DNA of 64,000 nucleotides from the IMG/VR virus record IMGVR_UViG_3300045988_129623. One strand, 5' to 3'. The stretch is from a virus. Below the pieces are notes generated by a model. It had not been told where the DNA came from and did not search any database. It saw nothing but the letters and a program-made list of their open reading frames with translations. Of this stretch, positions 1-64,000 are shown one piece after another. How positions within the stretch are numbered: the stretch's first letter is position 1; every line of letters begins with the position of its first letter. Both the position numbers and the translations under genes were made by a program.

Positions 1-41
1 CAAAAGAAGAGCGATTATTCATATGGAAAAAGGTATATGAG

Positions 42-308
42 ATGATTGATAGGTTAGAGGATGGGGAATACATATGTGTTGCGTTAAGAAATGTAGTGTT
101 TATGTATTTCAAAACACATAAAAATATCTATGAGTTTCGTTCAGACGAAATGGTGAGAATATATTTCCCGGAATTGGAGGAGAAGATAAGTATGGCCACA
201 GAACCAGAGGAAACAAGAACGTTTTATGGGTGGTTTGGTCGTCTTAGTCCAGAAACGAAGGAGGTAAGGCTGAATATTGTGAAAGATATTATAAAAGAAT
301 TAGAATAG
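42..308 (+). CDS. hypothetical protein; the reading frame is open back to window position 3, so the true start may lie upstream of the window
   Basis: ORF track; frame open from nt 3; TAG stop followed by TAA 9 nt later. Confidence 0.55.
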   Translation: MIDRLEDGEYICVALRNVVFMYFKTHKNIYEFRSDEMVRIYFPELEEKISMATEPEETRTFYGWFGRLSPETKEVRLNIVKDIIKELE

Positions 309-353
309 TATTTTTGTTAATCTATTTTATTCATCAAATTAAGTTTTGGGTTT

Positions 354-448
354 TGGCATGTCGGTTCGTGAGGATAGGCATGCCTATTTCTGCATCATAG
401 AGGGGATGACGCGGCGTGCCGGTCCTGGTTCGATTCTGGGCATCTCAC
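354..448 (+). tRNA. tRNA-like element. A T-arm (cctgG-TTCGATT-Ctggg, 424-440) and a 3' acceptor-like strand are recognisable. It is preceded by a 7-bp hairpin (ggcatgc...gcatgcc, 355-383). No complete cloverleaf could be built by hand
   Basis: GGTTCGATTC T-loop consensus at 427-436 with a 5-bp T-stem (two G-U pairs). No anticodon or D arm could be confirmed. Confidence 0.3.
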
Positions 449-469
449 AAACAATAAAACAAAAAAGTT

Positions 470-703
470 ATGAGAATATATAAGAATGATATTATAAAGG
501 CGTCAGCAATAAGCACCGGAGCCGACAGAGGCGTGTTGCTGTGTTCAATAACAGATTCAGGCTTTACGTCTATAGCGGGCGTAATATCGGCTGTTAAGGA
601 TAGGTTACCAAACGAAGATCACAAGAAGATGGTTTTTGAAATCTTGAATGATACGAAAAAAGAGTACGGAAGATATAATAATTGCGGAACAAAAGTATTG
701 TAA
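470..703 (+). CDS. hypothetical protein (77 aa)
   Basis: ORF track; same-strand packing. Confidence 0.5.
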   Translation: MRIYKNDIIKASAISTGADRGVLLCSITDSGFTSIAGVISAVKDRLPNEDHKKMVFEILNDTKKEYGRYNNCGTKVL

Positions 704-822
704 TAAAGAGTAGAAAACAATATGTTTATGTAATATTAGTTTTTTCATTTTTATTGAAAGGAGCGCCGGCCTGTGAAGGTATGCGCTCTTTGTATTTGTA
801 TAATGCATAAAACAATAATAAT

Positions 823-1077
823 ATGACAGAGAATAGTATAGACGTAAATATCGTACCTGTAAAGAATGGTATGAAACGTGTTGTGGTATCATATTGCCAT
901 TATTCACGCAAGGAGAAAGATCGCATGAGTTCCCAAACGGATTACGTTTGGGAAACAAAGAATGAAGAAATGTTTAAATACTTTGAGGCCAGGAGGACAA
1001 AAGTATTTTATAGTCAGATTCGTGCCATGTGTAGATTCTATGGCAAGAAAAATGTACGTAAATACAAAAAGTTATGA
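823..1077 (+). CDS. hypothetical protein (84 aa)
   Basis: ORF track; 4-nt ATGA overlap with the next gene. Confidence 0.55.
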   Translation: MTENSIDVNIVPVKNGMKRVVVSYCHYSRKEKDRMSSQTDYVWETKNEEMFKYFEARRTKVFYSQIRAMCRFYGKKNVRKYKKL

Positions 1078-1883
1078 TATTAAAAACGACAACCAACGAG
1101 TTTTGTTTCATTAACGTAAGTTTCTACGAAACAATAGCAGATCCTCGTCATTTCTTTGAACAGGATTATGAAGAGATGCCAGAATATGAGGAGGAATCGG
1201 ATTTTGATTTTGATTCTTATTACAATAAGTTTATTCCTTTTGTACAGGAATGGGCGAATGAGGTAAGTGAACGCCTTTACGGATATGGCGTGAATAGTAT
1301 AAAGGTAACATCGGTCGGATATCCGAAAGAATATAATTATGGTACTGATTGGATGAACGTAGAGGTAGAGTTTTGTGATGAATGGAGGCAAAAGATGTTA
1401 TCTAACATTAGTAAGATTGTCAATGATGATAAATGCAAGAAGTATGCGGAGACTAATTACCGGTCGGTATCAGGATACATCTTTTTAGGACCTGAAGATT
1501 TAAAGGAATTTGAAAAGGAAATAATAGAAAGAAAGTCGGATTCCGGATATGATGTAACAATATTATTAAATATGTATCTAACTTTGGCTTTTGTAAAAGA
1601 ATTTGGATTTAAAGCCGGAGAAGCATGGAGTGAAATAACAGAATATGCTTACGGATGTTTATCGTATTCCGATTTTGCAACAACAGAGATGCTTATACCG
1701 GAAGGTTCGGAGCATTTATTCAAAGACATTTACACGGCAAAGGCCGACGAATTATATCATCATGTCCTGGATAAATTCGGATGGGCGTGGCGTGATCCGA
1801 AATATAAGTCAGAAACAGAATTATGCGCGATGCTAAAGTGGGCAAAAGAAAAAGGCTTGACCATTGAAGAGTTAAGTATTTAA
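1074..1883 (+). CDS. hypothetical protein (269 aa), acidic N-terminal region
   Basis: Long ORF; coupled start. Confidence 0.8.
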   Translation: MILKTTTNEFCFINVSFYETIADPRHFFEQDYEEMPEYEEESDFDFDSYYNKFIPFVQEWANEVSERLYGYGVNSIKVTSVGYPKEYNYGTDWMNVEVEFCDEWRQKMLSNISKIVNDDKCKKYAETNYRSVSGYIFLGPEDLKEFEKEIIERKSDSGYDVTILLNMYLTLAFVKEFGFKAGEAWSEITEYAYGCLSYSDFATTEMLIPEGSEHLFKDIYTAKADELYHHVLDKFGWAWRDPKYKSETELCAMLKWAKEKGLTIEELSI

Positions 1884-1946
1884 TTGTTAAACATAAGGCA
1901 GTAGTGGTGCGTGAGTATAGGTGCTGCCGTTAAAATATTTTATAAG

Positions 1947-2195
1947 ATGAAAAAAGAAGAGATTCAAACTATTTTATACACAATCAAAGAAGGAGACAGT
2001 ATTAAAATCAAAGTACAAGACAAAAGTGGAGAGATAAGACTGCGGGATCATGTAAGAAGAGTACAGAAATACGGATACAGGTTTTGTTTGTCTCATTTAC
2101 ATGATGGAATTTTCTATCTGGAGAAGTTGAAAGAAGGGGATAAGGATAAATACTATAGAGTAATAAACAGAGGAAATGGAAAGACCGGGGTATAA
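1947..2195 (+). CDS. hypothetical protein. The ATG at 1947 is preferred over the GTG at 1911 used in the track
   Basis: ORF track frame; first in-frame ATG. Confidence 0.5.
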   Translation: MKKEEIQTILYTIKEGDSIKIKVQDKSGEIRLRDHVRRVQKYGYRFCLSHLHDGIFYLEKLKEGDKDKYYRVINRGNGKTGV

Positions 2196-2469
2196 TAAGC
2201 TACGCAAAATGGCTAAGACTACTCCAGGTCTGATAGTGGACGAGGTGCAAAACATGATGCGTGTATCGCTATACGATAATGGGGAACTTAAGAAGGTGGT
2301 AGTAGTAATGAAATGCGATTCTTTTTTACAGTCAAAAAGTAACATAGAAAAGATAATGTTATTATCATCTTCTATAGAAGATAGAAAAAACAAAGAAAAA
2401 AATAAAACAAAATCAGAAAATGAACAGAATAACAAAAATAAGAGAAGAAATAGGAGGAAAACAGGTTGA
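2176..2469 (+). CDS. hypothetical Lys-rich protein (97 aa). It overlaps both neighbours and is uncertain
   Basis: ORF track only. Confidence 0.35.
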   Translation: MERPGYNKLRKMAKTTPGLIVDEVQNMMRVSLYDNGELKKVVVVMKCDSFLQSKSNIEKIMLLSSSIEDRKNKEKNKTKSENEQNNKNKRRNRRKTG

Positions 2470-2803
2470 TTTGACCTTTTACGGGCGCTTTTGCAGCCTT
2501 ATCGAAGGTGATAGGGAGATAATACTAAGGGCAATAAAAAACGGTCGTAAAAAAGGCGTAATCGGGGCCATTCAGCCTGGGAGACATGACAGAATTTGGA
2601 CCACATGGTCTATTGCTTTTGATGATCTGAGGGTAGGGGATACGGTAGAGTTCAGTACATCTGGAAAATACAATCCCGGATTTCATGCTACGGAAAAGTA
2701 TGTAGGGTGTGTAGAATGGATAAAAGGGTCGGAATGTGCGATAAAAACCGGTAAGGGAATAGCAGTAGTATTAATTAAACACATAGAAAGGGTGGTAAAA
2801 TGA
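2420..2803 (+). CDS. hypothetical protein (127 aa)
   Basis: ORF track; ATGA overlap with the downstream gene. Confidence 0.6.
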   Translation: MNRITKIREEIGGKQVDLTFYGRFCSLIEGDREIILRAIKNGRKKGVIGAIQPGRHDRIWTTWSIAFDDLRVGDTVEFSTSGKYNPGFHATEKYVGCVEWIKGSECAIKTGKGIAVVLIKHIERVVK

Positions 2804-3084
2804 TGGGGTTGAGAGAATTTGTAGAACTTTTTGACAAGAATGAAGTAAAGAATTTGTTTAATGCATTGTCTTCATGTATAGAATACGTAAGGATAGATTT
2901 GCATGTATTTAATATAGGTGCCTATGTTACGTGCCTGTACAGTAATGATCTTGAATCGCTTTCACAGACAGAAGGTTGTAATGTGAATATGATAATAGAG
3001 GTACCACACTTATTCGAAGCATTCATGGAATACGCTTCACCGGAAATGAAGTTGTATTACGAAAAACTAACAGAGACAGTATAA
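2800..3084 (+). CDS. hypothetical protein (94 aa)
   Basis: ORF track; coupled start. Confidence 0.6.
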   Translation: MMGLREFVELFDKNEVKNLFNALSSCIEYVRIDLHVFNIGAYVTCLYSNDLESLSQTEGCNVNMIIEVPHLFEAFMEYASPEMKLYYEKLTETV

Positions 3085-3115
3085 TACGAAAGAGGAAGTA
3101 GAACGGATAAAGAAG

Positions 3116-3559
3116 TTGGTTGGCATAGATCATAATAGATGGGAGCAGCCTTGTACATGTGATAAATGCAAGAACATGTGTGAGGTTCCTTGTATTGGTA
3201 CGCCAAAAGACATAGAAGCTATCATAGATGCCGGATACGCTGACAGGCTAAAAGAAACAATGTGGATGGTAGGGTATCTTGCAGTGAAAGAAAAACCAAT
3301 AGCGATGATCCAGCCAACAGTGAAAGACGGGTGGTGCGCATTCCGCCAGCCGGACGGTCTCTGCGAGCTGCATGACCGAGGACTAAAGCCGACTGAAGGA
3401 GTTCTGGCTTCTTGTAAGGTGGTTAAAGAAGACAATGTCCCAACATATGAAACGTCTGTACTTAGAGCAGTAGCTCATGAGTGGGTTAAGGTAGAGAACT
3501 TCGCAACTATAATGAGGGTCGTTTTTAAATTTTTGCATGAAAATGAACGTAGAAAATAA
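3116..3559 (+). CDS. hypothetical Cys-rich protein (147 aa)
   Basis: ORF track; several CxxC-like pairs. Confidence 0.65.
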   Translation: MVGIDHNRWEQPCTCDKCKNMCEVPCIGTPKDIEAIIDAGYADRLKETMWMVGYLAVKEKPIAMIQPTVKDGWCAFRQPDGLCELHDRGLKPTEGVLASCKVVKEDNVPTYETSVLRAVAHEWVKVENFATIMRVVFKFLHENERRK

Positions 3560-3947
3560 ATTAGATAAAGTGGTTAATATCCTAAAAGAAAAAGGATTTG
3601 TAGTATATAGAAAGGGCGGGAAGGAGCCAGGTGTGTTTTACGCTAAAGAAGGTGACAGCCGGATAGGATTCGTTTATCCCAACAACGGATATATATATGA
3701 TAGAATAAAAATGTGGTCTTTTTCAAGGATATATAAACCACATAAGAAAACCGGGTCTTCGTGTTTAATGAGCGTCAGCGACGAATTTACGATAGAGAAT
3801 GCGATTAAGAACATAGAGGATAGACTGTGGGTGAATTATATAAAAGACGGTAACAGAAAACGACCAGAAGAATATAAAGATATAAGAGAATTTGTTGGTA
3901 GCTTCACTAAATTCTACAGCTCTGTAGAATTAGTTGAGGTTAAGTAG
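3537..3947 (+). CDS. hypothetical protein (136 aa). It ends in TAG and the next ORF is in the same frame
   Basis: ORF track. Confidence 0.65.
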   Translation: MKMNVENKLDKVVNILKEKGFVVYRKGGKEPGVFYAKEGDSRIGFVYPNNGYIYDRIKMWSFSRIYKPHKKTGSSCLMSVSDEFTIENAIKNIEDRLWVNYIKDGNRKRPEEYKDIREFVGSFTKFYSSVELVEVK

Positions 3948-4025
3948 TTTTCCATGCGAGTTAGTTGCCGGCACTGGTCCGTGAAGATAGGTGCCGTTTT
4001 TTTTATTCAAGAAAGGAGGACAAAG

Positions 4026-4277
4026 ATGGGAAAAAGAGACAAGGAGATACCTTATGAGGTAGTCATACAGGAAAGAAAAAGAGTGGATTTATACGGTAAC
4101 GTAGTGTATTATATCTATTGGTTTGATAAATATGGGTACAATATCACAAACGAATGGAAATTCTGGAGCAAGGGTCCGAAAAAGAAATACGATAGAGTCA
4201 ATCGTTATCTAACAGATAGTTGGTTGAAGGAATACTGTAAGAATAACAATTTAAAGATAAGTAGAATAAAGGAATGA
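4026..4277 (+). CDS. hypothetical protein. The ATG at 4026 is preceded by an AGGAGG Shine-Dalgarno-like motif (4015-4020) and is preferred to the ATG at 3954
   Basis: RBS-like AGGAGG 6 nt upstream of the ATG. Confidence 0.6.
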   Translation: MGKRDKEIPYEVVIQERKRVDLYGNVVYYIYWFDKYGYNITNEWKFWSKGPKKKYDRVNRYLTDSWLKEYCKNNNLKISRIKE

Positions 4278-4540
4278 AAAAGATAAAAGTAGACAAAGTG
4301 ATATTATATTACATGGATCGGGTAGACCCTGACGGGAACCTATACCGGTTCTATGTATATAAAGACATGGCATCTGGAATAGAATACTTTTGCACGGAAG
4401 AGACAGGTAATATGACTATACCAATCGGAGAAGGAAAGTATATTGAAATCGTGCCAAGGGAAATAGTGAAAATACCGGTAAGGGGATATAGGAAGCTTAC
4501 TGGAATATGGAATCGTGAAACATGTAACGGGAAGGGATGA
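4274..4540 (+). CDS. hypothetical protein (88 aa)
   Basis: ORF track; ATGA overlap. Confidence 0.6.
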   Translation: MKKIKVDKVILYYMDRVDPDGNLYRFYVYKDMASGIEYFCTEETGNMTIPIGEGKYIEIVPREIVKIPVRGYRKLTGIWNRETCNGKG

Positions 4541-4775
4541 TATAGGCTTTTTAATTATTTCAAATACAAGCCGACCCTATGTTATTTTAAAAAAGCTGGA
4601 CATGATGAAAATGGGAACACAAGATACGAAATATCATTATTTAATAGCATTATAAATGTGACAAGATATTTTAATCTGTGGAGAATGAAGCCAGGAAAGT
4701 ATGTTATGGTAACAAACGAGTGTGGAGCCTTGGATGTTATAAAAGAAAAATTTGACAACATAAATATAGTGGAAT

Positions 4776-5135
4776 ATGGATCTGAATGAATTGTACAAAG
4801 AAATAGAAAAAGCAGAGATTGATCTGAATGCAAAAAGATTAAAGTACATCAAAGAGGCATTAGTGGAGAACGGTGGAAGTATAAAGCTAAAATTTAAAAA
4901 ATGGGGAGAAGATAATAATGCGTTTGACTTTGATGATCAGTTTCCGGTGATAATAGAAATTGCTGGGATTCCTATGTTTTTAACGGAGGTGTATGTCAAA
5001 AAAAACGATTTTCGTATGGTTCTGCTGGACTATGATGATATGACTTTAGGTGATTTTGATAATACAGGGGAAAATGAACAGGTTGCTTATTTTATTAACT
5101 ATTGCTTAAATCAAGACAAAGATGGGAAAGAGTAG
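4776..5135 (+). CDS. hypothetical acidic protein (119 aa)
   Basis: ORF track. Confidence 0.65.
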   Translation: MDLNELYKEIEKAEIDLNAKRLKYIKEALVENGGSIKLKFKKWGEDNNAFDFDDQFPVIIEIAGIPMFLTEVYVKKNDFRMVLLDYDDMTLGDFDNTGENEQVAYFINYCLNQDKDGKE

Positions 5136-5310
5136 AAAAGATTATGAGAAGTTTCTTAACTCCATATCTCCAGATAGAGACGATGAGGCATGGATCATTG
5201 GAGGAAAGAACAGGTATTGCGGTAGAGAGAATTATGATACTATGATCAAAAGGTATGATCCTATTGGTTTTAACGTAGGATACAGGGAGTGGGCAGAGCA
5301 GCCAGGGTAA
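5122..5310 (+). CDS. hypothetical protein (62 aa), ending in a GC-rich island
   Basis: ORF track only. Confidence 0.4.
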   Translation: MGKSRKDYEKFLNSISPDRDDEAWIIGGKNRYCGRENYDTMIKRYDPIGFNVGYREWAEQPG

Positions 5311-5555
5311 GGAGGCGCCCGTCCTGCCATGAGGCCAGCCTGGCTGTTCGTGGCCAGGGCCATACATTAATCAGATAGTGAACGGCGAAAACAATACATA
5401 AAATGGGAAACGAATTAAAACTTAACAGCGCAGAAGAAGCAGAAGTAATTTTAAGAAATGGTGGCTGATTATAAAGGTCGCATATATGAATATTACGAGT
5501 TCAAGAGAGAGGTCATTGATAAGATAAGATAATTATATACCTAAAATAATAGTTT

Positions 5556-5870
5556 ATGACATTCAAAGAATTTATGAAAGAAGTGGGCTATAACCTACTG
5601 ACTACCTTTTGGGAAGATTTTAGTATAGCCGACAAGTATGGTATAGTAGGTGTCAAAGATACCTACAGACGTGCGTTCAATGAATGGAAAGACGATTATA
5701 AGTTCTTCACGGAATTAACGCTCGTACTGAATCATAAAATATGGCAACATTACGAAAGCGATCGTGAACTGGCTGCATTGTATGACCGGTTGTGGCGGGA
5801 AGCCGACGAGTATGCCATGAACAATTTTAAGGGAGAAGAGCTTGATTATTATTACAGAGTAACAGATTAG
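5556..5870 (+). CDS. hypothetical protein (104 aa). It ends in TAG and the next ORF is in the same frame 9 nt later
   Basis: ORF track. Confidence 0.7.
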   Translation: MTFKEFMKEVGYNLLTTFWEDFSIADKYGIVGVKDTYRRAFNEWKDDYKFFTELTLVLNHKIWQHYESDRELAALYDRLWREADEYAMNNFKGEELDYYYRVTD

Positions 5871-5879
5871 AAAGTGATT

Positions 5880-6332
5880 ATGAAAAATACGATAGTAACA
5901 GGTAGCCTAATTGTATTCAGCGACGGATTTGTTTGGAAAATATTGTCCAACGAAAAAGCCTACAAGATATGGGTGTCAGCAGAAAATGAAGATTTTGAGT
6001 TATACAAGGTGAGGGTAGATGATGAGTCTGAGTCATCGATAGAGAGTCTTGAAGATTTACAGGATGCCTTTAAACAGGGTCATTATGTATGTATAGAAGT
6101 AGGCAAGCTACCGTATAGCATAGGTTTGAATTACTTACGAAATCTGCAAGAGATGTCGGTGACAGCCGTGGATGATCTAATGGGATTAAAAGAACGTAGC
6201 AGGGAAGAGGCATTTAACATCATTCAAGAGTGGACCAAAGAGTTTACAGAGAAATATGGGAATTATTATTTTGATGGCTCATACTATGATGAAATAGATG
6301 CATTTATCGAAGAAAAATTAAGAACTATTTAA
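5880..6332 (+). CDS. hypothetical protein. The ATG at 5880 is used; the track has a GTG at 5874
   Basis: ORF track. Confidence 0.7.
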   Translation: MKNTIVTGSLIVFSDGFVWKILSNEKAYKIWVSAENEDFELYKVRVDDESESSIESLEDLQDAFKQGHYVCIEVGKLPYSIGLNYLRNLQEMSVTAVDDLMGLKERSREEAFNIIQEWTKEFTEKYGNYYFDGSYYDEIDAFIEEKLRTI

Positions 6333-6343
6333 AATATAAAGAC

Positions 6344-7153
6344 ATGGAAGACGATCTTATTACAACAAAAGAAGTAGGCGATTATCGCATTAAAGTGTAT
6401 TATTGCCGTGATTCAGAATGTCCTATAACTAATTGGGGTTTGTTTGGGTCATTCTTTTTTGAATACTCAGATACACATCGATTGCATGATGAATGCAATT
6501 GGAAAACTTTCTTCTACGATAACAAGCATAATCTTAGAGATGTTATTGATGCTATTGTAATGAAGCATATAGAACAGAAAGACATTGTAAAATATTTAAA
6601 GAAAGGGGAAGCGAATGGGATCTCGTTCACATACAACAGAGGTGGCAATGTATGGGAGTTGAAACATAAGACAAGTCTATATATAGGTCAAGAGTTTTCA
6701 CCAGGTGATTTGAAGGACTTTGATTGCAGAGGAGAATTAATAGAGGATCTGGATGATGAAGACCTGTTAGATATCATATCCAAATATGGAAAAGATGTGG
6801 TAGCTATAGAGTGGTCGACAAGGGGTTATAATCAAGGTGATTATATAAAAGGGATAGCATACGTTACAAAAGAAAAATATGATAATGAAGTCTGCAACAA
6901 AGAAGGAGACTGGAAAGAAGATTGTGCCAAGATTATAGATAATGAAGTAAAGTCCATAGGTATGTGGATGTGGGGAGATGTAAAAGGGTACGTTCTTGAA
7001 AAGAAGGTAGCATTTACCAAGAAATACAAAGACGAATCAAGAGAGGATGAAGATTGTGAAGAATGGGAAGAGGTTGATTCTTGCTGGGGATGTTATGAGG
7101 AGACAGATGAATTGATAAAGGAAGTCATGATAGAGAATGGCTTAGAAGAATAG
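6344..7153 (+). CDS. hypothetical protein (269 aa). Its TAG stop is followed by a 33-codon in-frame open stretch through a GC-rich island, ending at a TAA near 7252
   Basis: ORF track; downstream frame read by eye. Confidence 0.8.
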   Translation: MEDDLITTKEVGDYRIKVYYCRDSECPITNWGLFGSFFFEYSDTHRLHDECNWKTFFYDNKHNLRDVIDAIVMKHIEQKDIVKYLKKGEANGISFTYNRGGNVWELKHKTSLYIGQEFSPGDLKDFDCRGELIEDLDDEDLLDIISKYGKDVVAIEWSTRGYNQGDYIKGIAYVTKEKYDNEVCNKEGDWKEDCAKIIDNEVKSIGMWMWGDVKGYVLEKKVAFTKKYKDESREDEDCEEWEEVDSCWGCYEETDELIKEVMIENGLEE

Positions 7154-7297
7154 GTTATAATGGCTGATAGTGACGGACGCCACAGGAGACAGGTGGGTAA
7201 AGTGCGAAGAGCTCCGGTTCAGGGGAGACGGGGCCTGCTTTGCGTGGCGTAAGGCTACAGTAGATGAAATTGTTGAACATTTTAAAAACAGATAATT

Positions 7298-7711
7298 ATG
7301 GGATATATATGTACAAGATGTGGTGGAACAAATGTTGTCTGTGAAGCCATAGTAAATCCGAATACTGGAAAAATAATAGATTATCTTGATGAATCTTTCA
7401 TGCATGCTATTTGCTCGAATTGTGAAAACGAGGTGATAATATCCAACATTGAAGGAGTCAAACATGAAATTGATTTAAGGTTTCATGAATTTGTAGAAAA
7501 AACAGGTAAGGAGCCTGAATACGTAGAATGTCAGATTGTATGGAAAAAGACAGGAGATGAACAAAGAAAGACAATAAAACTATCATTGGGCATTAACGAT
7601 GATGACAATGATGATGTTTTTTATTATTGCAATGGGATAGAATCGTTTAAGCAACTTACTGAATACGGAGTGGGAGAATTTATCGTAACATTTTGTTGGA
7701 GTTTCTTTTAA
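7298..7711 (+). CDS. hypothetical zinc-ribbon protein (CxxC...CxxC)
   Basis: Cys pairs CTRCGG and CSNCEN. Confidence 0.7.
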   Translation: MGYICTRCGGTNVVCEAIVNPNTGKIIDYLDESFMHAICSNCENEVIISNIEGVKHEIDLRFHEFVEKTGKEPEYVECQIVWKKTGDEQRKTIKLSLGINDDDNDDVFYYCNGIESFKQLTEYGVGEFIVTFCWSFF

Positions 7712-7724
7712 AACCTATACAGAT

Positions 7725-8090
7725 ATGAAAATAATAAAAATTCCTATTACAGAGCAAAACAGAGAAGTCTATTGGTCTAGAAACAAAGATAAGAAGGCTT
7801 GGGAGAAGTTAATGAGTGAGTGCCCATCCATGACATCAAAAGAGTTTTGGAATAATGAATGGGAAGAATTTGATAAAGAAGAGATTTCGACGCATTGGTA
7901 TTTCATTGTTGGCAAACCGGAATCGATAATAGATGAGTTGATTAATTTGGAGATAGGGGACACAAACGTATTCTATCCACATATAAAGGAGAATAGACCT
8001 TGGGATATTGAAGAAATGGACTGGTATGATCTTAGAGAACATGCCAATACCATGAGTGATTTTATTCAGAAGTTATATAACTACATTTAA
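7725..8090 (+). CDS. hypothetical protein (121 aa)
   Basis: ORF track. Confidence 0.7.
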   Translation: MKIIKIPITEQNREVYWSRNKDKKAWEKLMSECPSMTSKEFWNNEWEEFDKEEISTHWYFIVGKPESIIDELINLEIGDTNVFYPHIKENRPWDIEEMDWYDLREHANTMSDFIQKLYNYI

Positions 8091-8101
8091 AAAAATGCTT
8101 T

Positions 8102-8575
8102 ATGAATGGAATAATATTTGAATTAGAAGAAAAGTCGAAATATACAGGGAGATACATGGATGGGGAAATCTCCTATAATAACACATCTATAGATTACATG
8201 AAAGAAATACGAGAATGTGACAGAAAGAGTGAGATCAAGGATTTATTAAATGACCCTTGTCTTGGTAAAATATTTGAAAAGGGGGAAGTTGATGATGAAA
8301 TTATATATAATGGTAATATAGAAGATGTAAAAGAGGAATGGATGCGTGCTATACAAAATGGGGTAGATAAAATGAATGTTAACAAAGATATGAATGGGCA
8401 TAATCTTATTTATGTAATAAAATATGGGATTTGCAGATACGCGTATCGTATTTGCATTAATTCATATCCGGGATATGTTGTAAAAGATCCAATAACACTA
8501 ATAGAATGGGTTCAAGGTTTAAAGCCTGGAACCATCATTAAAATAAGAGGAATATTCATTTATCATTTTTTATAA
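8102..8575 (+). CDS. hypothetical protein (157 aa)
   Basis: ORF track. Confidence 0.7.
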   Translation: MNGIIFELEEKSKYTGRYMDGEISYNNTSIDYMKEIRECDRKSEIKDLLNDPCLGKIFEKGEVDDEIIYNGNIEDVKEEWMRAIQNGVDKMNVNKDMNGHNLIYVIKYGICRYAYRICINSYPGYVVKDPITLIEWVQGLKPGTIIKIRGIFIYHFL

Positions 8576-8583
8576 CATATTTT

Positions 8584-8976
8584 ATGAAAACACAAGAAGA
8601 ATACGCACTTGAAATTGACGAAATTGTTCGCCGGGATGTAGAGGACTGCCAGAGCGACTGGTTTAGGATTGACAAGGAAATATTTATGCAACCGGGAAAC
8701 AAGGATAAGATATTTATTCTGGGAACCAGAAAAACCGGATGTGACTTAATAATATTAGGCGGTAGTAATTGCAATGAAATAACTATGAATAGAGTTTTCG
8801 GATGTCTTGGCAATGAAAACTTCTATGTATGTCAGCCACTTGATTTTTATAAATCGTTGCATGAAATTAAGAAGGTAAATCCTTTGTATGCTTTCAAAGT
8901 GGCTACCGCTTATTTTAGAGAAAAAGGGATGATTCCGGTATTTGAAGATGCAATTTGTAAACTGATAAAGCCATGA
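8584..8976 (+). CDS. hypothetical protein (130 aa)
   Basis: ORF track. Confidence 0.7.
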   Translation: MKTQEEYALEIDEIVRRDVEDCQSDWFRIDKEIFMQPGNKDKIFILGTRKTGCDLIILGGSNCNEITMNRVFGCLGNENFYVCQPLDFYKSLHEIKKVNPLYAFKVATAYFREKGMIPVFEDAICKLIKP

Positions 8977-9217
8977 TAGAAGTAATAAGATACAGACTGC
9001 CCTCTTATTGGGCTTGCCCGTTAATCAATGATGATTACACTGGATTAACGGATGAAGAATGTGAGGAAATCTAACGCTTCTTGGAAGCAGCAGAAGGTTA
9101 TCCGGTAGATGTAGACTGGGGAACGCAGGGGTTTTACCGTTGTAATGACGCAGAAACACTTCCCGGAGAGTGTGCAGATTTTATTTTTCATAAGTGTAAT
9201 GATTAAACTAAAATAAT

Positions 9218-10114
9218 ATGGAAACTACAAACAAACTGTTTTATTCAGGTACAAAATTCTTTACAGAAAATGAAGAAGATTATAGAATAACAGTTAGAAT
9301 CTCTTTGGATGATGACTGCAAAAATAACATATGCGACTGGAGCATAACAGCCGACGTTGACTGGAAAAACAAGCATGGAAAATATGAGGATTACTTAGGA
9401 GGCTGCTGCCACGATGAAGTCGCAAAACATTTTCCGGAATTAGCGAAATTCATATCGTTGCATCTTTGTAACCATTATGGTGCTCCTATGTATCCGGTAG
9501 AAAATGGCATATATCACGTTAGAAGAAGCGGTATGTCTGTGGCAATGGAGTATTTGCGTATATCAGAGCAAGAATGCGCAGAATTATATAAAGCCTCTGA
9601 GGATGAGTTGTATTTCAAGTATATGCTTTTCAATCTGGGGATTGTGAATAGATGGAAACGTGAATCAGAAGAGCTTATTGCGGAACTTGAAAAAATGTGT
9701 GGAAAAAAGTGGGTTAATCCATATAAGCCGGAAGAAGAAAGATTTGTTTTAACACTAACAGACGAGGAACGATCTCTTATTGAAGAGCGTATTAAAGCCG
9801 GGTATTACTCCTCAGAAAATATAGAGAAACGCAGAGTGGAAGCCCATAAAGCAAAGATGGCGGCAAAACGTGCTGAAATTTGTGAGCGATACGATAAGAA
9901 AATCAGACAAGCAGAAGCAGAAAAGAAGATAATACTCTGTGTGTTTGATTATGGATTGCCAATTAATAATGTTATATATTATCCTCACACGAACACTTTA
10001 TCTTTCAACTGGAACGATTATGGAGGAAAAATCACACAGGAAGAGTTTGATGATTTTGTGAATAAGGTAGACCGCTCTCAGTTGCCGGAAGACATTAGGT
10101 TTGAACTTAAATAA
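9218..10114 (+). CDS. hypothetical protein (298 aa)
   Basis: Long ORF. Confidence 0.8.
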   Translation: METTNKLFYSGTKFFTENEEDYRITVRISLDDDCKNNICDWSITADVDWKNKHGKYEDYLGGCCHDEVAKHFPELAKFISLHLCNHYGAPMYPVENGIYHVRRSGMSVAMEYLRISEQECAELYKASEDELYFKYMLFNLGIVNRWKRESEELIAELEKMCGKKWVNPYKPEEERFVLTLTDEERSLIEERIKAGYYSSENIEKRRVEAHKAKMAAKRAEICERYDKKIRQAEAEKKIILCVFDYGLPINNVIYYPHTNTLSFNWNDYGGKITQEEFDDFVNKVDRSQLPEDIRFELK

Positions 10115-10415
10115 AATATTGGATATGGAAAGATTGAATTTCGAAACATTGTTTCGTGTCGTAAGATGGGATTACAACCGTTGTTTCAAGGATGAGTCGT
10201 TAGACAAGGATTTGTTTATGGGAAAATACGGGAAAGTTATGGGTGAACATTATTATAACAAGTTTGTCCATGAATTTGACGGAAATATTCTGAAGATGGT
10301 TGGTTACTTCAGAGGTTCCGAAAAAGAGGGGCAAGTCTTCTGCGATATGATAACCGAACGTATTGAAAAATACGAAAAGAGAATGTCATATGATAAAGGT
10401 AAGTTAAACAATTAA
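10101..10415 (+). CDS. hypothetical protein (104 aa)
   Basis: ORF track; overlaps the upstream stop. Confidence 0.6.
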   Translation: MNLNKILDMERLNFETLFRVVRWDYNRCFKDESLDKDLFMGKYGKVMGEHYYNKFVHEFDGNILKMVGYFRGSEKEGQVFCDMITERIEKYEKRMSYDKGKLNN

Positions 10416-10427
10416 AAAGATACTTAT

Positions 10428-11492
10428 ATGAACAATTCAATGGTCGCTCACTTGTGGGCAAACGAAAAGCAAGAATCAGCGAATGGTAGTAACTTCTATT
10501 TTGAAGGAGAAAGTATTTACTCCTATGGAAGACATTTTGAGGTCGGAAGAATCGTGCGAAACAAGCGTGGGGAAAAGGCGTATTTGATTAATGACATATA
10601 TTATTCTTCTTCTACAAGCAAACATCAATGTCGTGTTCGTGAAGCAATACCAACTGGCTCAAAGGTGTTCTATGTTGAATGTAATATATCATATTGTATC
10701 GGTAACATGCTCTTTGTTACCAATATGTTGGAATATATTAAAGATGCTATTGAAAAATACAAGAAAGCCAGAACCGAATTGTCTTATCGGGATGTTTGGG
10801 GAGCTTTTAAAAATATGATGGATTACATTGAGTTCTTCGATATGGGGACTTCCCAGCGTCTTCTTAAAAAGAGCGCAAACGAATGGCTTGGAACTAACCA
10901 TGAATTATCACAGAAATCAGATAAGATTAAACGTGAACATGTCCGTGAGTTGAAACGTATTTTCCAGATATTGTTGAATCATAAAGCACTGGAAGTCCTT
11001 GGAACCGTTAATGTGATTGTAGATGAAGTTTGTGGTGAAGGAACTTATTTGAAATATCGGGAAAGAGTTGAAAAATATAGAATAAATATAGAAACAAAAC
11101 AGAAAAAAAAACGAAGGGCAAGGGAAGAAGAATTAGATAAATTTCGTAAGGATTTTTATGAAAGATTAGAAAAATGGAAGTCGGGAGAACTTAATTTCTT
11201 GCATTCATATTATTTTATTGATTGTGCTGACGTAAATGCTTGGATGCGTATAAAAGGAGGAATTATTGAAACGAGCAAACAAATAAAAATCGGGATAGAA
11301 GAAGCCAGAAGGATGTGGCAGGTGGTGTCGCTGTTGCACCGGGGAGGCCAGTTCCGGCATGGCCTGGTAGAGGACGTGGATGGCAATAAGTGGAGCATAA
11401 ACCGGTATGAAAACGATATACTGACAGCCGGATGTCATCGTATTGCGTATAGTGAGATGGAAAGTATTGCAAAGCAACTGGGATGGGCGTAA
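10428..11492 (+). CDS. hypothetical protein (354 aa)
   Basis: Long ORF. Confidence 0.8.
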   Translation: MNNSMVAHLWANEKQESANGSNFYFEGESIYSYGRHFEVGRIVRNKRGEKAYLINDIYYSSSTSKHQCRVREAIPTGSKVFYVECNISYCIGNMLFVTNMLEYIKDAIEKYKKARTELSYRDVWGAFKNMMDYIEFFDMGTSQRLLKKSANEWLGTNHELSQKSDKIKREHVRELKRIFQILLNHKALEVLGTVNVIVDEVCGEGTYLKYRERVEKYRINIETKQKKKRRAREEELDKFRKDFYERLEKWKSGELNFLHSYYFIDCADVNAWMRIKGGIIETSKQIKIGIEEARRMWQVVSLLHRGGQFRHGLVEDVDGNKWSINRYENDILTAGCHRIAYSEMESIAKQLGWA

Positions 11493-11533
11493 GTAACCCA
11501 TCTTATTTTATAACAACTAAAAACAAGAAAAAT

Positions 11534-12274
11534 ATGGAAAATGCAATTATTGTTCCGTTTGATTTAAATACGGCGAGAAAAATTAAAAGCGGAGAAATAG
11601 AAGGTTCGGTATTAATTGATAATATTGAAATAGAATTTGTATATGAGTCGAAAGACTGTGCAGGTCCTTATAATTTGCTTTTTGTAAAAAAAGATGGATA
11701 TGGGATAAGTGCTATATATGCCAACACGGAAGGTTGTATTATTGGCGGCACCACTCTGGAATTGAGGGTAGAGGCTGGAGCGTATTTTAAGAAAGGAGAT
11801 GTATTAACAAGCACTAAAGGATGTCAATTTATATATGATGGACTTATTACCAAAGGGGTAATGGGAAGTATATGTGGAATGGCAACATCTGGAGATATTG
11901 AGTTTGATCATAGCGGATTATGGACTGATGTGTATGATGAAGATAAAAAACGGCATGTAAGAAAGGCTATAGAAGAAGAGAAGAAATTTTTAGCAGAAAA
12001 GATTATAAAAGCCGAAGACAGTAGAAAAATAGATATAATAAAACGATATTTAAGTGAATATGAGTATCTATTAGATGAGATGCCGAAACGTGACTTCAAA
12101 CCATTTGAACGAGTGCTGGTGAGAAGAACTAACCAAGAGAGGTGGAAATTGCATCTATTTTCCAGAGAATCAGTAGGAGATAATAAATACGAATGCTTGG
12201 GAGGGGTAGGATTTAGTCAGTGTATCCCATACGAAGGGAACGAACATCTTTTAGGAACCAATAAAAACAAATAA
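11534..12274 (+). CDS. hypothetical protein, tandem paralog 1 of 2. The ATG at 11534 is chosen by analogy with the paralog's start MEYK...PFDL
   Basis: Shared N-terminal (IVPFDLNTARKI versus TIPFDLETAKKI) and C-terminal (DFKPFERVLVR...ECLGG...EGNEHLLGT versus DFKPFDKVLVR...ECSNG...EGNECLLGT) blocks with 12279-13016. Confidence 0.8.
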   Translation: MENAIIVPFDLNTARKIKSGEIEGSVLIDNIEIEFVYESKDCAGPYNLLFVKKDGYGISAIYANTEGCIIGGTTLELRVEAGAYFKKGDVLTSTKGCQFIYDGLITKGVMGSICGMATSGDIEFDHSGLWTDVYDEDKKRHVRKAIEEEKKFLAEKIIKAEDSRKIDIIKRYLSEYEYLLDEMPKRDFKPFERVLVRRTNQERWKLHLFSRESVGDNKYECLGGVGFSQCIPYEGNEHLLGTNKNK

Positions 12275-12278
12275 GATT

Positions 12279-13016
12279 ATGGAATATAAAATGGTAACAA
12301 TCCCGTTTGATTTAGAAACGGCGAAAAAAATAAACATAGGGGAAAGAGTAGGTCAGATTGTGACAGAGAAAGGACGAAATAGAGCAGAAATAGTATATGA
12401 AGACAATTCGTCAATTTGTCCGTTATTGGTTGTAATTCATTCTATTTCTGTATCGGCAGATTGGTTTTCTGCTACAGGAAAAGCATTTAGCAGCGAAAAT
12501 CGCCTCCTTCTTGAAGTCCCGGAATATACTACATTTAAAGATGGAGATGTGTTAAGCAACAAAGATGGAAGTTATATTTTTATTTTAAATACGCATGGGA
12601 AATATTTAACATCTTTTTATGCGAGTCTTGCAGCGGGAACAAGTCTTAATATATCGGATAATTTGGCTGCACACGAAAACCACATAGAATGTTATAGACT
12701 TGCAACAGATTCGGAAAAACAGAAGATGATTAAAGCGTTAAAGAAAAGCGAAAATCCTAAAGCAAAAGAATATCTGAAACGCTTCTTCTGGATTAAAGAA
12801 GAGCCGAAATATGATTTTAAGCCGTTTGACAAAGTGCTGGTAAGAAAAGAAGGAAATAAAAAATGGAATATCAGTTTGTTTGCAAGGGAAATTGTGGACG
12901 ATTATAATGGATTGCCTTATAAGTACGAATGTTCCAATGGAACATTATGGGATTATTGTATTCATTTTGAGGGTAATGAATGTCTTTTAGGAACTACTGA
13001 AAATCCAGAAAAATGA
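12279..13016 (+). CDS. hypothetical protein, tandem paralog 2 of 2
   Basis: See paralog 1. Confidence 0.8.
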   Translation: MEYKMVTIPFDLETAKKINIGERVGQIVTEKGRNRAEIVYEDNSSICPLLVVIHSISVSADWFSATGKAFSSENRLLLEVPEYTTFKDGDVLSNKDGSYIFILNTHGKYLTSFYASLAAGTSLNISDNLAAHENHIECYRLATDSEKQKMIKALKKSENPKAKEYLKRFFWIKEEPKYDFKPFDKVLVRKEGNKKWNISLFAREIVDDYNGLPYKYECSNGTLWDYCIHFEGNECLLGTTENPEK

Positions 13017-13459
13017 AAATGGTAAAATTATCTGATTTTTATCCTTATGACAGAAACAAAGGAGGAATACAGGAATTGCATCATAAAATTGAGTCCAAAA
13101 CACTTCAGTATTGGGGTGAAGATAGTGGTATTCTGATCGGCATCACTCCGATATATAAGAGACGTTTGTGGAGCGAAGAAGTGAAAGTTGTAAATGATAA
13201 AATGACAAATATGAAAACAAGAACATACGAAGGGGTGCAGCACGGAGACTGGGTAAGATGTGTCTTATGTGGAGCACAAATGCTTCTTCCATGTGGAGCT
13301 GACAAATGCCCAGAATGTAGCAGTAAAGATACTTTAATGTGGGTAGATGAGAATAGGCAAGAAATGGACGCTAAACATCTGGATTGTCTTGTCCCAATAC
13401 GCAAATTGGAGTTACAAGAATATCTATCCCCAGAAATTTTGAAAATGGAACATATATGA
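13013..13459 (+). CDS. hypothetical zinc-ribbon protein (CVLCGA...CPEC)
   Basis: ORF track; Cys motifs. Confidence 0.7.
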   Translation: MKMVKLSDFYPYDRNKGGIQELHHKIESKTLQYWGEDSGILIGITPIYKRRLWSEEVKVVNDKMTNMKTRTYEGVQHGDWVRCVLCGAQMLLPCGADKCPECSSKDTLMWVDENRQEMDAKHLDCLVPIRKLELQEYLSPEILKMEHI

Positions 13460-13755
13460 AAATAGAATACATACAAAAATGTAAATGCGGCGCAGTCACT
13501 ATCAGCTTTGATAATGGTGCTTCGAATAGCATGTTTTGGGAAACATTTGAAAAATTGGATTTGGATGCTGGTGATGCCACATGGCTTCACCAGTCCTGCT
13601 GCTGCAACCACTGCGTCAACCATTGGGGAATAGACTTATGCGAGTGTGGATCAGGACAGAAGGTAGGAAAATGTGAATGTGGATCCCAAAAGGCACATGA
13701 TATATTAGGGGTTAAATATGATTCGTTTGGAGTAATATTAAAAAACTTTGGATAA
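13456..13755 (+). CDS. hypothetical Cys-rich small protein. The ATG at 13456 overlaps the upstream TGA
   Basis: ATGA overlap; CKCG, CCCNHC, CECGSG and CECGS motifs. Confidence 0.6.
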   Translation: MKIEYIQKCKCGAVTISFDNGASNSMFWETFEKLDLDAGDATWLHQSCCCNHCVNHWGIDLCECGSGQKVGKCECGSQKAHDILGVKYDSFGVILKNFG

Positions 13756-14231
13756 TGGATATAGTAAGTAAATACACCGCCTTGTTAGGACAACAGAAGC
13801 TAAAAGAATCATTTGTGAAAGATTTGAAGCTTGTATTATCAAGAAAAAATCCTAATATAGAAAAAGGGAAACTTAATTTCATTCGTTATTCAGAAATGAA
13901 AAATTGGAGTGTAAGAGAGTTGTTTGGTGAAGACTTGAAACAAGCTGATAGGGCTTTAATAAACAAGGTGTATCATATGCTATTTGATATAGGTTCGGAT
14001 TTTGAATCGGTTATAAGAATGCTATATAGCTTTCGTAACGGACCTAAATCGGGGATAAAAGTGGCGGATCCAGAGGATAATTACGAATGGACTAACAAGG
14101 ACGGAAATGAAAAATATTCTACTAAAAATCTCCCAAAAGCGCATTTTAGATGGGATTGGAGAAGATATACCTTATCAAAAGAATCCGTTGATAAAATAAC
14201 GGAGTTTGTAGACACCATATTAGAATCATAG
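13755..14231 (+). CDS. hypothetical protein (158 aa)
   Basis: ORF track. Confidence 0.7.
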   Translation: MDIVSKYTALLGQQKLKESFVKDLKLVLSRKNPNIEKGKLNFIRYSEMKNWSVRELFGEDLKQADRALINKVYHMLFDIGSDFESVIRMLYSFRNGPKSGIKVADPEDNYEWTNKDGNEKYSTKNLPKAHFRWDWRRYTLSKESVDKITEFVDTILES

Positions 14232-14238
14232 AGAAATT

Positions 14239-14493
14239 ATGAACGAAGTAATTTTAAGCAACATGTTAGGATGTCAGACATATTGTATATCAGACAGTCC
14301 TTCGAATAGATACTGTCTTATTGGACCTATTGAGTGCAATGAGAAGTTAATAGAAGTGTTTAAGAAGGGGATAACAGTAAAACTCAAATACGTGGAAAAA
14401 CGGGTCCTGGATGCATTTACGGACAACGGAATCGACCTGAGTAATTACACTCATTGTATTATTGTGAAGCGGAATTTTTATCTCGCTTGGTAA
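14239..14493 (+). CDS. hypothetical protein (84 aa)
   Basis: ORF track. Confidence 0.6.
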   Translation: MNEVILSNMLGCQTYCISDSPSNRYCLIGPIECNEKLIEVFKKGITVKLKYVEKRVLDAFTDNGIDLSNYTHCIIVKRNFYLAW

Positions 14494-14511
14494 CGGCAAA
14501 ACATAAACAAT

Positions 14512-15174
14512 ATGAATAATTTTGTAATAGATACTCCAGATAATTTCTGGCAAATAAGATGGCTTGACAAGTATATGGAAGGCCACAAAGGATTCATAGC
14601 TGGTGGATGTTTTAAAAATATCCTTTCCGGAGAAAGAGTAAAAGACATTGATATTTTCTTTGAAAGTGAAAGCGATTTTCAGGAGGCTATTGATTCGTTC
14701 AATGATGAAAAACATCAGAAAGAAGGATGGAAATTTAAGTATAGGAATGAGAAGGTATGCGCATTCCAGGAAGAGGGAGAAAAGGTATGGGTAGAGTTCA
14801 TAGAGTCAGAGTTCGGAAAGCCAGAAGAGATTCTTAGGAGCTTCGACTTTACTGTGGCAAAAATGGCTTACTACAAGGAGCCTAAATACGAAGAAAAGGA
14901 AGATGATTATTTTCCATTCTCATCTACTGATGTAGTAGGATACGAGTATAAACTACTCTATCATGAGAAATTCTTCGAACATCTTCATATGAAGAGGCTG
15001 GTCATTGACGAAAATATTCCTTTTCCAGTAAGTACATGGGAGCGCTCATATCGGTATAAAGGATATGGTTACAATATGTGTAGGGAGACAAAGAAAAAAC
15101 TTCTACAGGCTCTTAAAGGTGTAAACGTAGAGGAGGAAGATGTATCTTTGTACACTACTGGAGGATGGGATTAA
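14512..15174 (+). CDS. putative nucleotidyltransferase-fold protein (Pol-beta superfamily motif GG-x12-DIDIF)
   Basis: IAGGCFKNILSGERVKDIDIFF matches the hG[GS]-x(9-13)-DhD pattern of minimal nucleotidyltransferases. No other domain was recognised. Confidence 0.45.
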   Translation: MNNFVIDTPDNFWQIRWLDKYMEGHKGFIAGGCFKNILSGERVKDIDIFFESESDFQEAIDSFNDEKHQKEGWKFKYRNEKVCAFQEEGEKVWVEFIESEFGKPEEILRSFDFTVAKMAYYKEPKYEEKEDDYFPFSSTDVVGYEYKLLYHEKFFEHLHMKRLVIDENIPFPVSTWERSYRYKGYGYNMCRETKKKLLQALKGVNVEEEDVSLYTTGGWD

Positions 15175-15192
15175 CTTATAAAACATAGATAT

Positions 15193-15855
15193 ATGAATAC
15201 ATCATTTGAGAAATCTAAAAACAGTACAGATGAATGGTACACACCTAAAGAAATTATAGACGCTTTAGGGGAATTTGATTTAGATCCATGTGCGCCTATG
15301 CGTCCGTTATGGAGGACAGCCAGGGTTATGTATAACAAAGAGCAAGATGGATTAAAACAAAAATGGGAAGGAAGGGTATGGTTAAACCCACCTTATTCAA
15401 GACCGACTATAGAGCATTTATTACTCGTATGGTAGAGCACAATAATGGAATAGCTCTTCTTTTTTAATCGTCTTGACAATAAGATGTTTCAGAATGTTGT
15501 ATTCCCGAAAGCAAAAGGTATATTGTTCATGAAAGGAAGGATAAAATTCCACAGAGAAGATGGAACAATAGGTGAAAGTCCAGGATGTGGGTCTATTCTG
15601 GTTGCATTCGGCGAAGAGAATGCGGAAACATTAAGATCTTCTAATATTGAAGGAAGATATATACAGGTCAATCAAGAACCGTGTAACACCCATGTAGATT
15701 GGGAACAACGTAGATACGAGATGGCAAAAACCATGCTTCCGATCACAGCCGTATCAGGACATGGACCTCATGGTGAATTAATATTGGAAGCGTGTGATAA
15801 GGCGGCTGAATTAGCTGTAATATACGCAGATGCTTTAATTAAAGAACTGAAATGA
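15193..15855 (+). pseudogene. phage T1-type DNA N6-adenine methyltransferase (Dam family). It is interrupted by two in-frame TAG codons at 15433-15435 and 15451-15453. It is either an amber read-through gene or a pseudogene
   Basis: The N-terminal part has DEWYTP...DLDPCA...NPPYS (motif IV). The C-terminal part has FFNRLDNKMFQN...KGRIKF, typical of the family. Both parts share a frame and are separated only by TAG-15nt-TAG. Confidence 0.75.
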
Positions 15856-16007
15856 AATCAACAGTACATGCTTATCTTGAGAATGATTATAGATTTTATA
15901 GACTTCCTCTATTTAAAGCTACGGCTGTAAAATACGGATGGAATAATTCTATAGAGGAAGATAGTGGGAGAGGAAAAATATAATTCAAAGTATTAAGTAG
16001 ATATATT

Positions 16008-16844
16008 ATGAGCGCAAGTAAAGAATACAAGGCAGTAAGAAACTGCATACTAAATGAACTTCACCTTACCAAAGAAGATATAATCAAAAACATAGAATCA
16101 TTATTGGAAAAACTTGTAAAAAGGTGTATGCATAATACGTACGGAGGAAACAATCAGATAGAACATTGGATCAGATGTATGGTAAACGATGAGCTTAAAC
16201 AAAGGGATTATGGTTTTGTAGAAAGAATAAGCAAGGAAGTCGTGAAAGATCATGTGCTGAATGAGTTGAACATAATCGTAAGACCCAAAAATGAAAGATG
16301 CGTATGCGAAAATAGAGTGCCATCAAGAAAAGATGGTTTGTATCTAATCTACGGGAACGGACACGTAGAGCCGTTTACCGGCGATAACTCCAAAGATTGT
16401 GTACGATACATCGGGTTGAAGCACAGATACATGTCATTTGCAATCTCACTGACGGAGCATGATATCGTACAATTGCTTGACGATGATAGCCGTGAAGAAT
16501 CCGGAAGTGGGACATATTATGAACGTGAATGTGATGCGCTGTTTGACATTGACGGACGCGGCAATACGGAACGCCTTGTAGCCAGAAATCCAAAATTGAG
16601 AAATCTGCTGGAAGATGGCGAGTATATACCATCTCTTGGTCAATTAAATTTAATGGCCCATTATATGGACGAACTAAACAAAGCATTCACTTATGTTTCG
16701 GCATCTCCCCTCTCCTCGACGTGGTATTGGTCCAGTACTGAGAGCAGCCAGGCCGTCGCGTGGTACGTGGTCTTCTCCAGTGGCCTCACGGGCACCGGCA
16801 ACAAGCACATCGGAGACATGGTTCGGACGGTAATTGATTTTTAA
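16008..16844 (+). CDS. hypothetical protein (278 aa), encoded upstream of the ATPase. Its 3' end lies in a GC-rich island
   Basis: ORF track. Confidence 0.75.
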   Translation: MSASKEYKAVRNCILNELHLTKEDIIKNIESLLEKLVKRCMHNTYGGNNQIEHWIRCMVNDELKQRDYGFVERISKEVVKDHVLNELNIIVRPKNERCVCENRVPSRKDGLYLIYGNGHVEPFTGDNSKDCVRYIGLKHRYMSFAISLTEHDIVQLLDDDSREESGSGTYYERECDALFDIDGRGNTERLVARNPKLRNLLEDGEYIPSLGQLNLMAHYMDELNKAFTYVSASPLSSTWYWSSTESSQAVAWYVVFSSGLTGTGNKHIGDMVRTVIDF

Positions 16845-16855
16845 AAAGGATTACA

Positions 16856-17662
16856 ATGATAACATCAGTAAAAATAAAAGACAATACGAAAACTCCATTT
16901 GAATATGTTTCTGACATAGAAGCGTTTGAAAATGGCAGAGAATTTATTTTCAAGCCAGGAGTGAACGTAATTATAGGTAAAAACGGTAGTGGAAAATCAA
17001 CCTTGCTTAACATCATATCAATGTATGCGTTATGTGAGAAATCCATGTGCTCTGAAATACCGATCGAGGCACTGGATTTTCCACCTATATTTGATGATGA
17101 TGACAAGGTTCTTGATGGGATTGACATATCATCCGATTATGCAGGGAAAGTATTCCGTTTATTGCCATCGGCGGAGATGAATCGAGATAGCGTATTGAAA
17201 AACATCAGCAACTTAGATTTGTATGTGAATAATATTCGAAGATCTTATGGAGAGAAAGTGGTGTTGTCATTGGAATCACTTTTCAATTTAATGTTCGGTC
17301 AAAAGGATTATACATTTCCAATACAAGATCTTGTAGAATACAAGAAAAAATCAAATGCGTTTTGGATTAAAAGAATTGATAACCTGTTGAAGTATTATGA
17401 AAGAAACCGCATAACATTAACAGAAAGCAGTTTTGAATACACGGTTCTCATGGATGAGCCAGATAGGAATCTTGACATTGACAACATAATGCAAATTTAT
17501 AATGTATTGTCATTCCATAAACCACAAACACAAATTATAGCCATAATACACAATCCGGCATTGATTTACAAGTTAAGCAAATTAGATTGTGTGAATTTCA
17601 TAGAGATGACAGAAGGATATCTAAAGGATGTTGTCAATTTCATAAGTGAAACAAATAAATGA
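16856..17662 (+). CDS. ABC-type (AAA_21/SMC-like) ATPase, 268 aa
   Basis: Walker A GKNGSGKST; Walker B/D-loop VLMDEPDRNLD; H-loop IIHNP. Confidence 0.8.
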   Translation: MITSVKIKDNTKTPFEYVSDIEAFENGREFIFKPGVNVIIGKNGSGKSTLLNIISMYALCEKSMCSEIPIEALDFPPIFDDDDKVLDGIDISSDYAGKVFRLLPSAEMNRDSVLKNISNLDLYVNNIRRSYGEKVVLSLESLFNLMFGQKDYTFPIQDLVEYKKKSNAFWIKRIDNLLKYYERNRITLTESSFEYTVLMDEPDRNLDIDNIMQIYNVLSFHKPQTQIIAIIHNPALIYKLSKLDCVNFIEMTEGYLKDVVNFISETNK

Positions 17663-17668
17663 AAGAGA

Positions 17669-18022
17669 ATGAGAAAAGAACTGAAAATAATAGGATCAAG
17701 AGATCGGCACGTATTTACAGCGACATTCATTCGTTTTGGATTCAGGGATGGGTATAAAGGACCTGTAAAGACAATACTTTTACAAGACGTGTTACTCGAT
17801 GATAAAATAGTAACAGATCATTTGTGGTTTGATTTGACAAAAGGATTCGAAAGCGCCGATTTATTACCAGGCGACGTGGTTGAGTTTTGTGCAAGGGTTA
17901 GTATTTACGAGAAAGGATATAAAGGATATAGGAATGACGTATTCGATAGGCCGATAGAAAAGGATTATCGATTGTCAAGACCAACAAAGATTAAAAAGAT
18001 TGGGAAGAAATCAATAGATTGA
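17669..18022 (+). CDS. hypothetical protein (117 aa)
   Basis: ORF track. Confidence 0.65.
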   Translation: MRKELKIIGSRDRHVFTATFIRFGFRDGYKGPVKTILLQDVLLDDKIVTDHLWFDLTKGFESADLLPGDVVEFCARVSIYEKGYKGYRNDVFDRPIEKDYRLSRPTKIKKIGKKSID

Positions 18023-18122
18023 CATACTACCGCGAACTTTAGGTGTGGGAGTATGTCAAAGAGATGACAGAAGGGCATCTTAGTAAAACTTGTATATTTG
18101 TGTCTAATTAATTAAAGGTGAG

Positions 18123-18437
18123 ATGAACTGGAAGAAATTCAAAGAGGAAAAACCTTCAGAGGGAGAAGAAGTGTTGGCTTATCACCCAAGTTGGATAGAT
18201 GAAGATTTCAACCCAAGAGGTATAAGAATAGGGTTTTGGAATGGAGGAGACGATTTTAAATCGGCTCATTGGTGGGATTATCAAGATTGTTATATCACAA
18301 TCTCTCATTGTGATTGTGATGATAATTCTCTTTTCAGTGATAGAATAAAAAACAGCATAGAGCCAGAGTTATGGATATCACTTGATGTTATTACAAATTA
18401 CTTACCTGATATAAAACAAAATCACTTATCACAATGA
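18123..18437 (+). CDS. hypothetical protein (104 aa)
   Basis: ORF track; ATGA overlap. Confidence 0.65.
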   Translation: MNWKKFKEEKPSEGEEVLAYHPSWIDEDFNPRGIRIGFWNGGDDFKSAHWWDYQDCYITISHCDCDDNSLFSDRIKNSIEPELWISLDVITNYLPDIKQNHLSQ

Positions 18438-18781
18438 GCTATTTTATATTAATGGGAAGAAGAATCCCCAAGCAAGCCATAACAGGCTTCAAATTTCAAA
18501 ATGAAACAGATAACATTCGTCCTTTCTTGTCAATCAGGATAAGGGGAAAGGACGAAATTATACCTTTGACAGAAGAAGAGCAACGACAAGAAGTTGCAGT
18601 ATGGGGAGAAAATATGAATCTAATGAAAGATTGTTCCTTGGAGAAAACAGACGAGGATATGTACTACAACTCTGAATGGGATTATACTTGTGAAGAGAGT
18701 GAATTGGAACAGGAAGACAAGAATGACCCTGATGTACATAAGGTATATGAAGCAGGAATGTATTATATTTATTCGAATTGA
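18434..18781 (+). CDS. hypothetical acidic protein (115 aa)
   Basis: ORF track. Confidence 0.6.
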   Translation: MSYFILMGRRIPKQAITGFKFQNETDNIRPFLSIRIRGKDEIIPLTEEEQRQEVAVWGENMNLMKDCSLEKTDEDMYYNSEWDYTCEESELEQEDKNDPDVHKVYEAGMYYIYSN

Positions 18782-18799
18782 TTTTAAAAAGATCTGATT

Positions 18800-19546
18800 A
18801 TGGCAGCATTAACAACACTAAATATAACGGAAAAGAACGCTAATAACAGTTTGTCTGTAACTGCTAAAGTGAATGTCACCAAAGAAGGAGTGTTTACCAC
18901 TACCTTGTCAAAAGAAGATGTGGACAAGATTCATTCTTATGGGATCAAATTACCTACAAACAGATTAGGCAACGAAGGATATTTCAATAGTATAGCACTT
19001 TCTGATTTGGAAAGTCAAATCAGGGAAGTTCTGAAGAGATGTTTGAGTTATAAAATAGTAGAAGAAGTGCCTGTTATTAAGTATCAACTGGAAACGAATT
19101 GCGTGTTTTCCTATGACAAAAACGGAAATATTGTCCCTAACCCCTCTAAGGAATGGACAGGAGGCGATGAAAATGGAAAATGGAGAGATGGAACTTCCCG
19201 TTTAGATGCCTTAAACACCCAACCTTTTGGTTTTAGTGTTTATGCAAAACCATTTCTAAAAAGAGTAATTGAATATGGAAATGGAGAGACAAAAGTAGAA
19301 TACGGCAGGTTAAATACAGAAAAAGGAACTTATGCGCACTGGCTGAATTGTGTAACGAGCATATCATACAATAGACATAAACAGGTAATGGAAGTGGAGT
19401 GTAACGAATGTACCTCGAAATTATTCGTTGATATGATCAAGTCCATTTGTAATATAAGCGAACAAGTTAAGAGTTTTGTCAATCCAGAACAAATAAAAGC
19501 AATTGCGGAGTCAAATGAACCGATTTTGCTTTTATCTAACAACTAA
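18800..19546 (+). CDS. hypothetical protein (248 aa)
   Basis: ORF track. Confidence 0.8.
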   Translation: MAALTTLNITEKNANNSLSVTAKVNVTKEGVFTTTLSKEDVDKIHSYGIKLPTNRLGNEGYFNSIALSDLESQIREVLKRCLSYKIVEEVPVIKYQLETNCVFSYDKNGNIVPNPSKEWTGGDENGKWRDGTSRLDALNTQPFGFSVYAKPFLKRVIEYGNGETKVEYGRLNTEKGTYAHWLNCVTSISYNRHKQVMEVECNECTSKLFVDMIKSICNISEQVKSFVNPEQIKAIAESNEPILLLSNN

Positions 19547-19552
19547 AAAATC

Positions 19553-19693
19553 ATGAGGTATATATGTGTTTTTATCTGCTTTCTGTTATGGCTTATTTTT
19601 ACATTGTTATTATCATCAACTGTCATAGGATTGGTTATAAGCGTGAGTGATGAATGGCGGGAAATGGGTGACAAAATAATAGATAAACTTTAA
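19553..19693 (+). CDS. small hydrophobic peptide (46 aa, one predicted TM segment). It is below the ORF-track size cutoff
   Basis: ATG-initiated ORF filling an otherwise empty 150-nt gap; sequence MRYICVFICFLLWLIFTLLLSSTVIGLVISV. Confidence 0.35.
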   Translation: MRYICVFICFLLWLIFTLLLSSTVIGLVISVSDEWREMGDKIIDKL

Positions 19694-19699
19694 TAAAAT

Positions 19700-19945
19700 A
19701 TGAATAAGAATATAATCAACAACGCTCAACTTTTAGAGATTAAAACTAAGATTAGACAACTTGGAGCAATGATGAATGCATATCAATGCAGGTTTGTGGT
19801 TTCTTCGGGTCAATTGTTTTTTGTGGATGATGAATATGCTGGAACGGTTAAACTGACTAATCTTGATAATGGAGAATCTAACATATCATTCCCTTCATGT
19901 GACGATGGATTGATAATCAATCCAGCCGATAAGCATATTAAATAA
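19700..19945 (+). CDS. hypothetical protein (81 aa)
   Basis: ORF track. Confidence 0.6.
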   Translation: MNKNIINNAQLLEIKTKIRQLGAMMNAYQCRFVVSSGQLFFVDDEYAGTVKLTNLDNGESNISFPSCDDGLIINPADKHIK

Positions 19946-19989
19946 TTTCAAAACTAAAAATATTTAAATTAATTAAACAATAATAAGAC

Positions 19990-20700
19990 ATGAAACAAGA
20001 TATAGAATTTGCTGTTCCTCTTTTTAAAGCTGGTGCAGAATGGCGCATTAACAGCGTGTGGCATTCTATAACAGTAATTCCAGATTGCCACCGTTTTATT
20101 GTGTTTCTCCCTAAGAAATCAACAATAGGATCAAAGAATCCAATTATGGGTATATTGGAAGAGAACAGAACTTTTATATCCAGCCGTCCAGGATGTATTT
20201 TATGCAGATTAGATGAAATGGAATCATGGGCTTATTTGGATGATCTATTACCTTAGGTAATTATATACTCAATTTTAAAAAATGCATTTAAAATAGAATC
20301 AAGGTTTCTGACAGGATCGTATGAACAGTTTTGGATCATAAAAGAAAGTGTTTGCCCGGCTATTAAAGGGGAAGCGGGGTATAGCAAAGAAGAGTTTGAT
20401 AAGGTAAACAAGGAAAACAAAGATCCAGAATTGGAAAGTATAAATTCCTTCAATGATACTGTGAAAAAAGCCAATGAAATTAAAGACAGGGTGTTGAAAT
20501 GCGTGTACAACATAAAACAAGAGCGTTCATATAACAATGACCTGGTTGGTATCTTTGAAAGGTATAAAGATATAGCAGACGGTGATATGGAGGTAGCTAT
20601 GAATTTTATTAAGGAGGCCTATCCATTCAATGAAGAAACAGAGTCGTTTATCAGAAAAAAGTTTGACATGCCTATACCGGACGAATCAAAAGAGCAGTAA
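19990..20700 (+). CDS. hypothetical protein. It would be 236 aa if the single in-frame TAG at 20254-20256 is read through. Otherwise it is 88 aa plus a downstream fragment that has only a TTG start
   Basis: The same frame is open from 20257 to 20700 with no ATG before 20431 (a TTG). See findings. Confidence 0.5.
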
Positions 20701-20774
20701 TTAAGCTAAATTAAATTATTTTGAATCTTTTTTATTATCAAAAGACATATCTTTGTCCAAAAAAAACAAACAGA

Positions 20775-21029
20775 ATGGAAGAAAAAGAGATAAAAGAAGC
20801 TATGATTGAAGCCCTGACGCACTTAGAGGGGTGTAAGTATTTCGTGGCTACGATAGTAAATGAAGAGGAAAGAAGATTTGATATGAGTCAAAGAATGTCA
20901 CAGCATCAATTGGCGTTAGTTATAAAAGGTATCTTATCCAACAATGAGATGATGATGATGGACGTTTTGCAGTGGTGTTCTGAAAGATTTAAAAATAGTA
21001 TAGAGAAAGGAAAGAAATCAACTAATTAA
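20775..21029 (+). CDS. hypothetical protein. The ATG at 20775 is preferred
   Basis: ORF track frame. Confidence 0.6.
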   Translation: MEEKEIKEAMIEALTHLEGCKYFVATIVNEEERRFDMSQRMSQHQLALVIKGILSNNEMMMMDVLQWCSERFKNSIEKGKKSTN

Positions 21030-21040
21030 ATATTAGTACA

Positions 21041-21511
21041 ATGAATCGCTGGTTTGAAATTACGGTAAAAGCCGAGATTGATAATATCGAGAACGGCAAA
21101 AAAAAGAAAGTAACTGAAAAGTATTTGGTAGATGCCTTATCTTATACAGAGGCAGAATCAAGATCTTTAGAGATTTTCGAGGATTTATTTGAAGTATTCG
21201 ACATTGTTAAAATAAATCCTATTAAAGTGTCGGAAATCTTCTTCAACGGAGAAGCTGAGTACTGGTATAAGTGTAAGGTGAATTACATTACACTGGATGA
21301 AAAGAAAGGTAAAGAAAAGAAAACTCCATGCTATATGTATGTCCAGGCCGGCAATCCTAAGGATGCCGAAGCTGTGTTGACTAAAGGCATGCAGGGTACG
21401 TTGGGCGACTGGAATTGCGAAGCTATTGCTGAAACGAAGATCATTGACGTATTCAAATACGATCTTCAGAAGGGAGCTGAAAAATTAGGCGAGAAGAAGA
21501 GTGAAGAGTAA
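21041..21511 (+). CDS. hypothetical protein (156 aa)
   Basis: ORF track. Confidence 0.7.
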   Translation: MNRWFEITVKAEIDNIENGKKKKVTEKYLVDALSYTEAESRSLEIFEDLFEVFDIVKINPIKVSEIFFNGEAEYWYKCKVNYITLDEKKGKEKKTPCYMYVQAGNPKDAEAVLTKGMQGTLGDWNCEAIAETKIIDVFKYDLQKGAEKLGEKKSEE

Positions 21512-21740
21512 GGCTGATGTAGTTTCCAACATAGCGCTTGTTGTGGCGATAATATCATTGCTTTCAGCAGGCGCTTTCCTTCTGATAGTGATTAAGACAG
21601 ACGAGGTATCTAAATTATTAATGAACGTACCTTATCTACTGGCTTCAGTGGGATTGTTCTTTTCAATAATATCATTATTATTCGAATGGAAAGCAAGGAA
21701 AAGAAGCTATACGTCTGCGAACGATGCGGACGAAAAGTGA
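21501..21740 (+). CDS. small membrane protein (two hydrophobic segments)
   Basis: Hydrophobic stretches IALVVAIISLLSAGAFLLIVI and LLASVGLFFSIISLLF. Confidence 0.55.
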   Translation: MKSKADVVSNIALVVAIISLLSAGAFLLIVIKTDEVSKLLMNVPYLLASVGLFFSIISLLFEWKARKRSYTSANDADEK

Positions 21741-22210
21741 TGATAAGAAGTCATGGCTTATGCCAGGCTTGCAGGAGCAAAGAGTTGACTCCGAAGAAAA
21801 AAAACAGAATTACATCCATTAAAAACAGCAGCAAGAAGAAAAAGTTAGAGAACCCGGATTTATCCGGGTTTTTTCGTCTTATGCTGGAGGAGTTGAATAG
21901 TATTCGAATGTCTATGACCGGTAAGGCTATTCATTTTCCTACAGTATGTAACGTATGTCACATACTTCCAAAAAGGATATATAAGTCGGTTGCCACTTGC
22001 AGAGATAATATAGTTTTTCTACATGAATCGGAGCATACGGTATTCGACATGTATCTTGACCGGATGGAATTTGATAAACTTGAAACAGAATTTCCTTTTG
22101 TATGGAAGTATGCGGTAAAGAAGGTGCTGGATATGGAAAGCAGGGGGATGATTAAAGAAAGAGGTAGATTAATTATTGAAATAATTGACAGATATGAGAA
22201 AGCTTTATAA
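21686..22210 (+). CDS. hypothetical zinc-ribbon protein (174 aa)
   Basis: CERCG...CQAC. Confidence 0.65.
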   Translation: MESKEKKLYVCERCGRKVMIRSHGLCQACRSKELTPKKKNRITSIKNSSKKKKLENPDLSGFFRLMLEELNSIRMSMTGKAIHFPTVCNVCHILPKRIYKSVATCRDNIVFLHESEHTVFDMYLDRMEFDKLETEFPFVWKYAVKKVLDMESRGMIKERGRLIIEIIDRYEKAL

Positions 22211-22370
22211 AATAAGAATAGAAGCTGACAATGAAACTATCTTTTATGCTCACATACAAAGAGAGAGTTATGGCAAGGATATAGCTATCGCAGTGAAAGA
22301 TAGAGATAAAGATGAAGTGGAAACAGTGTTACATTGTATTAAAGAAGAATTGATTAGAGGAAGATCATGA
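22185..22370 (+). CDS. hypothetical protein (61 aa)
   Basis: ORF track only. Confidence 0.4.
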   Translation: MTDMRKLYKIRIEADNETIFYAHIQRESYGKDIAIAVKDRDKDEVETVLHCIKEELIRGRS

Positions 22371-23683
22371 AAGAGAAGATAAAAATATTGACAGATTTAG
22401 GGTTTGCGCCTATGGTAGAAGGAGAAGGAAATACGTTGTTTAGAATGAACGATGTTGTGATGTCGGTGTCAGATCCTAACCAAACACCAGAGCAGTTGAA
22501 GAAGGAGGTTATGTCTTTAATAAAGAACAGAGACATAGCAGAAAAAGGTGGACAGGTTCCAGTAGTTGAAGAGCCGGCGCCTGAGCCAGAGCAGGCCCAG
22601 AAGGAGGAACCGGAAGCTCAGGCGGAGGAAGCCGCTCCTAACCCTGGAGAAGAAGATTCGAATCCGTTTACAGAAAATCAGGAAACGTTAGAGCCGTTTT
22701 ATATCTGTGATGAGTTAAAGAAGATCGAGACTCCCAAATTCGTAAGATTGACATTAGACGGTAATCGTTTTTATGTAAGAAAGATGGACGATGGGACAGC
22801 CAAGATATACGCCTCGGTAACAACCATGATCAGAGACGGATTCGTAGATGACAAGACGGCTCTTCAAGAATGGAGACAGGAGATGAGGATGATTGGTCGC
22901 AATCCGGAAGAAGTATCAGAATATGATGCAGATAAAGGAACGATCATGCACTACCTATACGGATTGTACTTGACAGGTAGAGATATGGTTTTAAATCGAA
23001 GTTTTATAGTTAAGACAGTGCAAGAAGGCAAGCTTAAAATATCAAAAAAGAATCTTGACAAATTCTTTGGTAGCATAGATGATCTTGACGATATGATTGT
23101 CAGAGTTATGAAGTTTGCTAAGTTTTGTTCGGAGTATAAGGTTAAGCCGATGATGATTGAAAGAATATTGTCATTAGAGGACTATTTGGTAGCTACGCCG
23201 ATAGATGCGATGGTTGAAATGACATTCAAATACAAAGAAGAAGGTTATTTTGGAGCCGTGTATCAAAGGGCCACAGGGCAGTTCAAAAAAGGTGATCCGA
23301 AGAAGGAAGTGAGAGAAGTGGAGAAAGAAGAGATTGTTATCTTAGATTTTAAATCAGGTGACATACGAAATGAACACGCTTTTCAATTGGAGGCTGAAAG
23401 AAGAATGGTTAAAAACTGGTACGGAATTGATGCACGTATTATGAATTTTTCTCCAAAAAGCACGAACAGTAAAGGTTATACGCTAAAAGAATGGTCTGAT
23501 AAAAATGCTGCTATGGAGAAAGCGGACTGTGTGTTCCAACAAGGGATGTTGAATCATATCAGAAAAGACAAGAGGTTCAAAGTGAGAAAAGGAGTACTGA
23601 ATATCAATAAGCCTTACAATGAAGAGGATCATATTGTCGTATATGATATTGCTGAGGAAATGTCTAAAAGATTTGTAATATAA
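22367..23683 (+). CDS. putative PD-(D/E)XK (RecB-family) nuclease-like protein, 438 aa
   Basis: IDAMVE ... ILDFKSGD motif resembling the RecB-family D...D/E-x-K core; weak. Confidence 0.45.
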   Translation: MKEKIKILTDLGFAPMVEGEGNTLFRMNDVVMSVSDPNQTPEQLKKEVMSLIKNRDIAEKGGQVPVVEEPAPEPEQAQKEEPEAQAEEAAPNPGEEDSNPFTENQETLEPFYICDELKKIETPKFVRLTLDGNRFYVRKMDDGTAKIYASVTTMIRDGFVDDKTALQEWRQEMRMIGRNPEEVSEYDADKGTIMHYLYGLYLTGRDMVLNRSFIVKTVQEGKLKISKKNLDKFFGSIDDLDDMIVRVMKFAKFCSEYKVKPMMIERILSLEDYLVATPIDAMVEMTFKYKEEGYFGAVYQRATGQFKKGDPKKEVREVEKEEIVILDFKSGDIRNEHAFQLEAERRMVKNWYGIDARIMNFSPKSTNSKGYTLKEWSDKNAAMEKADCVFQQGMLNHIRKDKRFKVRKGVLNINKPYNEEDHIVVYDIAEEMSKRFVI

Positions 23684-23692
23684 ATAAGCATT

Positions 23693-24706
23693 ATGCTTGA
23701 TTTTAGAAGATACGAAAACGTACCCAGGTTTCAACTTGACCGCAGACCCGGCAGGAGTCGACTGAAGCTGACCTGCCCGGCTTGCGGGAAAAGCCGGTGC
23801 CTCACTCCTTATATTGATGTGGCAACAGGTCAGGTTGTTGGCAACGAGTTCGGAAGATGCGATCATGAACGGACTTGCGGTTACGATAAACGACCTACTG
23901 GTAAGGATGTAGGTGACAAAGATCTTTGGATTTCGGGAAACAAGTGTATAAGAGCTTATCGTCCTCCTGTAAATCCTGACGTTGTAAATTACATACCTTT
24001 TAGCGAGTTTGAGAGGACTGTGGTTCCAGACGACAGAAACACCGTATTTAGATTTTTATCGTCTCTATGGGGAAAAGAAAGGGTATCTGATGTATTCAGG
24101 AGGTATCATGTCGGAACAATGGACTTATGGGGATGGAAAGGGTGTTGTATATTCTGGCAGATAGACAAAGATTTTGTATGTAGAACCGGCAAGATCATGG
24201 ACTTTTATATAAAGACCGACAGCCAGGGGAATGAGATTGATGTAAAAAGAGTGAAAGAAAAAGACGGTGACAATGAGCGGCCTCATGTTATGTTTTATCA
24301 CTCGTTGCATGCAAGAGACTTCTTGTTTAGACAATGCCTGTTCGGAGAACATCTTCTAAGCCAGTATCCGGATAAGGTGGTTAATTTGGTGGAATCAGAA
24401 AAGACGGCTATTATATGCGCTGTGAATAAACCGGATGAGTTATTTGTAGCTACCGGTGGGTTGCAGAATCTAAGGCCGGAAGTGATAGATGTTTTAAAAG
24501 ATAGAAAGACTGTAGCTTTTCCGGACAAAGGACAAGCATTTGAGACATGGAGTAAAAAGATAGATGGGATGATGATGAAGTCAAGGATAAAAGTATCAGA
24601 CTATCTTCAAAATGTTGAAAATGTAGGGGACGGAGATGATGTGGCAGATTTGATAATCAATAACAAGGTAAAAGAGAAATATCATGAGCCTGGATGTTTA
24701 TATTAA
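23693..24706 (+). CDS. putative DNA primase (zinc-binding N-terminal domain plus Toprim-like core)
   Basis: CPACG...C..H..C zinc motif; conserved acidic residues (VESEKTAII ... FPDKGQA) resembling Toprim. Confidence 0.5.
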   Translation: MLDFRRYENVPRFQLDRRPGRSRLKLTCPACGKSRCLTPYIDVATGQVVGNEFGRCDHERTCGYDKRPTGKDVGDKDLWISGNKCIRAYRPPVNPDVVNYIPFSEFERTVVPDDRNTVFRFLSSLWGKERVSDVFRRYHVGTMDLWGWKGCCIFWQIDKDFVCRTGKIMDFYIKTDSQGNEIDVKRVKEKDGDNERPHVMFYHSLHARDFLFRQCLFGEHLLSQYPDKVVNLVESEKTAIICAVNKPDELFVATGGLQNLRPEVIDVLKDRKTVAFPDKGQAFETWSKKIDGMMMKSRIKVSDYLQNVENVGDGDDVADLIINNKVKEKYHEPGCLY

Positions 24707-25037
24707 GAACAAGAAGAAAGAAGAGGATCGTGAATGGGTTGCAAACATTACCCACAACATGAACAAGATGGCACAAAGAATATTCGTATCAGAAAATAAA
24801 GAAACGCTGTACGATTATGTTTGGAGACCAGAAGAATTGGGTAGGGAAATAGATACCGATGAGATGAAGAATGTACTTACAAAAGGTATATGTATTATGA
24901 TCTCCAAGAGAAAAAGTCTTTTGAAATACGAGCCAGAAAATGGATGGGGGTCTTATGATTCATTTCTTAAGTTTCTTATCAAATACAAAGAGGCGTGTGA
25001 AGATAATCCAGGTTATATAATTGAAGCAAGCAGATAA
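24684..25037 (+). CDS. hypothetical protein (117 aa)
   Basis: ORF track. Confidence 0.65.
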   Translation: MSLDVYIKNKKKEEDREWVANITHNMNKMAQRIFVSENKETLYDYVWRPEELGREIDTDEMKNVLTKGICIMISKRKSLLKYEPENGWGSYDSFLKFLIKYKEACEDNPGYIIEASR

Positions 25038-25296
25038 TATGGAAAATTACAAAAACACTTTAAACGAGGTAGTGGTGATCGAATCGTCACCAGAAACGTA
25101 TTTTGTTTACGCTATTCGTAATGCTATTCGTATCTCTAAATGCGCGTATCCGACAGCCAAGAAAGTAATTTTCAAAAGAGAGGACATAGAGGTAGAGATC
25201 TCAGAAATGGAAACTGAAAGCAGTTTGTATGAAAAGTTTAAAGAAAAACAAAAGAATAGGGTATGGAACTTAATGAGCGCCAACAACGGGTTTTAA
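25021..25296 (+). CDS. hypothetical protein (91 aa)
   Basis: ORF track. Confidence 0.55.
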   Translation: MKQADNMENYKNTLNEVVVIESSPETYFVYAIRNAIRISKCAYPTAKKVIFKREDIEVEISEMETESSLYEKFKEKQKNRVWNLMSANNGF

Positions 25297-25829
25297 GAGG
25301 CGAAATTTGTCCTTATTGCGGAAGAGAAACTGAGCTGGTAAATGCCGATAAAATATATAGCAGAAAAGGCTTAGGGATGGTTATGATGTGCAAACCATGC
25401 AACGCTTATGTCGGTGTTCATGAATCAGGGCCGAATAAGGGAAAAGCTAAAGGCCGGCTTGCGGGGCCATCACTGAGATCTCTTAAGATAAGAGTCCATG
25501 CCGAACTTGACAGACTATGGTCTACGCCGGAGGAACGGAAAAGGATGTATAAAGATTTATCTGAATTTCTCTTTATACCGGAAGAGTACACACATATAGG
25601 TATGTTTGGCGAGAAGACGATGGGAAAAGTCTTTCAGTTCTGTCATGTAAACAAAGAACGATCAGGTTCGAGAATAGAATGGCATAAACCTGGAGATAAG
25701 TGCCCTAATAAAAACAATCAAATAGTGTCAGGCAGTAGCGCATGTAGAGGATGTCCTGAGTATCTTCATGATGAGAAAGACGGGTATGTCTGGTGTGATC
25801 CTGATATGAGCTACGGCAGGTTGAAATAG
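25263..25829 (+). CDS. zinc-finger protein (188 aa)
   Basis: CPYCG...CKPC and C-terminal C..C..H motifs. Confidence 0.7.
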   Translation: MELNERQQRVLRGEICPYCGRETELVNADKIYSRKGLGMVMMCKPCNAYVGVHESGPNKGKAKGRLAGPSLRSLKIRVHAELDRLWSTPEERKRMYKDLSEFLFIPEEYTHIGMFGEKTMGKVFQFCHVNKERSGSRIEWHKPGDKCPNKNNQIVSGSSACRGCPEYLHDEKDGYVWCDPDMSYGRLK

Positions 25830-25881
25830 GGCGTGAATTGCCTATCTTTGTGCTATTATTAATCAAAAAAAATATAAGCAC

Positions 25882-26157
25882 ATGGGTAGATCGACAGAGT
25901 ACTACAGGACTCATCCCGAAGCCAGGAAGAAAAAGGCTAAAAAGGACAAGGAGATAAATGCCAGACCGGAACAGAAAGCCAAACGCCGAGAGCTTGGTCG
26001 TAAAAACTACGAAACGGACAAGAAGAAGGGTAAGGGCTGGAGAAAAGGAAAGGATTGTTCTCATACCAAGAATGGTCTTAGGTATAAATCAGTAAAAGCT
26101 AATAGGGGATCCAAATCGGATACGAAAGGTGACAAAAATGCAAGATCTCCGAAATAA
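25882..26157 (+). CDS. small highly basic Lys/Arg-rich protein (91 aa)
   Basis: ORF track; composition. Confidence 0.6.
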   Translation: MGRSTEYYRTHPEARKKKAKKDKEINARPEQKAKRRELGRKNYETDKKKGKGWRKGKDCSHTKNGLRYKSVKANRGSKSDTKGDKNARSPK

Positions 26158-26442
26158 TATACAAAAAGACAAATAGAATTTTACTTTTTTGTATATCCAG
26201 TTTTACTGGCCGGTTATTAGCCTAAGTGCTTCGAGCACTACGTTATCGGAGAATGTATAGTTACCCTGGAGTGTTTATCCAAGCTCCAGGCTCTAAGGCA
26301 GGTGATTAAACAGTATTTGTATTTGGATACAGTGTTGCTTGTAAGAAACCTCTGAATAACATTGGCGATGGGTACTAACAGATTGAAATATATCTGACTT
26401 ACTACGAATAGTAGTTATTAATTAAAAATTAGTTTGTAACAA
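26158..26442 (+). ncRNA. candidate omega-RNA, the guide RNA scaffold of the IscB OMEGA system. It is a 285-nt non-coding leader directly upstream of iscB with several strong hairpins
   Basis: No ORF is present. The hairpins are at 26157-26196 (12-bp stem), 26225-26239 (AGTGCT/AGCACT) and 26265-26290 (CCTGGAG/CTCCAGG). This is the position and size expected for IscB omega-RNAs. Confidence 0.5.
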
Positions 26443-27702
26443 ATGGTGTACGTACAAGACATAGATGGTAAACCTTTGATGCCAACAACAAGGCATGGTA
26501 AGGTTAGAAGACTGCTTAAAGACAAAAAGGCAGTTGTTGTCAACTTATGTCCGTTTACCATCAAATTAATGTACGTCACATCTGATTACAAACAGGAAAT
26601 TGTGTTAGGCGTTGATGCTGGAACTAAACATGTTGGTCTATCAGCTACGACGAAAAGCAAGGAGCTTTACGCAAGTGAAGTTATTCTGAGAAATGATATC
26701 ATTAATTTGCTTTCGACAAGAAGAGAATTGAGGAAAGCGAGAAGGAATAGGATAAGGTATAGAAAGCCGAGATTTAATAACAGAATAAAGTCGAAGCGCC
26801 AAGGATGGATAGCTCCATCTGTTTGTCAAAAAATTGATTCCCATATTAAGGTTGTCAGTTTTATACATTCTATCCTTCCTGTTTCAAGATTAATTATAGA
26901 AACTTCTCAGTTTGATACTCAAAAGATTAAGAATCCTGATATATTGGGAAAAGAATACCAGCAAGGCGAGCAACTTGGATTTTGGAATGTTCGAGAATAC
27001 ATACTTTTTCGTGATGGTCACAAATGCCAGCATTGTAAGGGAAAATCGAAAAATCCTATTCTTAATATCCACCATATCGAATCGCGAAAGACTGGTGGAG
27101 ATTCACCTTCTAATTTGATTACTTTATGTGAAACTTGCCATAAGGAGTACCATAAGGGGAATATTAAATTGAAGGTAAAAAGAGGAACTTCACTTCGTGA
27201 TGCGGCCGCGATGGGAATCATGAAATGGAAGTTATTCGATAAATTGAAGTCATTATATCCAAACGTTAGTATGACATTTGGATATATAACGAAACATAAT
27301 CGGATAAAACATAGAATCGAAAAGTCCCATGTTTCTGATGCATTTGTTATCTCAGAGAATTTTAAAGCAAAAAGGCTTGGATATCATTTCAAGATGAAAC
27401 TCACACGGAGACATAATAGGCAAATTCATAAAATGAAGATGCAAAAGGGAGGGATCAAAAGAATGAATCAATCACCATTTAGGGTATTTGGGTTTAGACT
27501 ATTTGATAAAGTAATGTTTTATGGTGAAAAACGATTTATTTACGCAAGAAGACTTTCTGGTAGTTTTAAAATAAAAGATATAGATGGGGAAAATGAGAAA
27601 AATATATCATATAAAAAATTAAAATATATAGGACATGGATTGACTTCTATTGAAGTAGATCAATCATATGGATATAAAGCAAATACACATAATAACGAAT
27701 AA
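26443..27702 (+). CDS. iscB: IscB RNA-guided nuclease (OMEGA system). It has an N-terminal PLMP domain, RuvC-I, an Arg-rich bridge helix, RuvC-II, an HNH domain and RuvC-III
   Basis: GKPLMPTTRHGKVRRLL (PLMP motif); LGVDAGTKHVGLS (RuvC-I aspartate); RRELRKARRNRIRYRKPRFNNR (bridge helix); LIIETSQF (RuvC-II glutamate); CQHCKG...NIHHIESRKTGG...LITLCETCH (HNH); SHVSDAF (RuvC-III aspartate). Length is 419 aa. Confidence 0.9.
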   Translation: MVYVQDIDGKPLMPTTRHGKVRRLLKDKKAVVVNLCPFTIKLMYVTSDYKQEIVLGVDAGTKHVGLSATTKSKELYASEVILRNDIINLLSTRRELRKARRNRIRYRKPRFNNRIKSKRQGWIAPSVCQKIDSHIKVVSFIHSILPVSRLIIETSQFDTQKIKNPDILGKEYQQGEQLGFWNVREYILFRDGHKCQHCKGKSKNPILNIHHIESRKTGGDSPSNLITLCETCHKEYHKGNIKLKVKRGTSLRDAAAMGIMKWKLFDKLKSLYPNVSMTFGYITKHNRIKHRIEKSHVSDAFVISENFKAKRLGYHFKMKLTRRHNRQIHKMKMQKGGIKRMNQSPFRVFGFRLFDKVMFYGEKRFIYARRLSGSFKIKDIDGENEKNISYKKLKYIGHGLTSIEVDQSYGYKANTHNNE

Positions 27703-27707
27703 TCACA

Positions 27708-28844
27708 ATGGAGTTTGGAACATTCGATAACAAAACGACAAAAGTTAACATCCGGAATATTTTCAAAACCTCCAAACAGGTTATGGAGGAGGCGTATGAG
27801 AATATCTTAAAATACAGGCGGGGAGAGCTTATCCCCGCTAAAACCGGATACGATTATATTGATGAGGCTTTGCTTGGAGGTATTTTCCCTCAGCATGCTA
27901 TTGCCATAGGAGCCCGGCCATCTGTAGGTAAATCGTATGTGGCCCAAAAGATATTGGAAAATGTGATGAATCCGATGATCAACCCGCAAGCAGAAGATTA
28001 TTTTCTTGTTAATTGCGAGTTCGAAATGAATCCTCAAGATCTTCTTCTTCGCAGAATGAGCCAGGATATGAAAAAGCGGGCTCCTGAAATATTAAGAAGG
28101 CAAGATTCTAATACAGTAGAAGAGATGAGGCTGTTTGAAATCCTTCAAGGTGAAATCAGAAATAATATAATATACATCGATGCTCCGTGTACGGTAAAAG
28201 AGTTTGAGGCGGCTGTGTATCATATAGCTACCAAACATAAAGACAAACGTCTTATAATATTTAAAGTCGATCATATTGCTTTGATAAAAAGAATGGGATT
28301 AGATCCTAAGTCGGCTATAGATGATTTGGTGGCGGTTATGAACGAAGCTAAATTAGTATATAAAAACATATTTTTCCTCATCATATCCCAATTCAACAGA
28401 GAAATAGAAGGAAGGATAAAAAGCCCACAAGAGCAGCCTCCGCGTCTTTCTGATTTTTACCAGTCTGATACGCTGGGTCAGTTATGTACGTTAATGATAG
28501 GCTTGCACAATCCTCGTAGGTACGGGCTGGATAAGTATATGATATTTGGGAAAGATTGGTATCAGACTCTTGATAGGTTTAAAACTGAAAACAAAACATC
28601 ATTCAGGACAGCCGGACTGGTGTTTCATCATATACTGAAGGTAAGGCAAGTTAGTATGGAAGAGCTTACTAATACAATCCACCCAGAGATACTGCCGGGA
28701 CATGGATGGATGTACGGGGAGGGCGGGACGAAGTTCGTGAACCCCAACCAGCCGCCGACGCCGCCCAAGCTCTATACTGTGGAAGACGTTACGAACAATC
28801 AAGATCAAGAACAAGAGACAAAGGAAGAACAGTCATTGTATTAA
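27708..28844 (+). CDS. DnaB-like replicative helicase (RecA-fold ATPase domain)
   Basis: Walker A IGARPSVGKS; Walker B-like IIFKVDHIAL. Confidence 0.65.
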   Translation: MEFGTFDNKTTKVNIRNIFKTSKQVMEEAYENILKYRRGELIPAKTGYDYIDEALLGGIFPQHAIAIGARPSVGKSYVAQKILENVMNPMINPQAEDYFLVNCEFEMNPQDLLLRRMSQDMKKRAPEILRRQDSNTVEEMRLFEILQGEIRNNIIYIDAPCTVKEFEAAVYHIATKHKDKRLIIFKVDHIALIKRMGLDPKSAIDDLVAVMNEAKLVYKNIFFLIISQFNREIEGRIKSPQEQPPRLSDFYQSDTLGQLCTLMIGLHNPRRYGLDKYMIFGKDWYQTLDRFKTENKTSFRTAGLVFHHILKVRQVSMEELTNTIHPEILPGHGWMYGEGGTKFVNPNQPPTPPKLYTVEDVTNNQDQEQETKEEQSLY

Positions 28845-28859
28845 AAAAAAATAAGAACC

Positions 28860-29462
28860 ATGAGACTAACAGTAGAAGAAAACGAATACCTGATAAGTAA
28901 GTTCCTTTTGGTTCTTACTGAGTTTGCAGGGGATGAAAGAGAGATGTTTTTAATCAACTCCATACATGATAAGGCGGTGGCGGATATGAATTATCGTCTT
29001 CCGTCTTTAATAAGCAGAGAACGTAAAAGACGAGTTATTGAACTCCTTAAAGAAGGAACCAGAATAATCAAGGACTTTTCCGGCTATGCAGGTGATATGG
29101 GTATGATTAACGAATACGATCGCCTAAAGAAAGAAATAGGAACCGTCCAAGATCAGCTTGGCGACGTAGAAGGTCAACTTCGGGCAGCAGGAGAAGTTAT
29201 AAAAAAAGAACTTGATATGATTGCTGACCGAATCAAAGAAGATCTTCTTGACCGAGAGCTGGCTAAGAGTAATGCCGAGGCCGAAAGAAAAGCCAAAGTA
29301 GATCCGAGATATGAAGTAGCTTTAGGTGATTACAAGGAGATGCTGGAAGTGATTTTTACAACCAGAAACAAGTATTCTACGGTAGATTCTGTACATGACG
29401 ATCTTCGACAGTCGGTATCTACCGGTAGAAATTCGATTATCAAAGAAGGGTACAACAGTTAA
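28860..29462 (+). CDS. hypothetical coiled-coil protein (200 aa)
   Basis: ORF track. Confidence 0.7.
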   Translation: MRLTVEENEYLISKFLLVLTEFAGDEREMFLINSIHDKAVADMNYRLPSLISRERKRRVIELLKEGTRIIKDFSGYAGDMGMINEYDRLKKEIGTVQDQLGDVEGQLRAAGEVIKKELDMIADRIKEDLLDRELAKSNAEAERKAKVDPRYEVALGDYKEMLEVIFTTRNKYSTVDSVHDDLRQSVSTGRNSIIKEGYNS

Positions 29463-29477
29463 AAACAAGGAGGAAAT

Positions 29478-29687
29478 ATGGAAAAGAAGGAATTTAAAGT
29501 AGGAGAAGTGTTTGATGCCGGACTTGTGAGATTAAAATGTGTGGATGCTCCAGAGCCAGACTTAGGATGTGAAGGATGTATATTTAATGACCACATTACA
29601 TGCGGGTCGGTAGATGTAGTCGCAGGCCCGTGTAATCACGTAGAGAGGGAGGATGGTAAGGATGTTATTTTTATTAAAGCTGATTAG
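29478..29687 (+). CDS. hypothetical small Cys-containing protein (69 aa)
   Basis: ORF track. Confidence 0.6.
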   Translation: MEKKEFKVGEVFDAGLVRLKCVDAPEPDLGCEGCIFNDHITCGSVDVVAGPCNHVEREDGKDVIFIKAD

Positions 29688-29689
29688 GC

Positions 29690-30403
29690 ATGTACATCAA
29701 TTTCAGACAACTTGCAGCATCAGACATGACTCCTAATGATCTGGCTAATCTTCTTGCTATAAGACAGAAGGATACGGTTATGATCGAAGCCATGCTGGAA
29801 AAAGATGCTGGGAGGTATATAGAGCTTGGCCTGGTTGAGAAATTAAAATCAGGCGTGATGAGATTGACCAACAAAGGAACGTCTTTTGTGAATTATATAG
29901 AGACACCGGAGATGACAGACGAGGTTCTGGAAACGTTGAAGATTATGATAGGAATGTACGAATCGTATTCAAAAGACATAGGTGTCAGCAGAAAAGAAGC
30001 GGAATCCAGGTTGTGTTGGTTTATGGGTAACACCTCATTCAAGAAAGAGGTCATACTTCAGGTAACGGAATCTTATATAGCAGAGTCAGGAGATTATACA
30101 ATGAGCTTATGTAACTTCATATGGAAACCGCCTTCTCAGGCCTTTTCGGTCCATATGAACCTTAAAAATTCAAAGCTCTTTGACTTAATAGCTGAAAAAT
30201 TTAAGATCGCTACCGAGCCTTATTTGGAGTCTAAGAAGAATAAGGAAATGGATTGGTTGTTTGCCGTATCTAAATTGCCTACGCCGCCGGCTAAAGGCAA
30301 TCCGGATTATTTGTTTACCGGAAGTTCTGAAACAGACAAAGAGCGATTGAAAAACATAAAAACGTATTTATTTAACAAAATTAGAAAGCAATGGAAAAAG
30401 TAA
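29690..30403 (+). CDS. hypothetical protein (237 aa)
   Basis: ORF track. Confidence 0.75.
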   Translation: MYINFRQLAASDMTPNDLANLLAIRQKDTVMIEAMLEKDAGRYIELGLVEKLKSGVMRLTNKGTSFVNYIETPEMTDEVLETLKIMIGMYESYSKDIGVSRKEAESRLCWFMGNTSFKKEVILQVTESYIAESGDYTMSLCNFIWKPPSQAFSVHMNLKNSKLFDLIAEKFKIATEPYLESKKNKEMDWLFAVSKLPTPPAKGNPDYLFTGSSETDKERLKNIKTYLFNKIRKQWKK

Positions 30404-30642
30404 GAATCAGAAAGATAATAGAGGATATAATTATTACTCAGTTTCTTAATTCGGAAATAGATATAGTTCATGAAGAAGATGTGACGTTTAAAGAACTTGG
30501 ATTAGATTCTATCGATCAAATTGAACTGGAAATGATGGTGGAACAAAAATTCAATATTGTTATTAATGATTATGATATGGAGACCATCAAAGATATGACT
30601 GATCTTGTTTACAAAATAATAACAGAAGGATATGGGAAGTGA
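30391..30642 (+). CDS. acyl carrier protein-like (83 aa)
   Basis: ACP phosphopantetheine-attachment motif LGLDSIDQIELEMMVEQKF. The size and acidic character fit ACP. Confidence 0.65.
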   Translation: MEKVRIRKIIEDIIITQFLNSEIDIVHEEDVTFKELGLDSIDQIELEMMVEQKFNIVINDYDMETIKDMTDLVYKIITEGYGK

Positions 30643-31126
30643 CATAATTTTATGCATGGCTTTAATAGCGTCATTTGCTTTTGTTATACAGTTTTTGTTG
30701 TCGATATTAGGATCTGATCTGGATACGGATATTGATATTGATGATGCTTCTGATTTAAGTATGTCTTTGTCGGACATCATATCATTCAAGGGCATAACAC
30801 ATTTTATTCTTGGATATAGCTGGACTACCTACTTTTCGGGTTCCCATTTAGTAGGGGTTGTGATAGGGTCGTTTTTCTTTATCGTTTTGTTTTACGTATA
30901 TAAGTTACTTCTTAAGTTAAAGCAAGAAATGGTGTACGAATGTCCGGAAGATTTAAATGGCAGAGAGGTGGAGATAGTGTTTAGATCAGGGAAGAATCAT
31001 TATATGGTAAATATTTCGAAAAATGGAAGACAGGAGCAAATGAGAGTAAGATGCTTGTCTGGAAAAACCTACAAAAACGGTGACAAGGTGAATATAAAAT
31101 ATGAAGAAGGAGAATTAAGTATCTAA
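30632..31126 (+). CDS. NfeD-like membrane protein (short form, YuaF-like), the partner of SPFH/flotillin. The start may be the ATG near 30656
   Basis: N-terminal TM helices plus a C-terminal soluble beta-rich domain; located immediately upstream of the flotillin gene. Confidence 0.6.
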   Translation: MGSDIILCMALIASFAFVIQFLLSILGSDLDTDIDIDDASDLSMSLSDIISFKGITHFILGYSWTTYFSGSHLVGVVIGSFFFIVLFYVYKLLLKLKQEMVYECPEDLNGREVEIVFRSGKNHYMVNISKNGRQEQMRVRCLSGKTYKNGDKVNIKYEEGELSI

Positions 31127-31157
31127 TTTTTTTATCAACAATTAAATTTTAAAAGTT

Positions 31158-32858
31158 ATGACAACAATCATGTACGTGTCAGCTATCTTAGCTGTAGTGA
31201 TTATTTTGACAATCATCGGAGTCTTATCAAGGTATCGTAGATGTAAACCTAATCAGGTCTTGGTCGTTTACGGTAAGACAGGTGGGGAAAAGAAATCGGC
31301 GAAATTATATCATGGTGGAGCGGCATTTGTCTTGCCTATTATTCAAAGCTATGATGTTTTGTCAATGGAGCCTATGCAAATAGATTGCAAGCTTACCGGT
31401 GCTTTGTCATCTCAGAATATTAGAGTAGATGTACCTACGACCATTACAGTAGCTATCAGTACAAATCCCGAAATCATGCAAAATGCGGCAGAAAGACTTT
31501 TGGGGATGGATACCGAATCTACTGAAAATCTTATTACGGACATCGTTTACGGTCAGATGCGTTTGATTATTGCTGAAATGACAATCGAAAAACTTAATTC
31601 TGACAGGGATGAGTTTTTGGATAAGGCGAGAAAGAACATTGATAACGAGCTTAACAAGTTAGGTCTTTACCTCCTGAACATCAACATCAGTGACATCAGA
31701 GACGAAGCCGGTTATATTATGAACCTTGGTAAGGAAGCTGAAAGTAGGGCTCTGAACGAGGCACAGGCTAATATCGAAGAACAGGAGAAGCTGGGTGCTA
31801 TTAAAATTGCTGTACAGCAGAAGGAAAAAGAAACGGCTGTGGCTAATACCAAAAAAGAACAAGAGATTCAAATTGCTTGTACTGAAAAAGAAAAGGAGAC
31901 AATAGTAGCTGAAACGAAGAAAGAAAAAGAAATAGCTTTAGCTTTAACCGATAAAGAGAAACAGATCGGTGTAGCTCAAGCAGATAGAGACAGGGCTGCG
32001 GTTATCGCAAAAACTTTAACCGACAAGGAATCGGCGATCGTAAGATCTAAGGCAGAACTTGAAGTAAATAAAGCCGAGGCTGAAAGAATGGAAGAAGTCG
32101 GAAAGAATAAGGCTGAAGCTGACAAGGAAGCAGCTATAGCAATACAAGACTCTGAAGCTCAGATTAAGAAGGCTGAGGCTGAGAAAAATGCGTCTATAGG
32201 ATACAACAATGCCCAGAAGGAGGTTGCTGTATCAGTATCAGAACTACAGATCATCAAAGCTCAATCAGAGAAGAAGGCCGGAGAAGAAAAAGTTAAATCG
32301 GAAGCGGCTGTAAAAACAGCAAAAGAGCTTGCCGACAAAGAAGTGGAAGAAGCTAAGGCTAAGAAAGTTCAGGCTGCGCTTAAGGCTGAAAAGATTGTGC
32401 CGGCTGAAACCCAGAAGGAAGAGGCTATCTTACAAGCTGATGCCGAGGCCGAGAAGATCAAACGCCGGGCTGAGGCTGAGGCAGCAGCACATTTGGCAAA
32501 AGCTGAGGCAGAGGCAAAAGCTATTCAGATGAAGCTGGAGGCAGAAGCCGAAGGTAAGAAAAAGTCGTTAATGGCAGAAGCCGACGGATTTAAGGCCATG
32601 GTGGAAGCAGCAGAATCCAATCCTCAGATCGCCATCCAGTACAAGATGGTTAATCAGTGGAAAGAAATTGCCGGAGAACAGGTTAAGGCATTTGAGCACA
32701 TTAACCTCGGAAATATCACAGTATTTGACGGCGGTCAGAACAGTACCGGTAATTTCCTTAACAATGTTGTCAAGACCGTCGCTCCGGCATTGGGAGTCAT
32801 TGATCAGCTTCCGATTGCAGATACTTTAAAGAAGCTAAAAGGAGATGACAAAAAATAA
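31158..32858 (+). CDS. flotillin-like SPFH/band-7 protein (FloT/YuaG-like), 566 aa
   Basis: N-terminal TM helix; SPFH domain; long Ala/Glu-rich coiled coil with AEAEA repeats; flotillin-type C-terminus (AEAEAKAIQMKLEAEAEGKKKSLMAEADGFKAMVEAAESNPQIAIQYKMVNQW). Confidence 0.85.
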   Translation: MTTIMYVSAILAVVIILTIIGVLSRYRRCKPNQVLVVYGKTGGEKKSAKLYHGGAAFVLPIIQSYDVLSMEPMQIDCKLTGALSSQNIRVDVPTTITVAISTNPEIMQNAAERLLGMDTESTENLITDIVYGQMRLIIAEMTIEKLNSDRDEFLDKARKNIDNELNKLGLYLLNINISDIRDEAGYIMNLGKEAESRALNEAQANIEEQEKLGAIKIAVQQKEKETAVANTKKEQEIQIACTEKEKETIVAETKKEKEIALALTDKEKQIGVAQADRDRAAVIAKTLTDKESAIVRSKAELEVNKAEAERMEEVGKNKAEADKEAAIAIQDSEAQIKKAEAEKNASIGYNNAQKEVAVSVSELQIIKAQSEKKAGEEKVKSEAAVKTAKELADKEVEEAKAKKVQAALKAEKIVPAETQKEEAILQADAEAEKIKRRAEAEAAAHLAKAEAEAKAIQMKLEAEAEGKKKSLMAEADGFKAMVEAAESNPQIAIQYKMVNQWKEIAGEQVKAFEHINLGNITVFDGGQNSTGNFLNNVVKTVAPALGVIDQLPIADTLKKLKGDDKK

Positions 32859-33011
32859 ATACAATGACCCAAGGTTACACTTGGGCCTAATTGAAGAAAT
32901 AAAAGCAGCATTCATAGATTTCCTGCCGGCAGGAACAGTGCTTTACTAATTACGATATTTTTAACATGGATTTTGGACAAGATTTAGAACCAGAAGAACT
33001 GACCAAGCATT

Positions 33012-33371
33012 ATGATCAGTATTATGGAATTGATTTTGAAACAGAAGAAGAGGAGGATGAAGAGTATGACTGACGAGGAATTTGTATTGGATAATAAGAA
33101 AAGGGTTGTTGTAAGAAAAAGAATATCTTATTTAAGCAAAGGGGATAAAGTGTGGATTGTGTCTTCCGACGGGTATCTGCTACACACGGACGTAGTTAGA
33201 GCCGAACGCGGACGGTCTTATGTGGATATAGACGGCATCCTGTATTGGAAGCGAGGATTAGATGGCAAGCATCGTAATCGTAATAACTACATGCAGTTTG
33301 CCATGACACCAGAAGACGGTAAGAAGTATGTCGTATATTACCCGGAAGGATTTAAAGACAATGACTTATGA
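33012..33371 (+). CDS. hypothetical protein. The start is possibly at the internal ATG near 33063, which is preceded by a GAGGAGG-like motif
   Basis: ORF track. Confidence 0.6.
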   Translation: MISIMELILKQKKRRMKSMTDEEFVLDNKKRVVVRKRISYLSKGDKVWIVSSDGYLLHTDVVRAERGRSYVDIDGILYWKRGLDGKHRNRNNYMQFAMTPEDGKKYVVYYPEGFKDNDL

Positions 33372-34387
33372 TGGTCCCGGAAACGCATTTGCTATATAAG
33401 GAGTTTAATGGTGTGAAACGTCTTGCCATATCTTATTCCCAGATAGATACGTTTCTTACCTGTCCAATGAAATGGTATAAGACTTACGTAGAGGGCAAAA
33501 GGTCTACGGAAAAACAAGAAGCTACGTCTTATGGTACGGTTATCCATAAGACACTGGAATACTTTTTTAAGAACGGAAGACAGCCTTCTGGTAAAGACCT
33601 TGGAGAAGCGATAAGTTACTATGCTTACCAAGAAGACATACCTTGGCAATCACCGGAAAATATGATGATGGCCATGAAGCAATCTGGGGAACTTCTTGCT
33701 TGGATTGTGGATCTGTTCAAAAAAGACGGCAATAGGTTTATGATAGCTGATAGTGATCTTAATCCCTGTGAAAAACTTATCAGACACGGCGCTATAGTTG
33801 GAGTCGAAGAAGATTTTGTGCTGCCGTATCGTCTTCCTAAGCCTGTTGATATAAATGGTGACGTTCATACACATGTGTACATAGTAGGATCGGTAGACCT
33901 TCATCTGGCTATAAAAAGCAAGAACGTAGTTCACCATTATGTCATAGATTGGAAATCAGGAAATAAGGTTTTTGATTCTAAGAAATTGGAAACGAATTTA
34001 CAGCATCCTATATATTCATTTTACATCTATAGAAAATATGGTGGAGTTTTGCCAGATATGAACATCTATTTCTTTACCAGAACCAGGCAGTACCAAAAGG
34101 TTAAGGTAGATGAGGAACGTAAAACAAAATCTATAGAGATGCTAAATGACACTTTATCCAAAATGTATGATTTTGAAGATAATAGTGTAAAAACATTTCA
34201 AGCGTACATCCAGGGAGCAGAAGGAGCCAGGTATAGCAAGCGGCGCGCCACCCTAAGTCAGCCTGTTCCGCAAAACAAGCTACCCTGCCCGTCAGCACTG
34301 TGTTATTATTGTGACTTTGGATTACATAACAAAAACGAATGCCCTTTCTCTTCAGATTGGGATCCGTCTAAAAAGATAAAACGATGA
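33368..34387 (+). CDS. PD-(D/E)XK nuclease (RecB/Cas4-like) with a C-terminal Cys cluster
   Basis: SYSQIDTFLTCPMKWY N-terminal motif; VIDWKSGNK (D-x-K); C-terminal CPSALCYYCDF...CPF cysteines. Confidence 0.8.
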   Translation: MMVPETHLLYKEFNGVKRLAISYSQIDTFLTCPMKWYKTYVEGKRSTEKQEATSYGTVIHKTLEYFFKNGRQPSGKDLGEAISYYAYQEDIPWQSPENMMMAMKQSGELLAWIVDLFKKDGNRFMIADSDLNPCEKLIRHGAIVGVEEDFVLPYRLPKPVDINGDVHTHVYIVGSVDLHLAIKSKNVVHHYVIDWKSGNKVFDSKKLETNLQHPIYSFYIYRKYGGVLPDMNIYFFTRTRQYQKVKVDEERKTKSIEMLNDTLSKMYDFEDNSVKTFQAYIQGAEGARYSKRRATLSQPVPQNKLPCPSALCYYCDFGLHNKNECPFSSDWDPSKKIKR

Positions 34388-34526
34388 AATACGAGGATGT
34401 TCAAAAGTTAAGAACAAAATACCGGCAAGATCCGGAAGTTATAAACTTGACATACATGAGAGATGTTGCTGTACGATGCGAGAATTTCAAGAAAGCGTTT
34501 GAGCTTCAGGAGAAGATGGAGGATAT

Positions 34527-34883
34527 ATGGTTCAACTATTTAAAAGGAGTCCAATGAAAGAAGATCTAATATGTGGAGTAGCGATCCTTTTGTTTTTAGT
34601 TTTGTTATACTTACTCACGATAGCTTTCATAAAAACAGGTAGAGCAGTAGATCGTTATAAGATGAAGAAGAAAACTGACAAAATCAAAGTCGGTCAAAGA
34701 TACGAATATGAGAGCTACTTTAAGAATCCATTTGAAAGAGGCAAGCATGTGATTAAGATATTAGACATAAAAGAAGGGTACGCTCTATATGAGTACGAAG
34801 AAAAACTATATATACGTTCTTCTGTGAGTCTTGAAGATATTGTTAAAATATATGTTTTAATTACTGATGTTAAACACAAGTAA
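34527..34883 (+). CDS. hypothetical membrane-anchored protein (118 aa)
   Basis: N-terminal hydrophobic segment. Confidence 0.6.
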   Translation: MVQLFKRSPMKEDLICGVAILLFLVLLYLLTIAFIKTGRAVDRYKMKKKTDKIKVGQRYEYESYFKNPFERGKHVIKILDIKEGYALYEYEEKLYIRSSVSLEDIVKIYVLITDVKHK

Positions 34884-34886
34884 GTC

Positions 34887-35264
34887 ATGAAAAAAGAAGT
34901 TACAATCAAGGAAGATATGGCTGCGTTTTATAAAAATGCAGGAAAGGAACTATGGATTTATAACGGACTTTTCAGAAACAAGGTATTGTCTATAAAAAAA
35001 GATAAAGCCATTATCATGTGTGAAACCAATGCTGAATATGCTGTACTGATAGAAGATAATCAGTTTATTACCGTAGCAAAAAACATGGATTATGATTACT
35101 GCTGCGCATTCACATTAGGTAATGCCGAGGCTTATGGAGATCGTATGGGCATATCGTGCAGTGTATGCTTGCTTGAAGATAACGAAGATAAAGCAAGGGA
35201 GATGTTGAAAGAGGCGATAATAGAACTTTCAAAAAATAATATAATAGATTGTGATGGGCTTTGA
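34887..35264 (+). CDS. hypothetical protein (125 aa)
   Basis: ORF track. Confidence 0.65.
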   Translation: MKKEVTIKEDMAAFYKNAGKELWIYNGLFRNKVLSIKKDKAIIMCETNAEYAVLIEDNQFITVAKNMDYDYCCAFTLGNAEAYGDRMGISCSVCLLEDNEDKAREMLKEAIIELSKNNIIDCDGL

Positions 35265-36675
35265 ACTTAGACCTTACCAAAAAGAGGCAGTAGATGCCGG
35301 GCTTAAGTTTCTTACAGGAAGATCTAAGAAGCCTGGCATAATCGTAGCCCCATGCGGATGTGGAAAGAGCCTTCTGATATCCAAGATAGCACATGAAATA
35401 AATAGACCGACATTAGTATTACAGCCCTCAAAAGAGATTCTGGAGCAGAATTATGCGAAGGCCGTATCATTCGGTTCTGAACCTACTATATATTCTGCTT
35501 CATGTGGTATAAAGGAGCTGTCGGCTATGACTTATGCAACATTAAAGAGCATAAAGAAAGATGTAGCGAGGTTGAAGGATATAGGGATAGATACCTTATT
35601 GATAGACGAATGTCATTCAGGATATTCTCCTGAAGAAGGTTCTGAATTTATGGAGTTTATGAACGGGTTTCCAGAGGCGAAGGTGCTGGGCTTCACCGCC
35701 ACTCCCTGCCGCCTCCGAACCTACAGTTCCATGCTGGAAGGAAACTACAGCAAGCTCAATATGCTGACGAAAGACGAGCATAACTTCTTCAAGAAAATAG
35801 TTCATGTGACTCAAATACAAGAACTAACTTCTCAAGGGTTTTGGTGTCCACTTAAGTACGAACGATGGTCGTTTGATGAATCGGCTCTGATGTTAAACAG
35901 TACCGGAGCCGAATACACCAACGAATCTATTAAAGAAAGTATTGTACGAAACGGCTTAAACAACTCTATCTACAAGCGCCTTCTTCAACTTATGAACGAG
36001 CGTAAAGCCATTTTGGTTTGCATGGATTCTATCGAATCATGTAATAGAATATCAGAGTTCATGAATGCCAGGATGGGAGCCATAACCGGTGTCGTAACAT
36101 CGCTAACAACCAAAAAGAAAAGAGAGCAAATTATATCAGATTTCAAAGAAGGTAAGTTGAAAGTGGTTTTTAATTATTCAACGCTTGCTACCGGATTTGA
36201 TTTTCCTGAACTTGATTGCGTGATGTTTGGGCGACCAACTTTCTCATATTCAACTTATTACCAAATATTAGGCCGCGCCGTCCGCATCCATCCTGACAAG
36301 AAAGAGGCGCTGATAGTTGATTGCTGCGACAACATGAGGCGTTTCGGTCGGATAGAAGACCTGACAATTGAGCAATTCCCTTCTAAGGGCTGGTGTATGT
36401 TTGCCGGCGATCAACTTCTGTCTAATATAAGGATGGGTGATATTATTACCAAAGACGAGATCCTTCGTCGGGCAGCCTCGCTTAAATCTGTGAATGGAGA
36501 TGGTAGGAGAGAAGACGATCTTGACAGTATAATAATGTGGTTTGGAAAATATGAAGGAATTAGATTCAAGGACATACCGGTGTCGTATTTTAGGTTCTTG
36601 GCTGAGAATATGGTAGTAAAACCAGGAGATAGAAAAGAAAAGGTTATAGAATATTATAATAGGATAAAAGCATGA
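35251..36675 (+). CDS. superfamily-2 DNA helicase (XPB/ERCC3/UvsW-like; type III restriction res-subunit fold)
   Basis: RPYQ Q-motif; Walker A APCGCGKS; DEAH-box variant IDECHS; motif III TATP; helicase C-terminal domain. Confidence 0.9.
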   Translation: MMGFELRPYQKEAVDAGLKFLTGRSKKPGIIVAPCGCGKSLLISKIAHEINRPTLVLQPSKEILEQNYAKAVSFGSEPTIYSASCGIKELSAMTYATLKSIKKDVARLKDIGIDTLLIDECHSGYSPEEGSEFMEFMNGFPEAKVLGFTATPCRLRTYSSMLEGNYSKLNMLTKDEHNFFKKIVHVTQIQELTSQGFWCPLKYERWSFDESALMLNSTGAEYTNESIKESIVRNGLNNSIYKRLLQLMNERKAILVCMDSIESCNRISEFMNARMGAITGVVTSLTTKKKREQIISDFKEGKLKVVFNYSTLATGFDFPELDCVMFGRPTFSYSTYYQILGRAVRIHPDKKEALIVDCCDNMRRFGRIEDLTIEQFPSKGWCMFAGDQLLSNIRMGDIITKDEILRRAASLKSVNGDGRREDDLDSIIMWFGKYEGIRFKDIPVSYFRFLAENMVVKPGDRKEKVIEYYNRIKA

Positions 36676-37028
36676 ACAACAAGAGAAGAAAAAAAATATC
36701 GGATGTTATTAACAACGTAAATAAGTATAAAACAGATTTTGAATACATCAAATCAAAGTTATCGGAGTTGAAGTGCAACATAAATTCAGCCAAAGATGAT
36801 GTTGATATGATTTTAGACGAAGAGACTGAGGCGAGAGATAATATACCGGAATCGTTACAAGACTCAGAAAGATATTGGGAATCAGATCAGGCTGTAACTG
36901 ATATGGAGGAGGTGGTTGATGACATGGAAAGTATTATAAATGATATAGATGATGTGATTTCAACCATAGATGGGAGCATTAAAACCATAAATGGTTCTAT
37001 TAAAGTAAATTTGGAAGGAGTAATATAA
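36672..37028 (+). CDS. highly acidic hypothetical protein (118 aa)
   Basis: Long Asp/Glu-rich C-terminal half. Confidence 0.65.
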   Translation: MNNKRRKKISDVINNVNKYKTDFEYIKSKLSELKCNINSAKDDVDMILDEETEARDNIPESLQDSERYWESDQAVTDMEEVVDDMESIINDIDDVISTIDGSIKTINGSIKVNLEGVI

Positions 37029-37316
37029 ATGAAAACAAATGAATTAAGGGAAATACTTAAATTGTATGGTCTTCAACATGATGTTGTTATCAACAAAAGT
37101 TCAAGAAGGTATTCTATTATCTTAGACAATAACATAATAGGAACCAATCACGACAAAGAGAGGGTGGTTGTGTTCCGTCCTATACCGGAAGGAAAAAACA
37201 CATTCTGCATGGAGCGAGATAGGTTCTACACGGAGTTTGAAGAAGCTTTTGATGATGATAAAGCCATAGAAGCCGTAAGACAATATTTTGAAAACAATAA
37301 AAACAGAAAGTCATGA
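37029..37316 (+). CDS. hypothetical protein (95 aa)
   Basis: ORF track. Confidence 0.6.
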   Translation: MKTNELREILKLYGLQHDVVINKSSRRYSIILDNNIIGTNHDKERVVVFRPIPEGKNTFCMERDRFYTEFEEAFDDDKAIEAVRQYFENNKNRKS

Positions 37317-37657
37317 ACGAAAATGAAATATTTAGATTAAAGGGAAGAATAGCCATATCCAACCTATCACGCGAGGACAAGGATATGATAAATAGCATCC
37401 TTGATGGTATCAATAAAAAGGATGAAGATGAAAAAGGATATCTCTATACCGTGAGAGTAAAACTAAACAACGGAAGTCTTGCACATGCTACTTTATTTTT
37501 TAAAAGCGAGACAGGCCCTACATTTGAAGACTTAAAGAAGGAGCTTGATGATATGGGAATTAAAGATGATGATTATAGCGATAGTGGCATAATTATCATT
37601 AACCGCATTGTTATGAGCGGAGAAGAATTTGATCGTTTTGTAAAAAAAAAAGAGTGA
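37313..37657 (+). CDS. hypothetical protein (114 aa)
   Basis: ORF track; ATGA overlap. Confidence 0.6.
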   Translation: MNENEIFRLKGRIAISNLSREDKDMINSILDGINKKDEDEKGYLYTVRVKLNNGSLAHATLFFKSETGPTFEDLKKELDDMGIKDDDYSDSGIIIINRIVMSGEEFDRFVKKKE

Positions 37658-37689
37658 TGGACTATATTAATTAAAACAACGATAAAACA

Positions 37690-38433
37690 ATGAAAAAAAT
37701 GGACAATATTATTATCCTAAAGGGGACAAATGTGGTTATTAACAAAGATGTTTATGCTTATAAAACGTTAGTAGCCAAAAAAGGGCTTAAGGTTGTGTGT
37801 GAAAAAGATATCAAAAAAGGAGATAAGGAAGCCACGCTGTCGTATGAAGGTCGTATGGAGATTGATATACCAGTTGATTATATACTAAAGAATGATGATG
37901 TCCTTTTCAAAGAAGGAGAATTTCTTTTTGCTAAAAAAGATTATTCTTTTAAAGATGATATTGTTCCTGGGGGAGCTATGGTCGAATTGGCAAAAGAGGT
38001 CTACAATGTAGATGTTATGGCTGTCATATACTACAAAGGGAAACAGTTTAGCATACCCTTGGATTTGTTAGAACCTGTTAGTTCAAAAAAAGACAATAAT
38101 AAAAAAGAAGGGGAATCGGTGAAGAATGACATCATTGACGATAAACTACGATGGGATTTGCTTCCAATGGAAGAGATTGAGGACATTGTAAAAGTCTATC
38201 ATGCCGGAGCCAAGAAATATGGGCCTAATAATTGGCAGAATCTTGACAACGGATTTGAACGGTATCGAGCTGCAATGTTTCGACACCTGATGGAATACAT
38301 GAAAGGAGAAAGAGTGGATTCCGATACAGGATGTTTTCATCTTGCACAATGTGCATGGAACTGCATAGCTATGCTGCAGTATGACAAGCATGGAAAAGGG
38401 TTGATACCATTAAATAAGGAGGAAAAGAAATGA
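37690..38433 (+). CDS. putative dATP/dGTP diphosphohydrolase-domain (MazG-like NTP pyrophosphohydrolase fold) protein
   Basis: C-terminal RWDLLP...GAKKYGPNNW...RHL...GE..D..TG..HLAQCAWNC block, resembling the phage dNTP diphosphohydrolase N-terminal domain family (from memory). Confidence 0.5.
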   Translation: MKKMDNIIILKGTNVVINKDVYAYKTLVAKKGLKVVCEKDIKKGDKEATLSYEGRMEIDIPVDYILKNDDVLFKEGEFLFAKKDYSFKDDIVPGGAMVELAKEVYNVDVMAVIYYKGKQFSIPLDLLEPVSSKKDNNKKEGESVKNDIIDDKLRWDLLPMEEIEDIVKVYHAGAKKYGPNNWQNLDNGFERYRAAMFRHLMEYMKGERVDSDTGCFHLAQCAWNCIAMLQYDKHGKGLIPLNKEEKK

Positions 38434-38738
38434 CAATAGAACAACTAAATTATTTATTAAGAAAAGAGCTTTATGCTATAAAAAACCATAAAGACAATAT
38501 TGATAGAATCAAAAAAGAATATTTTGATTCCAATTATGGGTTAAAAGAAGGAGATAAGATCCGTATTTTACACGAAGCAGGAGATGAAATGATAGGCTTC
38601 TTGAAAAAAGTTGAAGTATGTGAAGACGGAGATCTGTACTTGACAATCCAAAAACAAAACGAAAAAGGTGACAGAGGCAGAGGAATATGGAATATGTATC
38701 TATCATCAAAATCAATTAAAATTGAAAAATGTGTATAA
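38430..38738 (+). CDS. hypothetical protein (102 aa)
   Basis: ORF track. Confidence 0.6.
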   Translation: MTIEQLNYLLRKELYAIKNHKDNIDRIKKEYFDSNYGLKEGDKIRILHEAGDEMIGFLKKVEVCEDGDLYLTIQKQNEKGDRGRGIWNMYLSSKSIKIEKCV

Positions 38739-38742
38739 TGCC

Positions 38743-39922
38743 ATGAGAGTGTTAAGTTTATTTGACGGAATGTCATGTGGTCAAATAGCGTTAAAAGAAA
38801 TAGGGATCACACCTGAAGTATATTATGCATCAGAAATAGATAAGTTTGCTATTAAACAAACGCAATTAAATTTCCCTAATACTATACAAGTAGGAGATGT
38901 AAGGGATTTGAATGTAGAAGATCTTGGACACATAGATCTTATTTTAGCCGGCAGCCCATGTACGGATATGTCCTTTTCTGGAAAAAGAAAAGGGTTGTCT
39001 ACCGTAGGTAGAAGGAATAGAAATCAAATCACTTAATGAGTATCTTGAATTAAAAAAACAAGGATTTGAATTTGCCGGTCAGTCTTACTTATTCTGGGAG
39101 TTTATTCGTATTTTGAATGATGTAAGAAAAACTAATCCTGATGTATTGTTTCTTCTTGAGAACGTTAAGATGGGAAAGAAATGGGAGCCGGTATTTGATG
39201 ATGCTATAGGGTGTAAAGGCAATCATATTAATTCAGCACTTGTTTCCGCTCAAACCAGGAAACGTATTTATTGGACTAATATTCAAGGCGGCATTATCCC
39301 TCAACCTAAAGACGAAGGTTTGACCATAAGTGATATAGCGGAATATGAAGTAGATGAAAAATATTACTTATCTGAAAAAGTTTTAAACAATTTAGCTTTT
39401 CACTTGAAAATAAATCACGACAAGGGAAATTGTTATGGAGCTAATATTAAAACAAAAGATGAGAAATCCAATACTGTTACCGTAAAGGGTAAATACATGT
39501 ACGATCTTATTTGTGTAGCAATGAGAGGTAGGAATCCAGAAAAACCTACATGTAGAGAATCTGGTCTTAAAACAGTTCAGATGATTGAATTTAAAAACGA
39601 TGGAAAATCCAATTGTCTCACAACAGTTCAGAAAGATAATCTTATTTTCCAAATACCAATAGGATTTAACAAAGGTGGATTTCATGAAGATAAGGCTCCA
39701 ACATTATCTTGTAATTCATATGATAGAAACAATTTTATCATACAGAGAGCATTACATGGCGATTTCAGAATAAGAAGATTAACCCCTACAGAGTGCTCCA
39801 GGTTACAGACTGTACCAGATTGGTATAAATGGGAATGCAGCGAAACCCAACAGTACAAGATGTTGGGGAACGGGTGGACTATTAAAGTGATTGAACATAT
39901 ACTTAAAAGAATAAAAGAATAA
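38743..39922 (+). pseudogene. DNA (cytosine-5)-methyltransferase (Dcm-like). It is split by a +1 frame change between about 39007 and 39036, giving an N-terminal part to 39036 and a C-terminal part from about 39008. It may be frameshifted, programmed or a sequencing error
   Basis: Motif I LSLFDGMSCG; motif IV GSPCTDMS; then in the other frame LFWEFIRIL, ENV (motif VI) and QQYKMLGNGWT (motif X). An A-rich tract GGAAAAAGAAAAGGG lies at 38980-38994. Confidence 0.75.
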
Positions 39923-40443
39923 TGATTAGAGCAAGATTTTACATTAAAAAATCCGACTGCGGTAACGACTACCGTCCAGTCAAATGGCCTATAAAATATC
40001 CATATTGGTGTAGTGCAGAATCCAGTAATTCATTTGTATTGGTGGCGTATGCTGAAGATGAAGACAACATAAAAGAACTGTGGCCGGAGGCGTATGATAT
40101 TAATGTCTTAGAGAAAGATACCGAAATTAGATTCACATTAAGATTTCCTAAGCCGGAATGGTATGAATTATATGAAGAAATGTATGATACATTTGTGTGG
40201 ATTACAGACACATGTCTGCAAGATGGTAAGATAAGAAAAGTAAAAGCTAAAATAGAAGATTATGATGGTACTTTATTAGCCGACACTCCTGGCCGGTTCA
40301 CTCCTTATACAATAGGGTATCAAGCTTTTAAAAGTAAAGAAGAAGCTTTGAAATATGCAGAGGAACAGAGAACGGATTTAATTAAGTCTCTTAAGTTACA
40401 AATACATGAACTTGAAAATCTAAAATTTGAATACGATGATTAA
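39922..40443 (+). CDS. hypothetical protein (173 aa)
   Basis: ORF track. Confidence 0.7.
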   Translation: MIRARFYIKKSDCGNDYRPVKWPIKYPYWCSAESSNSFVLVAYAEDEDNIKELWPEAYDINVLEKDTEIRFTLRFPKPEWYELYEEMYDTFVWITDTCLQDGKIRKVKAKIEDYDGTLLADTPGRFTPYTIGYQAFKSKEEALKYAEEQRTDLIKSLKLQIHELENLKFEYDD

Positions 40444-41149
40444 CTATGCAGCAAAAGCCAGAAAAGCTTATTTGATAAACAATTTCGATAAGATCCTTAA
40501 CAGTCTCAACACGCTTCATTCAACGGTTGAGACCATGACGTTGTTCGTAAACGACCAGGCTTATAATTACATTCTTAAGCTAAAGGAAGTAATTAAAACC
40601 AGTCCTATGTATAAGCACAATATCAAGCGTCTTTTAAATAATATGGACAAAGAGATAAAGAGGTACAATGCTTCTATCTACTACATAAATAAAGAGCGTA
40701 GTGAGGTTATAGCTGATATAACACAAGCGATGGAAGATTGTCTCATGCCATACATAGACAATCTGGCCGGCGCTATAAGGGCAGCCGTGTGGTCGAAGGG
40801 TGTGTCCGAGGAGCGGACGGAAGCGGCGGTACTGTCCCTAATCGTATCCTCCTTGGCCACGACATCAGGCAGACTTATCTCAGGTGGATATCAGATCATG
40901 AAAGAAATGGGTGGGGGTCAAGGTGGTAATCCATTTACGTTTATGAGCATTGATAAGATAAGACACTTATCTACATCATTATCTGATGCTATTACCGGTG
41001 GGGAAATAGCTCTTGAGGAAAAAGAAGCCAATGACATAACTAAGGCAATGGATATTTTTATTGAGAAAATGTCTGATTCGGATATTGTTGATAAGGTGAT
41101 CAGCATACTTGAAGAGGCTGAATCTAAAAATAAGGAGGAGCGATCGTGA
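40427..41149 (+). CDS. hypothetical protein (240 aa)
   Basis: ORF track. Confidence 0.7.
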   Translation: MNTMINYAAKARKAYLINNFDKILNSLNTLHSTVETMTLFVNDQAYNYILKLKEVIKTSPMYKHNIKRLLNNMDKEIKRYNASIYYINKERSEVIADITQAMEDCLMPYIDNLAGAIRAAVWSKGVSEERTEAAVLSLIVSSLATTSGRLISGGYQIMKEMGGGQGGNPFTFMSIDKIRHLSTSLSDAITGGEIALEEKEANDITKAMDIFIEKMSDSDIVDKVISILEEAESKNKEERS

Positions 41150-41337
41150 ATTATTTGGATGGGTATGTAGAAGAAGTTCTTTCTGAGCCGTACTATGATG
41201 ATTATGGCTCTGGGGTTTTTAGGTGGTGGGTGAAAGTGTCTTACGTTTGTGAAGGCATAGGAGCTGTCACTACCTTAATGTTTGATACGAGAGAAGAAGC
41301 AGAGGCAGTAAAAATAGGTTATAAATTTTTATGTTGA
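41146..41337 (+). CDS. hypothetical protein (63 aa)
   Basis: ORF track. Confidence 0.5.
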   Translation: MNYLDGYVEEVLSEPYYDDYGSGVFRWWVKVSYVCEGIGAVTTLMFDTREEAEAVKIGYKFLC

Positions 41338-41345
41338 AAATAATA

Positions 41346-41385
41346 TGAGGTATTTTGTTTTATTGTGAGGTATTTTGTTTTATTG
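41346..41385 (+). repeat. perfect tandem duplication (2 x 20 nt, TGAGGTATTTTGTTTTATTG) spanning the start of the lipoprotein gene
   Basis: Read directly from the sequence. Confidence 0.9.
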
Positions 41386-41601
41386 ATGGCACTTGTGTTA
41401 TCATCATGTTCGCATGATGATAGTCAGGTTAATAACGGATGGGTTATATATGATTTACGTCCTTTACAGGGTGGACGTGTGATGTATTATGCTGAAGACG
41501 AAAGAATTTCAATATTTAAACATAATAGAATCATAAAATTCGTTAGATACCAAGGGGAATACAATATCGGAGATTCTATTAAGATCGTGAAAGTAAAATA
41601 A
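41365..41601 (+). CDS. putative lipoprotein (signal peptide MRYFVLLMALVLSSC with lipobox LSSC). The in-frame start is a GTG, because the upstream ATG at 41345 is put out of frame by the 20-nt duplication
   Basis: Signal peptide and lipobox; ORF track. Confidence 0.55.
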   Translation: MRYFVLLMALVLSSCSHDDSQVNNGWVIYDLRPLQGGRVMYYAEDERISIFKHNRIIKFVRYQGEYNIGDSIKIVKVK

Positions 41602-41602
41602 T

Positions 41603-42091
41603 ATGGAAAATAATTTAAAACTCGTATGCCCAAAATGTGGCACCCCTCACCAGCCTCATTCTCCGCACACGATGGATGCAGATGGATTTGAAAGGTGTGA
41701 GATAAGAACTGTCATGGAAGACAGGGGGTGGTGCTACGAATGCTCTTTTTGGCAAAATATGTACGACAAGCACAAAGACGATCCAGGATGGGTTAGGATA
41801 GACGGTGAAAGCTGGGTGCTTAAGCCTATGGTGGAAAACGTACCGAGCGGATGGAACAGCCTTGGATGTGGTGGAAGAAAGATGTATATCAATATCGAAG
41901 GGAAAGGCATTGTTGTATCAAATAACTGCTGGTGCCAAGGTGATGTTTCGGACGCATTCAAGGATCTTATGCCTGATAATGCTACTTGGGCTACGAAGGA
42001 GGAATTTGACAAAGCTCCTGTAGTAGGATATATTGTAGAAGGTATTGGTTTAGTTTTCACAGATAGGGAAGGTCATGAAGTTAATGCTTAG
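41603..42091 (+). CDS. hypothetical Cys-rich protein (162 aa)
   Basis: ORF track. Confidence 0.7.
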   Translation: MENNLKLVCPKCGTPHQPHSPHTMDADGFERCEIRTVMEDRGWCYECSFWQNMYDKHKDDPGWVRIDGESWVLKPMVENVPSGWNSLGCGGRKMYINIEGKGIVVSNNCWCQGDVSDAFKDLMPDNATWATKEEFDKAPVVGYIVEGIGLVFTDREGHEVNA

Positions 42092-42563
42092 AAACTTGTT
42101 TCATATTCCTCTTAGAATAGTTGAAAGGAAATTAACTAATGGGGAAGTAGAATATTGATGCCAATATCAAAACATTTTTGGGAAATGGAAAAACAGGATA
42201 AAATACGATATGTTTGACATGTCGTGTTATGCTGTTTTTTATTCATTCGAAGATGCGTATGAATTTAATTATGGTAAGAACAAAGAAGAAAAGGTAAAGG
42301 TAGTGGATTCTTGTTACAAGAAAAGATGGTAACTACAATAATCCCCGGCCATACAATAGGTGTACGGTTGGGGATTATTGTAATATATGATTAATAACCG
42401 TCTTATCTTATACTAATACATTTTAGTACTATTTTTATATCTTTTATTATAATTCTACATAGGTGTCAATAGGAACAAAGCTGCCAATTGTACTTATCTT
42501 ATATATTGAATGAATAAGGTGAGTACTTGGACTTAATTTCAGTTGAGGTACTTGATTGGATCC

Positions 42564-42896
42564 TTATGTAATAAAGAAATAATAAAAAACGTCTCCAATC
42601 GTAAACTGTAACATAATATCACCTGTTACCGATCCTTCATTAAAGTAAGCCTGGATATATTGTCCAGAATTTGATATCGTACAATTTATAGGATTACCGC
42701 CCATCGTACATACCTTGCTATTATTAATTTCATCTAAAACATAGGAAGCCGCCATAGTTGCTCCATTAGATCGGTATCTACAACCAAGAATAGGTACAGG
42801 ATTTCGCCATGTGGTTGTAGGGGCCGAAATCGAACAAGCAAAAACAGGGATCTTGCCGCCAGCAACTGTATTAATATTTTCAAATCTTCTTCTCAT
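42564..42896 (-). CDS. hypothetical protein of the MRRRF N-terminus family. It is homologous to the C-terminal half of the 60080-60610 product
   Basis: Starts MRRRFENIN; DEINNSKVCTMGGNPIN aligns with NEINECLLMVGGTIMSN in 42901-43284. Confidence 0.6.
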   Translation of the reverse strand: MRRRFENINTVAGGKIPVFACSISAPTTTWRNPVPILGCRYRSNGATMAASYVLDEINNSKVCTMGGNPINCTISNSGQYIQAYFNEGSVTGDIMLQFTIGDVFYYFFIT

Positions 42897-42900
42897 AATT

Positions 42901-43519
42901 TTATAAAATTAATTCAGTAAAAGGACGGACATAATGTGAACTACCCCTTGAACCTGTATCCAAATGATCTCCTTGGATGTTTATATCATAATACCACGAA
43001 TAGTAAAATTTTTCATTTCGAGTGGATGTCCACATTCTATTACTCATTATCGTACCTCCTACCATTAAAAGGCATTCGTTTATTTCATTAGCATACAATG
43101 ATATCAAAAAAAACTCTCCGGCGCCACCTACATATCCATTTTGACCATTTTTAAATAAATAGCTATTAGCTTTATTAAAAGCGTAATCTGTATTACTGGT
43201 ATCATATTCAAGATACGCATTCTGATTTTCACGCCCCCCAATAATCCTTTTTAATAGTTCCCATATGAGAACTATCTTGTGCAAATATATTGTCTATTTC
43301 TCCATCCTTACCCCAACGAAATGTGCCAATATATTCGGTGGCTATAACAAAACACACTTTATCTACAAGAGCTATTCCATTGCATAGATCATTGGAATAT
43401 CCTTTATTAGACCAATTTTCTTTTGTATATAATCCTCCATCTACATGTTGGATGTATATGCCTTTATTGATTATAAGCGAGGGATTTACCCCCATCCCTA
43501 TTTGAAATCTTCGTCTCAT
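42901..43519 (-). CDS. hypothetical protein of the MRRRF family. It is encoded in two overlapping frames (43229-43519 and 42901-43284), so it is a possible frameshifted paralog of 60080-60610
   Basis: Starts MRRRFQIG at 43519. GKDGEIDNIFAQD aligns with GENKIGNIEDHIQD, and NEKFYYSWYYDIN aligns with NENYCYFYYEVN, in the 179-aa paralog. Confidence 0.5.
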
Positions 43520-43549
43520 GATTTTTTGTTTGCAAGATAGCAATAATTG

Positions 43550-43597
43550 ACAACATAAAAGAAACCGGTTCCCTATCATCTCTGACTGAGAACCGGT
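43550..43597 (-). terminator. rho-independent terminator candidate. It is an 8-bp GC-rich stem (ACCGGTTC/GAACCGGT) with an 18-nt loop, followed by a TTCTTTTATGTTG run on the - strand
   Basis: Inverted repeat at 43564-43571 and 43590-43597 with a downstream T-rich run. It lies between the 2140-aa gene and the next gene. Confidence 0.5.
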
Positions 43598-43733
43598 AAG
43601 AAAACAATTTCAGAAAAAATTAAACCTACATAATCTTTCAAGTAAGAACAAAAAACGTACAATCTACTCTTTGACGATGCTAATATAACATATTGGAATC
43701 ATACAAAAACAATGCAAGTCCGATATTCTTCGT

Positions 43734-46700
43734 CTACTTGTAGCTAACATCATCGTCCCCTTCCGAATCAGGAGTAGCGCCGATGAAGAACATCATTGAC
43801 TTGTTGTTCGTCTGCTGCCACCAATTATAGGCGCGCGCTACGTCTTCCGGCGTCTTGATATTATACCATTGTTTGATAAACGTCTGTTTGGCGAGTTGCC
43901 TAAATAACTTAGACTCTCCCTTGTATGTACCGGATGTTACTTTATCAAGTGAATAATTCCTAAGATCGGTAAGATCCTTCAGTTTTCGCCCCATAACAAA
44001 CGGATCGTTAATGATATCTACCACGTTAAGCTCCATAATAAACGGCATCTGTGAAGCTATTTCGTTTATGGTTCTGAATCCGACATAGGATCCAAATTGA
44101 GTAAGCCAACTTTCTTCGTTTTCATCATCATCACGCCATCCGGCAAGAAGCATAGATACGGCCTGCATGATAAGGAACGTGCCGGCATAGACACTGAGAC
44201 GTTTGAGATTGGTTTTTTCTACCTCATTCATATTGTCTTTATTTTCATTCCAGGCATCTATGATGTTTTTCATACCAGACTCGGAAGCCAGGCTAAATGT
44301 TTTGGCTATCATATTCTTTAACGTAATTGACAACCCTTCCTCTTCTTGCATTGTCTGGAAATTGAAGCCACGTCTTTTCCACAGACGTTGAGCCGACAGC
44401 ACCAACCATCCTCGGTGGGCGGTCATGAACCTGGCTATCCAGTTGCGCGATGCGGCAGTTCGGTTTTCTTCATTCAAAGATCCGTTGCATATCTGCGACA
44501 AGCTACGAACTTGATTTCTGGTTATAGCCATCTGGGTTTCTACTTCCTCAACAGTAACACCCGATCCTGGCTTTACAACCACCTTCCCATCCACGACGTC
44601 TACCATACTCCATAAAGTACGATCTTTTAATGCGTTCCATTCTCTTTTTATGGTACTCTGTTCTTTATTGCGTTCTTTTTCCATCTTGAAATCTTGGAAC
44701 GTGTAGAACCGGCCTTTGTAATAACGAACATTGTCCATAGTAGCAATCATAACCTGCGGATCAAGAGGGTAGTTCAGGATTTCCATAAAAGCATACATAG
44801 GCGAACGCATTAAGGTCCTGGCCGCTCTATTGTATCCGGCACCATACATACGATTTCGGATATTGAATATCCCCATTCTCTCACCTATGACATATAATTT
44901 GCTTTTCCTATCTATGTCTCCGGTTTCTGCTATACAAGATGGAGCAAGGCGTGAAAATTCAGCCGATGCGTATTTAAGGGAGTCTTTGCTTATATACTGT
45001 CCTACGGCAGATTCCATGATGAGGTTGATATGACCTGTTAAGGCGCCGGTAGCTGCCACAAATGGAGACAGTGCCAAGTTCATGACCGACATAAACCTTT
45101 CAACAGCCATCATAATTCTTGTAAGGTCTACCGTATATCCTCCGATGTTCACCGTAAGTTTTTTGGTGTTCATCCTAATGCCATAATAATGATCGTTGAA
45201 GAAGTCCCTGAACATCTGATATGCTTGGGTTGCTTCAGCCTTTTTACCACCTTCAAATTGTTTATTTAGTAACATCTGCTCCAGTCCTTGAGCGAGCTCT
45301 ATAGACTTCTGCTTTTCGTTGTATAACGATGACTGCATCATAAGCATCGAATAAGAGTAGCCAAAATCGTGAGATACATCATCTTGGTTCTCCAATTCAT
45401 ATATGTAGTATTTAGGTATAGACCTAAGTCTGTCTTCCGGGTCATATACTTCCCCTTGCCTGGTCTTACCATATAGAGAATCGTCTACTCTGTCCAGGCA
45501 CAGATCTGATACAAAATTACGAACCGTATTTTTGAAGTTAATACCCAATCCTTCCATACGTTCTATGTCTTGTTTTGATATCTGTGGAATAGCATACAAA
45601 TTGGGACTCTGCTCTTTGTATAGATCAAGGGATTGTCTTTTTATTTCCTTGAGTTTTTGAATCATATTCCACTGCTCTACGTTTTTAGTAGCGACCTCAT
45701 TACCATCAGCATCATATTTGATACCAAAGTCATTGAGATACGATTCATCACGATACAGGCTTTTCTTAGGCATGCGATGACCATACCCATGATCTTTTAC
45801 ATAATCAGGATTACGACCGCTATTTTCGGCTTCAGATTCAGCCACCCATGCCCTTGCAGGGTCGAAAGACAGGTACGATATGTCCATGCCATAATCTTGG
45901 GTGGATGTACCGTTTTGTACGTCCTTAACCATCTGCGCCACATCTATCTCACCTCGACCAATTTTGTCGATCATAGCCGCATATCCGGTAGGCGCCATGC
46001 GTTTATAGTATGAAAAGACCTGGCTCCTGGCAAATTCATTAACAATAGCATTAGCCTCTTCTATACCTGATTCTCTTGTGTTATTTAAAAACAAGCTGGC
46101 CATTTTAGCATTGACGGCATTCCTAAAATCTCTACCGTCTAATTCTTTGCTTATTCCAAGCTTTTCTGACAAGTAGTTGGTTTCAGATACGGTAAACAGA
46201 TACCGGTTATCAGCAGCTTTGAATAACTTATCCCTTAAGGCTTGAATCCTTTTTGCTTTCTTCGCCGTAGTATGACGTTGTACGAACTTCCATTCCACTT
46301 CCTTGGAGTCAGCAAGAGCATTTAAATAAGACTGATTTACTTCGTTTTCAGCCTTACTGCTTTTAGTAAGGTACTTATCAATATCTTCAAGACCCACCAT
46401 CTTAGCATAATCTATTAAGATAGCGTAATCGGCTTCAATAGCTTCAGATGCGGCCCTAAAAGCATCTCTTTCAGATGAGGTAAATGTCGCTTCGTTAATC
46501 TCTCCGATATCAGCCACATCGCGATTGTTTCCGATTATTTCCTTGATAATAGCCTTATTTTTTTCTATATCTTTCACAATAGAATCCACGTCAGTCGCAT
46601 CTCTATCACTTGTCGTAGAACTAATGATATCATGCGCCATTTTAAGATACGAAGCCTTGTTATTTGATTCGGTACGTGCCGACTGTTCTGATTCTACATC

Positions 46701-49700
46701 ATTCCAAAACCGATCGTTGAATGACAGGTGACCTCCCAACATAAGTGTCTTCAGCGCAGCTTCTCCTCCAGACTCGCTCTGAATCGTTCTTAATTTTTGC
46801 AAAAACGATTCTGATACGGCATTAGTGGCATTATTTGATTCCTTTCTCCAAACTTCATTTATAGCTTGTATTTCTTTGGCCATCTTAAGTTGGTCGCCGG
46901 TTTTTTCCACTCTCCTGGTTCCTACATATATGTATTCTGAAGCTGCTTCCTTACGTTGTTTACGAAGCAGTCCTTCTTCTTCGTAATTGCTGCTTTTAAA
47001 ATAGGCAACCTCATCAAAATTACCACCGCTATCAATAAAAGGCTGCCTCAATATCCGTTTTTGCCGGGATAGGGCATTAAGGTATTCTTTGGTTGTTTGA
47101 GAAACCGGATGCCCTAATTCTTCTTCAGCCTTTTTGTATATGGATTCCATTCTTGTGGCATAACTTTCACTAAATTCCAGTTCTGAATTTTCAGCATCCC
47201 ACTTCTCCATCTGTTCTGTATAAATCTTTTCCTGCTCGATGGTAAAAATATCGGTATTAACCCTATCGGACGACGGTTTAAATTTAGCGTTCTCAGTAAC
47301 CGTATTTCCGTCCTTGTCAACTACTTCTCTTTTAAATACGTAATTACGGTTATTGTCAACCACATCATTGATTTCTTCTTCTGATATCTCTATGTTCATG
47401 GCGGTCGCAAACGCTCGCATCTGCGCCAGCTTCTTATTACGATCGTATTTAGCCATATCAAGGACACTACGAAGGTAATTAGAAGTTTTGCCGTCTACTT
47501 TCTGAAGCAGTTTTTCAAATTCAGATTTGTTAAAACCATGCTTTTTCACATATGCCAGAAAATCGGATATAGCGGGCTGGGCATTCACCATCGCATTGTA
47601 ATTGTCTTTGGCAATCATAGCTCCAAGAGCGTTGTTGAACGGGCTGGAAGAATGCTCTAATATACCGAACCACCTACTTATCCAAGAAACATCGTGTTGA
47701 ACCTTATCAAAGAACTCTTTTACTCTCTTTACCTTATCTGCCGGCACATGAAGTTCGTTCATTAACTTGTCAAGCAACGTACTTTCATCAAGATCTTGTA
47801 CTGATTTAATATCAGACTGAATACCGTTGATGTCGGCAATGACGGTATTGATCCTATTTGTATAATCCTGCTTTTCACGCTCATCAAATTCGGTACTTCT
47901 GTTACGGATATATCCTCGAAGATCGTTCATGATCGGAAGAACCTGATTGTTGATAATATCTACGTTCTTTCGATCATTGGTATTGAAATGAAGCTTACCG
48001 TCTTTGGTATCACCATGAAGGATAGTATTTACTACGTTGCTTAAGTATCTAACCTGAGCTTCGGCTGTGGAGATCATGCTGTTCATGGCGGCCGCCATCT
48101 CATTCTTGTCTATTTCGGTCTCTACCTTATTTATCTTATCTTCTATGGTCTTAAGCTGGGCAAGGGTCATAGACGTAGTTACAGCCCTATCAGAGCTTAT
48201 CTGACGTAAGTCTCTTAACGTTTTTCTCAATGCCCGGATCTTAGACTCAAGAAACTTGTTCTTCTTCATAGAAGAAAGGGAATATAATGTAAAATCATTA
48301 TCCTTCAAAAGAGAAGTATCAAATCCTTTATCTATGTCGGTAATAGCAAGATCACGAATATTTTTAATAACGTTATTCAAATCCTGTCTTTGGGTTGATA
48401 AAGCTGATTTAAGCCAGTTTACAATTCCAGAGAGAAGCTGCCGGACGCGCCCCAGGAAGGAGGTGGGCTCTACCGGCGCCTGTGCTGTGCCGGTCTGCAT
48501 CTCCCTGGCGAGGATCTTTCCAAGAATTTCTCTCCTAACAGCATTATCAAGTTCAGAGCCTTCATATACCTTACCGTATGTATTATAATACTGACCTGCA
48601 TACTGATTCCATTCTTCAGTGCCTTCTACATCTTGCAAAACAGATTCAACAGCATTCTGATCTCTGTACGCCTCTACGAGAAAGTGTGCTGTTTCTTCTA
48701 CTAAGTCAGACAAAGTAGCATCTTCACCGACTGCTATTACGTTATTGGCAATATCCGCCAATGCCTTAGCAGAAGGTTCGTGTCCGTATTTAGTTTGGTA
48801 CTTCTCTATATAATCGGTCATGCCAACGACACTAACGCCCAGCGTTTTCAGTATCTCAACAATAGAATTTCGTTGATTACGTTCCTCTTGGCTATAATCC
48901 GATACTATCTTAGCTTTAGTATCAGCATAAAGATCATTGTCTTCTAATATAAATGAAACTACAAGCGCATCAAAGTGATCGTATTTAGCATCCAATTCAT
49001 TGTATCTTCCAGACTTAAGATCGCTCTTTATCTGCTCCTTGCTAACTCTTTCTGTTCCTCCGGTGGCGAGTCTCATAGTTACCTTACTATTATCCAATGA
49101 ATTTATGGTTATCATACCCTGGTCGTTCATGGAAACATCGGAACCAAAATGATTACGGAGCTCAGTGTAGGATAAGGCTGAATTGAAAAGTCTAATTTGT
49201 CCTGTATGTCCTTCTCCTGTAATATAATAGCTTCTTGTTTCCGGATCGAATATCTTGGATCCGGACAAAAGACCTTTCTTTATAAGGTAGTTAATTATAC
49301 CGCCTTTTGTTGATAAAGAAGTAGAAGCAGAAGCGGTCATGACCGGTATAAAAGACTTGGGATTATTAAGAACATACTTTCCAGCCTTGTAAGTAATGTC
49401 TGCCACTCCATCCACGGTAGATTCTTGAACGATGCCTGATAAGAATCCTATTCTGATATCATTCCCGCCAGAGCGAAGAGCTTCTCCGTAATCTTCAAAT
49501 AATTGATTACGATCATTCATAAAAAACAAACGAGGTTCTCCAGTCTGATACGTTACACCCACAGGATTAGAATCTGTTTCTGGTAGCTCTTCTGGACTAA
49601 ATATCTTAAGACCGTCTTTTATAACCATATAATTAACATCATTATCCTGTACCATAGATACGGGAGTGAAGTCCGAAGATATAGCATCTTGTAGATACTG

Positions 49701-50156
49701 CCCTGAGTCTATTCCTGGTTCTTCCGGCACGGAGATACTTGACGGAACCATAGCATCCACCAACATAATATTATCACCCAGATCTTGGCTATAAAATCCA
49801 AAGCCTGATTCTTGAATCCCATAAGGTGCATCTGATTTCGACACAAGAATAGGGTTGCTCATCTTAGAAGCCTTATCCAGCACCCTTTCTCTATAGGTCT
49901 CTGGAATAAGGCCGATGTTAGATTTTACCTTATTGTAAGCCTGTTTGTTGATAGGCACATTCCTTCTCCAGTCACCAAAAGCCTTTAAGAACTTATTAGA
50001 AAATACGGTTTTAAAAACAGTAGTAGCCCGTTCCCTATTCTCCATAAGAGGAATAGATGCTATTTTATCAAACAACATAGACCTGTCCCCTGATCTGGTA
50101 GAGACAGAAACAACTTTATTTTTATTATCTCTTTTAATAATACACGTTGATGTCAT
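43734..50156 (-). CDS. very large virion-associated protein (2140 aa). It is probably a tail/ejection or tape-measure-like protein with long coiled-coil regions; no enzymatic motif was recognised
   Basis: Uninterrupted 6.4-kb ORF in the late-gene block. Confidence 0.9.
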   Translation of the reverse strand: MTSTCIIKRDNKNKVVSVSTRSGDRSMLFDKIASIPLMENRERATTVFKTVFSNKFLKAFGDWRRNVPINKQAYNKVKSNIGLIPETYRERVLDKASKMSNPILVSKSDAPYGIQESGFGFYSQDLGDNIMLVDAMVPSSISVPEEPGIDSGQYLQDAISSDFTPVSMVQDNDVNYMVIKDGLKIFSPEELPETDSNPVGVTYQTGEPRLFFMNDRNQLFEDYGEALRSGGNDIRIGFLSGIVQESTVDGVADITYKAGKYVLNNPKSFIPVMTASASTSLSTKGGIINYLIKKGLLSGSKIFDPETRSYYITGEGHTGQIRLFNSALSYTELRNHFGSDVSMNDQGMITINSLDNSKVTMRLATGGTERVSKEQIKSDLKSGRYNELDAKYDHFDALVVSFILEDNDLYADTKAKIVSDYSQEERNQRNSIVEILKTLGVSVVGMTDYIEKYQTKYGHEPSAKALADIANNVIAVGEDATLSDLVEETAHFLVEAYRDQNAVESVLQDVEGTEEWNQYAGQYYNTYGKVYEGSELDNAVRREILGKILAREMQTGTAQAPVEPTSFLGRVRQLLSGIVNWLKSALSTQRQDLNNVIKNIRDLAITDIDKGFDTSLLKDNDFTLYSLSSMKKNKFLESKIRALRKTLRDLRQISSDRAVTTSMTLAQLKTIEDKINKVETEIDKNEMAAAMNSMISTAEAQVRYLSNVVNTILHGDTKDGKLHFNTNDRKNVDIINNQVLPIMNDLRGYIRNRSTEFDEREKQDYTNRINTVIADINGIQSDIKSVQDLDESTLLDKLMNELHVPADKVKRVKEFFDKVQHDVSWISRWFGILEHSSSPFNNALGAMIAKDNYNAMVNAQPAISDFLAYVKKHGFNKSEFEKLLQKVDGKTSNYLRSVLDMAKYDRNKKLAQMRAFATAMNIEISEEEINDVVDNNRNYVFKREVVDKDGNTVTENAKFKPSSDRVNTDIFTIEQEKIYTEQMEKWDAENSELEFSESYATRMESIYKKAEEELGHPVSQTTKEYLNALSRQKRILRQPFIDSGGNFDEVAYFKSSNYEEEGLLRKQRKEAASEYIYVGTRRVEKTGDQLKMAKEIQAINEVWRKESNNATNAVSESFLQKLRTIQSESGGEAALKTLMLGGHLSFNDRFWNDVESEQSARTESNNKASYLKMAHDIISSTTSDRDATDVDSIVKDIEKNKAIIKEIIGNNRDVADIGEINEATFTSSERDAFRAASEAIEADYAILIDYAKMVGLEDIDKYLTKSSKAENEVNQSYLNALADSKEVEWKFVQRHTTAKKAKRIQALRDKLFKAADNRYLFTVSETNYLSEKLGISKELDGRDFRNAVNAKMASLFLNNTRESGIEEANAIVNEFARSQVFSYYKRMAPTGYAAMIDKIGRGEIDVAQMVKDVQNGTSTQDYGMDISYLSFDPARAWVAESEAENSGRNPDYVKDHGYGHRMPKKSLYRDESYLNDFGIKYDADGNEVATKNVEQWNMIQKLKEIKRQSLDLYKEQSPNLYAIPQISKQDIERMEGLGINFKNTVRNFVSDLCLDRVDDSLYGKTRQGEVYDPEDRLRSIPKYYIYELENQDDVSHDFGYSYSMLMMQSSLYNEKQKSIELAQGLEQMLLNKQFEGGKKAEATQAYQMFRDFFNDHYYGIRMNTKKLTVNIGGYTVDLTRIMMAVERFMSVMNLALSPFVAATGALTGHINLIMESAVGQYISKDSLKYASAEFSRLAPSCIAETGDIDRKSKLYVIGERMGIFNIRNRMYGAGYNRAARTLMRSPMYAFMEILNYPLDPQVMIATMDNVRYYKGRFYTFQDFKMEKERNKEQSTIKREWNALKDRTLWSMVDVVDGKVVVKPGSGVTVEEVETQMAITRNQVRSLSQICNGSLNEENRTAASRNWIARFMTAHRGWLVLSAQRLWKRRGFNFQTMQEEEGLSITLKNMIAKTFSLASESGMKNIIDAWNENKDNMNEVEKTNLKRLSVYAGTFLIMQAVSMLLAGWRDDDENEESWLTQFGSYVGFRTINEIASQMPFIMELNVVDIINDPFVMGRKLKDLTDLRNYSLDKVTSGTYKGESKLFRQLAKQTFIKQWYNIKTPEDVARAYNWWQQTNNKSMMFFIGATPDSEGDDDVSYK

Positions 50157-50179
50157 AGTAAAACATTTTTGTTATGAGA

Positions 50180-50187
50180 CAAAGGTA
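50180..50187 (-). promoter_or_regulatory. Bacteroidota-type -7 promoter element (TAccTTTG on the - strand), 22 nt upstream of the 2140-aa gene's ATG
   Basis: Matches the TAnnTTTG consensus of Bacteroidetes sigma-A promoters. No clear -33 TTTG was seen. Confidence 0.3.
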
Positions 50188-50206
50188 GTTAAAAATCAAG
50201 CATATC

Positions 50207-50246
50207 ATAAAAAATAAAGCCACCTAACTTCTCAGTCTGATGGCTT
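50207..50246 (-). terminator. rho-independent terminator. The stem is AAGCCAUC/GGUGGCUU (8 bp including one G-U pair), followed by UAUUUUUUAU
   Basis: Hairpin plus U-run immediately downstream of gene 50299-50622 on the - strand. Confidence 0.6.
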
Positions 50247-50298
50247 AAAAATAATATGAAAAAAAATTATAATCTGACGAAAAATCGTCAAGTTCAGC

Positions 50299-50622
50299 TT
50301 ATATGTAATGCATGTACCCATCTCGGTGAATAAACCTTCCCGATTCAAAGCGCTCAATATCTTCAGGGCAAATAGGGCCCGAATCCTCTCTCCTGGCTTC
50401 AAACCAAAGCCCCGGCTTACGAAGTCGGCAAGTTATGATATAGTTAAAGCAATTGTGCGTAAAATGGAAAACAGATCCTACAGGGAAATACCTATCAGCT
50501 TGAAATACGATTCTTTTTCGTTTAGTATCAAACGTGATATCTCCTACTATCTTAGCCACGTAATAGCTTCTGCCATTTAACGTTTCATCTGTTTGTGGTA
50601 TCCAATAATAACCTCTTGCCAT
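50299..50622 (-). CDS. hypothetical protein (107 aa)
   Basis: ORF track. Confidence 0.6.
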   Translation of the reverse strand: MARGYYWIPQTDETLNGRSYYVAKIVGDITFDTKRKRIVFQADRYFPVGSVFHFTHNCFNYIITCRLRKPGLWFEARREDSGPICPEDIERFESGRFIHRDGYMHYI

Positions 50623-50660
50623 GCCACAAATATATGAAAAAGTCGGATAACTTACGTACC

Positions 50661-50972
50661 CTACTCTATTATTTGTTTAAATAGTCCAATTTCATCTATT
50701 TTGACATGACCGCTTTGCATACGACCATTATTAGGATTATGTAGAAAATTGAAACCACTTTCTTTTTCCTGTCTTTCAAAAGAGCTGATATCCTTTCCTC
50801 TACGGGCTCTTTCAAAAGCTTTATTGAACAACTTGCCTCTAAAGGTCTTGACGAGGATCTTGGTAGCGTTATTGCCGGCTCTTACCATTGCTTTCCTTGC
50901 CCGGTCCTCCGAGACAAAACTGCTTCGGAAAATATACGATGCTGCTGCTTGTATATCTTGTTTAGTAATCAT
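50661..50972 (-). CDS. hypothetical protein (103 aa)
   Basis: ORF track. Confidence 0.6.
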   Translation of the reverse strand: MITKQDIQAAASYIFRSSFVSEDRARKAMVRAGNNATKILVKTFRGKLFNKAFERARRGKDISSFERQEKESGFNFLHNPNNGRMQSGHVKIDEIGLFKQIIE

Positions 50973-51322
50973 ATGCCAAACATTCCTTTCAAGATACTAT
51001 TTTTTATACTATATATCAATTTCATCTCATCTCTATCATATACGCCAAAAAAGGATTCACTGGGGTCCTTTGGATTTACGCTCAGTTGAATTATACAATT
51101 GTAAAGATAGACCTTAAGTTCATAATTATCAGAGTATCTATCCCGTATGGTTTCAAATGTCTTAATTAATTCTTCAACAAGTACTCTGCTAAATGAAAAA
51201 GGTTCTCTACAATCACCTTTAAATATGATATGATTTAAATCATTGGTATTATCAAATTCGTACTCTACCCGACTGTCGTCCATCATATCATAAGTGATTG
51301 ACTTTTTGATTTTAAATCCCAT
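50969..51322 (-). CDS. hypothetical protein (117 aa)
   Basis: ORF track; ATGA-type overlap. Confidence 0.6.
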   Translation of the reverse strand: MGFKIKKSITYDMMDDSRVEYEFDNTNDLNHIIFKGDCREPFSFSRVLVEELIKTFETIRDRYSDNYELKVYLYNCIIQLSVNPKDPSESFFGVYDRDEMKLIYSIKNSILKGMFGI

Positions 51323-51340
51323 ATTATTTTGTTTTTTTAG

Positions 51341-51706
51341 TTAATATAGATCTTCTGAATACAATTGTTCTCTAATGGCACTCCTATCTACTACCATTTC
51401 CTGATTATTGCTCTTAACAAGTTCAGATGCTTCCTCTCTTGTTAAAAAATGATTCTTGCTTGTCAAAAATCCTTGAACACTACAGTTTTTATGGGCTATA
51501 CCGTATGCCGCAAGTTGAGATAGTATAGAGGGGTGTCTCAATCCACAGAACACGGTGCCGGATGGTATATTGGTGGGCTGATAGGGTCGTTTCTTGTCGT
51601 CCTGTACCCAGATGGCCGCGCATATCACGATTTCTTTATTACACATGACTATAAATTTAATATTCCGTTTTTGCCAATATGTTTCTTTTCTTCTTCGGTA
51701 GGCCAT
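51341..51706 (-). CDS. hypothetical protein (121 aa). It overlaps the next ORF by 58 nt, so the start is uncertain
   Basis: ORF track. Confidence 0.5.
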   Translation of the reverse strand: MAYRRRKETYWQKRNIKFIVMCNKEIVICAAIWVQDDKKRPYQPTNIPSGTVFCGLRHPSILSQLAAYGIAHKNCSVQGFLTSKNHFLTREEASELVKSNNQEMVVDRSAIREQLYSEDLY

Positions 51707-51924
51707 TCTTTCTTGAACTTACCGTGCCACGTTCCAGGAACTACCACCACTTCGCCTCCCTTACTATATTCAATAGCGGCACATTCAGAACAAAGAGGCT
51801 TGCCTTCATATCCCTTTAGCGACTTATCGTAAATACGATTCTTACAAGGTCTTATAAGAGCCCAGTAATATGATGTGGCTGTATTATCTATACAGCCACA
51901 TTTTGAACATACAAACAAACTCAT
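51649..51924 (-). CDS. hypothetical zinc-ribbon protein (91 aa)
   Basis: CSKCGC...CSEC. Confidence 0.55.
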   Translation of the reverse strand: MSLFVCSKCGCIDNTATSYYWALIRPCKNRIYDKSLKGYEGKPLCSECAAIEYSKGGEVVVVPGTWHGKFKKEWPTEEEKKHIGKNGILNL

Positions 51925-52787
51925 CCCGCAATCTCCCAGTCATTAGACATAATATCATGTTCGGTTGGATTCCAATTTGATGCTACTTTTTGACCTGTAT
52001 CTACCATCAATATATTTACGTCAGACATACAGATATACTTTTTACCCCAATCGATTCTTTTTATCTTACGACCTAATTTAAGCCGTTGTAAAGCCTGTTC
52101 GAATGTCATGCCACGACGAGGCAGTTTGAGATACTTTTTAAGTCTGTCGGCAGCTTCATTTGGTGTATGGCCATCGTATTCGAAAGCGGTTTCTCTTTCA
52201 GGAACATCAAACAAATCCCAGTATTTGCTTTCATAGTGATTAGATACCTGACCGGTAGGTAGGATCGCCATCACAATAAACCAATCATCAGAACCGAAGC
52301 ATTTTTCTCCGTCGCTGTGTCTCCTTGATTTGCAAACTTCAACCTGTCCGCTTCTGGCTAATAGATTAAAGAAGGCAGCGTTATACAACATGCGATACCT
52401 ATACAATTCATTGAAAGTGTGGTATCCGTCAGAGACTTCTCCCACGTCTACAGGCTTCTTGTTTTGAATACTACCCAAAATATTCTCTATATAGAGCTGT
52501 ATTTTATACATACCCATTTCGGTGTGGCCGTATTTGTTCAAGATATTATTGACATCGTATTGTATATTAAAATCTTTTTCAAATTCTACTTCAGGATGAT
52601 TCGGATAGAAGTAGTCCACTGATGCTTCTAACACTGACTTTACGTGTTCTATTATCCTCGCAACATCATCATGTTTAAAAAAATGCTTAAATCTTTCAAC
52701 GAATTTAATATCTTCGTTGATTGCTGATTCGAACTCTTCTTTTGTCATCACTCTAATTACATCTTTTTTTAAATCGTCTAATCCCAT
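51921..52787 (-). CDS. hypothetical protein with a DUF2829-like C-terminal domain (MTFEQALQRLKLGRKIKRIDW...DIMSNDWEI)
   Basis: C-terminal motif recalled from the phage DUF2829 family. Confidence 0.7.
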   Translation of the reverse strand: MGLDDLKKDVIRVMTKEEFESAINEDIKFVERFKHFFKHDDVARIIEHVKSVLEASVDYFYPNHPEVEFEKDFNIQYDVNNILNKYGHTEMGMYKIQLYIENILGSIQNKKPVDVGEVSDGYHTFNELYRYRMLYNAAFFNLLARSGQVEVCKSRRHSDGEKCFGSDDWFIVMAILPTGQVSNHYESKYWDLFDVPERETAFEYDGHTPNEAADRLKKYLKLPRRGMTFEQALQRLKLGRKIKRIDWGKKYICMSDVNILMVDTGQKVASNWNPTEHDIMSNDWEIAG

Positions 52788-52800
52788 GATTTATTTTAAA

Positions 52801-53442
52801 TTAGTTGTTATTATACTTTTTTATCCTACAATACAAATCCAATAAGAACTCAGCAGAAAAACCATCCCATGCATTATTCTGCCAAATATCTACTTTGTTA
52901 ATAAACCAAAACCATGTGGGACCCTCATATGAAGAATCAGATGATGATCCCAATCCGATTTTCTCCATTTCATTCGCCACATCAGAATAAGGATCTAAAA
53001 TGACTCCCCTAATCATGTTAATAATATCATCCTTGTCTAACATAAATTGAAACCGCTCCTTGTTAGTAGGCGGATCTTGATTCAATTTACCAGTCGCAAG
53101 CCATTCTCCATCATGATACAATTCGGCAAGTTTCTTTACCTTATTTTTAAGAAAAGAATACTCTTGTATGACTTCTATAAAATCAGCTTCGTTAGCTTTA
53201 CCTTCTATAAAGATAACGGTTTTGCTTCCAGGTCTATGATCGTCTAAGCTTGCCGGGATTCCTAATATCGTCCATCCTTTAAACTCAGCTATCTTAAAAC
53301 GCATGACATCAAACACCTTATAAAAATCATCACAATCTACAGATTCTATTACCTTAACATCCTCTTCCGTAAATTTACCTCGTATTGAAATAACATGATG
53401 ACCAGGGCAGCCATCGGTTCCGAAATATGCGATTCTAACCAC
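52801..53442 (-). CDS. hypothetical protein (213 aa)
   Basis: ORF track. Confidence 0.75.
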   Translation of the reverse strand: MVRIAYFGTDGCPGHHVISIRGKFTEEDVKVIESVDCDDFYKVFDVMRFKIAEFKGWTILGIPASLDDHRPGSKTVIFIEGKANEADFIEVIQEYSFLKNKVKKLAELYHDGEWLATGKLNQDPPTNKERFQFMLDKDDIINMIRGVILDPYSDVANEMEKIGLGSSSDSSYEGPTWFWFINKVDIWQNNAWDGFSAEFLLDLYCRIKKYNNN

Positions 53443-53462
53443 GATATTTACAATATTTTAAT

Positions 53463-53678
53463 TTATTTTGCTAAAACATTCATATAACATGGCACATCTA
53501 CCACATCTCTTCTACGAAGTCCCTTATCAAAATAAGAAACTATATAAGTGTTTTTACCTTCGTGATCAGGCCTGGGATCGAAACATTCAAAAACGAATCT
53601 TGTTACACCTTCCAAATGACCAAGCATGAAAACAAATTCGCCACCGTATCTTTTATTAGCTAATTCTTCTACGGTCAT
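53463..53678 (-). CDS. hypothetical protein (71 aa)
   Basis: ORF track. Confidence 0.55.
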   Translation of the reverse strand: MTVEELANKRYGGEFVFMLGHLEGVTRFVFECFDPRPDHEGKNTYIVSYFDKGLRRRDVVDVPCYMNVLAK

Positions 53679-53902
53679 AATCTGTCCCCTCCTAATCCTG
53701 AATTGATGCTAACGTACTTAACACGGACATCATTTCCACGTCCAAGCTGACCCCAGCCGGGCGATGGCGTTCCCTTGGCCGGAGCAGGGACAGCCCTAAG
53801 CCGAGACCAGTCCTGCTTTTGCCTCATGGCTTCAGCCTCTTTGTAATACCGGTTACACAGTTCTTGATCTTCGTAACCAACGTAATCTTCCTTATTTTCC
53901 AT
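53675..53902 (-). CDS. hypothetical protein (75 aa). Its C-terminal half is encoded by a GC-rich island
   Basis: ORF track. Confidence 0.5.
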   Translation of the reverse strand: MENKEDYVGYEDQELCNRYYKEAEAMRQKQDWSRLRAVPAPAKGTPSPGWGQLGRGNDVRVKYVSINSGLGGDRL

Positions 53903-54587
53903 ATAGAATACTTTTTCAACAAATGTACGACATTCATGAATTAATTAGATTTAAAATAAAACAATATGAATTAAAATAAAAACCCGATACGTTAAAATCG
54001 CATCGGGCCTGGTATTGAAAAAACAGGTTCAGATCTTGGGTAAAGACTCGAGCCAATTTTTAACATCTTTATATTTAGGGTCTTTGTCTATTCTATCTCT
54101 CAGTTCATGCAATGCTGAGTCCATAACCGTATTCGGTACGCCAATCAACTCTCCTATTAAATACAAGGGTGTTTTATTTGATTTAGATTCGTGTGCTATA
54201 TTCATGTCAAAAAAAAAGTTATGTGAAACAAACCGGCCACGGGTATTCTATTGCCCGCCGACCGGTATAACATTTTTTTTATTCCTTTTTTTCCAAACGG
54301 GAAAAACGGGAATGCGGGAATCATATTTTTCACTATGGCTCCCGCACCACCGGAAGGGCCTGGATCTCAGGTCAGATCCACCACGCGGGTCTGCATCGCC
54401 TGATACTGACCCGGCTGAGGAGGAAGATACCTGGGTTCGGATACGGCTACTACCTTTCCCAATTCGTATTTAGGTACTGTATTAGTATCAAGGGTATGTA
54501 CCTGAAACCCTTTCTTCAAATCTGAAAACATGATCAAAATATTATTTAGGTGAAAATAGGGTGATGATCTCCATCACCCTACTGAAA

Positions 54588-55001
54588 TCATTTACCTGCT
54601 TTAACTTCAGACGCCTGGGCTGCCGCTACTGGAACACAGCAATCCATTAATCTTAACACGCCACGAACTTTATTGAAGTACAGAAGGCGTTCTGTGCCAT
54701 TTACCATAGCAGCACCCGTTACAGCTACGTTAATAGGGTTCACGACATTCACTCCCGTAACCGAGCAACAGGTGTCGGCTCCTACTGTTGAAACTGTGCT
54801 GTTTGCCGGGACCGCAATCTGTACCGGTAGAGCACTTCCGGCTGTGGGGACTACTTGCCTTATCTTAAGAAGGATAAGACCCTCACACGGAAGGGCGATC
54901 CAAGCCCGTGGGTTAATACCGAAGATTGTATTTGTCGTACTGACAAATACAATCTTCGTAACCACCTCATACAACGATCCTATTTTAGAAACACAAGCCA
55001 T
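54588..55001 (-). CDS. hypothetical Val/Thr/Ala/Asn-rich protein (137 aa) with two CC pairs and atypical composition
   Basis: ORF track; composition differs from neighbouring genes. Confidence 0.6.
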   Translation of the reverse strand: MACVSKIGSLYEVVTKIVFVSTTNTIFGINPRAWIALPCEGLILLKIRQVVPTAGSALPVQIAVPANSTVSTVGADTCCSVTGVNVVNPINVAVTGAAMVNGTERLLYFNKVRGVLRLMDCCVPVAAAQASEVKAGK

Positions 55002-55024
55002 ATTAGCCTCCTTTCTTAATAAAA

Positions 55025-56089
55025 TCAGACAGCAGCGTTGTTATTGCAACATCCGTTGTTACATCCACATCCGTTATTGTAGCAACCTCCTCCGAATACC
55101 TGTCCCCAAGAATAAGCCTGGTAAGGAGAACAAGAGGGGTAGGCTGGGACGGCCGTCGGGCGTAATTGACCAACGATATTCTGGGTTTGTTGCTGAGATA
55201 ATGCCGAAGCTGTCAAAGCCGCTTTTTCTTCACGAAGTTGAGCAATAGTGTTCTGCATCTCCCTCATTTCCAACTGACAGAATTTGTCGTTGATCATAAC
55301 GGTTTGAGCATCAAGTTTCGCAGACAAGATATTGAATTGGCTTGTAGCTTGCTCACGATTGTTAGCCAGACCTTGGTTGAGACCGTTCTGCAAGATATTG
55401 GTTTGTTCCAACGTGCGAAGCTGGTTGTCAAAACCTTGCTGAGTAATCATTCCCTGAGTCTGGCAAGTGCTTTGATTGATCAACGAACTCAGATTGCAGC
55501 AGCAAGAGCTGATTTGATTTCCTATTTCACAACCTTGTTGTTGAACTGCGTTGATAACAGCCTGAGAAGTCATACCTACCTGACCAGCTACTTTATCAAT
55601 AGCACCCTGTACGTTGCAGATAGCACTCTGAAGTTGAGTAGTAGAACAGTTCAAAGCAGAAGCGATCTGATCTATAGCGCTACGATTACCTTGAATTGCC
55701 TGCATCAAAAGTTCACGACCGTAATCGTTATTCAACTGAGCCGGCAAACCATTGGCGCAACAATCACCGCCATTTCCAAAACCGTTACCGAAGCCGCGTC
55801 CACCCCACAGCCAGAACAAAACAATTATCCAGAGCCACCAACCGTTAGCCCCACCGAAACCGTCCTGGTTGTTACGACCGTTCATCAAAGCCGCCACCAG
55901 ATTCGGATCCATTTTATTACCACCTATCAAATTAGCAAACATGCCGGGAATCATTGAAAGAAGACCGTTAGTGGCTGCACCACCACCGTTAGCCCCGGCT
56001 CCATCTAAAAGGACGATTTTATCACCACCCATAATTTTATAGTATTTAATTGTTAAACATACGTGCATGAAGCACGTAACAAAGATCAT
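55025..56089 (-). CDS. unusual membrane protein. It has a Gly-rich N-terminus, a Trp-rich TM helix (WWLWIIVLFWLWGG), a Gln/Asn-rich coiled-coil middle and a Cys/Asn/Gly-rich C-terminus (CYNNGCGCNNGCCNNN). The start is probably at the internal Met (MGGDKIV, near 56032)
   Basis: ORF track. The region has higher GC and codon usage distinct from the flanking sequence. Confidence 0.7.
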   Translation of the reverse strand: MIFVTCFMHVCLTIKYYKIMGGDKIVLLDGAGANGGGAATNGLLSMIPGMFANLIGGNKMDPNLVAALMNGRNNQDGFGGANGWWLWIIVLFWLWGGRGFGNGFGNGGDCCANGLPAQLNNDYGRELLMQAIQGNRSAIDQIASALNCSTTQLQSAICNVQGAIDKVAGQVGMTSQAVINAVQQQGCEIGNQISSCCCNLSSLINQSTCQTQGMITQQGFDNQLRTLEQTNILQNGLNQGLANNREQATSQFNILSAKLDAQTVMINDKFCQLEMREMQNTIAQLREEKAALTASALSQQQTQNIVGQLRPTAVPAYPSCSPYQAYSWGQVFGGGCYNNGCGCNNGCCNNNAAV

Positions 56090-56210
56090 GATTGTAAGGT
56101 GGAATATAGGTGTGTTTATTTCCTATAGAAGAGAAGTATTTTCAGAAAAGACAGAAACAAAAAAAAGGTAGTGTTTTTTTATTCTTTTAAAACACTACCT
56201 ATAAATAAAC

Positions 56211-57095
56211 TCAAGAAAATTTGCCATATTTTAAAAATACATTTTTAAGTTTTCCTTTTATGCCATTGAGGGTCACTTCATATCCGGATCCTGTCATGTA
56301 GATGGTTTGTTGATTAACCCTTTCACCGGAATATTTGTCAACAAAATAAGACCTATACACACCATATCCTTTAGCCACTACATTACTGTACAACTCCCAT
56401 TTTCCAAGACCGTTTCTAAACATAAACTTAGCTTCTTCAAGAAATGAACGAAGATTCTTTTCGGCTATGATAACACCATTCTGTTCTAACTTTTTGGCAA
56501 TATCACGAATCAACCACATATTGTTATGGTCTACTTTCCTAAAAGACTCGGCAAATTCTACATCAGGCTTATGCTCTTCTATTGTTTTCAAGGCTTGTTG
56601 CTTCTCTGCCTCTGCCTGCGACTTTTCAGCTATAGCTCTCTGAGCAGCTTCATACTGATCAGCCCATGCCCTTGCCGCATCTGCTGGATTAGAAAAGTCA
56701 GGAACCAAAATTCCCTTGCCGCCTGAACTTGTTTTATATTCTCCTGTTTTACGAATAGAAGGAAGAACCTCAGATGTTATCCATCGTTTAAATCTCTTAG
56801 CAGGTTCTAATTTTGAAGATAATATAAGAGAATATAAACCAGATTCATTAATGATTCTTATATTATCTATGTATCTGGTTTTCAATAGGGATTGATTCAC
56901 GCCCCATTGATTATCAGATACTTGCAAAAGTATGGAATCATCATCATCTACATGTCTTTTTACCGCATCTTTAGCATTTATATATCCAAGAGATTTAGCC
57001 ACGTCTGACGCCACGAACCATACATCACCTTTTGGATCTACAATAATTCTAAGCTCTCCAAAATCCGAACTTTCAAAAACAGAAACTTTATCCAT
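56211..57095 (-). CDS. BRO-N / KilA-C (phage antirepressor-like) protein
   Basis: N-terminal FESSDFGELRIIVDPKGDVWFVASDVAKSLGY...KRFKRWITSEVLPSIRKTG (BRO-N); C-terminal antirepressor/KilAC-like region. Confidence 0.8.
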   Translation of the reverse strand: MDKVSVFESSDFGELRIIVDPKGDVWFVASDVAKSLGYINAKDAVKRHVDDDDSILLQVSDNQWGVNQSLLKTRYIDNIRIINESGLYSLILSSKLEPAKRFKRWITSEVLPSIRKTGEYKTSSGGKGILVPDFSNPADAARAWADQYEAAQRAIAEKSQAEAEKQQALKTIEEHKPDVEFAESFRKVDHNNMWLIRDIAKKLEQNGVIIAEKNLRSFLEEAKFMFRNGLGKWELYSNVVAKGYGVYRSYFVDKYSGERVNQQTIYMTGSGYEVTLNGIKGKLKNVFLKYGKFS

Positions 57096-57374
57096 GATAA
57101 AAAAAATAGGCCCAAAAGAGAATGTCAGATCCCACTATGACAAACCCTAATGAGCCAAAAATATCTTTCAACATCAAACAACCAGAGGTGGGATCTCGTT
57201 GTTCATTGTTTCTGGAGCAAAGATAGGAACAGGATTTTAAATAGCAAATATTTTAATACCTTTTAAATCAAACCAGGGCCCGCATCACTGCGAGCCCTGA
57301 TCTCTAAACTAATACCATGAAAAACTTAAACCCAAAAACTAAAGAACAAACAAATGTATGAAAATGTATGCTTT

Positions 57375-57572
57375 TCACAAAGAATCTGTATCCTGTTCTT
57401 TTGTGTGATTCAAGACATGGGATATAGTTCTGATACTTAATCCGGTTTGATTTTGTATCAGATTATAAATATAGGATTTTGAAACTACAGTTCTTAATTG
57501 ACCTAAATCATTCATAATGTTTTTATACATAAGATGAATGCTGTTGTTACGTTTGATGGTACTGATTCTCAT
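57375..57572 (-). CDS. small putative helix-turn-helix DNA-binding protein (65 aa)
   Basis: YIYNLIQNQTGLSIRTISHVLNH is HTH-like. It is followed on the - strand by a hairpin (57275-57298) with a downstream T-containing tract. Confidence 0.4.
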   Translation of the reverse strand: MRISTIKRNNSIHLMYKNIMNDLGQLRTVVSKSYIYNLIQNQTGLSIRTISHVLNHTKEQDTDSL

Positions 57573-57797
57573 TTCCTACTGTTATTAGTTACGTTCGGTT
57601 CTTACTTTTTCCTTATTCCCATAATCCCTTCCTGAAACTAATATCGCAAACTTAACAAAAATAATCCATAAACAATGAAAATATAACTTTTCTTGTATGT
57701 TATTGATATACGTACATATATGAGAAAAGTGAGACTTTCACAAGCCTCACTTTCCAAATCGTAATTATGAAAAAACTATATTATATGTATACAAAAA

Positions 57798-60053
57798 TTA
57801 CCTGCATTCCAATTTATTAAGATCATCCAATTCAGACTTGCTTACGGTCATATCTTGCGTCAAGCCAGATCTGTTTTGGTATGGAGCGTAATCGGTTTCT
57901 ACCGTCTTAGCCTTCTGAGTAGAATCGTATTTCACCTCCGATTCGGTTCCTGTTAGATTTTGGTAGATAGAGCCGGAACTACTTTCGCCAACTTTAGTGA
58001 ACACCATGTCTCCTATTCTGATAAAATTATCATACAAACCTTCTACGATAACATTATCATCCTGCTTAGTTATGTTATGATCCCGAACCTCATTTAAGAG
58101 ATTAGGATGTTTCGTAAAAAGATCGTGATAGAAATCAGAACCGGCATATAACATATCATAATAATCCAAATAGAACAGATCTGTAAAAGAAGGATCGGTG
58201 CTGCTCATGCTATACTCAAATAACTGCTCACGATCATTACCTGCCAAAGATAGTTCAATTTGTTTTAACGTATCCGGATCTGAAACGGTAAGACCCAGTA
58301 AATGATCTGGTTTAAAGTCAAGATACTTGTATGCCCCTTCGTACACTTCCGTATTATGAAGCTTATTTTCAAGATAAGATTGGTATAAATCGAATAAGAG
58401 TAAAGGATTCTCTTTGTCCTGCTTTCTGTTTATGTATCGGCTAAACTCCCGTTCTTCATTAACATACGGGCTTCCAGGAACAACAAGATGACCGAACGCC
58501 AATCTGGTAGCATTCATCTCTTCCGTATTCTGAGAATCGGTATAAGACAGGACGTATTTTTTAATAGAATCAGCAAGGGCCTTACTATCTACGTTTTTCA
58601 CGCGGAGCTTATCTAAAACACCATCCTTAAAACAATATTCAGGATAGATACCAGGTGGGAAATAAGTTAGACTCCGCTTGGCAAGCTCGGCAGCTATATC
58701 GTACAAATCACCTAAATTATCTCTTTCTACCTTATGATATAGGTTTCCACCAAGATAAAGCAGAGAATGATTTTCAAATGCCGATACCGGATCTATGTCA
58801 GATTCCATATAAACGATATTCATATTATCCATATACTCTGGCAGAAACATAACACGGCGATCCTGGCTATCTCCAAGAACGTCATCGATAGCAGAAGCTA
58901 AGGTAGGAGCATAAGTATCATCGTTGCGCCTTGCTACATAAATATCAAGATCCAGCATCAAGCTATCAATTTTATTCAGCGATTCTTCTGTTCCGTCATA
59001 TGCCTTAGACACGCCTACGATATCTATACCAAGACCTACACAAGCCTCTTCTACATCCCATATCATACTTCTAAGGTCTTCTTCTGTATCAGCATTAACC
59101 CTGTTTAGAAAGGCTGATATACGAGCTCGTAATGACTCAGATCCAATAGGGCTGTAATAAGCATAATCTTGCAACTTTGATAATGACCGTCTCTTCCCTT
59201 CTACGATATTATTATCTTCTAAAGCCACAACCGGAACGATGTTCATATTCGAAAATTCGTTGAACAGCGACAAGGCAAAACTCTTATCCGACTGATATCT
59301 TTCAACTAACTCCGGATATGAATCAGATAAAGATTCGAAAGCAGCATCAAACTCTGAAGCAACACTAATACCTCCTACTGTATTTTTTATAACCTCGTAA
59401 ACTTCAGCCGGATTATATGATGCTCTCTTTCCTAATTTATTGAAGACACCATTTTTATACACAACAGGACCGTATGGTTTTTCTACGGTTGTGAAGTAAG
59501 ACTCTTTCCCGAGATCGTGTTCGTTATTGGAATAATCTAATAATAACCTCATAAAAGAGCTGACCTCATTAAGTACAGAAGGATTATCTAATATCCTACT
59601 TATCTCTGTCTCATTGTACAAGCCGGATCTCCTTAGATTTTCTTCATTTAGGATAAGATTACCATCCACATAAAAAGAGCTTCTAACTCTATTAATAAGA
59701 GATCGTATGCTATATATGGAATTGGATATCATAACATCTCTTACATCCTTAACATCCTGAGCCGTTAAGGGATCGGAAAAATAAGCCTGACGCTTCATAT
59801 ACGACAGCACATCTTCTAAAAGAGGTTCGCCATTAGGATCGGTATTAAACATCTCCCCTGGAGCCGGGTTATTCCAATGACCGTAATACGACAAAAAACC
59901 AGGAGTGTAAGCCTTAGCCCATACCTGAAGAGCCCGCTCGCTGTTTCCTAATACTTTTAAAGCACTTTCGTAAAGAACGGAAGGCTCACCGTTAGGAGCC
60001 TCAACCCGTTCTATTTTATTTTCCTTCTTTTCTATCTGACATTTGACACCCAT
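57798..60053 (-). CDS. large virion-associated protein (751 aa) of unknown function
   Basis: Uninterrupted ORF in the late block. Confidence 0.9.
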   Translation of the reverse strand: MGVKCQIEKKENKIERVEAPNGEPSVLYESALKVLGNSERALQVWAKAYTPGFLSYYGHWNNPAPGEMFNTDPNGEPLLEDVLSYMKRQAYFSDPLTAQDVKDVRDVMISNSIYSIRSLINRVRSSFYVDGNLILNEENLRRSGLYNETEISRILDNPSVLNEVSSFMRLLLDYSNNEHDLGKESYFTTVEKPYGPVVYKNGVFNKLGKRASYNPAEVYEVIKNTVGGISVASEFDAAFESLSDSYPELVERYQSDKSFALSLFNEFSNMNIVPVVALEDNNIVEGKRRSLSKLQDYAYYSPIGSESLRARISAFLNRVNADTEEDLRSMIWDVEEACVGLGIDIVGVSKAYDGTEESLNKIDSLMLDLDIYVARRNDDTYAPTLASAIDDVLGDSQDRRVMFLPEYMDNMNIVYMESDIDPVSAFENHSLLYLGGNLYHKVERDNLGDLYDIAAELAKRSLTYFPPGIYPEYCFKDGVLDKLRVKNVDSKALADSIKKYVLSYTDSQNTEEMNATRLAFGHLVVPGSPYVNEEREFSRYINRKQDKENPLLLFDLYQSYLENKLHNTEVYEGAYKYLDFKPDHLLGLTVSDPDTLKQIELSLAGNDREQLFEYSMSSTDPSFTDLFYLDYYDMLYAGSDFYHDLFTKHPNLLNEVRDHNITKQDDNVIVEGLYDNFIRIGDMVFTKVGESSSGSIYQNLTGTESEVKYDSTQKAKTVETDYAPYQNRSGLTQDMTVSKSELDDLNKLECR

Positions 60054-60079
60054 AATAATTAACTTTTTTGCAAAGTTAA

Positions 60080-60610
60080 TTATAAAACTGATTTATACAA
60101 TGACGGATCCCAAACTCCTTCTATATAAATCTCCGGAAAACTCAAACTGCCATCACGAAGAGTGGTGACTTCCAAGCTGGGAATGTTGAAAACAGTACTG
60201 GTACTACCAAACTCACCATTCAACTTGATAGCATTTCCGCTGTTATTAACCTCATAATAAAAATAACAATAATTTTCATTAATGCTTGGATCATATTCGT
60301 ACCAATATGTTAGATCTTGTATATGGTCTTCTATATTACCAATTTTGTTTTCACCTAATATAAAAATACCATTATTGCTATGATGATAAACCATAGATTC
60401 ATAACCACCATAATTCCAATCACTATTAAACATTATGTAACTAACATCGGAACCATGATCTTTTAATACAAGCCCTATATGTATATGAATTTTATTAAAC
60501 TGACATACATAAGGTCTTTTTCCTCCAAGCCTTTTTATATCTTCATTAGATAACTTATTATAACATCCTCCCACGAAATTATCCGCAGCATTAAAAAATC
60601 TCCTTCTCAT
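60080..60610 (-). CDS. hypothetical protein of the MRRRF family (about 176 aa from the ATG at 60610), Tyr/Asn/Gly-rich
   Basis: Starts MRRRFFNAADNF. It is homologous to the 42901-43519 and 42564-42896 products. Confidence 0.8.
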   Translation of the reverse strand: MRRRFFNAADNFVGGCYNKLSNEDIKRLGGKRPYVCQFNKIHIHIGLVLKDHGSDVSYIMFNSDWNYGGYESMVYHHSNNGIFILGENKIGNIEDHIQDLTYWYEYDPSINENYCYFYYEVNNSGNAIKLNGEFGSTSTVFNIPSLEVTTLRDGSLSFPEIYIEGVWDPSLYKSVL

Positions 60611-60612
60611 AC

Positions 60613-63600
60613 TCAACACTCTTTATTTAACTCATTTATCGAATCCGAATTATCAGAACCTTCTACGAGATTCTTATTCCTATCTATCTCTTCCTGACTC
60701 ATGTTACTCATCATATTTTGTATTTTTCTACCAGATTGAGATAAAGAGCGGATGAATGCACTGGAACTTATCTTAACTCCAAGATCCGGTTTTGCCCTAA
60801 ACGCTTCACCGGTACTGATATTATACAAATCATACACACCTGAGTTCATATAAAATTTATATATCCAGTTTCCACCAGCTTTTTTGTACCCTAATTTGGT
60901 TAACTCGACTACACTCATACCAAATTTAATGCCATTACGACCCATTATCTTCTCCGGTATAGGTTCTACCTTAGCCGGAACAGATGTATATGCTTCATCA
61001 CCGCCGTACAGGAAATAAGGGGTTGTCACCCTTGATATGTGAGTAAGCGGTTCTTCGGATATACGAGGCTCGTCTTTCGCAGCCTTATATTCTTCCCTTG
61101 GATTGGATATCCTAATAAAAGGATCGTATGTCAAAAAGGTTAAGCCGTATTCTACTTTATAACCTGATACGCCGTTAAGATCCCTTATAGCCTTAGTCGT
61201 ATGCGAGTGATTGATGGTGTCTATACCATACCTTGATTCCATATCGGTCATAATACTATTAACCTCATCTCCCTCTACATAAACCTCTTCTCCTTCCGGG
61301 ATAGAGGTTATGCCGGCAGCCCTTCTAAGTAGCCATAAAGTGACTTCAGCAATGTCAGAGAACTTATCTCCGTTCTTCCTATAGTTATCTACTCTTCCTT
61401 CTTCATATCCAGGTAATTCAATATTTCCTTTAACTTCGACATTTGTTCTGGATTGTCCTTTGCCTTCTCCATCTCCCTTTTTATCGCCATCTTCCTCAGT
61501 GCGTACTGCACCGCCTTCTGCACTTCCTTCTTTTCCATCATTTAAAATATTATCTGATTCTGACTCTATAGACTCCACGACAGCATCATACTCTGGTATG
61601 CCGCTAAGGAAATCTGCTACGTTATTCAAAAACTCTATTTTTTCCTCGTTTGTCATATCAAGGCTTTCCACGGGCTCCCATATGGCAGGCAAGTTGTTTG
61701 ATTTTATTGCAGTAGAAACATCTTCTATAGTTTGGTTGTCCACCGTAGGCAAAACTTTAGAAACCAAACTATTGATATCAGATTCCATTTTTTCTACTTC
61801 CTCTTTTGTGCCATATTCTTTTAGGGTATCCATGCCATTGACTCTAAGAGAATAATTCAAAGCCTTGCTTGGAACAAAATTAATATATTTCAAAAAGTTT
61901 TTCAACTCTGATATAATTTGTTCGTCAGATCTTGGCCCAACATAATCAACCACCACCTGATCTGTTTGAGAACGAAGCCAAGAAACGTATTCTTCTAAGG
62001 TCTTACCACCTTTACTGGAAGGAGTGGATATTTTATCACCTACTGTTCCTTTAGGTTCTAATCCCATTTCTTCCTTAAGGCTTTTAGGATTACCTCTCTC
62101 ACGAAGAAACCTCAAATCACCTCCTACAATCTTCCTTGCTATAAAATCAAAAATATTAGCATAAGACGGCAATCCTTCTTTTTCTATATGAGATTCTATT
62201 TCGTTTAACATAAGAGAGAAGTTTTTCCTGGAGGTACGCTTCTTGCCAGGTAAAGACTGCGTAGCTTGTGCCGCAGGAGCCGGCTGAGCTAATGGCGCCG
62301 GCTGAGTCTCCCGGGCAGCCCCTTCCTCTGGCATTTCCTCTTCATAAACTTCCACATCTTCTACCTTAGAAGTAACGGTCTTACCCTCATCAGAGAAAGG
62401 AAGATCATCCTCTATAAGCGATTTAGGTCTGGAAGATGATTTGCCAAACTGAATCCTGATCTTAGGAGCGACAAACATCTCACCTTCGAAATCTATTCCA
62501 GATTCTACTTCAGACGTCACAATGTCTTTCACATTCCTGCTTTCATCTTCTACCCACTTAACAACATCAGGAACCGTAGATAATTTTTCTATAGCCTCAC
62601 GAGCTTTTCTAAGCCCTGAAATAGGATTCAAATACGATACTTGATACGAAGCCGGATCAAGACCTAACTTGGTTAGATACGCATTAAGATCTTGTATGTC
62701 ATCTTGACCCATCTGTAGCAATTCAGAATCACCAGATTCAAGCAGCATATCTATAAAAGACATCCATTTCTGCCCTTCCTCTGATTCTACAGAACGTAGG
62801 CTAACTGGGAAAAGATAATTAAGACCGTTTTTACCTTTGATGACGACTACCGGAACTCTTACATTTTTGTAATTATTCCCCTTGTCATTTAATATAGAAT
62901 AAGCAAATGGGAAGCCTGTGTATTTAGATCCGTTCTTAAGCACGACTTTGCCATTTAATACATATCCAACATCAGATACTTTTTCAGCACCTTTTTCGGT
63001 AATAGGGAGATTTTCTATCTGGCCATATCCTTGACCGTTCACCTTCATGTTAAACACCGGTCTTCCGGGAAGGGTCTGGGCAACAACATGCGTGCCGACG
63101 CCGATGGTAGCCGACCGGCCGGCGTCCTTCTTCCACTTGTTAAAAGCCGTTCTTCTTATTTTACTTATACCATCTATGCCTCCTGTATCAGCTTTTACAA
63201 CAGAAACGAATCTGTTCCCACTCATGACCTTGATAACCATATTGGACACCAGTTTATTCTCAGCAGATTCTATTCTTTTTTTATCGCCGGACTGAACAGC
63301 ATCATTGTATTCGGCAAAAAGAGACTGATTATAAGTATCATTTACATCTATTTCGAGATTAACCTTATCTCCTTTTTTCAAAGAAGATAATGCTTCCTGA
63401 TCTATTTTATCTACCTCATTCTCTCCGAATCCGACACCCGTTCTGTACGGAACCAATTCATCTGAATCAAGACGCTTATAAACCAAAGAATAGGAATTAC
63501 CCACGTCCTGAATAGACACGTCTGTGTAACGGTTAAGAACACGAGCCGATTCTTTGTCTATAGACCATCTCGCATGATAAGGCAGTTCAATTATAGTAGC

Positions 63601-64000
63601 CGTTTCTCCACCTATGTTAAGAGAATACCTTTTAGTACCATTAGCGTTCGTTTCAGAGCTTATTTGAATAGGAACCAATGATTTTATAGAAGATATAAAT
63701 TTATCGGCTCTAAGACCCGCAATTTCATACCTTTCGTTGCCATCGTTGGATATTCTTCTAACCATCAACGTCTCTGGATTTTGGGCACTATCTATGTTAG
63801 CTCCAGGCGTATTATCGGATTCATCTAACTCATTTACAAGAGAATCTATATTGGTATCATCCTCCCCAAAATTACTTAACGTAGATTCGGAAATACGACC
63901 TTTATCAATAATCCTGTTTTGTTCGATATAAGGAAGGAGATCTGTGATGTTTCCAACCTGGCCAAGATCTTCTATGGTAAATACAGAATCGGCAAGCTTA
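60613..64000 (-). CDS. large virion-associated protein, 5'-truncated by the window edge. The frame is open from 64000 through the annotated TTG/ATG near 63765, so it is 1128 aa or more
   Basis: Hand translation of the - strand 63769-64000 shows no stop in the frame of the 1051-aa ORF. Confidence 0.85.
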   Translation of the reverse strand, partial: KLADSVFTIEDLGQVGNITDLLPYIEQNRIIDKGRISESTLSNFGEDDTNIDSLVNELDESDNTPGANIDSAQNPETLMVRRISNDGNERYEIAGLRADKFISSIKSLVPIQISSETNANGTKRYSLNIGGETATIIELPYHARWSIDKESARVLNRYTDVSIQDVGNSYSLVYKRLDSDELVPYRTGVGFGENEVDKIDQEALSSLKKGDKVNLEIDVNDTYNQSLFAEYNDAVQSGDKKRIESAENKLVSNMVIKVMSGNRFVSVVKADTGGIDGISKIRRTAFNKWKKDAGRSATIGVGTHVVAQTLPGRPVFNMKVNGQGYGQIENLPITEKGAEKVSDVGYVLNGKVVLKNGSKYTGFPFAYSILNDKGNNYKNVRVPVVVIKGKNGLNYLFPVSLRSVESEEGQKWMSFIDMLLESGDSELLQMGQDDIQDLNAYLTKLGLDPASYQVSYLNPISGLRKAREAIEKLSTVPDVVKWVEDESRNVKDIVTSEVESGIDFEGEMFVAPKIRIQFGKSSSRPKSLIEDDLPFSDEGKTVTSKVEDVEVYEEEMPEEGAARETQPAPLAQPAPAAQATQSLPGKKRTSRKNFSLMLNEIESHIEKEGLPSYANIFDFIARKIVGGDLRFLRERGNPKSLKEEMGLEPKGTVGDKISTPSSKGGKTLEEYVSWLRSQTDQVVVDYVGPRSDEQIISELKNFLKYINFVPSKALNYSLRVNGMDTLKEYGTKEEVEKMESDINSLVSKVLPTVDNQTIEDVSTAIKSNNLPAIWEPVESLDMTNEEKIEFLNNVADFLSGIPEYDAVVESIESESDNILNDGKEGSAEGGAVRTEEDGDKKGDGEGKGQSRTNVEVKGNIELPGYEEGRVDNYRKNGDKFSDIAEVTLWLLRRAAGITSIPEGEEVYVEGDEVNSIMTDMESRYGIDTINHSHTTKAIRDLNGVSGYKVEYGLTFLTYDPFIRISNPREEYKAAKDEPRISEEPLTHISRVTTPYFLYGGDEAYTSVPAKVEPIPEKIMGRNGIKFGMSVVELTKLGYKKAGGNWIYKFYMNSGVYDLYNISTGEAFRAKPDLGVKISSSAFIRSLSQSGRKIQNMMSNMSQEEIDRNKNLVEGSDNSDSINELNKEC

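Follow-up and report, generated by a model that had tools for sequence, protein, structure and literature searches.

Cas9 is presumed to have evolved from IscB and its omega-RNA. To our knowledge, a natural role for such systems has been shown experimentally only for a bacterial insertion sequence (IS) and, in the case of TnpB, on plasmids. The target-adjacent motif (TAM) of GstIscB, TTCAT, reads ATGAA on the iscB strand, and IscB, which has its TAM in common with TnpA, cleaves donor joints (PMC10055086). A tnpA gene adjoins only about 1.5% of iscB genes, so that its absence in cis is the rule (~98.5%; PMC10055086). In addition, TnpB has been described to drive the spread of an IS among plasmids without TnpA, as summarised in PMC13565253.

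Here, we analysed 64,000 nucleotides of viral DNA (IMG/VR virus record IMGVR_UViG_3300045988_129623), hereafter the window, in which an iscB element is inserted between a small ORF and the dnaB gene of a ~150-kb human-gut phage. A literature search found no paper on IscB homing in phages or on phage csAssE-Sib, a phage with 96% identity to the window in the sequences flanking the element. Our comparisons of occupied and empty sequences indicate that positions 26145-27707 probably represent a non-autonomous IS200/IS605-type (ISC) IscB element that uses its guide RNA to cut empty alleles carried by co-infecting phages and is spread or maintained in this way.

IscB and its omega-RNA in the phage replication module

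Profile searches and alignments to solved structures confirmed that the 419-aa ORF is a genuine IscB with its omega-RNA (Table 1). Pfam RRXRR (PF14239) matched over profile positions 1-174 of 174 (2.1e-58), covering PLMP, RuvC-I, the Arg-rich bridge helix, and RuvC-II, and Pfam HNH (PF01844) matched residues 195-238 (9.5e-09), between RuvC-II and RuvC-III. The NCBIfam equivalog guided_IscB (NF040563) matched residues 2-303 (357.4 bits, E 5.8e-107; cutoff 175 bits), placing the protein there and not in a plain HNH family. We observed the PLMP motif at residues 11-14, RuvC-I D58 in GVDAG, RuvC-II E153 in IIETS, RuvC-III H296 and D299 in KSHVSD, the Arg-rich helix, and the HNH motifs CQHC, IHH, and CETCH with H210 as the catalytic His.

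The best solved IscB structures in sequence searches were 11hr (1.6e-43) and the OgeuIscB entries 7utn and 7xht (2.1e-41). In the alignments to 11hr and 9liq, the motifs of the RuvC-I Asp, RuvC-II Glu, HNH His, and RuvC-III His/Asp were the same as in our query, and H210 aligned to the His that is catalytic in the HNH domain of solved IscBs. We take the RuvC catalytic residues of OgeuIscB to be D61, E193, H340, and D343. Its catalytic HNH His is H247 (PMC9640706). Residues ~335-419 were not covered by any sequence alignment to solved IscBs, and the C-terminal ~85 aa are the presumed TAM-interacting region. The five catalytic residues (D58, E153, H210, H296, and D299) did not vary in 44 distinct relatives and dN/dS across subfamilies was 0.05-0.14, indicating that function has been maintained. 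Homologues appear as 'HNH endonuclease' or 'hypothetical' in GenBank phages and PHROGs, and the family, with more than 8000 proteins in databases, goes at most by the name 'RRXRR protein'.

Directly upstream of iscB and on the same strand, Rfam HEARO (RF02033) matched 26154-26379 over model positions 1-211 of 211, scoring 100.9 bits (E 5.7e-21) where the gathering score is 83; this was the sole Rfam match across the whole window. The leader folded as a single sequence with a z-score of -2.9 relative to shuffles, and RNAalifold with 25 distinct phage copies gave 68 pairs, 25 of which showed compensatory (two-sided) changes. A conserved hairpin (26157-26196 and its equivalents) marks the omega-RNA-side end of the element. 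The adaptor region forms a three-way junction of ~73 nt with two possible registers. Stem P1b reached a covariation score of 0.299 compared with a shuffle mean of 0.174 and with none of 500 shuffles attaining it, and stem P1a was 96.7% paired with two-sided changes absent. P1b is weak in the window copy, where 5 of 8 positions are paired. The guide-adaptor stem, with the first 9 nt of the element as its 5' strand, keeps the register of the bacterial relatives, in which divergence between copies sets in precisely at GTCAA.

An idea that these 9 nt act as an unpaired, single-stranded linker or as an invariant guide seed, which came from Rfam placing the P1 stem 9 nt further in, was ruled out by the bacterial comparison and the covariation test. 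A pairing of UCUCCGA with UCGGAGA (26246-26252) was likewise discarded, as it is not kept in other subfamilies. A promoter scan returned 7 sites versus 9.7 expected by chance, with a tool whose models do not include Bacteroidota-type promoters. The host is probably a member of the Bacteroidota.

The upstream ORF stops at 26157, and the 285 nt from there to iscB contain no ORF of at least 40 aa on the + strand. Its final four codons plus stop (SPK-stop) come from the first 13 nt of the element. In empty alleles, this ORF ends in ...ARGDSK-stop or ...ARGSEK-stop and overlaps dnaB by 23 nt, with dnaB starting at the ATG within ...AAAAATGCAAGAGGAG, upstream of the insertion point. In the occupied allele, the element junction re-supplies the start codon of the DnaB-like gene. 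Because the ends of the element provide both an upstream stop codon and a downstream ATG, insertions between tightly packed phage genes would be tolerated.

An earlier sequence-only reading of this DNA had proposed a full IscB signature with intact catalytic residues, an omega-RNA encoded immediately 5' of iscB in an ORF-free 285-nt leader, a location in the replication module, and a spacing of 5 nt between iscB (stop at 27702) and the DnaB-like gene (start at 27708), and each of these points stands. The three hairpins that it named are also real, with those at 26225-26239 and 26265-26290 corresponding to HEARO helices, and the compensatory changes support a conserved structure in the leader.

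Table 1. Coordinates of the IscB element, its omega-RNA, and flanking features in the window.
Feature	Position	Strand	Description or basis
Upstream ORF, 91 aa	25882..26157	+	phrog_6437, function unknown
Predicted 16-nt guide, GTGACAAAAATGCAAG	26129..26144	+	Phage DNA, final codons of the 91-aa ORF
Mobile unit, best delimitation	26145..27707	+	~1563 bp: scaffold, iscB, and 5 nt TCACA
Omega-RNA scaffold	26145..26415	+	HEARO match, RNAalifold covariation
Guide-adaptor stem P1b	26145-26152 with 26209-26217	+	
Alternative stem P1a	26153-26158 with 26213-26218	+	
Inner hairpin	26157-26196	+	
Nexus pseudoknot	26220-26224 with 26369-26373	+	
Stem-loop	26225-26239	+	Also HEARO model helix
Central stem	26242-26251 with 26350-26360	+	
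Stem-loop	26265-26290	+	Also HEARO model helix
Stems	26298-26342	+	
Terminal hairpins	26379-26396 and 26401-26415	+	
iscB CDS	26443..27702	+	PLMP, RuvC-I, bridge helix, RuvC-II, HNH, RuvC-III, C-terminal ~85 aa
ATG 3' of element	27708..27710	+	DnaB-like start codon, in TAM position
DnaB-like replicative helicase	27708..28844	+	Pfam DnaB_C 1.3e-16, phrog_37407
Right-flank segment, EFGTFDNKTTKVNIRN	27711..27758	+	DnaB codons 2-17; only in occupied alleles

Boundaries and distribution of the element

The left boundary is sharp at 26145, where paralogues at other sites begin aligning, and the homology breakpoint relative to csAssE-Sib and 77 empty alleles lies at 26142-26145; within the ambiguity of the junction, the two coincide at 26143-26146. 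We set the right boundary by analogy with paralogues that end before an ATG and have known empty sites (sites C, M, and F); since the element and the right flank both start with AT, each boundary is ambiguous by 1-2 nt. The motif TCACAATG is common to the window element and the D/D' subfamily. Right ends vary between subfamilies and we saw no shared hairpin there, so that we could not define a conserved left end (LE) to which TnpA would bind.

Whereas the left junction of the window copy is exact, its right junction is not a clean insertion. The right-flank segment replaces 27-31 nt of every sampled empty allele, with homology to these alleles picking up again at 27759. An exact 20-mer of this segment occurred in 5 IMG/VR contigs, all of which bear the element, and this search thus recovered no empty allele with the occupied-type DnaB N-terminus. 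A 45-nt stretch of the DnaB N-terminus hence occurred solely alongside the element. Comparable right-flank replacements were observed at sites E and D' and in L073.

The presence of the 1.56-kb unit is polymorphic. Neither csAssE-Sib nor 77 of the 80 closest DnaB loci carry it, and it is rare at the window site, where we found it in the window and five other contigs that are 99.4-99.6% identical across the locus. We found 182 relatives of the element on IMG/VR phage contigs; 80 of these relatives occupy at least 13 sites and two further sites were found, so that relatives with 73-100% protein identity are distributed over at least 15 sites in the ~150-kb gut phage family, with several contigs carrying two copies of the element. 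Comparisons with empty sites revealed exact insertions at sites C (..GATAGGTA/ATGGCT), M (..AATGAAC/ATGTTC), and F (..GCTGATG/ATGAGG; slashes mark the junctions). An ATG lies directly 3' of the element at all 12 independent sites with a readable right boundary (ATGGCT, ATGTTC, ATGAGG, ATGGTA, ATGAAT, ATGGAA, ATGGGA, ATGGAT, and ATGGCA, together with ATGAAT at site E, ATGGTATGG, and ATGGAG in the window). At site I, where the element is in front of a tRNA, this ATG is not a start codon.

Relatives of more than 63% identity were abundant on phage contigs, with none in 185,579 species genomes. A BLAST with the flanks of 14 sites detected no empty versions of these sites within the window, and csAssE-Sib provides an empty counterpart for site E only. 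The presence/absence pattern, together with the many sites and exact insertions of relatives, does not support the sequence-only reading in its view of iscB as a fixed phage gene.

Its statement that TnpA is lacking was correct. Using IS608, IS200, and ISDra2 queries, tblastn detected no Y1 TnpA in either the window or csAssE-Sib and none within 4 kb of 80 copies of the element, which without TnpA in cis would be non-autonomous. The sole Y1 TnpA in the phage family (L085, L112, and L157) belongs to an IS608-like element encoding TnpA and TnpB, and because its junctions are of the TTAC and TCAA types, this TnpA is unlikely to serve the IscB elements. A cognate TnpA from bacterial relatives was also considered and rejected; two of them have TnpA nearby, but their identity is at most 49%.

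Predicted guide, empty alleles, and possible explanations of the locus

Since the scaffold begins exactly at the left boundary, we infer from IscB architecture (PMC9640706, PMC10055086) that the 16 nt immediately upstream act as the guide. The sequence 5' of the scaffold is local flank and differs from site to site. When compared with 77 empty alleles, the guide matched perfectly in 44, had a mismatch 2 nt from the junction in 32, and had a single TAM-distal mismatch in 1. Within the window, the self site was the only match to this guide, and the guides of the other 13 sites had no target with a TAM there. Among the functions that the sequence-only reading had listed, homing is favoured, as the predicted guide coincides with the flank to the left of the element and finds matches in the empty alleles of sister phages, while nothing points to host or plasmid DNA as the target.

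From the shared junctions, we infer that the family TAM reads ATG on the iscB strand. After the guide match, all 77 sampled empty alleles at the window site read AGG, not ATG, and they would not be cut if ATG is required. The sequence at this position is AGGAGA in empty types 1 and 2 and AGGATC in type 3, and type 2 has an A-to-C seed mismatch. A scan of IMG/VR for a susceptible ancestor (GCAAG/ATGG) gave 17 matches, all in unrelated contexts.

In the explanation that we favour, IscB and its omega-RNA would cut the empty allele of a co-infecting phage at a guide match beside a TAM. With the occupied genome as template, recombinational repair would then bring in the element along with the linked right flank, amounting to homing or a gene drive, and a cut left unrepaired would handicap the competitor phage. 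The occupied allele would be protected because the guide-matching DNA is followed there by scaffold and not by a TAM. Movement to new sites would need a Y1 TnpA in trans.

A wider interpretation, which we offer tentatively as possible and short of probable, is that this phage lineage hosts a radiation of IscB elements restricted to phages, which serve as naturally occurring RNA-guided gene drives when gut phages co-infect a cell and are locked in an arms race with the alleles that they target. As gene drives, the elements may home upstream of ATG codons, with their own stop and start signals sparing essential genes. Possible signs of an arms race include empty alleles with AGG or GTG in place of ATG and with seed mismatches, a cluster of 7 changes in 16 nt at the predicted cut site, and new guides gained when the adjacent flank was deleted (L073; D versus D').

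The AGG that follows the guide match in every sampled empty allele, the junction-proximal mismatch in 32 of them, the absence of an ATG-bearing allele from this sample, and the rarity of the element at the window site would all be consistent with a stranded relic that came by recombination or old transposition, whose targets are now resistant, and which is passed on by vertical descent only, with IscB perhaps active without consequence. We consider this history somewhat unlikely, as the ORF and omega-RNA are fully intact, the near-identity of the five other occupied contigs suggests recent common descent instead of decay, and the TAM of this subfamily may accept AGG. Similarly, the exact insertions beside a shared ATG motif in some relatives and the circulation of a Y1 TnpA in the phage family could reflect an ordinary IS with restorative homing within one genome, in which a host-borne or co-resident TnpA acting in trans excises the IS and inserts it anew, IscB only re-cuts the vacated donor site of sister genome copies, and spread between phages is incidental. 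This model of Meers et al. is established for GstIscB (PMC10055086), but it is unlikely to account for the window element: the element of the circulating TnpA has other junction motifs, no TnpA was found near any of the 80 copies, right ends are not kept between subfamilies, and the closer relatives are confined to phage contigs in our searches, with none in the species genomes.

Domestication is a much weaker candidate. A fixed phage gene that has lost mobility, with its guide untied from the insertion site and serving as a weapon against the host, a plasmid, or an unrelated phage, would fit the lack of TnpA in the window, the tight packing against dnaB, and the purifying selection on IscB. 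However, nearly all of the closest relatives are empty at this locus, the family occupies its many sites partly by exact insertion, the sequence 5' of the scaffold changes with each site to match the local flank, and the only guide match in the window is the self site; we therefore regard domestication as very improbable. Finally, the annotation of homologues as 'HNH endonuclease' in PHROGs and GenBank would suit a plain protein-guided HNH homing endonuclease for which the upstream structure is merely a terminator or leader. We give this virtually no credence. A full-length RRXRR/PLMP match, a split RuvC with HNH inserted, a score at the guided_IscB equivalog level, and a leader above the HEARO gathering score and with covariation refute a free-standing enzyme with protein-only recognition.

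The proposed spread by cleavage of empty alleles concerns a family that is very abundant in ~150-kb human-gut phages and for which occupied and empty alleles of many sites have been sampled together. In this natural data set, guides, TAMs, resistance alleles, and co-converted flanks can be read straight from the sequences, and it becomes possible to test whether OMEGA elements act as homing drives from virus to virus. The family is also a source of small IscBs (406-419 aa) whose TAM appears to be a simple one of the ATG type. For annotation, our findings caution that phage replication modules may contain RNA-guided nucleases under the label 'HNH endonuclease'.

Comparison with known IscB, TnpB, and homing systems

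OgeuIscB, from a human-gut metagenome (PDB 7utn and 7xht), resembles the window IscB in domain order and catalytic residues. Its omega-RNA is likewise of the HEARO type, with a guide-adaptor hairpin, a nexus pseudoknot, and a central stem, and its guide lies directly 5' of the scaffold, as we propose for the window element. The two proteins are nevertheless distant (phmmer 2.1e-41, in two aligned stretches). The window IscB is shorter (419 versus 496 aa), does not have the insert at ~114-144 of the OgeuIscB chain, and has a C-terminal region that is not alignable to OgeuIscB. The ~73-nt three-way junction with two registers in the adaptor region also differs from the OgeuIscB omega-RNA, as does the predicted ATG-like TAM from the NWRRNA of OgeuIscB. 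Moreover, the window element is phage-resident, unlike OgeuIscB.

GstIscB of ISGst in Geobacillus stearothermophilus (Meers et al. 2023, PMC10055086) is also encoded by a non-autonomous iscB element with an omega-RNA bounded by the transposon end. Its guide is flanking DNA and its TAM contains ATG on the iscB strand, both as predicted for the window; the catalytic residues have nearly the same numbers (D58, H209/H210), and the homing logic would be the same. In contrast to ISGst, for which the cognate TnpA and conserved LE and RE are known, we found neither a cognate TnpA nor a conserved LE for the window element. Restorative homing after excision was shown experimentally for GstIscB in a bacterial chromosome, whereas our analysis compares alleles of different phage genomes.

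The intronless homing endonucleases Seg and Mob of T-even phages are likewise encoded by nuclease genes that lie between conserved phage genes and are variably present. The diverged stretch of neighbouring gene that travels along with the window element resembles the co-conversion seen with these enzymes. T-even homing endonucleases, however, read DNA by protein and distinguish self from non-self by target substitutions, whereas recognition by the window element would be through RNA copied from the flank and self-protection through a missing TAM. In the IS605 TnpB plasmid gene drive, as it is summarised in PMC13565253 (Mears et al. 2025), OMEGA spread into empty homologous sites of co-resident replicons is independent of TnpA, as would be the case for homing of the window element. 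According to that summary, the system differs from the one considered here in using TnpB instead of IscB, in acting on plasmids instead of phages, and in resting on experimental instead of population-genomic evidence.

The IscB nuclease and its omega-RNA

The product of the iscB ORF matched Pfam RRXRR across the full profile (2.1e-58) together with HNH, exceeded the cutoff of the NCBIfam equivalog guided_IscB (357 bits versus 175), and gave alignments of 1e-41 to 1e-43 with experimentally solved IscB structures, in which the motifs carrying the RuvC-I Asp, the RuvC-II Glu, the HNH His, and the RuvC-III His and Asp are identical. The leader matched the Rfam family HEARO (today called the IscB omega-RNA) at 26154-26379, scoring 100.9 bits (gathering score, 83); this was the sole Rfam match within the 64-kb window. 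The profile and covariance-model searches that the sequence-only reading had proposed as checks both returned the expected families, and its observations of the ORF, the 285-nt leader, and the hairpins held in every detail: two of the three hairpins it named are HEARO helices, and the third forms the inner hairpin of the guide-adaptor region. On all of the protein and RNA criteria tested, sequence comparison places the locus in the IscB/HEARO (OMEGA) family. The catalytic residues (D58, E153, H210, H296, and D299 in the window) are kept in 44 of 44 distinct IscB proteins, and dN/dS among subfamilies is 0.05-0.14; this conservation indicates that the nuclease is being maintained.

In the Rfam alignment, the first stem began 9 nt inward of the element boundary, a placement of low confidence, so the 9 nt before it could have been either linker or guide sequence. 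In the closest bacterial relatives, the scaffold (RUCAAC...) begins at the very position where the L174 and L178 copies, from a single genome, diverge, and its nucleotide 1 pairs with the U directly before UAGCC. The phage elements can form this bacterial-type stem in the same register (26145-26152 with 26209-26217 in the window), with three pairs changed on both sides and a covariation score of 0.299 that was reached by 0 of 500 shuffles and exceeded every slid control. The bacterial register and the covariation test rule out a linker or guide role for the first 9 nt. An alternative 6-bp stem of AAUAAU with GUUAUU is compatible, with one-sided changes only.

Features of the element and its predicted guide in the window
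Feature	Coordinates	Strand	Description
Guide (inferred from architecture)	26129-26144	+	GTGACAAAAATGCAAG
Element	26145-27707		approximate extent; omega-RNA scaffold and iscB, between a 91-aa ORF and dnaB
iscB ORF	26443-27702	+	419 aa; 285-nt ORF-free leader 5'; DnaB-like helicase gene 5 nt 3'

Element boundaries, predicted guide, and empty alleles

Paralogues at different insertion sites become alike at one sharp point, the element start AT(N)2C(N)3-4AATAAT. In the window, this start (ATCTCCGAAATAAT from 26145) coincides with the end of homology to empty alleles, those of related phages without the element. Empty alleles within the fetched loci showed exact insertion at site C (..GATAGGTA|ATGGCTAAG), site M (..AATGAAC|ATGTTCGG), and site F (..GCTGATG|ATGAGGTT). 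ATG directly follows the element at all 12 sites with a readable right boundary; because the next feature at site I is a tRNA gene, ATG there is not merely a start codon. We conclude from this architecture that the guide probably abuts the scaffold at the element boundary, which gives the guide listed in the table. This guide comprises the final part of the upstream ORF and so also matches the corresponding position in relatives that lack the element: among 77 empty alleles, 44 match at 16 of 16 nt, 32 differ at one position 2 nt from the junction, and a single allele has a mismatch distal to the target-adjacent motif (TAM).

At the window's site (site A), AGG rather than ATG follows the guide match in 77 of 77 empty alleles, and an IMG/VR scan found no ATG-bearing empty allele. 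If the T of ATG is required, the present empty alleles would be refractory, which would be in keeping with the few occurrences of the element at this site (five contigs plus the window). One empty type (e.g., L109, L085, and L113) reads AGGATCTGAAAAATAAAATAG from the equivalent of 26145, where others read AGGAGATAGCAAATAGGATAG, with seven substitutions in 16 nt at the junction, on the predicted cut/TAM side, against a background 97 to 99% identical. The variant stretch GATCTGAAAAATAA is faintly like the element's own start GATCTCCGAAATAA. This variant may represent a resistance allele or a footprint, or may have arisen by chance. At site I, about 31 of about 31 empty alleles (e.g., L025, L029, and L037) read ..GCCGAT|GTGGTA.., and occupied alleles read ..GCCGAT|element|ATGGTA... 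As a hypothesis, both the GTGG of site I and the site A variant look like resistance alleles.

Insertion polymorphism and changed flanks

The GenBank phage closest to the window, csAssE-Sib (OR575929.1; 151 kb, human gut), shows 96% identity in both flanks and lacks 26143-27758; its 92-aa ORF and dnaB overlap by 23 nt. Among the 80 IMG/VR loci whose DnaB is most similar, the element is present in 3 and absent from 77. An IMG/VR search with the IscB protein returned 182 relatives, 80 of which were fetched and underlie the site and identity figures. These are 73 to 100% identical in pairwise protein comparisons, lie nearly all on contigs of 80 to 160 kb, and occupy at least 13 insertion sites, with 2 further sites found later and two copies on several contigs. 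Of the sequence-only interpretation, the identity as IscB with an omega-RNA therefore stands on the profiles and HEARO, and the view of a fixed phage gene does not, given the empty alleles and the many sites.

A wider protein database held more than 8,000 matches to IscB. Within the aligned region, the top 120 shared at least 80% identity with the query, except for one 520-aa entry at 71%, and their sole informative name was "RRXRR protein [Bacteriophage sp.]". The best relatives were only 63% identical in a one-genome-per-species bacterial/archaeal set and 52% in GenBank phages, so that, within what was searched, the clade appears to be a phage-borne radiation.

Several copies are altered. 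The site B copy in L054 (4001-5152) encodes an IscB with an in-frame internal deletion (383 versus 406 aa). At site D', L040 has lost the omega-RNA core between the adaptor region and terminal hairpins (about 3885-4000) with its 411-aa iscB ORF intact, and may be a recently disabled element. A second omega-RNA-like stretch in L067 (8773-8927) and a second partial iscB in L074 (1-966) lie within 4 to 5 kb of the first copy on the same contig, indicating that some genomes carry closely spaced copies.

By alignment, the window's right junction is not clean: 27711-27758, an approximately 45-nt DnaB N-terminal segment, replaces 27 to 31 nt of the empty alleles and occurs only with the element. Comparable replacements were observed at site E (45 nt), site D' (about 135 nt), and in L073. 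L073 (site L) and L070 (site I) have a common right flank, with the left flank of L073 65 nt further upstream; L022 and L025 (sites D and D') likewise have a common right flank, and their left flanks differ by 13 nt. Each difference corresponds to a deletion with one end precisely at the element boundary, and guides consequently differ between copies with a common right flank. For the new L073 guide, ATGATA is the adjoining sequence in 13 of about 36 empty alleles. Possible origins of the replacements are a guide-creating flank deletion, recombination between two insertions lying close together, or co-conversion of a flank that had diverged. On the minus strand at ~5936, 16 nt of the window match the site L guide plus flank (GTTGGACAATATTTTC) with one mismatch, far above chance, and CAAACA instead of ATG comes next; this stretch probably reflects a homologue of the gene that precedes site L.

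We also noted other features of csAssE-Sib and the window. csAssE-Sib has no IscB, two annotated TnpB genes (58986-60125 and 64190-65413), and a diversity-generating retroelement (VR, TR, and reverse transcriptase; 45751-47816) beside a tail-fibre gene. Its annotation includes crAss-like names for structural proteins (muzzle, ring) and carbohydrate-binding domains associated with Bacteroidetes, hinting at a Bacteroidota host. Window positions 4441-8552 (~4.1 kb) have no counterpart in csAssE-Sib, which has ~190 bp at the equivalent place; the eight small plus-strand ORFs there gave one Pfam match at cutoff, a fragment-length restriction endonuclease EcoRI (23.2 bits versus 22).

Mobility and relation to known systems

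The organisation of the element resembles a non-autonomous IS200/IS605 type. No cognate TnpA was found in the window, in csAssE-Sib, or within up to 4 kb of 80 copies, and right ends differ among subfamilies, so that no conserved left end for TnpA binding was recognised. The sole Y1 TnpA in the phage family (132 aa; 40% identical to IS608 TnpA, E 2e-31) belongs to a complete IS608-like element with a 379-aa TnpB, inserted precisely at the equivalent of window position 25646/25647, within a DUF3268 zinc-finger gene (25263-25829), in three sister phages: L085 (339-1988), L112, and L157. The junctions of this element (TTTAC|...GTCAA| on its own top strand) resemble the TTAC and TCAA motifs of IS608. 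OMEGA elements of both the TnpB and the IscB type thus occur in the phage family.

We propose that in a mixed infection, IscB and omega-RNA from an occupied genome would cut an empty genome, and repair templated by the occupied genome would copy the element into it. The occupied allele would be spared because the guide sequence there runs into scaffold rather than a TAM. The first 13 nt of the element supply a new end to the upstream ORF (..ARSPK*), and dnaB starts at the ATG on the right edge, with the native dnaB start upstream of the insertion point; such an arrangement would fit a compact genome.

Phages already commonly carry IscB-like genes that are annotated as "HNH endonuclease" (phrog_119, GenBank phages). 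What appears new is an abundant gut-phage IscB clade with multi-site polymorphism and ATG-adjacent insertions; our literature search found no paper describing this clade, these insertions, or its occupied and empty alleles. With both alleles side by side, phage-to-phage RNA-guided homing becomes testable. Homing logic has been shown for bacterial IscB and TnpB (PMC10055086) and for plasmids, and was suggested for phages on theoretical grounds (PMC13565253). [quoted passage not shown]

Follow-up and report, generated by a model that had tools for sequence, protein, structure and literature searches.

Three genes in the replication block of a crAss-like phage

The window, i.e., the whole 64-kb stretch of DNA analysed here, belongs to an epsilon crAss-like phage, a phage type that is abundant in the human gut, and shares 95.9% nucleotide identity over the region with GenBank OR575929.1 (csAssE-Sib in the record, crAssE-Sib in the paper; proposed genus Epsilonunovirus). 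Bacteroidales is the likely host order. The three ORFs that an earlier note on this DNA had assigned to an acyl carrier protein (ACP)-like protein, an NfeD-like membrane protein and a flotillin all lie on the + strand at the coordinates given there (Table 1). They are flanked by genes for a DnaB-like helicase, a PD-(D/E)XK exonuclease and a ResIII/SNF2 helicase, and the description of the surroundings as a replication-gene block therefore holds. Promoter and terminator scans of the region returned no signal above chance. All three genes are already named in OR575929, as 'acyl carrier protein', 'transmembrane protein' and 'flotillin family protein', the putative NfeD-like nature of the middle one being unrecognised in that record; the crAssE-Sib paper is silent on both flotillin and ACP (PMC11054128). 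We found no paper combining flotillin with crAss-like phages, nor one dealing with Bacteroides, flotillin and NfeD together.

Flotillin-like matches are rare among phages (only 11 of 50,697 phage records), in line with the earlier remark that the trio is unusual in a phage replication block. Among these records the full trio is confined to OR575929. A sister phage species (flotillin 82% identical) retains the order g237, ACP, NfeD-like, flotillin.

Table 1. Positions in the window of the three genes, their domains and the segment that is commonly lost
Feature	Position	Strand	Basis
ACP-like gene, 83 aa	30391..30642	+	PF00550, PHROG 5934, PDB ACP matches
ACP residues 39-51 (Ser40 and helix II), substitution hot-spot	30505..30543	+	natural alleles
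Putative NfeD-like membrane protein, 164 aa	30632..31126	+	AF2 model, family relatives
Flotillin, 566 aa	31158..32858	+	Band_7 and Flot above Pfam cut-offs, flotillin-1/2 structures
N-terminal hydrophobic anchor, aa 1-28	31158..31241	+	Kyte-Doolittle 19-aa window mean 2.83
SPFH/Band_7 domain, aa 30-211	31245..31790	+	PF01145
A/E/K/Q-rich helical (coiled-coil wall) region, aa 201-500	31758..32657	+	composition; length-polymorphic in nature
Flotillin C-terminal domain, aa 450-559	32505..32834	+	PF15975
Segment absent in commonest flotillin-less alleles	31129..32960	.	junctions in IMG/VR contigs

The first product matches the Pfam PP-binding profile PF00550 (E 9.4e-8, 32.6 bits; cut-off 20.8 bits), PHROG 5934 'acyl carrier protein' (E 1.7e-10) and 89 solved ACP chains at E 0.01 or better, the best of which, 1vku, aligns its FKELGFDSID with the phage FKELGLDSID. 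Ser40 (codon 30508-30510) lies within GLDSID, and helix II opens with a D-S-(L/I) motif, confirming the phosphopantetheine motif read there before. All NCBIfam ACP models stay under their cut-offs (best 37 bits vs 71), which makes this an ACP-family protein and not an AcpP equivalog. The best 120 matches in a homologue search were all alleles of this same phage. As to a modifying enzyme, the phosphopantetheinyl transferase (PPTase) that the earlier note proposed to look for did not turn up: PF01648 and lipid-enzyme families are unrepresented among the window's 56 mid-size ORFs, and no PPTase, acyltransferase, synthase or lipid enzyme is annotated in a 151-kb relative. The upstream 237-aa ORF, considered as a hidden PPTase, drew no backing from Pfam, PDB or PHROG (best E 0.16-0.2). 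The phage ACP, if modified at all, would have to use the host AcpS.

The NfeD-like/flotillin pair and its Bacteroidales counterparts

The third product is a flotillin in all the parts ascribed to it earlier (anchor, SPFH domain, coiled coil and C-terminus), with profiles, hydropathy and composition in agreement. Specifically, it passes the Pfam cut-offs for Band_7 (PF01145; E 7.6e-26, 91.7 bits against 23.6 bits) and Flot (PF15975; E 2.1e-9, 38 bits against 27 bits), matches cryo-EM chains of the flotillin-1/2 assembly (9bq2, 9l3g), with E values of 7e-23 and 5e-19 for human flotillin-2 and flotillin-1 in 9bq2, and has an A/E/K/Q fraction of 0.52-0.72 across aa 201-500. Its score against the NCBIfam FloT equivalog NF058507 is 144.5 bits, far under the cut-off of 700 bits, which gives no support for functional equivalence to Bacillus subtilis FloT; a Bacteroides flotillin homologue likewise falls under this cut-off (152.8 bits).

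The middle product matches nothing in Pfam, NCBIfam or PHROG even at E 10, including the NfeD C-terminal domain profile PF01957, which is matched by one of 74 family members (6e-5); against YuaF (2k14) the family profile scores E 0.53, and a PDB profile search with a 4-sequence alignment returned zero matches. An AF2 model built on the 74-sequence alignment (pLDDT 88.5), which replaced a single-sequence model (pLDDT 53), predicts three N-terminal helices (aa 2-27, 46-69 and 72-95) and, at about aa 105-164, a C-terminal OB-type beta domain that appears to resemble solved NfeD domains; a conserved acidic loop with a DxDxD pattern spans aa 29-42. Two segments pass the hydropathy threshold, consistent with N-terminal transmembrane helices. 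The model aligns with YbbJ of the QmcA-YbbJ complex (8z5g_B), a structural precedent for an NfeD protein with an SPFH partner, over 131 residues at ~11% sequence identity, and Foldseek against the PDB lists generic OB folds only, at E 0.03 or weaker, without singling out NfeD. Additionally, a viral relative with 35% identity carries the name 'NfeD-like C-terminal domain-containing protein', and relatives at 36% identity outside this phage are also encoded directly upstream of Band_7 genes. The NfeD-like gene has an SPFH-family gene next to it in the window, in these relatives and in all but one of 80 Bacteroidales loci. Taken together, this indirect evidence points to a short-form NfeD-like protein; the earlier identification stands through the predicted fold and the relatives, the match to PF01957 that it called for being absent.

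In these 79 of the 80 chromosomal Bacteroidales loci, the homologue of the middle protein lies directly upstream of flotillin, in agreement with the earlier statement that NfeD and flotillin form a conserved bacterial operon. The phage flotillin is 62-67% identical to those of Bacteroides, Parabacteroides, Prevotella and Phocaeicola, and the NfeD-like protein is 30-41% identical to the host partner. Neighbour-joining places the two phage species as sister to all host sequences, most of which share 84-97% identity with one another. Lying outside the whole host clade, the phage pair is either an old capture or a copy that evolves fast, and not a recent pick-up. An ACP gene was found within 5 kb of the host pair in none of the 80 loci, which makes the ACP a phage-side neighbour outside the borrowed operon.

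Selection, variation and loss among phage genomes

Purifying selection acts strongly on intact alleles of the pair, with within-population piN/piS values of 0.042 (flotillin) and 0.071 (NfeD-like gene). Between the two phage species, with synonymous sites saturated, pN of flotillin (0.11) is comparable to that of the neighbouring replication genes (0.09-0.15). These values, together with the synteny retained in the second species, make it very improbable that the cassette is a functionless, decaying passenger from the host, a reading that would otherwise draw on the frequency with which flotillin is lost and on the frameshift or nonsense mutations carried by other genomes. Specifically, flotillin is absent from 25 of 78 related IMG/VR contigs (those anchored on the gene upstream of the cassette) and carries an internal deletion of more than 1 kb in one further contig, with at least 10 junction types among these 26. 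The commonest loss takes out exactly the flotillin gene plus short flanks and spares the NfeD-like gene (Table 1); junctions 31129/32960 and 31131/32957 together account for 18 of the 78 contigs. The other junctions are 30441/32830, 30926/32445, 30653/32498, 31847/32863, 31005/33023, 30431/32958, 31128/33023 and 31131/33023; a further one, 30874/32621, occurs in L169. With about one third of natural genomes devoid of flotillin, the gene is an optional accessory and not a core phage function, and the cassette is dispensable for propagation in many settings. Our preferred reading, which we hold to be probable from sequence comparison, is that the pair is Bacteroidales-derived and carried by this crAss-like phage as a functional, optional accessory cassette.

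Flotillin also varies in length. Its coiled-coil region is encoded by degenerate DNA repeats (60-85% identity) spaced at multiples of 33 nt, and among alleles that are 96-100% identical there are ~40 distinct in-frame deletions, 15 of which are multiples of 11 aa. An assembly artefact was considered and rejected, as the repeats are short and degenerate, the variants are found in contigs built with different assemblers, and a 41-kb contig that is otherwise collinear and syntenic has lost 1,746 bp in frame. We therefore judge the length variants to be real.

The ACP-like gene shows a different pattern, with a piN/piS of 0.38 versus 0.04-0.07 for the pair, and is fast-evolving. Among 108 database alleles, 35 alternative residue states fall over residues 39-51, compared with 34 over the other 70 positions, with recurrent changes at S40F/P/Y/A, E45V/T/K and L46P. 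Of the 108 alleles, 26 have F, P, Y or A in place of Ser40, with S40F and S40P seen across many independent samples and also on diverged backgrounds; some natural alleles carry nonsense mutations. Ser40 is unchanged in all 149 IMG/VR copies. A diversity-generating retroelement (DGR) was rejected as the source of this hot-spot, since the changed bases are not adenine-specific and neither the window nor the related genome contains anything like a template repeat for 30471-30570 (matches of 13 nt or fewer only).

These data bear directly on the view, taken in the earlier note, of the three genes as one module, for instance one in which an acyl or lipid group on the ACP is delivered to, or organised by, an NfeD-flotillin microdomain. 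In its favour, the overlaps of the ACP gene with the upstream 237-aa ORF (13 nt) and with the start of the NfeD-like gene (11 nt) suggest co-translation, its adjacency to the pair is preserved in the second phage species, and its canonical GLDSID serine is invariant in the IMG/VR copies. Against this, the host operons have no ACP nearby, the selection regimes differ as described, an intact ACP persists in 23 of the 25 flotillin-less genomes, a flotillin ORF of 562-597 aa is retained in six genomes with a truncated ACP, and Ser40 is replaced in some alleles whose genomes still have intact flotillin. The lack of a PPTase, acyltransferase or synthase in the window or the relative's annotation (see above) adds to the case, and we consider a single functional unit unlikely. 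In our reading, the ACP-like gene is, as far as sequence can tell, a separate, co-transcribed neighbour of the NfeD-like/flotillin pair.

The recurrent changes could alternatively be escape events, with the cassette under antagonistic selection in phage-host conflict. The candidate events would be the ACP Ser40/helix-II swaps (S40F/P/Y/A, E45V/T, L46P), the ACP nonsense mutations and the independent flotillin deletions. An ACP mimic, through its partner-recognition helix, and/or the flotillin cage might be recognised or attacked by the immunity system of some Bacteroidales hosts and be advantageous in others. We put this forward tentatively, as having a small but appreciable chance of being correct.

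Possible roles and relation to known systems

The earlier proposal that the phage remodels host membrane microdomains is plausible by analogy, fitting what SPFH cages do. In a model drawn from the solved SPFH assemblies (the flotillin-1/2 cage and QmcA-YbbJ), the phage flotillin would oligomerise during infection to form a dome over the inner membrane of the host, on its cytoplasmic side, with the N-terminal hydrophobic segment as anchor, and the NfeD-like partner would reside in the enclosed membrane patch, its OB-type domain contacting flotillin. The cassette lies among same-strand replication genes and is thus probably expressed together with them. The phage pair could add to, or substitute for, the flotillin scaffold of the host. 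Its most likely benefit would be that inner-membrane function is kept or reorganised in a long productive or persistent infection. A benefit that depends on host or conditions would explain the presence/absence polymorphism. No result singles out membrane maintenance over exclusion or some other benefit.

In this regard, a membrane cage and its partner might serve superinfection exclusion or inter-phage competition, by blocking DNA entry or membrane steps of rivals, with the genes gained and lost as competitor pressure changes. Both proteins are predicted to sit in the membrane, and a constrained gene with presence/absence polymorphism is typical of phage accessory genes. A Tad2-like anti-defence domain in another protein encoded in the window indicates the presence of at least one conflict gene in this genome region. 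However, PADLOC defence models match neither the ACP, the NfeD-like protein nor flotillin, our searches gave no tie between flotillin/NfeD pairs and exclusion, and, as the host has its own pair, an extra copy would not obviously exclude anything. We regard this role as rather unlikely.

The phage flotillin could also interfere with the host scaffold, either by dominant-negative co-assembly or by modulating a membrane protease in the manner of HflK/C, which controls FtsH and lambda lysogeny, and so influence persistence or a lysogeny-type decision. Mixed oligomers are conceivable at a phage-host flotillin identity of 64-70%, and repressor and anti-repressor genes, suggesting a possible temperate or persistent lifestyle, have been reported for this genus (PMC11054128). 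The protein is nonetheless of the flotillin type (the Flot C-terminal domain is present) and not of the HflK/C type, we found no protease link, and the tolerated coiled-coil length variants suit homo-oligomers better than mixed cages. The supply of a phage-encoded NfeD partner further suggests a self-contained assembly, and interference is in our estimate quite unlikely. Under the preferred reading of an optional, functional cassette, the first interpretation is corrected in one respect: the borrowed unit is a two-gene pair that excludes the ACP, which has its own unusual variation pattern at the attachment serine.

Flotillins and their NfeD partners occur widely in bacteria, and their physiological role is still debated. 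A very abundant gut phage family holding a diverged, strongly constrained copy of the host operon, with flotillin-plus and flotillin-minus genomes coexisting, offers a natural contrast for the role of flotillin cages under infection and for the reasons why crAss-like phages persist with their hosts.

Among known systems, B. subtilis yuaF(nfeD2)-floT and Escherichia coli yqiJ-yqiK belong to a cellular stress regulon setting, whereas the present pair has a phage setting; the phage flotillin reaches 144 bits against the 700-bit FloT cut-off, and the middle protein has no direct Pfam NfeD match. E. coli QmcA-YbbJ (PDB 8z5g) differs in that QmcA is a stomatin-type SPFH protein and the phage protein a flotillin. 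Yersinia phage fHe-Yen9-04 g153 (PHROG 5934) resembles the present ACP in its small size, its PP-binding domain with a DS(I/L)D serine and its origin in a large phage without obvious partner enzymes, but the two share only 43% identity over 49 residues, and the present ACP departs from the PHROG 5934 phage ACPs in the overlap of its gene with a membrane-protein gene and in its hot-spot of substitutions at Ser/helix II. In the Bacteroidales pair itself, for instance that of Bacteroides xylanisolvens XB1A (locus L036, 4471-4968 and 4989-6641), gene order, short gap and domain architecture are the same as in the phage, and flotillin and partner are 64% and 35% identical, respectively. The phage copy differs from the Bacteroidales pair in its location in a replication block, in the ACP gene ahead of it and in its polymorphic presence.

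Gene identities and setting

The trio, i.e., an acyl carrier protein (ACP)-like gene followed by the NfeD-like/flotillin pair, is present as the earlier note had described it, as three ORFs on the same strand. The ACP ORF overlaps the upstream 237-aa ORF by 13 nt and the NfeD-like ORF by 11 nt, and 31 nt separate the latter from the flotillin ORF. Since helicase and exonuclease genes neighbour the trio, its description as part of a replication block is correct. The 237-aa ORF is strongly conserved (pN 0.14 against the sister species), and searches of Pfam, PHROGs, NCBIfam and the PDB detected no homolog of it.

Features of the trio locus in window coordinates, with piN/piS
Feature	Positions	Strand	piN/piS	Remark
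RRXRR + HNH endonuclease ORF, 419 aa	26443-27702			just upstream of DnaB-like gene
DnaB-like helicase	27708-28844			neighbour of trio
237-aa ORF	29690-30403		0.043	end overlaps ACP start
ACP-like ORF, 83 aa	30391-30642	+	0.38	read from sequence
ACP hot-spot, residues 39-51	30505-30543
NfeD-like (middle) ORF, 164 aa	30632-31126	+	0.071	read from sequence
NfeD-like acidic loop, aa 29-42	30716-30757
Flotillin ORF, 566 aa	31158-32858	+	0.042	read from sequence
Flotillin helical region, aa 201-500	31758-32657
119-aa ORF	33012-33371
PD-(D/E)XK exonuclease	33368-34387			neighbour of trio
ResIII/SNF2 helicase	35251-36675			neighbour of trio
Neighbouring genes			0.004-0.08

In agreement with the earlier calls, the first protein matches Pfam PP-binding above the gathering score (E 9.4e-8), PHROG 5934 'acyl carrier protein' and 89 solved ACP chains, its GLDSID aligning with the canonical motif, and the flotillin passes Pfam Band_7 (E 7.6e-26) and Flot (E 2.1e-9); the N-terminus of the latter protein is hydrophobic, and 300 aa of it are rich in A/E/K/Q. 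The ACP falls below the cut-off of every NCBIfam ACP equivalog model and is, judged by these profiles, a member of the ACP family and not the housekeeping AcpP. The flotillin fails the cut-off of the FloT equivalog model, and its PDB sequence matches are the human flotillin-1/2 cryo-EM chains.

The NfeD-like call for the middle protein failed the direct profile test, with no match to a Pfam, NCBIfam or PHROG model, but it is accepted here on fold, architecture and synteny. An exhaustive profile search yields a family of 442 representatives, and a confident AF2 model based on a 74-sequence alignment (pLDDT 88.5) has three helices at the N-terminus and a beta domain at the C-terminus; Foldseek against the PDB returned generic OB folds only. 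Weaker support comes from a Pfam NfeD match in 1 of 74 family members, from the family profile reaching YuaF at E 0.53, and from a viral protein, 35% identical to the middle protein, to which UniProt gives the name NfeD-like. The acidic DLDTDIDIDDASD loop between helices 1 and 2, the sole low-confidence part of the model, contains D31 and D33, which are near-invariant across the 74-member family and are followed by a conserved S-F-K-G-x-x-H-F motif; it may be a cation-binding or regulatory element.

Over the region, the window shares 95.9% identity with GenBank OR575929.1, a 151-kb human-gut phage named csAssE-Sib in its record and crAssE-Sib in its paper. This epsilon crAss-like phage belongs to the proposed genus Epsilonunovirus, and Bacteroides, Parabacteroides or Porphyromonas are its predicted hosts (PMC11054128). 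Its record labels the trio 'acyl carrier protein', 'transmembrane protein' and 'flotillin family protein'; flotillin and ACP are unmentioned throughout the paper (PMC11054128). In line with the expectation that such a trio is unusual in a phage, OR575929 alone carries it among 50,697 phage records, 11 of which have flotillin-like matches (several being short, unannotated fragments) and 2 of which match the NfeD-like protein. The phage is very common in metagenomes, with one ACP allele on at least 1,000 contigs and dozens of viral contigs of 76-155 kb, and gene order is unchanged in the sister species (flotillin 82% identical).

Other elements were observed nearby. A ~1.6-kb segment with the RRXRR/HNH ORF (~26143-27758), probably a mobile homing or IscB-like element, is missing from the related 41-kb contig L169, and the alignment with OR575929 extends no further upstream than 27763. 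In another relative (L259), an OrfB_IS605/TnpB gene separates the DnaB-like gene from the 200-aa ORF, and the ResIII/SNF2 helicase gene of L169 (6882-8480) is enlarged by an insertion of ~1 kb, absent from its window counterpart, that encodes a Hom_end_hint (intein/homing-endonuclease) domain. A scan of the mid-size window ORFs gave a Tad2-like (Thoeris anti-defence 2) domain in one ORF (E 1.2e-10) and, in others, matches to Lar restriction alleviation, to two C-5 DNA methylases and to BRO-N/KilAC anti-repressor domains.

Constraint and dispensability of the pair

Within-species piN/piS (see table) was computed on intact alleles. Between the two phage species, for which synonymous sites are saturated, flotillin pN (0.11) is comparable to that of the flanking replication genes (0.09-0.15), with the NfeD-like gene (0.23) and ACP (0.41) faster. 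These selection statistics argue against a decaying passenger, a reading that is disfavoured.

Loss was surveyed in 78 informative IMG/VR contigs picked by the upstream 237-aa gene, so the sample is unbiased for flotillin, which is absent from 25 and has an internal deletion of >1 kb in one more. At least 10 types of deletion junction occur. With the two commonest, 31129/32960 and 31131/32957, exactly the flotillin is gone and the NfeD-like gene is untouched; the exonuclease gene on the flank is complete save in two contigs, both of which end inside it. Among the database 'homologs' of the middle protein, many join its N-terminus to the flotillin C-terminus, and one such fusion traces, at the DNA level, to the in-frame loss of 1,746 bp from a syntenic contig of 41 kb. 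Taken together, constraint on intact alleles and frequent flotillin absence indicate that the pair is functional where present, yet optional.

Around 40 different in-frame deletions fall in the flotillin helical region among 96-100%-identical alleles, and 15 of these are multiples of 11 residues, matching degenerate DNA repeats at 33-nt-multiple spacing. If the flotillins form cages, the length of the helical wall would differ between phage strains. A second small presence/absence polymorphism lies beside flotillin, where, in ~10 of 80 related contigs, 200-360 bp inserted at ~33023-33025 disrupt the beginning of the 119-aa ORF.

Variation of the ACP

Across 108 database alleles, ACP substitutions cluster in a hot-spot covering the phosphopantetheine-attachment serine and helix II, with 35 alternative states over these 13 positions vs 34 over the remaining 70. 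Several of the changes are radical and are seen repeatedly, in many independent samples and on different haplotypes, i.e., S40F/P/Y/A (26 of the 108 alleles), E45V/T/K and L46P. Among 149 IMG/VR copies Ser40 is invariant, and 7 carry nonsense mutations; in natural alleles, nonsense mutations fall at codons 22, 43 and 52. Alleles with S40F or S40P stem from numerous independent samples and assemblers, their flanks are up to 5.8% diverged and the nearest neighbour of some is a wild-type genome, which argues that they are recurrent or recombined and not one clone. A retroelement (DGR) origin of the hot-spot was rejected, neither the window nor the related genome yielding a template repeat copy.

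The hot-spot counts against a simple model of a carrier protein feeding a flotillin domain, and might conceivably reflect conflict. A true functional unit of ACP and pair is likewise disfavoured, the ACP being independent of the pair: in the 78-contig survey, ACP loss and flotillin loss are independent of each other. The possibility of a phosphopantetheinyl transferase elsewhere in the genome gained no support, as neither this nor a lipid enzyme appears in the OR575929 GenBank annotation or in a Pfam scan of 56 mid-size window ORFs.

Possible role and relation to the host operon

By analogy with solved SPFH assemblies, the phage flotillin would build a dome attached to the inner membrane of the host, and the NfeD-like protein would sit in the membrane patch that the dome encloses. 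Expression of the cassette probably accompanies that of the replication genes, and the cassette could supplement or re-shape the host scaffold, with a benefit that would be host- or condition-dependent. Rival roles are superinfection exclusion and a role in which the cassette interferes with either host flotillin or a membrane protease.

When one genome was scanned for each bacterial species, flotillins 62-67% identical to that of the phage were found in Bacteroides, Parabacteroides, Prevotella, Phocaeicola and relatives. Host flotillins are for the most part mutually 84-97% identical (~73% for Phocaeicola), and the two phage species group together as sister to the entire host clade, which points to a capture long ago or to fast evolution of the copy rather than to a recent pick-up.

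The view of NfeD-flotillin as a conserved bacterial operon is borne out by a partner homolog directly upstream of flotillin in 79 of 80 host loci (upstream sequence is missing from the other), and an ACP homolog lies within 5 kb in none of the 80. Distant partner relatives (36% identity) are likewise directly upstream of Band_7 genes. This shared gene order in host loci and distant relatives marks the two-gene pair as the conserved unit and the ACP as a phage-side addition. The earlier interpretation is supported in part. What stands is an operon type already known from bacteria, here borne by a phage, annotated in GenBank and undiscussed; that the ACP, which varies independently, forms one unit with the pair is unlikely. 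New here are the derivation of the pair from a host operon, the recognition of the middle gene as NfeD-like, and the presence/absence and ACP-site polymorphisms. The likeness to the host arrangement is seen in B. xylanisolvens XB1A, in which a 165-aa partner (35% identical to the middle protein) lies just upstream of a flotillin 64% identical to that of the phage.
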